Shown: positions 1-64,000 of the stretch, in pieces
How positions within the stretch are numbered: position 1 is the first letter of the stretch
How the letters are laid out: each line of letters starts with the position of its first letter
Source of the DNA: Lingula anatina
Taxonomy: Eukaryota > Animalia > Brachiopoda
Length of the DNA: 64,000 nucleotides
Assembly (NCBI GenBank): GCA_051362555.1
Contig: CM120640.1
Span: 26,026,225-26,090,224, forward strand
Reading direction: 5' to 3'
Notes under the pieces: generated by a model
The model's database searches: none
Told to the model about the DNA's origin: nothing
What the model saw: the letters and a program-made list of their open reading frames with translations, nothing else
Program-made: the position numbers and the translations under genes

Positions 1-3000
1 TGGACACCAATTGAAATCAATAGGGCAGTCCACTGTTGTGTTATTTGGCTGACCTATTTTCTGAGATCTGAAGGAAGGGTCAAAACAAATCGCAATGTGA
101 ACTGTTAAAGAAAGGTGACCACCTTGAGCTGTTCTCCAAACAATCTTGAAAAAGCGTACCGTTTTCCTGTCCCCTCTCCCACTTACATCCCAAATATATC
201 GATGATAGTAAATTCCAGATCATTGCATAAATTGATCAATTTCTGTTGGTATAGTTCTTGTATGATATGGTTGATCTATAGTGTAGTTTTCTTGTTATCT
301 TGGTTATCCCTCCCACGGGGAGGAATTTTGCCTGGTCTTAAAGGCAGCCTCCGATAGATTTACATGTCAAGCGTGTATTGAGTGCAGCCTGCCCTCATGA
401 GCTAGAGTAGTTTTGCTCTCTGATCTTCTTTACTCTAGAGTACACTTTTGCTGTAAAATGCTCACCCATTAACTCAGCGGGGAGGTATTGGAGGCAGGTG
501 CTGCACACATCTACCTGGCTGTCAAAGTGCAGGAGCTATGACATCTACATAGAAAACAAGCCAACTGTACCAGGAAAATCCAATCTTCATGATTGGAAAT
601 TCTGGGGATAGAAATATCTTCATGTATAACATATGTCATATGTATCTGAATGTATATCACTTGATGTCTTTGCTTGCAAGCCACATATTTTCAATTTCTG
701 CCCATTATATTGAATTTATACATATTCCAACCTGAACTACTAGATTATCAAACAAAAATATTGATTCTTGAAAGAATATTTATTAGGTGTAACAAACAGG
801 AAAAGAGAGCGTTATGCATCATATTGTGGTTCAGTTTGACGGGAGTCAAGTCACCCACACAAAGAATAAAAGCCTTTGTACCAGGTGTTGATTTCTGGAC
901 AGGTGATGTTCTCTTTGGCACCTATTAAGCATTTAAAAGGTTCCATTTATTGAAGCAGGTGCCCTTCAAACAGTAGCCATTGGTCAGCAGACCCCCTATC
1001 CAAACATTGGTCAAGTGTCTGGCTTGTCAAACATCAATCAGTGGTCAGTACATTGTCTAAGGTCTTAGCTGGAATATCTTTTTATGAGAGTGACATTGAA
1101 ACCATGACAGGTTGAAGCATATGGTTTCTTCTCATTATTGTCTGGCACTTGCCATGGTGATGCTGCAACAGCACTCCCACTGTTCTGGGAATATGAATTT
1201 TTGTATATGTAATATGATTAACAAGGTAAACGCAATAACTGGCATCTTGTATTTTATTCTTATGCTGCTAGTAAGTCAGGCAAAGGAGCAATTTGGGTAC
1301 TGGGTTTTTCATAGCATTACGTAGCATAATTAGCAAGTAGGTATGTCATGTATAATATGAGATGATACGAGACTGCAGGTGAGCTATGATGGTTTAAAGC
1401 TAGGCATCATCTGTGTAACATATCTACACATGACATTTAGCTTGTTTTATCTTGAGTTGCCATTTCCAGTAAATTGTTGACTCAGCCGACTGGTGAGTGG
1501 TATAATGTGTAGGAAATAAGTGGGCTGAGGCATGATATCAACAATCTGATCGCTTTGTAGTTTGCTGGATGATTTCATGGCATTGAAAGGTCTTGCAGAT
1601 GTGGTGTGGCAATGACAATCATCAAAATAGTGATAATGGGTGTAAAATCAACTGGAAAGCTACCTAGCTAATGAGAGGAAAGAAATTGCAGTCCCCGGCC
1701 TCGCCTGGTGATACTACACTATCTTAATCTGCATCTGTGTGAAGCGCACCTCCAAGGTTCTGATTACAAATGAAGTAGCAGGGAACAGTTTGATCCTGGG
1801 TCCCAGGAGCCCGTGATGTATTTCCCAGAAATGTGAATACAGGATATGTTGTGTGAAATCTGTATTGGCAATTGAGGCATTGTACAGGGTGTTGAATTGA
1901 TAAACATGGCTCCATTGTGCTTGGAGGGGTTTTATCATATAGTCAATTATGGTAACATGGGAGTGAAAGCTCATTACTGTGAACAAAGATATTAGCCACT
2001 CCAGTAAAAACCTGGTATTTACACTATATCACTTCAAGACCTGAAAATCATTATTCGTGGCACAGCTATGGAGAGCCACAGTAGATCTGTTTTAGCCTTG
2101 TATTGATTATTGGACTTGCGCGTTCAATATTTTACTTAGTTATGGATACAGCATAGTGTATTTACGCAAATGTCAGGTTGCAAACACACTTCTTCCAACC
2201 AATTATGACCATGACAGAAGAATATAAGAATTGCACAAGATCAGTAGCATGCATACATAGGCAATAATTAATTGAACCATCAGAGTCGCTGCAGATTGCA
2301 GTCATCACATGATCTGTCATGGTCCTGCTGTGCAATCTGGCTACAGAGAAGAATTTCAGATCCATTGACTTGGTATGCTATATTGAATGACTACAGGGTA
2401 AGTAGATTATTTTTATTTGAACTGAAGGCTTGATGGAGTAATTCATTGACAGACTGTGGAATATTAATCGAAATTACTTCTTTAAATGAATGGGTCAGTG
2501 GGCCTGACACAAGAGGGCTTTTACTGGGTAAATACACTAGAAGAAGTGTAGGATTGGATTAGCGCAGAAAGCTGTCAGCAGAAGCAGCAAACACTAACAA
2601 AGCATAACATTAAACAGCGAAGGCTATTATCTGATTAGTCAGAAATTGCAGTCATTGAAAAAGGTTCTGTGTGCCTTACATGGCATAAATGGATACCCTT
2701 CAAAGCAGAGTTGTGAAAATGATGAATGGCGAAGTGTAAGTGTGTGTGGAGGTGTGTCAGTGGCTTTGGAAATTAATTGAAATGAATGAGCTTTTCAGTC
2801 ATCACAGATTTAAGTTACATGCAATAGATATTACATGCTACTGGAGTGGATACATATACTTATATTGTGCTTTTGACAAAGTAGGAATCATCCAAATCTG
2901 GGTAGTGTCACTTTTTAGTGGTAATGAAATCCTCTTAATAACCATTAATAGATCTGACAGCAATGTGTGTGCCTAAGTGTGTGGATGTTATTATCTGGTC

Positions 3001-5141
3001 AAATATTGCTTTGCAACTGTGAGCTATGTATCTTTCTAAAGGCAGACCAGGCTGATGATCCATCAGTAATTGGGAATCAATGTTATTGCAATAAGCTAAG
3101 CATATAATTGATAAATATTATTCTTGCTCTGTGATCTGGGTATGCCTTGCTGCAGATTTGATTAAGTAGAAGCCTAATGCAAAAGTGTAAACCAGGTCTT
3201 CTTGTTGCAGATTGTGTGTATGATTCACTTATTTTTAAGATGTTTATCAAGTCTAGTGCTGTGTATTGGGGCTATCTTAGCCGCATCCTGCCCGGCTTCA
3301 TGAAGGACTCCAGGGAGGATGCTGTTATTCGGCTAAACTTGCAATATTTGCAGTTATACCTACTATCCAAATGTAATTTGTTGCCCTGTGCTGTATTTTC
3401 TGCTGCTTGATTAACATTTAGCTCTGTTATCTGGGGATGAATTAGGAAAGCTTTTCTGGAATTTAGATTGTTCTGGCTTGGCTATGCAGACCATAATAGT
3501 GTAACACATAAAACGGAGAAGGCACAGAAATTTATAGGATACTACTCTAGCCCCACCCAAGAAAACAAGGCACCATCTGATCTCATATGGAGACATAGTC
3601 TTTGAAAAATATAATATGAGGGGGTGGAAGGCAAGGTTTATGAGCCAGAGGTGCTTCTGACAAAATCTTTTTCTAAGGTTCAGTAAAGGTAAGAATGACA
3701 ACATTCGCCCATCTCTTTTATTTGCAGAAGTATATATTTGAGAAGATACTAGTACACACAAATCATCCTGCTGAGTAAAATTGTAAATTGGTGAAACAAT
3801 CTAACAAGTCTCTCAAGGTTTTGTACATGGCTTTCATGTCATAGTAACAATAGATAAAAAGTTCCTCAGTTCTAGCTGACTGACACAGGTGCTAGTAAGG
3901 TACCAGGTTACCTGGTAAGGTATCTAGGGAAGGGTTATCAGTGTTGCTGTCTGGATTAAGTGTTGTGTAATTGTACACCTGTGTTAAAAATACAAGACAT
4001 GTATTATAAAGCATCTCAGGTGTGGAAGCAGTTTTATGATAGAGTGACACCTTTGGAGTTTAACCACAGAAGCGACATGATAAATTAGGATACATTTGAG
4101 TGTAAACTGGTGTACAGAAGTTTAGGGTATGTCATTTTTACCCATGCTCAATCTGACATGGGTTCAGGTCATGCCCCTGTGTAAGAAACAGTATTTCCAT
4201 AATCAGCTGACCTGGATTCCAGGCCAGGACTTCTTATGCAACAGCATGTAACGGAAAGAAATCGTTTCGAATTTTGAAGCCTCCTTTCAGGGGCGGCTCA
4301 GGGTTAAAAAAGGCTAACCAGCTGTATAGTTGGATTGGTAAGTTAAGCGGTGAACTTTGAGTCTTTCCATTGCTTAAAAGTTTTCCAGTTCCAAGCAAGT
4401 GTTGAGGTACGACCTTTGGATTGCTTCTGCAGCTAACTACACTTAAAATCTTCTATCTTGGCGGTTATAGTTTCTTAGGCAGTTGGACTATCAGCAGATA
4501 AACATACTTTTAGTTCTTGGTTGGAGGAAAATTCCAGGTCATGCGTTATATTTCGACTCTTTTCATCTGATATGGATTTTGGTGCAGGATGTATCATATT
4601 GATATTTTTGCGCATTAATGGATTACTTTCTCTAATATTAAATATTCACCGACAGGATGTTAAATATGTATTCATCTGTGCTATATTTTACACTTGCATT
4701 TTTGAGGTGAGCTTCTACACAAGAATTTGATTGATTTGCCTTTGATCCTCATTTGCCATGTCAGAATTTAGAGTGTTTACCAACAATGTGATAAATGTGT
4801 GAAGCAATCAGTTGTAATGGGGATTGTATTGTGTTGTTTTACCTTGTGTCATATGTGCATTATACACCTAAAAGCAACTTATCCTTCGCCTGATGGGATA
4901 CCACTGAATGAGACTTTTCAGATGAAGGAAGCTTAAGATTTCTCCATGAATCATACCATGGAAAAGTTTGTTGCATTAATTTGTCATTTTTCTCACAAGT
5001 AGTATGTATCAGGTTTACTTAAGACAGATGGTGTTACTTCCTAGTGTGGTCAGCTGTCCTGCAATTGCATTCAGTCAAAATGTTTTTGAGTGATTCACTT
5101 TACGTGTTTACTGAAACTTTTCTCATAATTGCTCGTTGCAG

Positions 5142-8007
5142 TATCGGCACAAAAAGGAGAAAGAAAGGAGCAGAGACAGGAAGAAGAGTAAAATGAGATC
5201 CAAGTCGTTGCCAAGCCCAAGAACTAGCGACACCTATAACTCGGCATCTGAAGCTCGTCATCCCCAGATTCACAGGTCCTTATCCATGCTACAAGATCAC
5301 GACGTCCCTGATTTGACTGAGTCTTTGACAAAGACTCTTGTGAATGGTTCAGCAGGACGTGAGGAGTCTGGCAGCCTACAGGAGATCAATGAGGAGGATT
5401 TGGCAGCCATCTTACCTGATGTCAATAACACAGCCAATGGTGGGGACCATTGCCAAGTGCCATTCCCCGTGGACTTAGCTGAAAGCGGGAGTGAGGAAGA
5501 AGTGGACGACGATGCACTTAGGGAACAGATTGTGAATGAACTTGCTCGTGCTGTAGAAAATGGCTCCCTGCCTATATCAGAGGTGGAATATACAAGTTAT
5601 GGCAGTGAAACATGTTATCAGCCTGACAGCAGGCATGGTGGGGAGAAACATGAGAAAACCAGTGAGACCAGGGATAATTCAGTGGAGGAAACACAGAAAA
5701 CTGTTTTGGCTGTTTCACACTCAGAAAACAAAGCAAAAACAAGAGATGATGAAAGTGATAAAGACATAAGTTGTAAGGCTTCACAGGATTCCTTAGTACA
5801 TAACAGTAGACATTTCACGGACGCTTTGGTCCCAAATCTCAATGAAGAGCAGCATTCACAACAACAGTCACACGTGCAGCAGAAACCAGAGGAACCAGTG
5901 AAAAGAAAGCGAGGAAGGCCTCCAAAAGCGAAACCAATACCAGAGCCACCAAGGGTTGCTGAAGTTGCAGTACCAAGATATGAGCCTCCAGAACCAATAC
6001 ATTTACGCATTGACACAGAGTACAATGTGTCCCCAGACAGTGGGATTCAGTCAATTGCTGGTTCTCCAGAGGGACAGGAGTCTCCTAGTCCTACTGCTGC
6101 TGCAGAGCCAGTATCTGCACAAACAGACCAGCACAGGGCCAGGGCATCAGATGAACCTCCTCCTGGGGGTGGGGACTCTGAACATCTCCCCAAACAACAG
6201 GAATCAGTTACTGTTGAGAATACCCTGGAACGTAATGTTGAGGACAGTTTTGTAAAAAATGAGACTAAAGGCAATTGTGATATATCGACTGGACATATAA
6301 ATACAGAAAACTCCACTTCAGTAGGCCATGGATTAATAAGCAGCACAAATAAACCCCCCTTTGAACAACCAAAAGTCAAAAGACCTAAAGGCAGGCCACC
6401 AAGTAAACATAAGTTGCTACAGAGGACAGTAACAGCAGAAACATTGTCATCTATTACCAGTGATAGTGCTGAATGCACCAAAATTAGTAACCGTAAAACT
6501 AAGAATAAAAGGATTGGAGCAAGGAAAGTCAAAAACATTTCTGATTCTTCCATCCAAAATTCGTCAGAGATTCCACTAAAACGTAGGCCAGGAAGACCAA
6601 AAGGTTCTGGTAAAAAGAAAAAGACACTTAGTTTAGTGCACACTCTTTCAGGTTATCAGAAACCATTTAAACAGAACTCTCAGACTGTGCCTGGAAAAAG
6701 GAAACCAGGGAGGCCTCGCAAGCACCCCTTGCCTCAGATGGTGGGGGATCAAGAATCTATTTCTAAGGGTACTTTGGATGAGCTCCCGGTGTTAGAAAGG
6801 GCTCCGTGTTTAGAACATTCTTTGAGTTCCCGGCGTAGACTCAGAAAATCGTTACACGATGATGATGAGCTGCCAGTTCTTGTCAAAGCTCCAGGGATGG
6901 AGTGTCAGAAAAGGCGACGCAAATCAGAAGACTTTGACACTCTCATCAAAAGTGTTAATGCATCTATCAGTACCCAATTTAAAGATGTTGCCAGTAGTGA
7001 AGACGAAGGGGAAAATGTTAATTCCAGGCTTGATTCAGTTGATTTAGAACCAGTCAAGGTGACATCACAACTCAAAGACTCACGGAACCCAAAACCCAAA
7101 ATTAAAAAGCCAAAGCTTCATGTGATGATGCGCAAGCATAAAAAAAGGGGCCGTAAAAAGAAAGCACAAATTTTATCAAAACAGAGGCAGCAAGAAAGTG
7201 ACGAAGTTGTTGACTTTTTCAAGGATTTACCATCAACTAGCACTGATGTGTTCTTCCAAGAAGGTGAAAATGTCAGTGAAAGGGATGACGTTCGACCACG
7301 CAGGCGTGACACAATGACATCCATGTCTTCTGACATTTCTGACAATGTTTCACATATTTTGCAGTCAAGCAAATTAAATTTTTTATCCTGCTCCCAGCAT
7401 AAACCCCCTTCTGATGGCAAAAAGAGAAAAAAGAAGAAACTCATTTACTTTAAATCAAAACATAAAAACATAGTGGACCCTGTATTCTTGGCAGACTTGG
7501 ATGATATCACAGAGGATTTGGAAAATCTTGCTTTAAGTGCCAAGTATCCATTGACTGTCAGCTGCCTGCCAGGACAGACATTGCTTCCTAGCATATTCCA
7601 AATAAACAAAAACATGTGTAGGAGGAAAAATACAAATCTCCCTTTAGAGATCAAAGAAAAGAAAGCCAAACTGAAGATAGCAAAAGAGAGGAAAATGCTG
7701 ATGTCCTTGGAACAGATGCATGCACTCCAGAAACTGAAGAAAAAACTTCCAGAACATCACATTACTAGCTCTAGTCCTCCTCCTTTGCTGGACCGCAAAC
7801 AGAACTGTCTCCCCCTCAAGAAACGGCACAAAGTATTGTCTATGTTACCGTCCACGTCAGTTCCCAATTCCCTATCCCCACAGTTTCCAGTGGCCTCACT
7901 CCCACCACAGGGAGTCCCAGTGAAGAGGAGAGTAGGGAGACCAAGGAAATACCCAAGACCAGAAGATCTCCAGCTTCAGTTGGTGCAGCAGTGGCATCAA
8001 GTACAAG
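5142..8007 (+). CDS. ASH1L: ASH1L large N-terminal exon (disordered, several AT-hooks)
   Basis: 961-aa ORF bounded by acceptor ttgcag| (5141) and donor caag|gtaaga (8007). Contains [36 protein letters not shown] and an ASH1-like [18 protein letters not shown] helix. Confidence 0.9.
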
Positions 8008-11000
8008 GTAAGATATATTAATATTCATGTGCAATGTTAACTTATGTTAACATAGCAGTGATTTCAGTGTTCAGATAAGTCACAGCAAGTACAGCAGCTG
8101 TATTATCTGTATAGTGACCCCCTTTCCAAGTGTATTTCTGAAGAGGAACTGTGGACCTTTTTCATTTTCAAGTTCATGCAGATCATTTGGGTGTTTAGGG
8201 CAGGTTTTTAAAAATTTGGTGATAATTTGTTTTGCCCACTCATATTTGTAAATTTTATTTTCTGTGGAAGTGTTGGGGAGTGTGAAAGGTTCAAAGTGCA
8301 CAGGCATTAAGAAGGCAGAAAAGAAAACAAATACTCTATTACCTCATCTAAATCAATTTTGGTACTTAAAGTAAGCCCTACCTGTAAATACTTGAAAAAT
8401 AAATTTGTGCCATTTTACATTTAAATGATGCCTTTCATATGCGTATTTACACCATGCGCATAGTATTAAGAGTTTGATAAGAAATTAGGTTTGCAATACT
8501 TGAGATGATGAACAAGGTGTTTAGGTGGGGTCGACCCACTCAGTAGAATTAAAGGAGATGCACTTGCTGGTAACTAGCCAAAGTATTCCTCACCGCACCT
8601 TGAGGCATTTAAACACATTCCTGGAGAGTCACACAGCTTAGAAAACTTGAACTTTCTGTTGGAAGAAAAATGATTCATTTATAACATGGAACCCCCACTA
8701 TATTAAATGTGCATGTACAAAAGGCTTGTACCCTTTCCAGTTTACACAAACATGCATAAAATGTATGAATAACAAAAACACTGCTGTAGAGGGTCTAAAA
8801 CGAAGTTTATTTTGGCTGTTAAAGGTTGGTTTTGTAAACAAGGACTGCTGTGCATTGATCCAATCCAAAACTCTTCCCACTGAAAACTAACACAGTCATA
8901 ATGCCACAGTAGCTGTTGATTTGACATCATTGACCGAAACAAAAGTCGGTATCATAAGTTGCCCTGTTCTGTCATAATTGAAACATTCATTGGCCCTTAT
9001 AGGTTTCCATGCTGTGAAAAGGTCTTGTTTAAAATGTGATGCACCATTCAACATGAGTAGATTTTGGTAAAAATAAAGATTTCTTACAATGCTGTTAAGT
9101 GATGACCCATAAACTGTTTTTAAATTGGTTGATTAAATTTAATATCACCTAAGTTTTTTTCCCCCACTTTTTTTTTCCTTTCATAAAGATTTGAGCCAAG
9201 AATCTGTGTAATAGAAAAGTTCCATTTCATGCCTTTCAATAGAAAATTGGCATTCTCAGACTAAATGTAGGAAGAAATAAATGTCAGCAAAAAAGTGATC
9301 TATGTTGAACCTTCCATGTGTTGGCATGTCTCTATCAGGGAATGAATGTTGACCAGCTATAAAACGTTAAATCCCAAAATGTTTCTGCATTCCAAACCAC
9401 ATGTTATTCTGGCCCAGTGAAAATTATGACTTTATTCAAGGCAGACTATTTGTAAAAGCAACCTTCAAAGATTTGAAGGCTAAAACAGATGTGGTAAGAA
9501 AATTTTAACTGTTTCTGTCTGTCAGAGAAATATCCCATACAATGTGCAAGTCAGGGATCCTTGGTATACCGTTAGTAACCCAACCACTGGCTGCGTGAGT
9601 AAGTGACAGAATGTGAGCCGCAGAGTTCACATTTCATAGGCCTCCTTGGGTCACAGAAACCTACCTTAAAAACATTTTATGAAGTTTTTTTTAAAACAGC
9701 TCTCAGGTCAACAGTACAAAGCTTAATAGGATAAGGACTGAGTAAGCAATCTATTCAAGCATTGAATTGGATTTTTTTAAAACCTTTAACCAGACAAAAT
9801 GTTTTTTGAAAAGAATAAAAAAGGTTTTAATTAAACATTGGGCTTAGTTGGGAATAACAGCACTTATATTAGAAACTGCTTGCTCATGTTACTCTATGCT
9901 TGTGCATTAAAATGTGTTAGTGAAGCTTGTGCTCAGTAACTGGCCGAAGATCTAAAACTTGAAAGCTTTGTCCAGTTTTCAGGGCAAGTTTGTGGTCCTT
10001 TTTTATTTCGGCCAGTTGGAGAATGTATTCATAAGATAATTGTGGCAGGATGTTTTTGCTTAGATAGCTGCAGATAAGAGGAAATAATGTTCATTGATTT
10101 TTTTTTCACTTACACCTTATCATTGCATGTAAAAGTTAACCTGGTTCAGTTGATTACATTTCTATAGCAACATCTTTCAAATTAAGATAATTACTCATTT
10201 TATATTAATTGGTTTGGACTCGTTAAACTTAAAAAGGTAAAATAAAGCAATGTCAAGGGAACATATGCTTAAAAGTGCATTTTGTCTGTAAGAGAGAAAT
10301 TTCTCATATATTGTTGCATACTTGTGTGAAAAAAATTTTTTTTAATTTAATTTATTAGCTGCTGTGCAATATATCATTTATAAAATTGATGAGAGACATA
10401 TGTTTAAACTTGTTGGTTTTGAGTAAGCTTACACGCTATAAGCAAGTCTTCATGTTGTATTCCAGTTCAAAATAACACCCAACAACACACCAGACCATCT
10501 GTGACATCAGTGCAGAGTACCTCTACTCCATCTTCATCGCACAAGGTGCAAAAAAAGCGTGGAAGACCAAGAAAATCCCCACAGGAGAAATTAGAGACAG
10601 TTAGGAGAAGGAAGTTGGCCGAAATGAAAAAGAAACTTCAGATGGGCAAATCTCTTGATAATGTGCCATTAGCACTTCTGGCAAAGGCCAAAAACTTTCA
10701 GTTGAATTATAGAAAAAAGGAGAAAACAAGGACTGTAACAGCATCTAAAGCATCTGTCAGAGATGAAATAGCCAGTGTTTCTGCAGACAGAAATATTGCC
10801 ATTGTACCAAAAAGAAGGGGCAGACCCCCAAAAAAGAAACCACTGGGAAATAAATCACAAAACCTAAACATTCCAAGGCAACCTCACAACTTCCAGCATT
10901 CACCCAATCGACAAATCAGTAAGCCCTATGATTGTGTTACTACTGGGATTTCCACTGAATCACAAGACTTTGAGGGAACATTACCCAGAGCTCGCTCACA

Positions 11001-14000
11001 GAGTCTCAACATTGACATGATTGGTAAAGGAAGACAGAGAAATTGTAGTTCTTCAAGGACAAGAAAATCGAGTTTGTCCTCTCCAGTCAGAGAGTCTGAC
11101 AGTTTGAAGCCATTAACTTTAATTGGAGAAAAAAGAAAAGGCAGGAAAAACCGGGAAAGTTCACTTAGCCCAAACTGTGATTCAGCATGGAAGAGACCAG
11201 TTAGAACTCGTAGTGTGTCCATGTCTTCGTCATCAGAGAGGAGACGGATTAATAGTGGAAGCTCAGATGCTGTGGCATCCTGCGATGGGCACAGATCACC
11301 CAGCATGTCAAGATCAGGTGAACCACTTCAAGGAAATAGGTCACGGAGTGTATCTGGGTCGAGAAAGACAATTTGTAACCAACAAGAGATACCAAAATAT
11401 ACATCTGATACCAGGCTGTCAAGGTGGGACTTACCTTGGAAAAGACAGCAGAGTCCTGATACTGGCTCTAGATCTGGAGAGTCCAGCACTACATCTCCAC
11501 TGAGAAAGGATGATCATGTTGACCATGATGACTTTCCTGACGGCAAAGGCGAACCCACATCTCCCAGAGCCAAAATGAGAAAACTATCAAAGGATGAGGG
11601 ATCACTTAGTCCCAAAGGCATGTCTTCATCGGAAACAAAATTGATAAAAACCCGCAGCATCTCAGGATCCAGGTTATCCAGTGCTCATGTTCCAGTCTGG
11701 CATAAATATACTTCTGGTGTCAGTTCACCCCCAAGACAAGGACATCATAGAACTCAGGAAACCATTACCTTGGAAGGAGAAGGCCCAAATAGTTCACCGT
11801 CAAAAAACTTGGAAAAGATTAAAAACAAAGCTTCTGCTATGTCTGTGATAGAATCTTACCATAGAGACCAGAATGACCAAGTTGCTATTCATTCACCAAG
11901 TTTATCTGTAAGTAAAACAGAATCAAACCACAAGCATCAAAAGAACAGGACTCATTCACCACAAAACCATTCAAAGATGTCACTAATGGAGTTCCAGTCT
12001 GAATTTGAGCAGTTTATCAAGACCCCAGCACACGGAATTACTTCAATGTACAAAGAGGGGAATTCCCTGTCACAGAAGATATTTCATGAGGAGGGAGGTT
12101 CTTTGGATTTAAATAATATCTCCAAGTCTTTGAGTTATGATAATACAGGAGACAACAGATTGATATCCCAAGAGCCTGTTGTGATATTAGAACATCTTCA
12201 AGGAAATAACTACAGAAAACAGCCACGAGAGCACAAACCTGGCAACTATAGAACACCACAGAGTGACTCCGACTCAGACAATGAAGTATTGACTAAACTG
12301 AGAGAGAAGGTCAAATCAAATAAGAAAAACAAGGATCTTGAACAAGCCATGGCGATTAAAAATAGACAGTCGGACATCAAACCTCTTCCAACCAGCATGA
12401 AAAGAAAAAGCACTCAAGATGGGAGACTGGAACATAAAAAGTTCAAGAAAAGCAAGGTTGCAGACCCAATCAGGTATTTTTGATTATGTATATTAGAGAC
12501 TTTTGTTATTATAAATCTTGTTGTGTACCCCTTATTTTAAAATATTAAGAACATCATGTTATGACTTTTATTTCTATGCAAAAATGTGAACATTATTAGA
12601 TGTTTTAGTGATACTTCAGTGGTACTGCTTGTTTGGTTTGAAGTGCCAGTAGTAGCATATAGCCACATATTTTTATGCAAAGAATGATAAAAAGATAATA
12701 TTGAGAATTCTGTTAACAAACTTTGTTATCAGGGTTAGGAATGGATAAAATGTAGAAAAACTGAAAAATTGCAAATTATAATGAAGTAAAACTTGTGTTG
12801 GTAAAACAGTTATTGTGTATTTTCCTCAAAACTGTTCATCTGAAATTGTTTCAGCTCTCCCCGTGAAGGCTGCAGTGATCCCCAGAGAGTACTGAAACCA
12901 CCCAAAAAGAAGTACCAGAAAGCAGGCTTGTTCTCCAACTATTACAAGACAGATGAGTAAGTTATATTTATCTCAAACTCCAAAAGAGAAGAAAACCAGC
13001 TGAAAATCCGAAGGCGGACTCAATGGGAGTCCATGTAAGCTTGGGAATAGGAAAGAGGGTTAGGGGGATAATGTAACAGATTGGTCATCTTTAGTGTCTT
13101 GAATTCCTTAGGGATTTTTCGTTATCCAGACCAGTTTCAGTAAACTTAAATGATGCATTAAGGAAGTGTCATTAGAACCAGCACGTTTACTGAAATTGTT
13201 CTGGTTTTCCGATAGGACATGAATTCCGTCTTCTCCGATTAACCCTTCTGTTATTTTAGGCCCACTCATTCTTTAGCTAACTTCTTTACACTTATGATTT
13301 TACTTACAGACTTTAGCTCAACAGCTGTGAAGATAAAGCATAATACTACCATTTGATGATCTAAGTAATTATATTTTCCATTCTTTAGCATGAATGTTCT
13401 GAGCACCTTTGTAACATTGCACTTTCACCTCCCCCTCTTCTCTAGTGAACACTGGGGGACTGCTAGGCTTTAACATATAGATGCTCTGGACAGTAGTGCT
13501 GGAAATTATTCTGTTGTAAAAATACAAGGGACTGTGAGCAAAGAAGAACATGTGCATAAATTTCAGGGCTGCTGTCTCTATGAAAATCGAGGCTCACACT
13601 AGCATAAATGATTATGTTTTTGGAATCAATATAAATAAATTTTTGTTGGTAGATTTTTTATTTTGGACTGTCCTTGATTTGGTTACAGGTGAATAAAAAA
13701 TATGCTAGGGTGATTCCAAAATATAAACAATTGTATTATAGGTGTAAATATAGTATAGTTCTTTAGGTCATTTGTTTTATCATTCCAGGCCAAGAAAACC
13801 ACAGGAAATAAAGAAAGACAAACTATATTACAATCCCTCAGAACACGAGCATGGCCTGATGCCCCCTCCCATCCATATCGGCAAACACCTGCGCCAGAAG
13901 AAACAGGAGTTCAAGCTGTCTTATGATCTGTGGTGGTTATATAAGCACAAAATGGTAAAGACTCAGGCTGGCCCAGCTGAGAAGCTAGTGCACAGTGGAC

Positions 14001-17000
14001 CTGCGTCCAAGTCTTCTGTGTTGTCTCCTTCGTTATCAACTCACCATAAACTTTCTCGCTGTAAAACTACTGATTCAAAGAAACATAAAAAGAAGGTGGG
14101 TGAGGATATATCATATCACGTTGAGAAGCTCCTGCATTCCAGAGAATTATAATCTGTTTTTTTGGGTATTGGATTTAGTGTGGTTAGGGAGTTGGTTGAT
14201 CTTGTTGGTTTGAATTACAGCATCCCCTCTGTTATTTATTGTCAGTTTTCACATAACTTTTTTTCCTTTCTTTTTCCTCATCTGGTATCTTGTACATGTG
14301 CTGTCTTCTTTACTGTACCTGGTTGTTACTTATTCTCCTTCATATGTCTGTATTAATCCTGTAGTTTTTAGTTTAATTCCTTGTCAATGTGGGAGCTTCT
14401 CAACTGATGTGTCCCTCCACAGCAGTAATATTTATTGCTAGTTGAAAGTGGAAACGGAGAAATATTTGCATTCAATTGTTGTTGATGTCAGTTTCCAGAA
14501 AAAAAATGTTTCAAAATTATCAAAGTTTTTGTCTTGCATGCTTATGAAGATGATGTATGTAGCAAGATATTTTTATATGGTATGTAAAGATTTAATTGGA
14601 TTCTGCATGGGTTCTACACTTAGCTTTACACTGTAAGTAGATTTTCTGTAATGTTGACTACACTGTGGATTTACAACTTGTAACATGTTTTGCCTCTTAT
14701 TCTAGTTAAGAAAAGGTACAAGCAGCCCAAAATACAAGAAGATAAGGCATAGTAAGTGATTTATATTTACATTCCTTTACATTTAGTCCAAATTAATGTT
14801 ATGATGCAGGGTGACATGCAAGTGTTAATCAATGCAAAAACCTATATATGTTTTTCAATACGCTTAAGCTGTGGTAACGATGTATTTTTCATGAACAAGT
14901 TTGTTTGAAGAGTGATTGTGCTGGTAAGCTGACAAATTATTTACATAAACATGTCGAAAATTACACAGCTTGTGATATGGTAGAAATATATGGCAAATAT
15001 TGTTCATTGCTTCTCTTGAAAAGGTAATTTGTTGTGGCTTATTTGATTAAAAAATGTATAGCATATGGCCTTTTTTTTCTTTTTTTCAAACAACTTTTGT
15101 GTGTATTCCAACCGTTAGTGTACAGGACTTTTTTCCATAACATTTAAGTCAAGAGGTTGACTGTACATGTGCCAGTTGTATAAAAAAAAATATAAAAAAA
15201 TCTCCAGCAAGTATTTATTTTTCCTATGATCGCTATTCAGATGTGTATGTGGATGCTAAACCCATGTGTGACTATGAGCCCCATCCCTGTAACTGTGAGA
15301 GGCCTGCAGACAGGCGTGGCTGCGGGGAGGAATGCCTCAATAGAATGGTGTACACTGAGTGTGCGCCCGGTTCCTGCCCGTGTGCCGACTTCTGTCAGAA
15401 CCAGAGGATTCAGAGGCGAGAGTGGCTGGACTGCCTGGAAAAGTACCAGACTGGGGACAGGGGGTATGGAGTGAGGACCAAGGCCCATATTAAAACAGGT
15501 AAAGATGGACTGCTACAGTTGTGAGGTTGTGAATCTCATCTGTGCCATTTAGAAAAAAATGCTTTTTTATTAGATCAGATCAAATGTGTCAAAGCTCATA
15601 AAATATTAATGATTTTCTGGTGAAGAATATTGATATAGTCTCACCTGTCCTATCATTAAGCAATTTGGCTATATGATGCAAATTAAATGTTTTTGTGATA
15701 TACTACATAGTAATCACCATCCCCTTTTAACTTCTTTGTTACTGTAGGCAGTTTCATATTGGAGTATGTTGGCGAAGTTGTGAGCGAGCACGAGTTCAGA
15801 CGCCGTATGATGGAGACCTACAGTCATGACTTCCACCATTATTGCCTGAACCTGGACAGTGGGACGGTCATTGATGGCTACCGGATGGGCAACATTGGCA
15901 GATTTGTCAACCATTCCTGCCAGCCGAACTGTGAGATGCAGAAGTGGAATGTGAATGGAGTGTACAGGATTGGGCTGTTTGCATTGAAGGATATTCCAGC
16001 AGATACTGAGCTCACTTATGATTACAACTTCCATGCTTTTAATATGGATTCACAGGTAAATCATGTTCAGTTCTTGTTTTAGAGGCACAAATAATGGTCC
16101 CAATCCTGTTAAAATAATTGTATTATAATCATGGGGGTAATTTTGATATAAATTGCATTTTGGGGGAGAGTTATTTTTTGTAAAGTTGAGATGAGGTACA
16201 AAAATGAATAAAGTGAATCTGTTTACATTTTCAGCAAATCTGCAAGTGTGGTAGCACCAAGTGTCGAGGCATTATGGGTGGAAAGACTCAAAGGTTGAAT
16301 GGTCAGATTAGGGATAAGACCAATACATCAAGACCAGTAGGAAGACCACCTAAGGACAAGAGGAAGTCAAAATCTAAGCTCAAGAAATATAAAGATAAGG
16401 TAGATAAAGTATACAAAGTCTGAAATAAGTTTTGTTGTGAAAACAATTGTTTAATCATTAAATACCTGTTACAGCTTTTCTCTGTTTTACTTGCTGTCAG
16501 AAATGTGTTTGGACCCAAGCTGTAATTTCTAATTAAACTATAATTGACATTTTGCCAGAAACATGACAACAACCACAAGAACACGCCCATCAAGCCGATG
16601 TCCCACAGAGAGCGCACCTTTGCCCAGAAGCATCGCATTTTCTTGCTGAGAAACATTGAGAAAGTGAAGCAGTTAAGGCACAGACAAAACCATCAAGATG
16701 TGACCAGCCGCCAGAAACAAAACTACATTACCCATACTCCTTTCTCAAAAACTGGTAAGTAATCTGAATTCAGATCAGATTTATATTTCAATTGTGTAGA
16801 TTTTATGTTAATAATACAGCATTGTTTATGTAAGATATTCACTTATTATATGTCTGTAAAATTAATTGTTTTCTTCATTGCTGTTGTAGATGTTTTCATG
16901 ACACAGTTTACTGCCTTGAACACTGCCAGATCTGTCAAAACCAGGTGAGGTTATTCTTCCAAATGTCCCATAAAAGAAATATTAAGATGTTTCATTGAAG

Positions 17001-20000
17001 ATAATTCATCATCTTTCATGGTTGTGTCATTAAATTATAAGGTGTAAGTTGGTAAGAATAGTTTTTGTCAAAGTAGGTAGTGTGATCTTTTTTTAAATGT
17101 TGCTGAGAACAGTACTGTTTTACATCATGCTGCTGATTTTAGGCGCCTGACACTTGCTGAAGAGAACAGTGAAGTGACACGAGCTGCCAGATTGGCCCAG
17201 GTCTTCAAAGACATCTGCACTGCTGTCACTTCATGTAAAGGTGTGTAGAGTGATGCCAAAGTGCCACTTTAAGGTTAAAGGTCCTTCAGGTTGCTTACAC
17301 AGTGACAGGTTGTTATGTCAAGTTAATAGACTGGTGTTAATACATATTTCATTCTTGACAGCTTGGTTCCTCCGATCCTGTTTAATGCATAAGATATGTA
17401 AGAAATTGACATCTATGGATATTTGTAGAGAACTCGCAAATGTGAGTAATCATGCATATAATGCCTCAACCATTTCCTGCAACCGATTGTATGCATATTT
17501 CAGATGAAGATGGCAATATACTGGCAACTCCTTTGATGTCCTTACCATCAAAGAAAAAGTAAGTCAGCTTTTTTCCAATTAGTTGCTTTCGTTTAATTTG
17601 CAACAGAGATATGACAGGTTTCCAATTATTTCATTAAGTCACAAGCCTTGTATGAGGAAGAAATTGAATTCGTTATCTTGGTGATATTAGACTTAATTGT
17701 CTTTTGTTTCAATTTAAGCCTGTGGTTTTGCAGATACCCAGAGTACTACGAGATGATAGAGGACAGAATAGACCTCAGCACCATCCAGAATAACATCTTT
17801 ACTGGTCGCTATGAAACAGTGGATGCCTTTGATGCCGACTTCCTGAAACTATTTCGAAATGTTGAGGTACATAATTTATTTGCTATTTCAGAGTTACAAA
17901 ATAGCAGGTTTTTGGGACTTCCCTGTTGTGTAAGGTTAACCAGACAAAATAGGACAGTATTAATCATGCTGATACAAGGTTAAGACTCTTAACCACAAGC
18001 TACTTTGTGGTTTTGGGGACTTGAAGATATTGCTTGTTGAAATGGTATTTGTGGTCAGATCTCTCTCAGGTTAAGTACCTTGTCTGGAGGGTCTTTGACT
18101 TTTGGTTTTGTTACTCTGCCCCTGTGCCATGCCTATAGAAATATCAATTGGTCTGTTTTTTTTTTTTTTTTATGTACCTTTAAGCTGTTATAAACCAGTA
18201 ACTGGTTTCAAAAGGAATTCTGATTTTTTTTTTTCATTCTGTGCCTAAATTAGCATTTTTTTCAACCTGCGTGACAAAAACTAAAAAAGTTTTAAGAATG
18301 AAACTGTAGTTCAAAAGGTAGAGCTCTCACCTGAGACAAGATACAATAAACAATATATTTATTCTGTTTCAGAAATACTGTGGACGAAAGTCGGAGATGG
18401 GTCGCCTGGTATTGCGTCTGAGGAAGGTGTACTGTGCGGCCAAGGCAGATGCACAGACACTGTTTGAGGAGATTCTGGGTGAGAACATTCCACACACCAC
18501 TTCTGAGACCGAGTCTACTGATACAGGGGAGGGTGAGTGGCAACATTCAGTATTTTTAGTTAGTAGTTATATATATGGAGGCTGTAATCAGGAGTGAATA
18601 ATTATTGTTCTAATAGCATGAGGTAATAAGAGGTTAAGAGACCCTCTAACTATACTAGTTATGATGATGCAAGTGTTGTTATGAGGCATGTTTTTTGTAA
18701 AAGAAATCCAAACTCTTATCACACTAACTTTTGTTGGCTTTGAGAAATTTTGACAGAAAAGTTCTGTACCCTGTTGCTTGCTGTATATGATATTGTATCT
18801 CCATAAGGTAATGTTTATATTAGCTTCTTATATTGCGTATTGATAAAGTTAGTCATGAAGTCCTGTTTCCTAGCAGGTGGCAGTGAGAAATCACCTGAGG
18901 AGGAGGAGAAAGAGGAGGATGCTCCTGAGGAGGAGGAGGAAGAGATCATTAGGTGTATATGTAACATCTACAGAGATGAGGGTTTGATGATACAGTGTGA
19001 GAAGTGCATGGTAAATTTTCAGTTATTCTGTTAATATAATATATTAATAAAGTTACTGCTTTTTTATGCTAGAGAAAAAAGTTTGAAACCCTACGTAAAT
19101 CTTCTTAAGATTATTACAAAATTAATGTTATGTATATGAATTGTCTATCATGCAAAAAGAAATTCTGAAGTAGCACGGGGAGGAAGATAATTATACACTT
19201 TTCATAAAAACTGGCACATGTTTCATTTCCAGATCTGGCAGCATTGTGATTGTGTTGGCATTGATGGAAATGTGGAGAACTATCTTTGTGAGCGTTGTGA
19301 TCCCAGAGTCATCAATCCAGTGAGTGTAGAAGTATTTTTATTGTCATAATGTTGTGATAAACATTGCATATATTTGACAAGATAACATGATGCAACCAAA
19401 ATGATACACCAAAATTTAAATAAAACTGTTTATTAGAATATTGTTCATTATTAAAGAGAAGACCTTGATAGACAGGCATTAGGTGATAGTATTACTATAA
19501 CCATAACTATTACTTAGCTTAGTTTTGTTAAGCAACACTGAATTTATAGTTTGTTTGCTAATATTTAGGTGACTGTCAGTTCACTTTCATCTGGTAAAAA
19601 ATCTTAACTTCATAATGCCAACTTTAAGGTAACCCCACGGTAAACCTCTCTGAATTGTTTCAGGAAGTGTACCAGATCCCCCAGCCCCATGATGGTCTGC
19701 AAGGCTGTAAGTACTACATGACACTGATGAGAGATGACCTACAGATCAGGGTGGGGGACTGTGTGTATATCACCAGAGAGAATCCTCAGCGCCGCAGTGA
19801 TGGTCTGCCGGTACGCATGTCATACAGGCTGCTCTCCAACACTAACCCGGATGATATGGAAATATTCCGCATTGAAAGGCTCTGGATCAGTGAGAAGTAA
19901 GTGTGCACTTGTATCACAGAATCTGCAGGGATTGGGGCTCTTAGGTGAAAGGAAGACTGATATTTGAATTGTTTGAGTATTTCAAAGAAATCTTCCAAGT

Positions 20001-21693
20001 TGTGCTTGTTTGTATCTTTGTTGCAAGCATGTTATTTACAAATTTTGGTTTTTGTTTTTCAGGGGTGAGAAATTTGCGTATGGTCACTACTACTGCCGTC
20101 CACATGAAACATTCCATGAACCCACTCGGAAATTCTTTCAAAATGAGGTAAATTTTTACAATAAGGATGAATGTCTTGATAAAAATCCCATATTTAGAAT
20201 TTCTTCATATGCTGTCTTAACTTCTACTTAACCCAAGCATTTTAAATCGAATTATGAAATTGAGCATAGTTTTAAAGGGATGTAATTGTGTCACCAGGTG
20301 TTCCGTCTCCCTCTCTATGACATCATTCCCCTGGAGTGTATAGTGGGGCAGTGCTGGGTGCTGGATCTCAATGTCTACTGTAAGGGACGCCCATTCGGCT
20401 GCAGGGAGCAGGATGTCTACATATGTGAATACAGGCTGGACAAGACTGCACACCTCTTCTACAAGATTTCCAGGACAAAGTAAGTCTTCAACATGGATGA
20501 TAATCCAGACCATAATTTTTCTGAAATAATTTTCTTTTATGAGTTGTATAGGTTTGGAGAGTAAACTTTTTAAACAATTATTATGGCAGAAATATGTGAA
20601 GTAGTCTCATCATGTATTTTGCATATTAAGTCCTACTATTTGTTGAATTTGAATTTATTAAATATATATCATTCTTGTAGAGTTATCTTTATGTTGGGTA
20701 AGTAGCAATGTACATTGTAAATTGTTTTTTGTTGCAGATTTCCAGTAAACACAAAGTCATATTGTTTTAAAACATTTGAGAAGAAACTGCAGCCCAAAAG
20801 AACATTCTCAGTAAGTGAACAGATTGTTGTTGTGTAGAAAGAAATACCATATTATGTCTTTTGGTTGCTTGATTTGCTGTAAGACAAGTTCAGTTCTGTT
20901 CTGTTAACAAGAGTTCATTTTAATTCAATCAGAATTATTTTAGTGCTGAAACATCAAACCTACTTGCTGTTCAGAAATACTTCAAAATATCTGATTTTCC
21001 CTGCATACCCATTGTTACGGCTCTCTCTCTCCCTCTGTAGCCCCATGATGTTCCTGATGTGTACAAGAGAAGGAGCCCAGCAGAACATCACTCCTCAGAC
21101 CTGAACACCAGGATGAGGCAGGAGACAGAGGAACTAAACGGTAAACCTGACCTTGACCCCTGTAACACAGAGGATGAGAGTGACTCTGAGAGTGTGCCAC
21201 TGGCAAAGGTGAAACAAGATGAGGTTGGTCGATAATTCCATTCACCTACTAACACACAGTTGTAAAGCTAAAATGCATTTTGTCATGAAATTTCAGAAAC
21301 TCCCAATATCAGGTTTATATTTTGTGTTATATAAATTTACTGTGACTGTTTTGAAGTTGGGAATGAATGCAACTTACGTGGTTTTGAGTTTAATTTTTTG
21401 AGCAAGATAATATCAAAAAAAAAGTTTTAAGGGTCTGCTGAATTTTTTTTTTTTTTTTTTTTTTTTTTTTGTATAAACATTGACATTTTTACATCTACTT
21501 TTTCAATCTATATTTCAATATGTATATATATGCATATGCTGTATTTCAGATAAACAAGAAGAAGACCAGGTTGAATGCATACTTGATTAAACTGTTGGGT
21601 TCTATTCCTGGTAAGCAGAAGATTGACATCACTTACTTACTGGATGAGGGTTGTGGAAAGAGAGCCAGAAAGAAGTCTCTACATGCTTTTTAA
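5142..21693 (+). CDS. ASH1L: Histone-lysine N-methyltransferase ASH1L (AT-hooks, AWS-SET-postSET, bromodomain, PHD, BAH); about 2579 aa in window; N-terminus may be incomplete
   Basis: Hand-built GT-AG exons with consistent phases: 5142-8007, 10466-12473, 12855-12956, 13789-13954, 14706-14751, 15241-15498, 15748-16055, 16235-16399, 16559-16754, 16890-16944, 17143-17240, 17504-17558, 17734-17866, 18373-18532, 18874-19010, 19233-19319, 19664-19896, 20063-20147, 20298-20479, 20738-20810, 21041-21223, 21550-21693 (TAA). Motifs recalled from ASH1L: [39 protein letters not shown], post-[65 protein letters not shown]-terminal [16 protein letters not shown]. First in-frame ATG is at 5193. Confidence 0.96.
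10466..12473 (+). CDS. ASH1L: ASH1L second large exon (Ser/Arg/Lys-rich, two AT-hooks)
   Basis: 660-aa ORF; acceptor ttccag| (10465) and donor cag|gtattt (12473); phases match both neighbouring exons. Confidence 0.88.
13126..13204. repeat. Inverted repeat (20-bp arms, 18/20) in an ASH1L intron; possible MITE relic
   Basis: ccagaccagtttcagtaaac (13126-13145) pairs with gtttactgaaattgttctgg (13185-13204). Confidence 0.6.
15241..16399 (+). CDS. ASH1L: ASH1L AWS-SET-postSET catalytic region (exons 15241-15498, 15748-16055, 16235-16399)
   Basis: [25 protein letters not shown]; EYVGEV; NHSCQPNC; ELTYDYNF; [10 protein letters not shown]. Confidence 0.97.
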
Positions 21694-24350
21694 GTGTTCC
21701 ACAAGATATAGAAAATATAACATGGAAGTTCTGGGATCTGCAGCAAACTTGTGTATCTGAAAGCAATTCAATGAAAATATAGATCAATATTGGCAGGTTT
21801 GGTGGATTTTTAAGCACTCCTTGTGCTTAGACTGTGGAGCTTGGAAGAAGTGTGCAGAATTTGGAGTAGTTCTGTAGACCATCTACATGGAGGAAAAACA
21901 GCAACTGAAATTTTATCCTAAGGAAAGGTGTAAAATACGGATAAAGCACTATTGGCCAACTTTGCCTTGTGAAAATTCTTGCACACTTTCACCTCAAGAG
22001 CCACAGAACTTGGGAGTGGGTGTGTCAAGTATTTGTATTTAGCCACAATCATGAAATGGTTTTTCTTATCTAAATTATGACCATGTGATCTGCAGATTAT
22101 ACTGTATCAAACAACATCATTAACAGGAGAAAGGTTAAATCCACAAAGGGAATCATGACCTACATTGTATGCAAAATGAAAAAAGATAGGCAGCTTAAAC
22201 AGAAATACACCAACAACAGGAGCAAACTTTGTTTTTTTCTGAATGCAGATGAAATAAGTATTTGGAGGGAAGTAAACTTGAAAATTTTGCATTTTAGGCA
22301 GCTACTCTCTTAATATGTGACTTGTGCTCATGCATTTACTGCAAGGTGGATATATTTTGATTTTTACCCAAACTTATACTTGCAACAATATTTCAAAACA
22401 TGCTTAACTGAAGCTTGAACATAGCAGGTAATGTTAAGGCATAGAAAACTTCTTATCTTAAATATACGGAATGGCTTCTGACATGCTCTGCTGTTACAGA
22501 CATTAGCAATTGGTGCTACTGATGCAGGGCTAAATTATTGTTCTACATGTATTATTATATATTGACATACATATATATATATATATCCAGTTTTTAACAA
22601 AATCAGCCTATTTGGAATAATTATTTGGATATCATTATTTGCCTTTATGAATGAAAGGCATCTTTTGTCAAATACAGGTACTTTTTAATCAACCCAATGG
22701 TATGAAAAATATTTTATTTTTTATCTGAAGGTCACAAATGTCAACAGGTAATGTGTTGAGAGTCCTCCGGGCATTCATGTCCATTGTATATGTATTGTTT
22801 GTGGTTAAATTGATATGGAACATATCCTGTTAATGTAATTTGTTTTCTTTTTCTTCTATGTTTAGAGTATATGATACTCTAGGTTTCAAAAATCTGTACA
22901 TACATTGTAAATGTGTAGTAATCTAGCCGGTGATAATTGCCAATTTTAGGTATGTATACACTTATTCATGAAAATGGGTCAAAAGTAGATTTTAGTCATA
23001 TTTATTTTTCATGAACTTATTTTTATGCCAGTGCAAGATGTATTTTATGAGCACAGTTGAATTGTGTAGAGAACAGATTGTGTAATAGATTGTGATCCTT
23101 TTAAACCAAGTCAACTGTTGCTGTGTGCTGCAGCTAAGGTGCATTTAGTCTACTATATAGTGCTTCCTGCACATGGTCTTTAGAAATGTATTCTTACCAG
23201 AATGTATTTATGTCTTAAGGATCTGTGAAACAGTAAAAAGATTATTTGTGGGTGGTATAGAAAGATTAAGTAACACTACAATCTACAGGAGATCTTTTAA
23301 TTTATTGTTTGTCTTAAAAAGATTTCATCTCCCACTTAAAGCAAATCATGCCAGACAATGAGCCAGTTATGCAATAATTGAGCCGGGCAGGAATGTGACA
23401 GTGGGGAGAAGCAGCACAAATGTTGACAGTCGGAAAACACTGTCAGATATGTATATTTGTTTTTTTGAAGTGTAAATATCTTGTGAACATTTTATGAATG
23501 GATTCCTGTTACAACAGGTGTGTAATGTTGGAAAATAACATATCATTAAAGTAAATATTGTTTGAAATATTTGTTTGTTGTTTTTAAGTAAATCATACTC
23601 TGGTTTTTTATTGCATAAACAGCACATTTATCCATTTAATGGAATTGTTAAAATTCCTGAAATACTAGAGTGAGTCTAAACCGGTCATTGAATAATAACC
23701 AGAAGATTAACACCTTTTGTTTCTCAGCATTCTACTCCCCCAATTTCGATTTATTATAGCTGTGTCCCCGTTAAAACTAAAATATCAATTTTGTTTCCCC
23801 ATTTTCAAATAAGATATTTAAAAATTATGAAATGGAAATGTATCTGGAATACCCACTGCTGATAACAGTTGACAATAGGATGAGACAAGTTCTTTATTGT
23901 AGTACCAAAAAGAACAAATCAATCATTTGTTTGATGAAAATAATGTGGCCGCTACTGACTGAGGGTGTACAATTAAATTCCTTTATCAGTCTTATTTGTT
24001 AATCTGGTCCTAATTCTTTGCCACGTAGCCAAGATGAACCATGTTGTGTGACTCTCTACAAGAGGAAAACATGGTGCAAAAATAGCTTGGATGAGCAATA
24101 GAGTACATACCTAAACTTAATGTTTTTAATCTAAATTATCAACATTTCCTGGGTGAAGAAAGGGGTACGTTGTTGACATGGGTAAGGTAAAATTTGAATA
24201 TGCTTTTATAAAACTTATTTCAAATAGTGCCAGTGTGCGGGACTGGTTCTTCTAATCGCAGATGAAAGTTAAAACAAATGAATTCCTTGCACTTGTTGCA
24301 CTTGAAGTTGCACTTGTTTTCAGTGTCAAATAAAATTTTACAAACATTCT
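21694..24350 (+). other. Probable ASH1L 3' UTR (about 2.6 kb)
   Basis: AT-rich, non-coding stretch after the stop codon, ending at AATAAA 24329-24334 just before the NCAPG promoter. The end position is inferred. Confidence 0.5.
24329..24334 (+). terminator. Candidate polyadenylation signal of ASH1L
   Basis: AATAAA followed by T-rich sequence, immediately upstream of the next promoter. Confidence 0.5.
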
Positions 24351-24594
24351 TTATTATGTCACTAAACATTTAAAGAAATTTGGCAAGTTAGTGGAGTTAT
24401 TGAGACCCCAGTGCCCACTCTTCGTCCATTTTACAGCAATTTTTTCGCTATAAAGGGCAGATCTTATACATAACGTTAACGTTAGAAGAGGGAGGGAGAA
24501 ATGTTTTCTGCAGATGGCCCTCAGTCTACAAACAAGTTTTGTATGGTGGTGACACCTTTTGAGTAAGGAGTAAACTACATCTCGTAATATACCG

Positions 24595-24654
24595 CTTTAG
24601 ATCACGTGATCAAGCTTTCAAAAGCAGCGGCATAAATTTGAACCAAGCCTACAG
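24595..24654 (+). promoter_or_regulatory. NCAPG core promoter and non-coding first exon with E-box and CHR-like elements
   Basis: ATCACGTGAT palindrome (24601-24610), TTCAAA (24617-24622), GCGGC, TTTGAA (24637-24642), then donor cag|gtatgt at 24654/24655. Locally more CpG than the flanks. Matching acceptor tgcag| at 25305 lies 13 nt before ATG 25319. Confidence 0.6.
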
Positions 24655-25318
24655 GTATGTGGTATCCAAATATGCATTTCTTAAACAATCATGCCAATTT
24701 TCGATAAAGTAAGCATTCACGTAGAAGAATTAAATGTCTGAACACCCCTTAACTGCTTGGCAAAGAGAGACTGATGGGTTTGGACGTTAAAAAATGGGTC
24801 CTGCTTTGGTAGGTTTCACTAGGTGGCAGTGCTTGCTCCGTTGAGACCGTGTCGTTCTCAGACACTGAAAGTGTGTCTTATAATATTTCCGCGACAGCTC
24901 AATTTATATAGATAATATAAACGGCAACTTAAAGTCGACAAGATATATTATATGTAAAAAAGATGTTTTAATATGTATACTTATTAGTTAAAAACAACTA
25001 GCATTTCCGTACTAAGTCTAAGGAAACATGTACATGTAATAATGTAGACTGAACCAAAACTTATTAGCCCACTGGCATTGTAAAAACGAGAAAACATGAT
25101 CCAAGAACTTACAGCTAGGCTCTAAGTTTTACTGTGCTTGCAAGTTCTATTTTATTGGCACCAGTGGCAGTACTACTGTAATAGCAGACAAATGATCCAT
25201 TGTGAGGGTGGCATTGTAATGTAATGGAAGTTATGATATTACAGAAAAACCTTTGCAGCACTGATGACGATAAGGTCAAATTTATTTATTTTCTTATTCA
25301 TGCAGTTTAAGATAGAAG

Positions 25319-26117
25319 ATGGCTCCACAGCTATCACTAAAAGAAGTGTTTACAGAATGCCAGCGTGGACTGCAAAGCCATGGAAAACTTATCAAGATGC
25401 TGAAAAATATTTATGATAAGGTTTGTGCTATCCAGTCTTTATTTCTCAGAATGGCCTTTTTTTTAAAGTGATAGCATTAATACCAAAAGAAGCAAAATTT
25501 AGCATAAGTAGTGGTGTTTTAGTTATTTATTTAAAAAAGTCTGTTGTATTTGAAACAAATTACATATTATTATTATTATACACAATTTATCTTCGTTAAA
25601 AATATGTTAATAGAGTCTTTTTTCTGTATATGAGCCATGATGCCTTGAGTCATCATTGACAAGTCAGCCATGTGATAAAAGCCCTTTGATGAAGGGTCGA
25701 CAGTCATGCTTTAAATGAAGGATGTATACTAATTTGCCATCAAAACATGATGAAAAACTATAATTCATTTGATTTGTTGTTTCATTTTGTCTTTGTCTTT
25801 TTTCAGACTGATCTAGAAGAATTCTGGCTCGACTTCGTTCACCACCTCAAGTTCTCTATGGTGGTTTTTAAGAGGGAACCTGCTGTTGAAAGAACATTGG
25901 ACTTTGCGGTGAAATTTGCCACGTCCCTAAATGAAGAAGAGAAAAACACAAATAAAGAAGAACAAACACAGACAGAGGAAGTTACTGATGATGAAGTCTC
26001 TGAGAACAACTTCCTGTTGAAGATGTTTGATTTCCTTCTACAGGTTGGTAAATATGTAATCGCTATTGTCTTGATATACACCAGGATGAGAAAGTATTTG
26101 ATGTCAGTTTTTTTGTT

Positions 26118-26149
<32 letters not shown>

Positions 26150-29100
26150 TATCCACAAACCCATGTATTAAGTAATGTGGAAGTGCAAATTTCTTTTAAT
26201 GCAGAAAGATCTTTGGGGACAAAATGCTACATGAGAGATTGTCTATGTCTGGTATGAACTTGAAATCAGTTGTTAAAAAATGAATGGGAAAACTTGAATG
26301 GCTTTGACTTATTTACTCATATGCAGTCCCACAATGCACGAGATAGAGCTGTTCGCTTTCGCTGCTGTCAAATGATCAACAAGTTGCTGAACAACCTTGG
26401 TGAAGATGCCCAGATAGATGATGACCTCTATGACAAAATCTACAACAGCATGCTGCAGAGGCTGAAGGACAAGTTCCCCATAGTAAGAGTGCAGGCAGTT
26501 ATGGCTGTTGCCAGACTTCAGGATCCCACAGATCAGGACTGCCCTGTTATAGATGGTGAGTAAATGTTTACCCAAATTAGAATGATTGAAGAAAGAATGC
26601 TGAAAATTGTTTATATCATCAATCTGCATTATATGACTTGCATGGTTGAGTTTAGCCATTGTGCCTCTGAAAAAAAATAGAAAATAGTTCTTAAGTATGG
26701 TTATAGTTTGCACACTAAATTTTAAGTTCAAGAGATTTACGTTTTATATTGTCTTTGAATTATATTCAAACATAATCTCTATGCTGATATAAAAGTATTG
26801 ATGAATGTCTATGTTTCTTCTAGCTTACCTGTTCCTACTGAGTTCTGACCCCAACCCAGATGTGCGCAGGGCTGTGCTGCAGAACATAGCCGCCTCCACC
26901 AAGACCTTGCCGCACATCATTGAGCGCACGAGAGATGTCAAGGACACTGTCAGGAAGCTGGCGTACCAAGTTCTGGCAGAGAAGATTCACATCAGGGCCT
27001 TGACTATTGCACAGAGGGTGAAACTGCTGCAGGACGGCCTCAATGACAGAGCAGGTTGGTGTTTATGGCTACATATAATTGGATGTGAATTTCCTCTATT
27101 TGATTCCCTCATTCTATCCTGACCCTACATCTAAGTATAATAAAGATGATATTGTCAACTTTTTTCATATGCTCAAGGTCATTTAAATCCTTATCAGCAT
27201 TTTTAAACAAAAATATTAACGGTATGAAGCTATATGGCAAATTGTTCAATATATATATATTCCTAAAATTATTTATTTTTGAAAGTTTAAAACCAGAAAA
27301 CAGTATTCAAATCCCATTGAAAGATGAAATAAGTGGTCATTCCATCCCACTTTGTATTCCAGACATGGTGAAAGAGGCCTGCAGCAGTAAACTCCTGCAG
27401 TCCTGGCTGAGAGCCTTTGAGGGCAATGTTCTGGAACTCCTCAAGTGTCTGGATGTGGAGAACTCTCTGAAGGTGGTGGAGCAGACTCTCAGTGCCCTCT
27501 TCCAGAAAGTGCCAGCTGCTGAGCTGGTGCAGAACTTTGACCAGTTGAATGAGGAGTGAGTATAGAGATGTGCATTGAACAGGATTTTCTTTGTAAGGTC
27601 TGCCTTGAATGATGGGGTTTAGTTCGCATAGGAGAAGACCATAAGCATCAAGAGTGACCAAAAGATTAGGATTGGTGAAATTATAAGAGTTGGCCAATTT
27701 GTACAAAGTAATTATAATTATTGGCTGATATTTTAAAGAATCGTACTGGTTGTAATTAGCCATTCAACACAATAAATATGTGTGGCATCTTTTTTGTTCA
27801 CCCACAGTGTACAGTTTAAACATACAAAAATGTAACTATTGTTCTGTATTCCAGGCTGGTGTTGCCTACAGAATCCCTAAGCTGTGAGAGTGTATACTAC
27901 TGGCATGGTTTGTGCAAACACCTAGCAGGACTGGGGGAGAGTGGTGAGGAACAGCTGGAGATGGTGCTGCCACCTGCTGTCAAGTTTTGTGATTACATAC
28001 ACAAGTTAGTGTGGTATTTTATGGATACCTAGGCTGTATATGAATAGAGTTTTAGATTACTTGAGTAAGATAAAAAAAAAATAAATGGTAGTCACCATAG
28101 TTGTTCTAAAAATCTTAAAAGGACCTAGAGCTTAAAAGAAAAATACTTTATCAGACATTCTAGTTCAGTATATTTTCACAAAGGATAGGTAATATAGTAA
28201 GGGATGTTAATTATTGGCCATGATTGTAGTATGGGGGATATTACAGAGTGGGTCCATCTTTGATTTCTTCAGATTTATTGAGGACACCAAGGATGTTGAT
28301 GATGAAGAAGAGCAGTTGAGAAATGAATTTATTGCCCAGCAGTTGCTCACCATGACAGGGCTACTGGATATCTCAGATGAGATGGGGAGGTAAATAACAG
28401 TGTTTTTTTTTAATGGGCATTGTGTTGATATGTTAAGAAAAGAGAAAAACACTGAGTCAGATTTCAGTAATTTATTGTAGTATGAATTATTAGTGTAAGG
28501 ATTAATTTATATTTGAAAAATGGCATTATGTATTTGATGTGAAAAGTTCACTAATGTGCAATGCACTTCATGTTATAAATTGCAAAACATTAATGTAGTT
28601 GATTGTCAATCAATCTGCATATTGTCCTTTTGCATTTTGCAGGAAAAGTGTGTTCAAGCTTGTTCATGACCTGTTGGTGCTGCCCCACGTCAACTACACC
28701 TTGGTGAAACCACTGGTTACCAGGCTGAACCAGCTCCAGACCAATGAAGATACCAGGATTGCCACACTGGTGGAGATCATATCAGATATCAGGGAACCAA
28801 TCACCACAAAAACTCAGGAACTAAGCAAGGAGGAGAGGAGGCAGATTGATCTCAAGGTTAGAAGATGGATGTGTTGGGAATTGATAAAATGAACTGATCC
28901 GTGTTAAAGAGCACTATCCATTGAAGTTATTTAAGTTTTCTGGTTTTCCCCAGCATGTGGAAAAGGTACAAAAAGCAAACCAAGAAATGTAAGTCAAGAA
29001 ATGTTTAAATTTTTTCCAACTGTTTTTCTCAACCATTATAAACAGTACAGTCCGTCAGAAAGTGGTGTAACACATGCCATGACATCAGGCGTTTGTCTCC

Positions 29101-32100
29101 ATGTGAACCACCTTGAGCATGAAAACTGTTTGCAAAGTCTACAATAACATTTCAGGTTGCTAGTATCCGTGTAGAGTTGAACCAACTCCGTGATCAGCTT
29201 GACCAGTGTGTCCAGCAGCAGGAGTTTGAGAAGGCAGCTGAGATCAAGAGTAAGGTCAGTGACCTCCAGACCAGCAAGGCCTCCCTCATAGACTCCATGC
29301 TGCCCACAACACAGGAGGTGCGAGAGGAGAAGGTACGTAAATTGAGATATTTCTGTTAACTTTGTTGTTGCCATTGTTGTCATCCTCCTTGTTAATTTCC
29401 ATAACTATTCATTTTCCTGAAATATGACAAAATTTCCTTTGGTTGGTTATTGTTTAATACTTATGTGTTTTATACAAGTTTTTATTTGTCAACATCTAAA
29501 ATCATGTCAAGAGAAATATCAAAACAACCTACACAGGACAGTATTGTCGGTGTGAAGATGCTAATGTGTTGTCTATAGGGAAATTATTTTACATGTGACA
29601 TATTTTGTTTTGAAATGTTTCAGAATGATGCTGCAACTCTGCTGAAGTGTATGACCATCGCTGGTGAACTGCTGCAGGGCCTGACTATCAGAGAGCTGAC
29701 CCCAGTGCTGCAGACACTCATTGAAAGTCTGGTGAGGATAGGGAATGTGTGGGGGGAAACTGAAATATGTTGATATTCCTTATTTTGTGAAAGGGGTTAT
29801 CAGCTCTTAATGGCTTTGATGAAACGTATTTATGAAGGACTGCTTTAGTGGCATTTGTTGATGTTAATGATGTTAATTCTAAAAAAGAAAATGTTAAATT
29901 CGATATCATTAGATTAAGTTAAGTTGATACTTCTAGGCCCCTGGACTTTGAAAAATAAATGATGAGTGCATATTCCACATCTTGGGGGGGGGGGGATGAA
30001 AGAATACTGGACTTGCTCAGGTTTATATTTCCTATTTCAGATCCTGCCTGGCTTCCAGAATGAAGACCCAGCAGTAAGGAATGCTGCGGTGCGTGCTCTG
30101 GGTCTGTGCTGTATTATAAGCAAGGAAGCTGCTAGATCTCACCTAGTTCTATTTATACAGGTATGATTGTCAATTGAACAGATGTTTGAAATCCTTTCAA
30201 AAATGAAAAACAGATTTTCTTTCCAAGTGTGACTCATCGATTGTAAAAGTATGTTTGTATAAAAACTTTACATGACAATGGCAGTTTATCTTATAAAGTA
30301 ACCAGTGTGACTTGCTGCATTTGAAGTTCAGCATCCTGTGTTTAGAAGCAGCCGTTGTTTAATCATGAGCATAACACTGAAACTAAATGATAGGATTTTT
30401 CTACTAGGTTTCCCAAGTTGATCAGGAAACGGTTAAGATTACAGCTCTCAAAGTGATATTTGACTTGCTGCACATCTTTGGTTTGGAGGCCTTTGATGTG
30501 CAAGAGAATGAAAACACAACACAGGATATTGACCAGACTAAAGACAGCAACAGTGACAGTAGAGTGACCCAGGAGAATTCTGAGGTCTCAGTTGTTGAGG
30601 GAGAGGAGAAGGAAGAGGAGGCAGATGACCAGAGCAAGAATACTAGCATTGCAGCCTCTCTTGTCACCATCTTGTTGGGTTTGCTTGACAGTGAGGTGGG
30701 CATGGCTACAATGTAGCTTTCTGTAGCCATTTGTAAATGTGTATGCTGTGTGTAAAGTTGTCTTTTATTTATTGCAGTATTTTTCAAGTAATTTAAGTGA
30801 TTTTCCCCGATTACAGATATTGCAAAACAATTGATCCTACAGTCTCAGGCCAATAATAATCCTTTGGGACTAGAAAAATACTGAGGTCAAGTCAGTCCTA
30901 TTGACATGGAGTGTATCTGATCAATTGAATAAATAGTACTTTATTTATAAGCAATTTTTCACCCGGGCTGACAGTGTTCTGGAGTTTGTGAAACACATTA
31001 AAATGATATATTTGACTCATTTCTGTAAATAGCTCAACGTATTTTTCAGAGCTCTGACATGAGGACAGCCACAGCTGAGGGTCTGGCCAAACTTCTGCTA
31101 TCTGGACGCATGGTGTCGGCCAAACTTCTCTCCCGCCTGCTGCTGCTGTGGTTTAACCCTGTAACAGAGGATGACTCACACCTTCGACATTGCCTGGGGA
31201 CCTTCTTCCCAGTGTTTGCTTTTGCTGGAAGGTAACATATTAACCCTTTGTTGGTGCATTGGCCAGAAATTCAAAGACTCCTGTTGTGTCACATTCCCTG
31301 TACTAATGAAAATACAAAAAAAAATATTGTTACAGCAGTGTAATTGTTTGTGCTCTTATTTCTTTCTTTCCTCAGTGGGACTTTTAAAAATCTTTTGATG
31401 TGATGGATACACAGTTTTTTGACACTCTGTTCTTTTGTTTCAGAACCAACCAGGAGATAGTTGAGCAGGCCTTCCTCCCTACTCTGAAGACCCTGTTCAA
31501 TGCCCCAGCCTCCAGTCCCCTGGCTGATGTTAATGTGAGTAGTGTGGCTGAGCTGATGACCCAGTTAACCAGTCATAAACACCTGCTACAGGCACCGCAT
31601 GGGGACACAGAGATACAGGTAATGAGATTAGAGGTAGAGATTAGAGTTTATTTTTAAAAAAATTGGCATTTTTTCCTTTTTTTATGTAACTGGGTCATGT
31701 TTTGCATTTTTTAACACCCTATTTAAAACCAAGGTATTGATATTAAATATAGTTTGTTTTGTTTTTGTTTTTTGTTTTTTGTTTTTTAACTTTGGACTGT
31801 ATGTCTTATTCCTTTACTGGACCCCCTTTTTTTTATCTAGGAGAGTTCTGTCCATGATAACCTTGCAGTGACAATCAGTAACGAGGTCCTCAGTGACCCC
31901 AACTCCTTCAATGTGCGCACCTTGGTGAAGGTGTTGAACCTGCTGGAGCTGAGCCCTGGGAACACCTCCAACCTCAAAGACCTGCAGGTGCTGGCTGACA
32001 GGATGCTGGAGGTAGGAAGGCAAAGATAGTACACATAGAGTCACAATTACACTGGGATAATCCATAGCAAATATTTGTTTAAAAAGTTCTCTCTTTTTTT

Positions 32101-32659
32101 TCTCTCCACTTCTTTAAAGTGCTTTATTCAACCATTGTTTCAAGTTTTAATGCATAACAATTGGGGTATTCTGTTTTACATATTTTTTATATAAATTCTG
32201 AGTTTATTTTGTTGAATCATGCTGAGAATTGCGCTCTCAGCAGATCATTTTTTATTTAAAGAGGAATGAACTTTTTTTTTTTATCATATCTTACATAAGA
32301 AGTTAAACTGAGGCATAATTTACTTGATATTCTAGGAAGTAAAGGAGAAACAGTGTGTCAAAGCCTTGGAGAAATTCCAGAAGAGTGTTTCCAATCTGCT
32401 GCAAGAAGAACAACTGGCTGTCCCAGTTGCAGAGGACACAGCTGCTGTAAATGAAACCGTGAATGATACAACTAACATCACCACAACAGACGCAGAGAAA
32501 CAGACAGAAGAATCTGCTGCTGCTGCTGAGAGCATCAGTCAAGTGGACAATGTTGTAACTGACCCTGTAGCAACAGAGATAGCTCAGCCATCTAAGCAGG
32601 TACACCATAAATATTATCATTTAAAATTGTTGTTAGAAGTAATGGATATAAAACCTTGG

Positions 32660-32700
<41 letters not shown>

Positions 32701-33595
32701 GTCAGATTAATCTTACTTTGCCTGTTTTTCTTGTTGTTTGCTTTCTTTGCTCAGTTTGAATAACTGGTTTTGCAGGTTGAAGACAACATTCCTGATTCAG
32801 AACTTCCTGCAGCAGATGCCCCATGTTCTACCACAACCAAAGGCAAGAAGAAAGGCAATCCCAAGACAGCTAATACACCTGGGACAGCCAAGAGGAGGAA
32901 GAATAAGGTTAAACAACAGGAAGAACAAGAGAATACTGACAGGTACAAAATTTGAGTGTGATGACTAGTGTTCAAGATAGATTTAAGCAGTTTTGCTGCA
33001 GTATTTCAATCTTTTCACAGCAGTGTCAAACTGTTACATGCCCTGCCCCAGTCAGTGTTAGATCTTAATACGTGTGTTTCATTTATTTATTTATTTTTTT
33101 TTTTTCAAAGTTTTGTCGTTTTACTTCATATTGCCATGCAGGGAGGAGAGGATGCTCAATTTATAAAATCATTTACTAAGAGAAAAAAATTGTTTCCAGT
33201 GACACAGAAAACACAGTAGAAGCAAGTGTGTTTGCTTCTCCGTCTCCTACCCTCAAACCTATCAGAAGACGGGTTCCAAGAAAGGCATCAGTCAAGAAGA
33301 TAGTGAACTTTAGTGACTGTTTATCCGAAAGTGAAAGTGAAAATGAAACTGCTGCAAAAGGAAGAACAAGGTAAATGAAGATAAGAAAATTAAAACCTTG
33401 CCAAGTGTTACTAGAGGACATATTTGGATATCACATTTATTTTAAATATTCTTGAAAATAAAACTTCATGCAGATGTTTGAAGTATTTTTGAATACAAAA
33501 CTTCATGTAAATGTTACATCAAGCCACGTGTTTCTCATTATTTTAGATCTTCAAGAAACCAAGCTTTGAGTGACATAGAAAACACAGTTTCATAG
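25319..33595 (+). CDS. NCAPG: Condensin complex subunit 3 (CAP-G), HEAT-repeat protein, about 1114 aa
   Basis: Exons 25319-25420, 25807-26043, 26327-26555, 26824-27054, 27363-27555, 27855-28004, 28273-28389, 28643-28856, 29156-29332, 29624-29731, 30041-30160, 30408-30695, 31050-31231, 31444-31618, 31841-32011, 32336-32599, 32776-32942, 33200-33370, 33547-33595 sum to 3345 nt in frame. CAP-G motifs: KREPAVER, AVRFRCCQMINKLL, RLKDKFPIVRVQAV..RLQDP, DPNPDVRRAVL, RTRDVKDTVRKLAY, AEGLAKLLL, LLLLWFNP..LRHCLGTFFP. Confidence 0.96.
26108..26147. repeat. Poly-T followed by poly-G homopolymer tract
   Basis: T-run followed by about 20 consecutive G in an NCAPG intron. Confidence 0.85.
32661..32695. repeat. 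Poly-T tract
   Basis: About 35 consecutive T; similar tracts at about 21443-21470 and 18156-18172. Confidence 0.9.
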
Positions 33596-34011
33596 GGGAA
33601 TGCAACCTAATCTCGGGAGTCATCACAGTTTTCAAGAACTTGAGAGACTTCATAAAAATGGCTTTAAAACGTTTTGCATTATACATCTGTATTATGAGGG
33701 ATGAGAAATTGATTTTTGTTGAAGTAATTACATAGCTAAAATTTACTACACACCTTACATAATTAGCAAAGACAGTCATTCAAATTTGGTACTGATGAAG
33801 TAAAAAAGCCTTTAAAATTGTTAAGTATCACAATTGTCAATTTTAAAGCTTTTTATTACTGCAAATAATGTGGTGGAGTTTCTGTAAAAAAGAACTTATT
33901 AGATCTGAATTTTGGAACAACTGAGTGCAGTTAAAAGTGTGTCCTCCTGGAACTCTGAACAAAATGCATTTTTTTTTTATAAATGTAGCCTGAAACCAAT
34001 GTTTAACATTG

Positions 34012-34017
34012 AATAAA
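34012..34017 (+). terminator. Candidate polyadenylation signal of NCAPG
   Basis: AATAAA about 420 nt after the stop codon, followed by T/GT-rich sequence. Confidence 0.5.
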
Positions 34018-35371
34018 ATCTTAGATGATTGCATTTTGTATATGCTTTTAGTTAAGAAATTTTAATATGCATGGTGTTTTAAGTGTATAGTGTGTAAAAA
34101 GGACAATGTTGAAATTATCTATCCACTCATAGAACCTCCATTACTAGAGTTCAACCCCCTTAAAATAATTGACTCTTAGTCTAGATCCATAAGTATGTTA
34201 CATTATATTTATCACATCATTTGACTTCCTGATAAACTGTGAACAAATTAACACTTGGGCATTTTTAATTGTTTTCAATGTTTGAAAGAACACTTTGAAA
34301 CCATCTGTTAAACTATAACATACTCAAAACAAAAGCAGATAATTTTGCTACAAAACAGGTTGTATTTACAAGCTTTTTTACTGTGCACAAATGTGCCACT
34401 ATGTAAACTGGAATATACAAACTATACACAATATACAATCTATGTTATACAAATCTACAGTATTGTCCACATATTCAACTTGATGACAACTGATCATCAA
34501 TAACAATCACAATTAAGAACTTAATCTTTCTGCTCTTTCATCTGTTATGTCATCTTTTACCACAAAACAAAACCTTATAACATGTTTTTTGGTCATTTTC
34601 ACATTTTTCTATCAAATAACTGTCAATAAATAACACCAGATGTGGTGTAGTTCTTACCATTAGGTTTTATCGGTTTTTGTCAAGAAAATTAACCACTCTT
34701 AAATGATACTTTTACCAATCTTGCAAACAAATCACCAAAAAGCTGTCACTTAATCACTTGTCAGAGATGTAATATTCATTGTATAAGCATTAATTATTTA
34801 CTTAGATCATATCTATTGTATACAACTTCCAATAATCTTTTTTTTTAGGCATTAGTAAATATTATCTAAAATCTGTTATCTTGCTCTTGAATACTTTATA
34901 TTGGTATGAAAGGTCACAATTCATACAGCTCTACCATACTAGGATCATGACAACTGATTTAAGGTACAAAACATTAACTGATGTCCAGTATGAATCAAAA
35001 CTGTGCCAGACTCCTTTTTTACTATCTTCTGATTTCATCTTTTCCCCATCCTTTGCCTGCAACTGATGTTTTTGTCCAGAACTTCTGAACTAGTCATGCC
35101 CTACGGCACCTACAAAAGTAAAAGTATGTGTGAGACAGAAATAGTCACTATCCAAGGTGAATAACACGTATAATGAGTAAAAGAATTATATTGCAGGAAG
35201 TAAACCCAAAACCACCCCACAACACTCAGGTGAAATCAGCTGACAGTAGAAGGCACACAAGATATGCAAAACAACCACAAGAAATACCAGTAAATAAAAT
35301 GAAAATTAGAGACAATACTCATTGGTAGCAATTATATGGAAACTGACTCATAGAGAAGCATAAAAACTTAA

Positions 35372-37169
35372 TCAGTCTAAGGATAAAGCAGTAAAATCTT
35401 GAGAGTCTACAGTCCTGGTTTTCTTTGCAACAGCACATTTTTCTCCAGAGGCCTCTTGTAGTTTTGAACTGCTATTTACTTGAAGGTCATACTTTTTAAT
35501 CACCTCTTTAAAGGGGCAACTATCAGTGCTACCATCACTTTCACAGAAATCTTTAGATGGAGATATATTGATATTTATAGTCATTCTGTTTACCTCAGCT
35601 TTCATTTCAGATGGCAGCAGCCTCTGCTCTAGTTCACCATAGCGCGTGTCTCCAATCTCAAGTTCCGGGACATACGGCTCCTTCTTCAGTTCAGCAGAGT
35701 AGTTTGGTAGCAGCTTGGAATAGGTGTACTTCTCCATAGGATAGAGTTGTTTTTTCTTGCGTTCACGTGTACTGTGGCGTGTTGAAACTTTATTTTTGGA
35801 CTGATCACCTTCAGCAGCCAGTTGATCAAGATGCTGGATCTTGAACTTTAAAGCACGGACAATGGAACTGTCCTCTTTTTCTTGATGTTTTCCCCCTGGA
35901 GTCTCAGTCTGGTTTTCAAAGTACCTTTTACGTTTGGTGTAGTTCTCCCATTTTTGTTCTTCCTCCGTTGTTGGATTAACACTGCGCATCTCCAATTTCT
36001 GGGTCACTGTGGCTTGGACTATCATGTCTGGATCATTGGGATCATGAAAATGTTGCTTGAACAGTCTCACAGTGAAAAACTCGCAACATGTGGTGCACTG
36101 AACACACTGGGAGTTCTTCATTTTATACAGGTGAAGGTAAAGGTCCCCATCCTGAGAGCGCCCTCTCTGGTCATCTCTATGAACCGCATCCCTATGGACA
36201 ACCTCTAAGGGTTTCTGCTTCTCCATGGCCACTGTACATGGCTTCACCTCCCCATCACAAGCTATGACACGCTGGACCTCACAGCTTTCACCCACAGAGG
36301 TGTCATCCAGAGTTTCAATTTCCATTCGATCCTCAGGGTAGAAGGAGTAACAGTGATCAAGTTTTTGCTTTTGGGAGTCATGCTGAGGAGAGTGGCTAAA
36401 CTTTTTGTTTCTTGGAGACTGTCGTTTAGCATTGTGTAAATTCTTCATCTTTTCCTTTTCAATTCGGTGCCTTTCCTTCACCTCAACTGCTTTTAATTTC
36501 ATGGCTTTTAGTTTCAATTTCTGGAGGTCTCTTGTTGCTTTTACAAGCTTCATTTTCTCTAATTCAGCCTTTCTGGGGCGTCCTCTTGGAGGGGTGATGG
36601 GCACTATACCATCCGGCAACATGGCTGGGGTTTTCATTTTTTTATCATTTTCATCTTGGTTATTTAGTGAAGAGCCTGAACTTTTTAATGCAATTCTCCC
36701 CCTGCCAAACCCTTTTTTAGATCTCTTCTTTCCTCTGAGTTTTACCTTAAGTGCTGTGTCTTGAGGTGTTGGTGGTAGAATAAACTTTTGAAATTCTGAA
36801 CAAAATCCAGTGGTGTCTCCTTTAGAATCCAAAGATGCTTTACAATCTGTTGTTTGATCTCCCACAGGTGTATTTGTGCCTGTCAAACTACTAGGATCAA
36901 TACCACTTTGGTCCATAGCAGGAGGCTCAAAACCACATTTTTCAGTTTCTTCATGATCACTGGAGTCGGATGCACAACTGCCTTGTACCAGCTGGTCATA
37001 TCTAACACGTTTTCCACGTCTTGGACGTTCTAACCTGTTAGAGGGACAAGGCTCCTCTCTTTTTCTCTGCTTTTTGGGCTTGGTAATGTCAGTGGGTACT
37101 TTCTGGTTAGAGTCAGTAACTGCATCATTTTCCTCTGCTCCAGGATCACTATTCTTATCACCAGGTATA
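35372..37169 (-). CDS. Last coding exon of the Ski-like gene (AT-hook PRGRPRK, coiled coil, SAND-like Cys/His domain)
   Basis: 644-aa ORF; acceptor tttcag| before 37169; stop TGA ending at 35372. Confidence 0.85.
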
Positions 37170-40100
37170 CTGAAATGGAAAAAATATATGAAAATTTTAA
37201 GTTTTTGTAACGAAAAAAAATTGTTGATGTTATTTACCAACCACAGACTAAAACTGTCACTGTAAACTCCATGTGCCTGAAACTTTTCACTGTTGTAACA
37301 AAGCACTCCTGGTTCATACTGGTACGTGCCAAAATAACTGATATTCTCTGCTTGAAAAAATACACACTTCTTAAAAGAATTATCTACTTGTTACGTAAAT
37401 TGGAAAGCAATCAGATATCTACCAGGGCAGCTCAATAATAATATTCATTAATTATTTAACAGGTCACTCAAAATTTAATCAATTTCAAGTTAGCCCATTT
37501 CTAGCTTATCCTGAAAGTTTTATCTAAATCTGCCCACAACTTAATTAGTTAGGCAGTTAACAAGCAAAGCAATAAAGGCAAAAACATGAATACCTAGATT
37601 TTGGTACTTCTGCAATAAGCACATCATCTCCCTGCAGTTTGAAGTGGATTTTCTGTTTCTTGGCAGGCCCAGCACCCAGCGAGGAGTTTCTCTTCCTTGG
37701 CACAACATCTTTCATTTCCTTATCACTCTGTCCACCCTGTTCTGAACTACTGGGCATAGAGACCTCCTAAAGAAATGACATGAATACAAACATGTTGATT
37801 ACTTTAAAGATATAGTGGGTGCTCATCATTTATTTTTGACACAGGTACCAATATTATTTTATTTCTATTTGAGATTAATTTGGTTATTCTTTTTATCAAG
37901 AGCATTTGCTTTTGCATCTAGTAACTTTCTATAAAACAGAGAACCATGTTTACTTTTGTAGTTCATTTACAGCAGCGTAAAACAATGTCACCAGAATTAT
38001 TTTTTAAGAACCACAAAACCACAAGGAAAAACATCCGGTGTTCAGAGTTTGCAGTCTGTTAATCCAACCAACATTTATCTGCTCTTCCCAAAGAAGTCCT
38101 TGAACATACCCCTAATGCTTTTAGTTAAGTTTCTGGATGACCTTACCTCATCCACTTTAGTATCATTGTCAAGTTTCTCATCCCTGGATGATCGATGTAT
38201 TTTGGGCTGTGGGTTGACATAGAAACCAATCAGTTCTTCTGCTGTTGTCTTGGAAACTATAACGGTGCTCTTTGAAGGGGAAGCCCTGGCATATCGTATC
38301 AGGAAATCCCTCTGCATATCTGAACAATTCTTAATGGCAAGACCCATGGTAACACAGCGCTTCTTTAACAAACCAGTATCCTTGGCTGGCAAAGCCTGCT
38401 TGTGGATATCTACCAACCTGAAACCAAGCAGCAATTACCTCAACACACATCATTTCTATATTTACCCAGACAATCACTATACCACACCAAAACATGTTGA
38501 AATTTTTGTGCCAATTTCTACAAAGCACTTGAAATTAATGACAAGTTCATCAACAATGAACATACAGGGGTTCTGAAATAAGTCTTCTGAGGAATGAGGT
38601 TCCTCTGTAGAACATATCCAAGTTCTAAGCTCTTAAAAAGTGTGCATGAAATGTCTCACATAGACTATGAGCATACCTGACATGTGGCTCATTGTTGATC
38701 ATGAGAGCAGGGAAGGTATTCCAATACATGGTCACAGTGGTCAGCTCGGGCACGCTACTGTCCAGGCTCGTCTCTGGGGCTGCATTCCCACTCATATCTG
38801 GGAACAGTTCCGTCTTGTCCAGCATGCCACTCCCGGCAGCACCAGCCAGTCCCATGTGGGCCTGGTCAAAGTTCAGAGCAGCCACAGTAGCACTCTGGGG
38901 TTGAGGACGTCTGATGGGGCTGCTCTCTGCTAGAGCACTGAGTAGTTTCTCTCCCAGTGGTGTACCAAGATTTGTTGAAGTAGGTACCTCACCTGCTGAT
39001 GGTTTTACAGGGGATGCGTTGAGATCATTAAGCAACAAGTTCACGGTGTTCTGTGGTACACTAATGTACTCACTTGTTTGCACCTCTGCTAGGTCAAACA
39101 GCTGACCAGAGCTCCCTTGACTTAACACCCCTGTGACAGAACTGTCCACCAGGGATGTCTCCACTGAGGCTTGAAGTAGACCTGCAGAGGCCCCAGCAAC
39201 AGGGTCAATTAGCACCTCTGCTGTGGAGGAAGTTGCTTTGTCTACTTCATCTTCGGTTTGGACAGAATCAAGCTTTTCAACGACAATTCCTGACAATGGT
39301 GCATCAATATAGGCAGGTTTCACCACGTTTGACCCCACTGGCAGTGCAGAAGTATCTACAACTGTATCAAGGATACTACTCAATGTCGGGTCAGTAGACA
39401 TGAGAGCATCACTGTTCATATTGTTTAAGATTTCTTTGATTTCTTCAGCCGTTAAGCTTTTCAGAATTTCATCAATGTCCTGCTGCTGTTGTTGTTGTTG
39501 TTGTGGAATAGGTTGTGAGTGTGGCAACTTCTGCACAGGAGGAAAGCTTGCAGTTGTCACAGTCTCTGTGGTGATAAATGAGGTGTCCAAGGACGTATCA
39601 ACATCTGATATAGGTATGCCTCCCTCGGACATCATATATAACTCATCCACTAACTCAAACACGTCCTCCTTTCTCCCTGGTGACAGTCCGCCAGAGTTGT
39701 TTTGTTGTGGAGGCAGGAGAGAATCAGTCATGGACTTTGGTGGGCTAGCTATAGCTGTAGAGGGCGCCACCTGCACTGTGCTACTAGTTGTGGCTGGTAC
39801 CCACATTTTCCTGTAGAAGTCAACATCACCTGGGGCAATTTCATAAGCATTAGCATTCTGATTTTTATTCTTGTCCAGGTTGCGAGTTCGGCTTTTTATT
39901 TTCTTGGTTGCAAAATATATAAAGTGGTCCTGAAAGCTGCCACATATTTTAACCTTATTGTCAGCTTCTGCTTTTGCCTTGGCCTGTTTTGCAGCTTTTT
40001 CTTTGTTATTTTCCGTATCACTACTGTCAGATTTGCGAGGTTTCTTCCGTACATATTTCCTCTTTTTCCTCTCCCCTGAGCTGGCATCTTCAGGACTATC

Positions 40101-43100
40101 TTGAAGGACAGCATGGTCTGGACTGTGATCCTCTTTCTCCAATGGGCTAGCCTTTAAACAAACAAACCAAGAAATACTTAACTTTTATAACAGAGCAAAT
40201 CCAAACAAACAGTAGAACTGATATATCAGTATTACATAATTTAAACTTTTTTATTACTATGGGCAAAATAGTTTCTAACCATATTACTAATTTACATAAT
40301 GCATGCATTGCAAAAATATCTTGTACCTCACAGCCATCCTTCATCTTTTATTTTCAAAAGAACAAATATTTAAGTTACACATGAAGTCAAATCTTTTGCC
40401 ACAAAACCTGAACATGATATAGTTTCAAAAGCATCACTTAAAGAAATACCAAAAGGCATCATCTCACATTTTTTTAAAAAAATAATATTGAACAGATATT
40501 TTCTATTTTCTTTCTGTGCTATATATAACCCTCATTTAAACATTTATTGCATGCACAGAATGCATCATAAATTACTTAGTCATTTGGTGAACATTTACAA
40601 ACTGAAGGTGGATAAATAGGTCAGTTTCCAATGAGAAATATGAAAAGGTGAAAATTTACAGTTATTTTTGCTATATTTTGACATGTCAACTTTATTTAAG
40701 TTTTTTTAAGAGAAGTAGAAGTGGTTTATAAGAAAGTTTGTCAATTATTAACAACACCTTGATAAAGTTCACCTTTTGAATCACAAAAAGGATACTTATA
40801 TGAACATCCTACCATCCACAGTTTAACTTGTCACAAGTTTGATCAGGAAAGAAAATTTAGGCGTCAAAAGCTATATAAATATTTGCAAGCTTGCTTAAAG
40901 GTTTAAGTGCCATTCCACACTTCTCTAGGTCTATACTTAACACAAAAGTTTATCAGCTAGGAAATGCTTACAGCCAGTCTTATCTGAATGGGTTACATGT
41001 CATGTGGAAATTCCACTATGTGTGCCAATCACCAAACAACTCTCTTCCCTGTGCAAACTTTCTTTTTTTTTATACAAGAAACTGAAAGCAATTTCCTTCG
41101 CACTAGGAGGTAATAAATTATACAGAAGTTGAATCTATATGCTAAGCTACACACTGATGAGCATTTATAAGAACATGCACCATTGTATAGAATTCAAACT
41201 ACAGGTAATTCATCAGCTATTGTTATGAGCAGGATGTAAAACAAATGCCTGCCTGAGATAATTTTGACAGGTCAATTTTACTGCTTTAAGACAAACAGGG
41301 TGTGCAAAACCTTGACAGATTTAACAACAGCCTTACATGTAAATGTTCTAAGATTTTACTGCTTGTAATCAATATGCAGTGTAGATACTGAGGAAACCTG
41401 TGTACAACATGACTCATTTTAGCTGTGCTCACTACAGCATATAAAATTTTGCCTACTACAAAAGAGGAGGGTAGAAATTCCAGAGATTTTTGAAAAAATG
41501 TAAAATTTGCAGAGATTTTTGAAAAAACGTAAAATTTGCAATTATCAGAAATATCCTACAGACACACTACTTTATGGTTGTGTTAACTAGCTTTATTAGG
41601 TAAAGTTCATCTTCAGCAATAAAAGATAGAGAAAGAAAAGAGAAAAAGAGAGAGATTACATACCACTTCAGCAATGTCTTCCCCATCTAAACTTATGGCC
41701 AAGTCTTCCGTGGAGACCTCTGAGTGGACATCACTCTCTACTTCAGAGGCTTTAGACTTCCTTCCTTTCCTCCTCTCCCTGGGTTCTTTCTTTTCTTTCT
41801 TGGGTTTCTCTGGCAGGACACTATTGATAGCCACTTCATAGTAAGCATGCCAGCAATAGTCATGATCTAGCAGGGCATGGGAATGAAGCAATGCTTCCAC
41901 AGGCATTTTAATATTCCTTTTGTCTTCACTTTTTGCTTTCCTTGGGACAGGGTAGCTCATGAAGGAAGCATATCTCTGTATTTTGCTGGGGGAGACCACC
42001 CCAGCTCCTGTAGCTGTGGACAATGGTAGAGCTTGACTAGTGTTACTGGACATGTGTTGGGAATATGCCTGCATTGAGGCAGCTGTTCCTGCTATACCAG
42101 CTTTGGTTAGGATTCCCTGAGGTGTAGTAGTAGTGGTGGTTGGGCCCAGCACACCACCAGCTGGGAGGATATGTGCTGTAGATGGAGTAGTTTTGGAGGC
42201 CTTGTGCAAAGCTGCACTGAACTGAGCCTGGGCATTGCTCAGTGCACCCAACCCTCCACTGAGAATGATCCCCCTCATAGGCTGGTGAGCTGAGGCTACA
42301 GGAGGGGTGGCCTGAGCCTGGGAAGTGAGAATGGGGGAAGAGCCCCGTGCCTGTATCCTAGTAATGGACGAGTTCACAGGTGTCACTGGTCTGGCAATAA
42401 CCCCACTGGCATAACCTACAGATGTCACTGCTAAAGACTTAGAAATGCTACTTTCACCAAGGTCTGATTTTTCAACCCCAACTTCGGGTTTACTTTCATT
42501 TCCCAAGTCTGTCCTGGCAGAAGTGCTTGTTTGTACAGCTTCTCCTTTGTGAGTTTTATTATCATGCGTTATACTGGCTGCACTATGAGAGGAGCCGACT
42601 TCATCACCACATGCAGCTGAGGGCAATTTGTCACTGGTAATTAAATGTGAGGATCTACTTGATTTTATATCACTATCCTCCTTTTCTTTATCAGTTCTGT
42701 CACAAGAGACAGGATGTTCAACATCCTCGCCACCACTACCACACTGGTTAGTTCTCACATTAATTAGCTGACTTTCATCTGGCACAATACTGGGCAAATT
42801 AAAAGAAGCATCATCTTTTAGCAGATTACTTTTTTTACTGATGGATGAATCCAATGACTTTAAACCATCTTCGTGTGCATTATCCAGTGTTACTGCAGTA
42901 GATGGGCAAGATGAGCTTTTCATATTGTTCAGCTTAGTATGCATGCTATTGATCTGGCCCAAGGCAGAACTTACTGCTTTCTCCCCATCTGGCTGAGATT
43001 CTGTAGCTGAGGGGTTGGATGTTGAAGGTAACACCACCTTCTGGCCACAAGTGGTCGTCAGTCCATTATCACCACCAGCATCTGTCACTCTATTACCAAG

Positions 43101-44369
43101 TAACGACTGCCCTTGGCATAATTTATCAGGAAACACTGTAATTACTTTAGTACCTGCCTGAGCTGTTACTTTTCCTATATTTAGAGCTGCAGTTGAAATA
43201 GAAGTCTTACTAGACATTTGGATTGGACTAACAATCGGCCTTTGTTGGACTTTTGCACCCGCCTGTGTGACAGCCACTACTTTCTGCCCTTTGACTCCTA
43301 CATTTCCCTGAGCCAAGGCCGACTTCACTGGGAGGTAAACCACCTTGTTACCGTTTGTGAAGGCCAAAGTTGTCTTTTGCTGCTGTGAAGCAGGCTTAGC
43401 TACTATGGTGGCCAGCTGATGTTTATGTTGTACACCAGGCAGTGGAGTTTTCACCATTTTCTGTCCATTAGAACTGGTAGTCACATACAGAGTTAGTGTA
43501 CTGGGCTTAGCTGCCACTGTTACAGGAGAAGTCATTTCCACACTCGTTTCTGTCATCTCATGACTTTCAATTTTTGTTTCCTCTGGTGACCCAGGTTCCA
43601 CACCAGAGTCGCTGTCTGGTGCCACTGTTGTATCACATCCCATTTCAGAGTCCGACTTGTCACTGCTGGGCCCCTTAGCTGATAATGAGTCCACAGAGTC
43701 CGATCCTTTGGCTATAACCACACTTTTCTGCTCTGATTGGTCTACTTCAGTCACACTACCATCACTATCAACTTCCCCTTTGTTAGTCCTTTCAGAAGTA
43801 GTAGTCTGACAATGGAATGCTCCACGTGTCAATGTATTGGGGCCTATCCCAGCTTGTGTTGCAGATACACATGAGTCATCTTCCAAATTAGACTGCTTGT
43901 CTGTATCCTGGTGATTAGTAGTCACATGCTCCACCTGTTTATTATTACTGTTGATATCACACACACTGATATCTAGGGCATTCCTCAAGGTTGGAAAATT
44001 CTGTGATACACTGGTTCCACTAGCACTGATGACCATTTTCTTTGTTTTAACCACAGTGTGTTTATGTTCAGGAGACTTCACATCTCCATTTGTTTTCTGC
44101 CATGTATTGTTATCCCATTTGCTTTCCTCGTCTGATGCACTGACCTCTCCGTTTGTGGTTTTGTTGAGGTTTTTAGTGACATCTACTGCAGCAGTCTTGA
44201 TAGTCATGTCCTGTTGTGAATTGTTCACAATAGATGGCCTTGACTTTGCTTTCAATGTAGTGGAGTCTTTAGGGTCAGGACTGTTACTACTATCCTTGGC
44301 ATCACAAAGCGTATGGCTCTTTAGGGCAGCAGCTGCAGCTAAGACATCCAGTGGATTGAACTCGTCCAT
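35372..44369 (-). CDS. Uncharacterised large nuclear protein (about 2140 aa) with divergent Ski/Sno/Dach-homology domain, Ski-type SAND-like domain, AT-hook and two HCF-1-binding-type motifs
   Basis: Minus-strand exons 44369-41664, 40151-38677, 38417-38147, 37766-37594, 37169-35372 (TGA), phases consistent, total 6423 nt. DHD-like: YWNTFPALMINNEPHVRLVDIHKQALP..LLKKRC..IKNCSDMQRDFL..VIVSKTTAEELIGFY. SAND-like: LYKMKNSQCVQCTTCCEFFTVRLFKQHFH. The gene structure is well supported; the domain calls are by recalled pattern only. Confidence 0.8.
38677..40151 (-). CDS. Second coding exon of the Ski-like gene (basic NLS-like stretch, polyQ, start of DHD-like domain)
   Basis: 505-aa ORF; acceptor aag| before 40151; donor cag|gtatgc at 38677. 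Confidence 0.85.
41481..41540. repeat. 29-bp direct tandem duplication (intronic)
   Basis: cagagatttttgaaaaaaYgtaaaatttg twice in succession. Confidence 0.85.
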
Positions 44370-44378
44370 TTCCTTTGT
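41664..44378 (-). CDS. First coding exon of the Ski-like gene (902 codons, low complexity, Ser/Thr/Ala-rich)
   Basis: 918-aa ORF; acceptor ttccag| 9 nt upstream of ATG 44369; donor gtg|gtatgt at 41664. Confidence 0.85.
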
Positions 44379-47300
44379 CTGGAAAGCAAAACAATACTAA
44401 CTCATTGATAGGTCAAATCTCAAAACCTGTTATTTTGCAAAAAATTGCTGCTCAAAATATACACCTTTCCATCTTTTCAAGAATTTGGCTATAAATACTA
44501 TATAGAGTGTAAACAAGAATACAAAATCCCTATTTATGTGCATTGAAAGTTGCACAATGGACTTATACAAAGGGCATTCCACTAGCATATAAACTGCTAA
44601 CAACAAAGGCTTTACCAATATGCCTATATACGCATGATATATCCCACAGGTTAAAGCTATGCTATTGGCAAAGTGCCTGAATGAATTGCATACACACATT
44701 TTTATGTATTTACATAAGAATGAAATACGATCAGCTGCAGTTAGCAGTATAAAGTATCTAGGCTATTTCAAAACAAATATTATCTTGTAAATGAACCCCA
44801 TGTTATTTTTTTTCTCTCACGAATGATCCACTTGGGTATAAAAATCTGGCTACATAATCTTTCAGTCTGAGATCCAATTCAATTCCGTAATGACTCTAAA
44901 CCAGGCACTCCTACAAATTTAACTGCACATAGTGTGAACATGATGCAATGTTATCGTAGGCATGTATAATCAGATAAACACACCTGTTTCAATTTTGGTT
45001 TGGAGAGATTAACCAACAACCTTTCATTTGTATTTGTACTTATGTATTTCGAAATATCCATCACACAATAATAAACCTCCAGTCAATAATACTCAGCTGC
45101 TTAGATGCGACTTCCTGCACTATACATTTCCCACCTCATATAAATAGATGCCAGATGCTTTGACATGCACAGTACATGTCAGCTACAGACCTTTGCTTTT
45201 AAGTGATTAAATCTATGCACAAAGGTGGAGTGATAGAATGACAGATAGCATTGTAGGTTGACTTGCAAACCAGAAAATGTTTTCTTTTATAGACAGACTT
45301 ATCTTACCTGAAAAAAAAAACTTAATACTGCATGGAAACAAGTATTATTAATCAAAATCCCCAAGATAAAATAATTGCCATGTACTGAATTGTGCTTTAA
45401 CATTCAGTTTAAGAGGAAACTTGACCTTCCCAATGTACATGATATAAATCTTTTAAATGTGACATTATTTGCCTGCCCATAGTATCACTGCCTGGTTGGC
45501 TGGTTTATATACATGTTACTAAAATACTGGTCTATGGGAGACAGTAAGGTTAGATCTGCAGTTGACCGATGAATTTTCATAAGTAAAGTGAACTGAAAGA
45601 AGAGAGAGCAAAAGTTTCAGTCTAAACCTATTTTGCTCTTAAAAACAAACCTCAGTGAAAAATAAACAAGTGTAAATATAAACTTGGAAACATTATGCAG
45701 CCTTCACTTCATAAGCTGTTATTCTGGCAGGATGTGGTCTACACTTCCCAACCTTTGAGATTGTTCCAATGTCAGTGCAAAACGGCTCTATAACCAAGTC
45801 CACACTCATTATACATACCACACAATGCAAACATCCTGGTATGACTCAATTAAGGTTATCTGTAGTTATACAACCTTATAAGGAAGATCAATATTACTTG
45901 AATATAAAAAATATAAAACAGAACAACATTCAACAAGTTGAGAAAAGTTATAACAAAGAAAGCAGCCATTAAGCACACAGTGTGCACTTAAGTACCACAG
46001 AAAGCAAAACTTCATGGTATAACCTTCGTACATTTTAGATAAGCTTTGTCCAAAATGTGGGTCACCCGTTTCATTTGTATATAGGTGCCATAGTAATATC
46101 ATGCATGTTTTCTTATAAACAAATAACAAACCAATTCATACACATAAAGGATACAAAGCTTGCAAACCACTCCTTTATGTATTGATTGTATGAATGTTAC
46201 ACCCAGTCTTCTATACAACTTGCAATATAGAGTCAACCTGCCTCTATATGTTACAAGAAATGATAATCAATATATATGGCTCTGCAACCATTATGTCACT
46301 GTCAATGTGTCATGCCACATACTTGTGTCTATAAATGCTGCACAGCATCCAACTTATGGCAGACAACAGTATTTTTGACAGCAGTACACAAACCAAACAT
46401 TTTCAAATAATTAATGAGCATGCCAATAAATAGATAAATGTTATAAGGAACTTTAACAGTTTCCCCTTGGAGATTAATGGAAATAACAAAAAGTCTGCAT
46501 TTAATTCTTTTTAACTGACTATAAACTGATTACCATTACCTGGTTTATGGATGAAGTACAAGAAAACATCTATTTCACAGTAATCTCTCTTTTAAAACGA
46601 TGCATCCCCTGCAATATACATTAACAAGTTAATAGCATTAACTGCTGCATTTACAATCAATGCAGAGTTTGTATTATACTAACATTTACAGCATGCTTTG
46701 TGAATCATTTTCAAGATCCAATTTTCCTTGCTGATAATATTCAAATAGTGAACACAGCATATTACCTTATAGCATGCACCAAATAACTTCCCATCTTACT
46801 CAGATTTTGCAAATTCAGTGAAGACTGCTTCAGCTTGCCAATCAATATCTACTGTTAGTTCAGCCCTGAGCCTCGTCAACTACAGAAGACTTTTAACGAA
46901 AGAGGCAACCATTATTATATACAATGTGGACTAAATATATTTGCACTTAATGCAGGATGTAAATTGCAAATGGTTTAATAACTGTGTTTCCATGACAAAC
47001 ACTGCTATCAGCCAGCCTACTGTTACATATAGATGTGGGCCAATATAATGACTGCCATCACATATTAGTATGTATATATGGTGGTCTGGGATAAAATTGT
47101 TCATCTTTTGTTCAGTAAATGAAATTTATAACTAAGAATTTCATATCTGACAAAGTACACATAATTATGTAAATAAAATTATCATCAATATTTTAGAAAA
47201 ATTTAAAAACATCTAAAATCACAAAAGTATCTATCTTGACTTTGGCATTTACCTTTTAAACATCTTATTAGAATCCTGTTAAAGTTAAATTATAACGACC

Positions 47301-47743
47301 TGTTATACCACCAAACTGTGATGCAATTAGGAAACAAAAATGCCACACTTGTCAAGCCTCCAATCATATAATTGCCATGCTGCAACTGTAAAGGTGATTT
47401 CTGAAACCACGAGATATCAATCAGAAACAGGTTTATTGAGTAATCAGTACAGGGTGAAGGCAAGGTAATAGCACTAGTTAATGGCCAGTTCAATCTTATC
47501 TTGTGATAAACAATTCTCTGCAAGGTACCAGTTTAACCTTAACTGTCCAGTACTTAATGATCACTATGAAATCAGTATGGAATATTCAACCGGTTTTCCA
47601 AATGATGGCAAAGGTTTCATTCTTGTGATAAAGTTGCATTAATTCACAAGAGGTTCATTAAAAAGGGTATTAATTTCTAGGAAAAAGCCACATCTTATAT
47701 ACTCAAGCCAACTACAGTTAACTGCCATTTAATCAAGCCACAG

Positions 47744-48088
47744 TTAAAGGGATAATAACTCTTCGTATGAGATCTATATTTCACAATAAAAACCTTGTGA
47801 ATAACTCATAGAAATATAATATATTCTGTTTTACCACAAAAACAGCAGTTATAGCTTTTATTCTGATATCTGAACTTGTCTTTAGACCACGTGACCTCCA
47901 TTGATGTCTATACTCTGTTAAAATCTCTTAAGAGATTTTAACAAAAAACCAAACTTTTTAGAAAAAAACCAGGGACTAACTTTGAATGTAAAAATGGATT
48001 CATTAACCATTGGTAAGTATGGGAAAATTGTTGTTTACTCCAGGAAAATTCATTTTTTGGCCGAAACGAAGAGTTATTATTGCTTTAA
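47744..48088. mobile_element. Non-autonomous DNA transposon (MITE), TTAA-flanked, Kolobok-like; copy 1
   Basis: Left end ttaa-agggataataactcttcgt and right end acgaagagttattattgct-ttaa are inverted repeats (17/19 inside the TTAA). Internal sequence is similar to 49091-49445. Confidence 0.75.
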
Positions 48089-49090
48089 CTATCAGGAATA
48101 CTAAATCTTTCTTTTGACAATGCTATAAAGATATACCTAGCAAATATTTAACATATGGCGCAGATGTTTGCATTAAGAAATATGTAAGCTCTCTGCATTA
48201 CTTATCTGTCTTCTGTTAATTAATAACACCCCTTGTGTCAAAATTTCTATTTTTTCAATTTCAATTGGAGTTATTAATTTTGGCATTTTCAATAAAAAGT
48301 ATGCTTCTTTAATGGGTCTATGGTATTGATTCATCAATTTAACCACAATCAACAACCTCATGTACAAAACTAGACAAAAAATCACCTTTAAAAGGAAAAC
48401 ATCAGGTCTCTTAAAAGAGAAAAGTTATCTGCACTTCACTATATTTATTCATTGCAATAATACGAACTAAAGTTTTATTATAAGGAGTGGTTTATTATAA
48501 TTTATAAGGGTTATGCATGTACCAGCCAATGCCTTGATTGCCTATACTCATGGATGTACTGCAGTAGACCCTTTGTAAGAGGAATACATGTGATACTGTC
48601 ATCAACAACTCGATCCCAATATTCAGCAAAAAGTGCATAGGTGTTGAAAAATAACATGCAAACCCACAGAAAATGGTGAGTGGGAATTCTGCTAGTAGTT
48701 TATTATATGGCCATCGGCAACTCATTCATTTATCACAGAAGGGATCCTTTATGCACATACCTTGACATATGAATAAATTTTAATTGCCTTTAAAACTGTG
48801 AAATTTTCACTTAAAAGAGTAGCCTTACTCCACAAATCCATCACAGTACATGAACTGTTATCGAGTCTGGTCAATCTGAGGCAAAAGTAATGCACACAAG
48901 CACCCCCCCTCCCAAAAAAAAAAAACAATTATATAACTCATCTGGGGACATAATAAAAATTCATATAATAAATACAAATAACATGTCAAACTCAGAAAAT
49001 AACTGATTAATATTCACATAAGAAAAGTTTTACACTACCTGCAAAGTCATGAATTTAAGCTTTTAAGAAACAATATCTTAACTTGTACAG

Positions 49091-49445
49091 TTAAAGGGGT
49101 AACAACTGTTCGTATGATATATTCCATATTTCACTAAAAATACATTGTAAACAACTGGTAGAAATATAATAAAATCTATTTTACCACCAAAACAGTGGTT
49201 AACGCAATTTATTCTAGAATTTGTGCTTGTCATCACATCATATCATACTATCCCATAGATGACTACACTATGTAATAATCTCTTAAGAGAATATTACAAA
49301 AAACCAAACTTTTTAGAAAAAAACAGGGGTTAACTTTGAATGTTGGAATGGATTAATTAACTATTGCTTCATATGGGGAAATTATCCATTGTCCCAGGTA
49401 AATCCATTTTTTTTTTTACAAAATGAATAGTTGTTTTCCCATTAA
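49091..49445. mobile_element. Second, diverged copy of the same TTAA-flanked MITE family
   Basis: ttaa-aggggtaacaactgttcgt ... atgaatagttgttttccca-ttaa. Shares blocks tagaaatataat, ttttaccac, atctcttaagaga, acaaaaaaccaaactttttagaaaaaaa and taactttgaatgt with copy 1. Confidence 0.7.
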
Positions 49446-49793
49446 ACAAACATCAATGCAAATATCCAATAATGATACGTACTTTGCATATGTACAATGT
49501 AAGTTTGCAATATTGAATAATATTGTTATTATCAATCATAATAATTCATGTGTACAAAAGGGAGGGCTTCCAATGAACGCAAACTGACACACAAGCATTT
49601 TACTTAACAATACATCCCGGTTCAGGATATCCTAAGATTTAACTGTGAATTAAAACAAACCTGCATGCACGACACATGCACCCCACACGCACAGGCACGT
49701 TTGACCTACTTTTTGACCAATCTTCTAACATTACTAGTAATATTTACATATTTTAATTTCAAAGAGTCACCATTACATCGCATAAAAACCTAC

Positions 49794-50280
49794 CTTATAT
49801 TTCTATTTCTTATTGTTACGATGCATTATCAGTCACAAACGTTGCAATATTATGAGAACATTGCAGACGGATTATATTTTTACCCGCTGGAATGTCCGCC
49901 ATCTTTCAACGTCATGTGACCCGCGAATGCCTCGTTGTGAAACAAATTAATGGGTTTCTTTGTTGGGATATTTTTAAAGTTTTGTGAAATATTTAGAAAA
50001 AATATTAAATGTCATGGCTGTCCTGGTGACAATACTCATTGCTTTCAATATTTCTGTCAATTAATTGCCTTCATTTGCATTCAGAAAGTATATCAAAATA
50101 GAAAAAGTCTTTCGACCCAATCAATCGCAGTCATGTGATTGAACAAAATGGCGGCGGATTCCGAGTGATGTACGCACAGGAACTCTTATATTACCAATGT
50201 TGGATGGCGTTTTTCAAATAACAAACGTTTATAACATTTCACAAAAAGTCATGTAAATATCGTATTTTGAATTAAGCATG
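49794..50280. promoter_or_regulatory. Bidirectional promoter shared by the Ski-like gene (-) and the MUN-DEP gene (+)
   Basis: Outward-facing YY1-type motifs (AAGATGGCGG on minus at 49905-49896; AAAATGGCGG on plus at 50145-50154), each next to GTCATGTGA (49911-49919, 50130-50138). CCAAT at 50117-50121. Minus-strand donor aag|gtaggt at 49794 for a non-coding first exon. Locally CpG-richer. Confidence 0.7.
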
Positions 50281-53200
50281 TCAAGTCGGCGAAAGAAGGT
50301 GGTATCAATTAGCGAGAGTGCAAATCTGATACCAATAACCGAAGTGTTAGGGAAGTTTTATGAGGCAGAGGAACATAAATGGAGGAGCCTGGACATTGCA
50401 AATGCTGAGAATGGACAAGACAGCAAAGAAAACAACCCGAACATTGAAGTTGGGAATGTTTTGTTAAGGTATTAGCTATGTTTATTAATTTTTTGTTGTT
50501 GTTGTTGTTTGTTTATATGTTATCGAACTTTTTTGTCGGAAAACGAAAATGAAAACAACACAATCAGAAATTCCAAAAAGCTTATCACTGTCAGTGACTC
50601 TTGAGAACAACTGCTATGCGTCTGATATGAGAATTCTTTCTATCTTATGCTGTCTGGTATTTACAGCGAGTGGAAATGTCTTTTGGGAATTTTCATTCAA
50701 AGTGATTTAAATAAGGTAGAGCTACTGAGGACCGGTATTTTTTAAACATTGCTCCATTAGTAGTATTATTTATATATCTTAGAAGTATTGATGCATACAA
50801 AATATATTATTTATTTTGATGTTATTGGACTAGAAAGGAATGAAAGCAGTATATTTATGTTTGATAAGGTGACTGAAAAATAAGCAGGCATCTGTGACTG
50901 GTTTCTCATGCCTAGATCTATCCATCTAGATCAGTCTAACGCCCTGGGAGTTAGGGAGGGAGATAGGTCAGTCCTAATATCTGTGGGAATGGTTTCTCTA
51001 AAGTGTTAGGCAAAGTTTTAAACCTTATACTGCCTTAAATTTCAAACTTCCAAAGAGAGTAGTAGCATTTGCTATATTTAAAATTTATTTTGACAATTAC
51101 TTTTGGCACAATCAAATTAAAGAATGTACATAGTTCATTTTTTTCTGTTAATACAATTATAGCCTAGAAAGAATAATAACAGTAATATACAATGACAATA
51201 CAGAATTACAGCCTGATTTAAATGCAAAGCTTAACTAAGTTCAAAAGTGATTTTTGAACACACAAATTTATTATGGTGTTTTGTGAGAGAAAAGGAGCTA
51301 GACAGCTGCAATATTTAGCCAAGATGAGTGAAAGGCAAAGGAGTGGTTTGATTTATGGCTTCTGGCTTGAATGTTAAATGATACGAAAAAAATATTCACA
51401 CACTTTTCAGACTGAAAAAAAAAGTAGATGAAAATTTTAGGTGTATGTTTGCTTTTTTATGAAGGAACATTTTTATTAGGACAAAAATCTTAAAAACAGT
51501 GTAGGAATTTTAATCAGGTTTTAAAAAGCCAATGTGGTCAATGAATACAGTTATCAAAAGTAATGTTGTTATAGAAGTATTTCATTTCATGTAATGCTTT
51601 TATTTCTTTGCGCTAATGCACTATATGTTATGATATCTGTATTTGACCATTAATAGTTAAAGCTATCTTAGTTTCAAGTCTTTTGTCTTCTCCAATTACA
51701 GGCACTGCAGAGCACTGAAAAACATCCAGAGATACTTTATCAATCTTGAGTAAGTAATCTGTTTTGACACAATAATAAACAGGTAGGTCAATCATGTGTC
51801 TTTGATTATGTGCACGTGCATCAACTCATGGATGGACTCCTCTTATCACATGCAGGGCACTTATTAAAACCCTGGCGTGAGTTATTTATCATATATGAGT
51901 TAATAGATAACCATGATCTCAAGCTTGTCACTGGAGGCAAATTTATTGTTCACAAGCCAGAAGTTGTTTTGGTTAACTTGTATTTGAAGAATTATGAACA
52001 TACAATAAAATATAATTTAGAAATATATAGTGTCATACATAGTTATCTTTCTTGTTTGTATTGATGAAGATTCCTTACTGCTTTTTGAAGTATGTTTACT
52101 TGTTTACAGAGCAAGGAAATGTTGCCTACATTTGACACCAGCTCAACCCACTACATTTAGCAATATCAGACTAGTAAGCAGCTCTAAATTGAAAACTGTG
52201 TAACAGTGTTAACGGTTTGTTTAATAAAGCTTCAAAGAAATTGTGTGGCACAATGTTTTAATCATCGTCTGCATATATATTTTTGAAAAAAACACTTAAA
52301 ATTTGCTTGTTAAAAAATTCAGACTGCAGATGTTTTGCCAGTGTTTATCTTTGAATTAAGAGTTCAGTGTTACATGCATCCATTCTGATATTTGCAGGTG
52401 AGAAGTGATACTGCTGATGTATCAGTGTCAGAGAGTCCACCTCCAGTTGGTAAATAATTACATTATGTTTTATTATTTAATGTAGCTTTTAAAACTTAAT
52501 ACATACATACTTAATATATAAAGTTTTAATTAATATGATTTTTAATGTTTTGTCTGTCTAAACTAACAATATGTTTTTGTGTTATTATTTTAGAGTCCAT
52601 AGCGGGAAGGGTGAAAATAATTACATCTAATTCTAAACTGAATGAAAAGGTTAGTTTTTATGAATGTTTGGTATCCTTTGGTTTATATGCTTTTTATTTT
52701 TGTTTACCCAGTTCTGAGCAGGAAGTATGTGCTTCTCTATCATCCTGTTTGCATAAGATTAAAATCTAAATATCATATCTGTAATCTGACTGACAGTAAC
52801 TGCTTCCTCAGACAAAATCATGACCTTTATGTGCTAATCTGTAAAATTGTTAATCTATTTGTGGCACATTTCAGTGCCAGATATGAAGGTTATCATTAAT
52901 CAAAACTGGTGATAAAGCTATATTAAAGGAATATTACATTAATATTTATCATTTGTCATATGTGTTATACCTTGTGGATTATTCTTGAGTTAATTCTTAT
53001 ATTATCTTACTGAAAATACTAATTAGACTGCATAATTTTATCAAAATATAATAACTAGATAAAAAATAAGGAACACTGGGGGATATGTTTTGAATGCACT
53101 TTGATGTTGTTTTCAGAAATGAAATGATCATTTTTATATATAACTTGTTCACAGGCTGAATAGATTTAAATTCTGACTTGTAACTTTCTACAGAAAATGC

Positions 53201-55923
53201 ACTCTAAAAAAATGACAAGGCACATTGTAACATTTTTTTTTAAATTTATATTTCAGGATTTCACTGTGTACAAACATGCTATTCTGTGTGCCCATTTTCC
53301 TCAGTTGTGTGCACCCGACCCACCCTCCTCGCCCACTCCAACCCCTAACCCTGCCACCAGTTCAGATACAACACCAGCCAAGGGTTATAGCTATGAGAAC
53401 TCCACCGAGGGCTCTATACATTACCGATCCCTCAGAGCCATCAGTCCTACAGGGTTCTCCTTTGAACAGCAAGATGAAGCTGCCTCATTGGTCCAGCCTG
53501 ACGGAATGTGTGAATTACTGAGACAAGCATTTGGACTGGCTAAAGACAGAGCAATGCAATATAATAAGAAAGTATATGACAGTTATGGAAGGAAACCACC
53601 TGCAAAGGTAGATATATTGGGTATTTGTTAAGTTATCATTGTTTTTATGCAAGTCTTCAGCAGTTGCAGTATGAGGTGCAGGTATTTCTGCAAGAGATTC
53701 CTTGTAAGAAATGCCCTGATCTGTACACATTGATAACTTGTTGATTATCCATGAAATCTAATAAAGATTTAATTACCTCCTGATATTGCCTCTTAAAAAT
53801 AAACATTTGGACTCAATAACATTCCTATAGTGATCAGTTATAATTGTGGTCACCAGTCTCAGTCCCAGTTATAAAAGCTGGTTAGTCACTGATTTATCTT
53901 TGTCTCGCACTTGACATCTACCAGCTACAGGAATATGTATTCTCAGACTTCTGAAATATAAGATAGCCATCTGTTAGACTCCCACCAAATGCACTTTCTC
54001 TGCTTTAGATTTCAAACAGGGTGTTGTAATTGGGGTCAAGCTTTGGTATGAATTAAGATGCAACTTGTTAAAAATGTTCTTATTTGACTTATATTAATGG
54101 TTTAGAAAGTCTTCCAATTTTGATTTTAGAATATATAATTATCATATGGATAAAGCCTGTGGCATTATAGCAGAAGGGTATTAATTAGATAAATATGAAA
54201 TGCCTAATTCCAGCATCACATATTTGAGCTAACATTTTTGTATATAATGCCACATGGCTTTTTAAAACATATTTTTTTAAAACATATTTAAAAACATATC
54301 TTTTTCTGTTGCATAACATAAAGTTGTATTAAGTGAAAGAGGGTGGGTAGTTTTTAAGAGATTAAAATTCAAATATTGTTATTATCTGCTTGATATATCA
54401 TATTTACCAGAATAACCTCTCTCAATTTACATGTATATCTCTTTTCAGATCTTAGTTGAAGAGTTGGTTGGCCAGCTGTCAGTGCTAGAAAATAACAAAC
54501 ATCCCTTTTACAATCCTCACAACTTTTTGGTGAGTTCCAATTTACTCATTCATACTTAGAAAACTTCACAGTTTATTTGCTTTTAGAAAAAGTGAAAAGT
54601 AGAGAATATTTTCTATAAAATATTTCGCTACTTATTTACAATATCACAGAGCACTTTTTTCACATTTTTATGAATTGAAAATTTTAAGGGCATGCTAATT
54701 GAATATTTTAAAATATGCTCATGTTATTTTCCCTAATTTTTTAACTTTTTACATATCCCCAGACAAGGAATGCCTATGACAAATGGCAGCAGCAGCAAAG
54801 ACTTGTCATCACTGAATTGATCAATAAGTTCTGGCACTTCTCGCTTCCCCCTCTCAGCAGTGGTCAAACGGTAGATCTCTCACGAGTCCATGAAGAATAT
54901 GAGTATCTCATGAGGAGACTAATCAGGTAAATATTCATGAATTCCTAAAGGTTATCATATGATGCGGCTAGCCATTTAATTCTTAATTTGTCCATGAAAA
55001 TAACATTATTCTGATAATAGCTGACCATGACAAAGTTAATGAGCAAATGAATTATGAGAAGACAAACCAGTAAAGGGTAGGAAAACTCAGGTCTGGACAC
55101 TCCTTCAGATGAAGACTATCCAGATATTCATAATTTTGATATTAAAAAATGCAATTCAGTTAGATCAGATGTTAATATCTAAAAAGTGCACAATCTAATC
55201 CATCATGTCTTATCATAGTCTTGTTGTTATTTAATAGAGAATTATTTTTCTCTTTAGTTTTGAGACCTGTATGAAGCAGCAGAATGCTGGAACTCCGCAG
55301 TATGCACGCTGTGTTCCCTACTCTGCCACCTCTGCCAGAATACTCACAGAGTTTGGGCTCAGATATGGTGTGGTGTGTATACTGTCTTTGTTGTCATGAT
55401 ATTTCTTGTAAGGGTTGGGGGGAGGGGAGCATACACTTGGTCACCCTTTACTTCACTTAAAGAAAAAGATAATATTATAATATATGTTTTGGATTATATG
55501 TTTTGGATTACTTACATGAAATGATAGTTATTTGGCTTAAACAATACATTTGTTAAAGTATCAGCAAATACTAATACACTGAGATTTTGAGATTATGCAT
55601 TTCTGATAACAGCCTTTTACACTTGAACAATCCCCATTACATATTTCTAGGGGGAGTTATACAGAAGGATAGTGTACTTGCAGTATTTAGCAGAGAACTT
55701 GGAAAGTGAGCCTTGGTTTGTGGAGCACACTACCTGTGTTCTCTGCAATATCCGTGACATGCTGCCACAAAATAGAGGAAGGGTCATCATGGTGAAGCAA
55801 GAGGTGAATACTTTTTGACATTATCGATTTTTATTAGGTTTGGTGTTGACTTTTTGACAGTCTCAGTTGATTCAATTTATTTAAATTTTATCTGTATTGA
55901 GTACACTTTCATATATTTTATTT

Positions 55924-55990
<67 letters not shown>

Positions 55991-58900
55991 TTTGCTTCTG
56001 TGTCTCATGTTGCCTGTTACTCTCCTGTTTTAAGATCTTCTCTGTTATATGTTAAAGAAGTAACATTTGATGAGGTTTTAAATAACATAATAAAGTAATG
56101 GTAAATGTTCTTACAGTTTGAGAAGCTTCAAACAGCAATTATCCAGCTACATGGTCAGTGTGGCAACTTCCTGACCAAAATGAAAAGATTGTTTCCTGAA
56201 AATAAACCACAGAGTGGAGTAGGTCAGTTATAAGTTCATTTTGTAATTTGTTATCAACTTGAAAACCAACTTTGCAGTGTGTTCAAAAATAATATTTGAT
56301 TACATTTTATTGTATTTAGGTTTGTCTCTTCTCTACTTACTGAAAATAATTTTTTATTGTTTTGTTTTCTGAAATAACAGATTTTGTACTTATAGCATTT
56401 AATTCACACTACACAAATAATTCTTTGAAATTGTACCTCTGTAATTTCAAACCAGGCACCATTATTGAGCTGTTGGATAACATCCTGAAGATGAAGGTCT
56501 ATCTGTCTGGCAAGAAGCAGTCCTCTGTTGGTGACTGGCTGCAGCAGTATGCTGAGGTACAGTGAGATTTTATACACTTCTGTAGCATTTATTATTGCAA
56601 TGCAGTAGTGAAATATAAATGTATATCTGACAAAAAACTTTGATTTTCTGTTATTCTTTATTTCAAAATAATAGCTTTTTATACTATTTGTCTTGTTCTT
56701 TGTACTGTGCATGACTGCTTATCTTTATATCTTGGTCATAAGAGATATTTATATTATTTATTTGTGATATACATGCTGTATATTTTTATTGTAAGAAGCA
56801 CTTCCCAGTTTTTTTATACATATTTTTCAACTTGCTCATTCAGGAAAGCTTTCTGGTTGCATATGAGAGACACAAGACCATAGCTTCCACTGACCTCAAG
56901 ATGAACACTGTGCTGGAACCACTATCTGCAAAACTGGTAAGTGAGTTTACCTAAGACAGAATTTTTTCTTTGCATTAGCAGCAAAGAACAGTGATCGTGA
57001 TCATTGGTGGCAGGAACTTAAATGGGGATTTTTCCATGACATTAACACTTTTTAAAAATATTTGTACTGGTCTCACCAAGTTAAGTTTCTTAAAAAAGAG
57101 GGACTGTAGAATCCCCCTTCCAAGTTCTGATTATGGGTACAAAGGGTATTTCTCTATCACCTAGTTCATTTATTGTTTCATAATCAGTTATACTTGGTTG
57201 TGTTGTCTCCAATATTTGGAGATAATAAGAATAGTCACTAAGAAATTCAATTTTAAGTACAATTTGCTTTTATATAATTCACTTTTAAGAAGTTGCAATC
57301 TTTATAAACTTAGGTAAGATAAATACATTATTACCCTTCAGTATTTCTTTTTTACTTTATCTGTTTTGTTTTTAGCTTAATGTCATTATGTTGAACATCA
57401 GGGATGAATTGATTGATTACCGAACAAATTATCAAGCTACATTTGAGGAGTGAGTATTGAATGATGGATCCCAATATATGGGTTTATTCAACTTGCTCAT
57501 GTTATCTTCAAAACCTTTTATTAGAAAAAAGTAGTATTAGTTTTACCTATGAAACTAATGAAAATTATGTTTTGATTCTTAGACTAGTATTTGTGTTCAT
57601 GAACTAAATGCAAAGAAATATGTAAGTCTGCATTTGTTCTTTTTCTAGTTATTTCAACATCAGCCAAATTGCAGCAGTTTCCTTTTATGAAAAATTGATG
57701 GAAGATGTTGAGGATCTATGTGATACCACACTGCAGCAAACGGTGAGAATTTTTTTGTCTTGGATTTTAACCCTTTGGCAATTTAGAATGTAAATAGATA
57801 AATCACTTTTATTTTATTTTCCTTTTATTTCTATATTTGAATTCTTAGTTTGGTTGTGCCATTTTTAATATGCTCAAACATTTTTGTTTTATTCTCCAGA
57901 CTGGAGACGAGGTAGACCTGCTGATGGTCAGCTTGGCGTATAGACTGTCACAACTTGACCAGGACTGGGCCTGCTTCATCAGACCAAAGTTAGTTGGTCT
58001 ATTTAGTTGTATTTGTTAAGAAGACACACACACTTAATCAGTAATTGTTTAAGTTTTGCCTGTGTACTTTGTGCAACTTTGATAAGATACAAGATTAATA
58101 AAAAGTTTATGTGCTGAATCTGTTTGGAACATTTAACATTCCTTTTTTTATTTATCTATTATTATTTTTTTAAGGTTTCAGAGGTGGAGACATCCTTTTC
58201 TGCTTCAAGTTCTGCACTGGCTTTATGTCCTGAAGGAACACATGCAAACACTGGTGCTGGAATCTGTGGCCACAGAACAGGTAACTGAAGTTTCTTAATA
58301 ACAAGTTATATTTATTGATATTAAAGTGAAAAGCTTTAGTTTGATCTTATACCTTTTCTTATCTATTAGTATTGAAAAGATCTTTTTCCTGAAATGAGAT
58401 GAGTTGAAAAGAAAATAGCCATAAAATATTTCTCAGTACATTTTTTCTACATGAAATGTGCACTGGTATTATTTTAGTTCCGAATGCTCAAGCTAACATC
58501 GGAGCTGTACCAGGCAGCATCCCTGGCACCATTAGGCAGTGATAACAGCAGAGTGCACTCTCCTTCCATGTTCTCCCTGACTCCATCTGTCCACTCAGCC
58601 TTCAGCACACCACACCATCTCTCTGGCAGCTCATCAGCACACAGTACTCCTGGTATAGAGGTAAGTTACCACTCAGCATTCAGCACACCACACCATCTCT
58701 CTGGCAGCTCATCAGCACACAGTACTCCTGGTATAGAGGTAAGTTACCACTCAGCATTTAGCACACCACACCATCTCTCTGGCAGCTCATCAGCACACAG
58801 TACTCCTGGTATAGAGGTAAGTTACCACTCGGCATTTAGCACACCACACCATCTCTCTGGCAGTTCATCAGCACACAGTACTCCTGGTATAGAGGTAAGT

Positions 58901-61900
58901 TACCACTCGGCATTTAGCACAGTGCGCCTCTCTGGCAGCTCATCAGCACAGATTGAAGATTTTCTGTCTTATGTTAATTTATTGTAATGTGTAATAGAAG
59001 CAGTATGTTAAGAAAACTTATCTACAAATTCTAATTTTTCTTTCAGGAGGATGCGCAGTTGAACGGACAGGCCTCAAGGATTACCGTGGAAGCTTTGGTA
59101 CATGGAGACAGGAAGGGGTCATCTCTCCAGCAACCACAGACTCACTATGAAATCTATCAGAGTAAAGTGAGACAACAAAATGACTTGGACACCAGATCAG
59201 TGGATGTGTGGCAGACCGAGGCATTATCGCAAGGACAGGGTGGCTTTGTTACACCTCCAGCCATGCAAGGGGTATTGACTTTCCAGAAGACCATACACCA
59301 TAGCAAATCCCTTCCAACTCTTTTCACTTCATCAGATTATGGTTCAGATACATCCGATTATTCGCCACCTTTTGGAATGAAGGATGACAGTAATTGGAGA
59401 TGGTTTGGCTCTCCTGAACTGGAGACTCCAAAGGCGAACAAGCCAAAAAATGGGGTAACATTTGAGAAAGATCCACATTCTTCAGAAAGGACTCCAGTCA
59501 ATGCAGCAGGCACTGAGGGCATCAACAGGAGCAAAGACAGCAACAGAAATTTGACAGGCAAGATGGATGATTCGGAACAAGAAAAAGGGTTTGGTTTTCC
59601 ACCTCTCACACATATTGCCCATTTAAAACCTATAGATAATCAAACTCAGATGACAGCTCATGAAGATGTTCTTTCTTCAGAGAGTTTTGAGCAGAGAGAG
59701 CTTGCAGATGCCAGGCCAGAAATGATGCCATACTTTGATCCATACACCGGAAGCTATGTTAGTAGGAGTAGCTTCACTGCAAAGCCCTTAGGGGAAGGCT
59801 TGCAATTTATCAGTCTTAGGGGGAAAAGTCAGTCACAAAAACCCAGGATTTTAGCAAGTAAAGTCAACAGTGCTTCAACTGCTCAGAGACCAACATCCAG
59901 CAGAAAAAGTAGTAGATCACACATTAAAAGCCCCACTACACAAAAGACCCAGCATGGACTATCAGAAATAACATTAGCCGACCCTGCCTACCACCTCCCC
60001 ATCTCTGGATCTGTATTTGATGTGGTCACCATGTCCCAGCGCTATGTGACTTTTGCAAAGACTATGTGCGACACCATCTGCCCTTTGCCAGTGTTTGAGG
60101 AGCACACCCCACCACCCACACCGCTTGAAGAAAGCATGGGTTCTTCCACAGCCAGTAGCAACCCTCTGGATCCAGAGTTTAGTCTGAGAGCAGCAGCCAA
60201 GGAAGCCATGTTAGGAAGAAAACAAGTGTACAATAAATTGTTACAGGTATGTCACTTCCATGGATACATGAATTTGTGTGTGTGTGGGTGCATGTGCATG
60301 CGTGTGAACTGATTGCATGTGCAGTTAATAAGAGGTTTTAATTGTTATTTATTTGTAAATAAATTGCATTCTTGTGTGATGATGTATAAAATTGGTCTTG
60401 GTTTTGCTTGATTTGTGAGATTAATACAATAAGAAAAATAATGGAAAATCAGATGATTAAAAACTTTTAATGTCAGTTGTTTTACCCCATTTATGTTTTC
60501 TTTTCAGTGTGTCTCAAATACAGTTTGTTTGTACGCAGATAACATGATGTCCATGGATCTTTGTGCAGTGTTTGAGAAAGAGGGAATAGATTTAGTTGGT
60601 GTTGAGGTAAATTTGAAATTAGATTTTTATTTGGACAGCCTTAGTTGTATAAATGGTATTATTGATATTGATATCATGAATGTTTGTAAAATATGTAAAG
60701 GATTAATGGAAGGCAGTTTTTATCAGTAACACACAGTCAAACAACAATGCAACCCATTAAGTTGAAAGTAGATTGAATCTATATATACAAAAATACTGTC
60801 CATTTTAACTTGAAGCCCCTTGTAAATGAAATTCCATTTTTCAGTTGATTAAGCATTTGAAGAAGCAGAGGAAGCAAGGTCTTATATGGGGCTGTAGACA
60901 TCAGCTGGAGGGGATTAAGGATTGCTTCTTTTACATGAGGAAAAATCCCAACATACTGTCAGGATCACACGAACCAATTACAGAAAGTGTAAGTTTGTTG
61001 GCAAAACAAATTATTAGTGTCAGCTCAACTTCCATAATTGTTAGAGACACTTTTCTGGTTTGGAACATAGTGTAATTTCTAGGAAACCTAAATTCAAGTG
61101 GAGATGTCGACAATAACCAAACGTGAATTTCTCTGGATGAGTTTCAGGCCTGTGGCCAGAAATTTCAAAAGTGGACCTTTAACCATGAAACTTACATGTA
61201 CCTTAATTAAATTTTACCCAGAGGGGACCTTTTCCCTGCAAAAAGTTTTTTTTTTTTCGAACCCCCCCCCCCCCCTAACCCCCCTGGCTACGGGCCTGAG
61301 CTTTAATTCAGCTGCTGTATTAATTCTCCAGATGTGTGTCAGGATAAACAATGTGACAGCCTTGCTGGACCTGTTACCTGACCTGTGGGCCAGGATGTCA
61401 AGGGCTGTGGAAGCTGAGAGGTTGTTTGAAGAAAGAAGCAGGAGTGGAACTGGTAAAATAAGAGACACATCAGCTTTAATGTATTTCTTAAATCATATAT
61501 TTTTGAAAATTTGACCCATTACATAATATTTTTTTCAGTTCCGTAATATCATTTTTCTGTTGTCACTTGTTAATCTTTTTACATCCTATAGAAAGTTACA
61601 AAATAAAAAAAACAGTTGCACCTCGTGTTGAAATGGTAATAGACTTTATTGGTAGTTTTTCAATGTTTTATTGAAAGAATTTGAGAGAGAAGAATGATGT
61701 GAAAATTCCCAAAAGAATAAAATGGTGACCTACATCCATAAAGTTTTAATTTTAACCCATCCCTTTCATCATATATTGAAAAGCTTAAAATGAAGAATTA
61801 AAAGAATTGTGATAATCATTTAGGGGAGTCCTCTGCTCATCAGTCCAGCTTTGGTGACAGCGAAGACAGGTATTTTAGTTTCACCAGACAGCTGTCTAGT

Positions 61901-64000
61901 GACAGTGTGCTTTCCCATGGCTCTGAGGTGACAGACGAGTTTATCCCAAAAATAGGGCTCAAGGTGAAAGAAAAGACTAAACACCACCTTCAAATCATAT
62001 GGAAAGGGCTCGTCAACATACTGGCTTATAGGGTGAGTGTTAGAAATAAATTTTAATATTCTTGGTGAGAAAGGCTCTATGTCTTCCAATTCTAATTTTG
62101 AAATCCTGGCCTTTTAATAGAATTAAAGATATAACTAGAACTGTCAAGTAAAACCCCTTTTCTTAATATGTTATTTTAACCTTCCAGATGAACCTGTTCT
62201 TCAAGGATGCCCTTACCTTGCTCCTGTCTATACAGCGCCCTACATTGTCCATTGAAAAACAACTGAAGCCACTCATTGACTTCTTCACTGACCATTTGAC
62301 CTCCCTGGCACAGTGGCTTTACAGGGACTCCTTCAGGAAGTTTCTTGAAGTTCTGTGGCTCTTTCTTGCCAAGGATTTTAATGCTGAGGTGGAGAGCCTA
62401 AAGTACACAAGCATGAACTCTGAGGCCATTGCAGAAGTCATGCTGCAGACCATAGCTGTAAGTCACTGTGGTGAATACGAGGTTGTGAGTTGTGATATAT
62501 ACAGAATCATTAATAGTATATTATGGATTTAGGACATTTTATACATTGTGTTTGTGCTGTGAGGATATCATGGGAAGCTGGAATTCATATCAAATTTGAT
62601 TTTGATATCAGTTTACAGCACCAACATAACTAAATTGTTCACTCAGCTTCATCTGTATTCTATAAGTAGCAAATACCCTTGGTAATTAGTTTGTAAAGTG
62701 TGTCGTCTATTCAGTATCTATGTGCCAATATCTATGTTCACAATTTTGGATTTTTTTTATAGTTCTTCATAAAATATTTGAATGAAGATGACAGAGGATT
62801 GGACCTAGACTTTCTGACCACGGAAGTGGTAAGTCGGCATTTGTTATTTTGTTCTTGAACAGATATACCAGCAATTGCAAAAAGGACATCTAAATATCTT
62901 CTTAACTATTTCAGTTTTTTTTTCAGGGCACCTGGGACACAGCTGTTGTGCTTAAATTTTTTTTTTTTTCATTTTTTGTTTATTTATTTTTAGGAAAATG
63001 TGATTTTCAAGCTTCAGTTGTACACCACACCAACTGTAAGACTAATGAGACTTTACCTACAGCTGCAGGCAGAGGTAAAGAAATTATGTGATATGCTAAC
63101 TGCAAATGTATACTTTTTTCCATTTTATGAAAATTACTAATAATAAAAGAACCTAATGCACTGAGGTTAAATTCAAATACATAGTATAGTCTGTGTTGTT
63201 ATTGCTTTATTAGTTGGTAATTCCAAATATTCACCAAAGAGTAGGAAGAGTTAAGCCATACACATTTTAATTTGTTCAGTTCACATTCCTGTATTAAGTA
63301 AAATTTATTTCAGAGAATGCAGGATACTTATTCACAAACCCCAGGGTCAGAAGTTCCCAACAAGCTTTTCATTGCTCATATGCAGCATGATTTACATGCT
63401 ATACGCAAGTGTTTCAGTGGACAGGAACTTGTGGACTGGATTGTCACACATCCACAAGCTCTTCACCCAAAGAAGAAACAAAGCCAAGGTGGGTATGTCA
63501 CTGAAGGCACATTATAAAGAGACAAAAGAAAAGATTTTGACAGATATTCATTGAAATGTTATTGGAAAATTTGACATGTTTTATTAGTCTCCAAGTTCCA
63601 AGTGCTATTCTCATGCACAGGTGTCTTAAGTTGATTGAACAGGATTTGGTGCAAAAACAGCATTTAGCAAATTTTCCTGGACACTTTACTTTAAAGAATA
63701 ATCTTGAAAATTTTTGGATATTGTTTTTGAATGAATAATTTTTTTTCTTTGCTGGAAGTATAGAGAGATCAAAACAGGATCGAAATCTGTTTCATTGAGT
63801 GTTTCATGCCAATAATTTGTTCTTAATGCCTTAAATATAAATCGATATTTATATATATTTTTACATGAGATATTTTTCATCAGTCAGTGTGCTTTCATTC
63901 AGATTCCTCTGATAGCAATTACTCGGTGAGCTCTTCAACAGAAGAAAGTGAGTCAGAGGACATGGTGGCCAAAGCAGGGCACCTGGGACAGAAAATGCTG
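50278..64000 (+). CDS. Munc13-family MUN-domain (MHD1/MHD2) protein with a C-terminal DEP-like domain; 3' partial (at least 1528 aa)
   Basis: Exons 50278-50468, 51702-51749, 52110-52173, 52398-52449, 52594-52649, 53257-53607, 54449-54529, 54763-54926, 55258-55372, 55651-55803, 56117-56222, 56456-56556, 56844-56936, 57376-57449, 57649-57742, 57900-57988, 58175-58280, 58478-58660, 59047-60246, 60508-60606, 60845-60988, 61332-61452, 61824-62032, 62188-62457, 62763-62828, 62994-63074, 63314-63488, 63903-end; all phases consistent. MUN-like motifs ILTEFGLRYGV, SGSVFDVVT, MCVRINNV, LKPLIDFFTDHL..FRKFLEVLW, LQLYTTPTVRLMRLY. DEP-like RKCFSGQELVDWI ... AGHLGQKML. Confidence 0.82.
54152..54261. repeat. 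Inverted repeat (about 18-bp arms), MITE-like relic
   Basis: aaagcctgtggcattata ... tataatgccacatggcttt (one-base gap). Confidence 0.5.
55916..55993. repeat. (TTTA)n microsatellite
   Basis: Long run of tatt/ttta units in an intron. Confidence 0.95.
58591..58950 (+). repeat. 78-bp tandem repeat (4 full copies plus 1 degenerate partial) spanning an exon/intron boundary
   Basis: Units at 58591, 58669, 58747, 58825 and partial 58903. Each reads HSAFSTPHHLSGSSSAHSTPGIEVSY (26 aa) and contains GAG|GTAAGT. Confidence 0.97.
59047..60246 (+). CDS. Large 1200-nt exon of the MUN-DEP gene (mostly a disordered insertion, returning to MHD1-like sequence at SGSVFDV)
   Basis: 417-aa ORF; acceptor tttcag| (59046) and donor cag|gtatgt (60246). 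Confidence 0.85.
61145..61298. mobile_element. Short MITE-like element with 15-bp terminal inverted repeats
   Basis: caggcctgtggccag ... ctggctacgggcctg (13/15 inverted match) with internal poly-T and poly-C tracts. No clear target-site duplication. Confidence 0.6.

What the first reader, a model, noticed from the sequence alone, without database searches (positions are those of the whole stretch)
58591..58950. Tandem repeat that multiplies a splice donor: four identical in-frame 5' splice sites 78 nt apart
Seen: the 78-bp unit covers the last 70 nt of exon 58478-58660 plus the first 8 nt of the intron. A consensus GAG|GTAAGT donor therefore occurs at 58660, 58738, 58816 and 58894. The unit is 26 codons long and has no stop, so every donor splices in frame to the acceptor at 59046/59047. 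Differences between the four full copies are synonymous (gcc/gca, ttc/ttt, tca/tcg, agc/agt). Inference: donor choice could set the number (1-4) of Ser/Thr/His-rich modules, each with two TP sites and SxxxS spacing, in a disordered loop of the MUN domain. That would combine a VNTR with alternative splicing. It could equally be a recent neutral expansion with one dominant donor.
Basis: partly seen in the sequence, partly recalled or inferred. Interest (0 to 1): 0.8.

Follow-up and report, generated by a model that had tools for sequence, protein, structure and literature searches.

The report
Repeated splice donors, first one used
In a marine invertebrate gene, the end of one exon and its splice signal are repeated four times in frame, but every RNA read examined carries a single copy, so the extra signals are likely silent, as in known lancelet and human repeats of this kind.

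Summary
The array is real: four 78-nt copies (58591-58902) plus a damaged 48-nt fifth, with identical donors after 58660, 58738, 58816 and 58894, all in frame with the acceptor at 59046/59047. The four differences between full copies are synonymous. The proposed 1-4-module ladder is not seen. In four RNA runs, 0 of 33 reads reaching a donor continue into the next copy. Three more runs add about 10 spliced reads and no read-through. A database protein from another haplotype has one module. This is a new member of a known kind: exon-intron-boundary minisatellites (lancelet 'mirages'; human F7, LMNB2, PDGF), and this scan has found such arrays in other genomes. Caveat: no DNA run or intronic read shows that the sequenced animals carry the array, and most reads come from other haplotypes. 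Strong duplicated donors over 45 nt apart favour the last site in human extracts, and all-synonymous divergence is unlikely by chance (0.3-3%). So an allele-specific multi-module protein stays possible (about 15%). The module holds a conserved SAF motif in a predicted disordered loop of a MUN-like fold.

The parts
58478..58660 (+). Authentic exon (183 nt, phase 0 at both ends; residues 647-707 of P0001); its last 70 nt are the exonic part of copy 1
   Evidence: RNA joints 58280->58478 and 58660->59047; 61 of 61 residues identical to P0001
58591..58668 (+). Copy 1: 70 exonic nt plus the first 8 intron nt; holds the donor in use (after 58660) and encodes the conserved SAF motif
58669..58746 (+). 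Copy 2 with intact pseudo-donor after 58738; its exon-like part matches the commonest exonic allele in the RNA (A at unit position 10)
58747..58824 (+). Copy 3 with intact pseudo-donor after 58816
58825..58902 (+). Copy 4 with intact pseudo-donor after 58894; no RNA depth in four runs
58903..58950 (+). Partial fifth copy (48 nt), no donor, with a 9-to-6-nt replacement
58661..59046 (+). Intron as spliced in the RNA (386 nt, GT..AG), containing copies 2-5
   Evidence: joint skipping 386 nt in 7+3+3+1 reads
59047..60246 (+). Downstream 1.2-kb exon encoding most of the predicted disordered loop
   Evidence: (loose ends)
50278..64000 (+). Host gene (runs off the window): about 1870-aa protein with a MUN-like helical rod and a DEP domain, conserved in marine invertebrates
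   Evidence: tblastn of P0001

Best explanation
A 78-nt piece spanning the end of an exon and its splice donor is repeated head to tail into the intron, all RNA reads examined carry one copy, and the three extra donors are likely silent pseudo-donors removed with the intron. The array probably grew by slippage or unequal crossing-over (inferred). The spliceosome would commit to the first strong donor it meets after the upstream acceptor, which gives the shortest exon (183 nt), as proposed for human F7 (inferred by analogy). The protein would keep one module, so the array would be nearly neutral. The synonymous-only differences would come from copies recruited from different exonic alleles in a very polymorphic species (inferred; shown only for unit position 10). 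Shown: structure, frame and single-module mRNA. Inferred: origin, mechanism of donor choice, neutrality, and that carriers of the array behave like the animals sequenced.
For: One search folded all copies onto one unit with 8-nt bins. Reads reaching the donor: 9, 16, 7 and 1 in X1, X3, X5 and X8. Each lays exactly one letter beyond it (the G shared with the next exon) and depth at 58669-58692 is zero, so 0 of 33 read through; the upper 95% bound is 9%, or about 16% if mates are halved. Loose ends in 32 of the 33 are exon 59047; the only listed joint from the array is 58660->59047 (14 reads, 4 of 4 runs). X2, X4 and X7 add about 10 spliced reads with no linker coverage. No copy-3/4-specific letters are listed in any run. 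P0001 has one module, and each of 27 of 27 family members has one SAF motif at this place. RNA SNPs in this exon are 7 of 7 synonymous, and the copy 1/copy 2 difference is a segregating exonic SNP. Precedent: F7, LMNB2 (100-bp unit) and PDGF (81-bp unit) use only the first donor (PMC1557585); lancelet mirages do not disturb splicing (PMC3087553; PMC3902484).
Against: Nothing shows that the RNA animals carry the array: there are no intronic reads and no DNA run was listed. Most reads come from other haplotypes. The window's allele at 59220 is in 3 of 23 reads, and at 58600 in 2 of 17, 1 of 19, 0 of 10 and 0 of 1 reads in X1-X4, though in all reads of X5, X7 and X8. All four differences between copies being synonymous has a chance of 0.3-0.6% under free drift, 3.3% for the three that lie outside copy 1. 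Three of those four states were not listed as exonic alleles in seven runs. A model in which older exon versions are frozen in the intron fits poorly (P about 0.004). In human extracts and cells, strong duplicated donors 45 nt or more apart are spliced almost wholly at the intron-proximal (last) site (PMC3413131). In F7 minigenes perfect-consensus pseudo-sites took 70-90% of splicing, and these donors are near-consensus. Depth is low (6-26% of each run was read) and tissues are unknown.
Confidence: 0.72

Rival explanations
1. The array is limited to some haplotypes and absent from most animals sequenced. In carriers a downstream donor (likely the last) is used, so the copies are translated and the allele makes a protein with up to four modules: a coding VNTR created by donor capture.
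For: All four differences between full copies are synonymous (P 0.003-0.03), while the partial fifth copy, which can never be exonic, carries the only complex change. Proximity bias for strong donors 45 nt or more apart (PMC3413131). Most RNA reads come from other haplotypes.
Against: 0 of about 43 donor-crossing reads in seven runs from three studies read through, including runs X5, X7 and X8, which share copy 1's allele with the assembly. Four synonymous changes need time, and an old array should be common enough to appear in seven runs. No multi-module relative was found. The finding was picked partly for being in frame and synonymous, which inflates that signal.
Confidence: 0.15
2. One reading: all donors are usable and give minor or tissue-specific isoforms with 2-4 modules, as with human 6-16 and CBS, where the next two pseudo-sites are used.
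For: Identical strong in-frame donors with no stop. Human 6-16 and CBS use two extra donors (as summarised in PMC1557585). The data only bound read-through at about 7-16%.
Against: No read-through in seven runs from three studies, and the database protein has one module. No homologue has the repeat, so a conserved regulatory role is unlikely.
Confidence: 0.09
3. The array is an assembly artefact that stacks allelic versions of the exon end.
For: The species is very heterozygous (27 SNP rows in about 570 exonic nt). Copy 2 equals a common exonic allele. No raw DNA read confirms the array.
Against: There are four different full copies plus a rearranged partial one, more than the two alleles of one animal, and they change stepwise along the array. 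Such arrays are documented in lancelets, one gene confirmed by re-sequencing.
Confidence: 0.04

Closest known systems
Lancelet 'mirage' minisatellites (Adh3, troponin C, globins BflGb6/BflGb9, PGBD5); PMC3087553 and PMC3902484, passages read; the original Adh3 paper was not seen
   Same: Tandem duplication of an exon-intron boundary with intact splice signals in a polymorphic marine invertebrate; regular splicing unaffected; boundary copy most diverged.
   Different: Here the host is probably a lophotrochozoan, the unit is a whole number of codons without a stop, and the copies differ only synonymously. Length polymorphism was not tested.
Human F7 intron 7 37-bp VNTR (PMC1557585; abstract, Introduction, section 9 and Discussion read)
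   Same: The first unit spans the exon-intron boundary, identical donors are reiterated, and only the most upstream one is used, even where some pseudo-sites are in frame.
   Different: The F7 unit is mostly intronic (4 exon + 33 intron nt) with a weak donor. Here it is mostly exonic (70 + 8) with a near-consensus donor, and every pseudo-donor is in frame.
Human LMNB2 (100-bp unit) and PDGF intron 4 (81-bp unit) minisatellites; seen only as summarised in PMC1557585
   Same: Similar unit length; only the authentic donor is used.
   Different: They have 10-18 copies against 4.6 here; frame relations are not given in what I read.
Human 6-16 intron 2 and CBS intron 13 minisatellites; seen only as summarised in PMC1557585
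   Different: No use of an extra donor was seen here.
Munc13 / MUN (CATCHR) family, for the host protein
   Same: A homologue's model matches Munc13-1 best (Foldseek E 1.9e-7; Z 15.6, rmsd 4.7, 472 aligned); the family profile hits Munc13-1 at E 1.1e-4.
   Different: No C1 or C2 domain in Pfam scans of 20 members; it has a DEP domain and a loop of about 400 aa inside the rod.

Membership tests
Exon-intron-boundary minisatellite ('mirage', F7 type) | Head-to-tail repeat whose unit spans an exon-intron boundary | tested here: met
   78-nt unit = 70 exon + 8 intron nt, 4.7 copies
Exon-intron-boundary minisatellite ('mirage', F7 type) | Intact splice signals reiterated in the intron | tested here: met
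   Four identical donors
Exon-intron-boundary minisatellite ('mirage', F7 type) | mRNA of the species is spliced at the authentic site | tested here: met
   0 of 33 reads read through; 14 joints at donor 1; P0001
Exon-intron-boundary minisatellite ('mirage', F7 type) | The same holds in animals proven to carry the array | tested here: inconclusive
   No intronic reads and no DNA run listed; most reads come from other haplotypes
Exon-intron-boundary minisatellite ('mirage', F7 type) | Copy number varies between haplotypes | not testable with these tools
   No genome held, no DNA run listed, no related locus found in metagenomes
Multi-donor ladder (6-16 / CBS type) | Downstream pseudo-donors used in mRNA | tested here: not met
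   0 of about 43 donor-crossing reads in seven runs; low depth, carriers unproven
Coding VNTR | Several units present in mRNA or protein | tested here: not met
MUN-like (CATCHR) fold, host protein | Helical rod that superposes on the Munc13 MUN domain, with the repeat in an inserted loop | tested here: met
   Tested on homologue P0023: low-confidence segment 633-1023 holds the motif (661 = P0001 686); the match spans the loop. P0001 itself was not folded and has no Pfam MUN hit; 2 of 20 members hit MUN weakly
Munc13 proper | C1 and C2 domains flanking MUN | tested here: not met
   No C1 or C2 family among Pfam hits at E up to 0.1 in 20 of 20 members

The most novel reading that the evidence does not exclude
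The array is an allele-specific coding VNTR made by splice-donor capture: animals that carry it splice at a downstream donor and multiply a motif conserved from cnidarians to lancelets (SAF plus STP) up to four times in the loop of a MUN-like protein, while animals without it make the one-module form seen in the RNA runs.
Probability: 0.15. Interest if true: 0.55.

Novelty: new member of a known kind. Interest (0 to 1): 0.22.

Why it matters
As it stands, it is one more tolerated exon-boundary repeat. Its value is as a natural test of donor choice: four identical near-consensus donors, 78 nt apart and all in frame (so decay of frameshifted transcripts cannot hide their use), in an animal with short introns. 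The scanning model (F7) predicts the first donor, the proximity rule the last. The RNA favours the first, if the animals carry the array. If carriers used later donors, it would be a direct route from a neutral intronic repeat to a protein repeat.

Tried and rejected
No whole genome is held, so the frequency of such arrays in this genome was not measured; no second exon-end duplication was found in 50000-64000. The run search listed no indexed RNA holder and no DNA run; seven of the nine listed raw-read runs were laid (X6 and X9 were not). In one search a few reads were placed on copies 2 and 3 (X1 2+2, X2 1, X7 1). I rejected them as evidence for later donors: for X1 the folded lay puts such reads on copy 1 with no linker, and those of X2 and X7 begin inside the unit. 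Intron retention was rejected: no depth on 58817-59011. Internal micro-exons between an AG and the donor of one copy would be 62, 55, 31, 23, 16 or 2 nt, none in frame, and no such joint is listed. Searches for multi-module relatives with the read-through ORF gave one hit at E 0.93 and, besides P0001, 13 hits of 23-39% identity that I took as low-complexity matches and did not examine. The metagenome scan gave four loci at 43% over 42 residues, taken as chance and not examined. A 'frozen record' model of polarised growth fits poorly. P0001 alone has no sequence match among solved structures. A recalled lead on human VNTRs with repeated donors in UPF3A/NOC4L found no paper in this library; PMC10078293 passages held nothing on this architecture. 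No paper held at least 3 of 4 terms for an MHD2/MUN + DEP invertebrate protein. The maximum-likelihood tree did not finish; FastTree was used. Exon borders outside 58175-60246 are approximate (tblastn). No supplements were read.
Full report
Observation. Tandem Repeats Finder gives 58591-58950, period 78, 4.7 copies, 95% matches. The 9-nt donor motif occurs four times in the 64-kb window, all in the array, after 58660, 58738, 58816 and 58894. The unit is the last 70 nt of exon 58478-58660 plus the first 8 intron nt. It reads HSAFSTPHHLSGSSSAHSTPGIEVSY without a stop, and all four possible exons (183, 261, 339, 417 nt) end in phase 0, matching the acceptor at 59046/59047. The four full copies differ at unit positions 7, 10, 13 and 40, all synonymous third positions, changing stepwise along the array. 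The fifth copy is a 48-nt fragment without a donor and with a 9-to-6-nt replacement.

Host gene. The downstream exon found one protein, P0001 (1870 aa), 98% identical over 400 residues. It differs from the window at 8 of 400 residues there and at none in the two exons upstream, so it comes from another haplotype or assembly of the species. It maps across 50278-64000 and joins exon 58478-58660 straight to 59047, with one module. Its 26 relatives, 24 of them named, are from hemichordates, lancelets, nemerteans, molluscs, echinoderms and a sea anemone, at 34-49% identity. A FastTree tree of 22 of the 27 places P0001 with nemerteans and molluscs (support 99; 91 for the nemertean grouping), so the host is probably a lophotrochozoan. 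Pfam finds DEP in 19 of 20 members and weak MUN hits in 2 of 20. The family profile hits Munc13-1 at E 1.1e-4, and the Atlas search of residues 250-710 returns MUN clusters at 0.85-0.89, a lead only. A model of homologue P0023 (mean pLDDT 61) shows a helical rod interrupted by a low-confidence segment at 633-1023. Its best matches are Munc13-1 (Foldseek E 1.9e-7; Z 15.6, rmsd 4.7, 472 aligned, range spanning the loop). The repeat module maps to P0023 660-676, inside that segment. The module is not arbitrary: its SAF motif occurs once at this place in 27 of 27 family members, and the region keeps 33% mean identity against 12% just downstream. The duplicated unit holds the SAF core but not the conserved residues before it. 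The motif's function is unknown.

RNA test. Nine raw-read RNA runs with the same species label were listed and seven were laid. On 58154-59323, four runs gave one listed joint from the array, 58660->59047, in 7, 3, 3 and 1 reads, with no depth on copy 4 or the rest of the intron. A few reads were placed on copies 2 and 3, which is ambiguous because the units are nearly identical. The second lay therefore used a stretch with only copy 1, the 8-nt linker and 24 nt of copy 2, in 8-nt bins, so that any read crossing any donor into a further copy must cover 58661-58692. Reads reaching the donor were 9, 16, 7 and 1. The linker bin held 9, 16, 7 and 1 letters, one per read (the G shared with the next exon), and the bins beyond were empty. 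Loose ends of 32 of these 33 reads are exon 59047; the last fell below the listing threshold. X2, X4 and X7 add about 10 spliced reads, none covering a linker. The upper 95% bound on read-through is 9% for 33 reads, 7% for 43, and 13-16% if mates are counted as one molecule. No letter specific to copies 3 or 4 is listed in any run.

Limit of the test. No read comes from the intron and no DNA run was listed, so it is not shown that these animals carry the array. The species is highly polymorphic (27 SNP rows in about 570 exonic nt). The window's allele at 59220 is in 3 of 23 reads. At 58600 the window's C is rare in X1-X4 (2 of 17, 1 of 19, 0 of 10, 0 of 1) and is the only allele in X5, X7 and X8. 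Most reads thus come from haplotypes other than the assembled one.

The synonymous pattern. Under free drift, four synonymous changes out of four have a chance of 0.3-0.6%, and the three outside copy 1 have 3.3%. This is the best argument that the copies were translated at some time. There is a simpler source. This exon's RNA SNPs are 7 of 7 synonymous, against 9 of 18 in the next exon, and the copy 1/copy 2 difference is itself a segregating exonic SNP. Copies recruited from different alleles by unequal crossing-over would differ only synonymously without being translated (inference). That is shown for one of four positions; the other three were not listed as exonic alleles. A model in which older exon versions are frozen further into the intron fits poorly (P about 0.004). 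The finding was also selected for these features.

Mechanism. Most likely (0.72): slippage or unequal exchange copied the exon end with its donor, the spliceosome takes the first donor, and the copies leave with the intron. Structure and single-module mRNA are shown; origin, selection mechanism and neutrality are inferred. Rival 1 (0.15): the array is haplotype-limited and carriers use a later donor. Strong duplicated donors 45 nt or more apart are spliced almost wholly at the intron-proximal site in human extracts and cells (PMC3413131, passages), and perfect-consensus pseudo-sites took 70-90% of splicing in F7 minigenes (PMC1557585, section 9). Rival 2 (0.09): minor or tissue-specific ladder below detection. 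Rival 3 (0.04): assembly artefact.

Known kinds. Minisatellites whose first unit spans an exon-intron boundary are published. F7, LMNB2 (100 bp) and PDGF (81 bp) use only the first donor; 6-16 and CBS use two more (PMC1557585; abstract, Introduction, section 9 and Discussion read; the four other genes seen only as summarised there). In lancelets they are called mirages and do not disturb splicing (PMC3087553 and PMC3902484, passages). I found the F7 paper before opening the scan's notes; the mirage lead came from note e1-9823008. The scan's notes list similar arrays in other genomes, mostly with first-site use and one with last-site use; these are unchecked and not counted as support. This array is a new member of that kind. 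Its particular features are a fully in-frame, mostly exonic unit, a near-consensus donor and a conserved motif inside the unit.

Verdict. Observation confirmed; ladder not seen; interest 0.22. The most novel reading not excluded is an allele-specific multi-module protein by donor capture (probability 0.15, interest 0.55), which genotyping plus RT-PCR of carriers would settle.

Noticed in passing
window 58592-58606 (P0001 residues 685-689): A short SAF[S/T/N/G] motif, usually followed by an S/T-P site, is kept once in 27 of 27 family members from sea anemone to lancelet, although it lies in a predicted disordered loop; probably a docking or phosphorylation motif, function unknown.
   Followed up: partly
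window 50278-64000: The host gene belongs to a MUN-like + DEP protein family; the 24 named hits are all marine or freshwater invertebrates, none a vertebrate or insect, and no paper was found in one search.
   Followed up: partly
window 59044-59049: Tandem acceptor (two AGs 3 nt apart); the reads listed and P0001 use the first.
   Followed up: partly
window 58478-58987: The frame stays open through the whole array and the partial fifth copy (169 codons to the stop); no RNA depth supports intron retention.
   Followed up: yes
window 58175-59323: Very high polymorphism: 27 SNP rows in about 570 exonic nt over seven runs; 9 of 9 synonymous in the two upstream exons, 9 of 18 in the loop exon.
   Followed up: yes
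window 5115-8021 (+), 10423-12483 (+), 38625-40184 (-), 41613-44396 (-): Long open frames of 968, 686, 519 and 927 codons with no Pfam hit at E 0.001.
   Followed up: no
window 35372-37390 (-): A 672-codon open frame with a weak c-SKI Smad4-binding domain hit (E 6.6e-6, 26.6 bits, residues 414-454).
   Followed up: no
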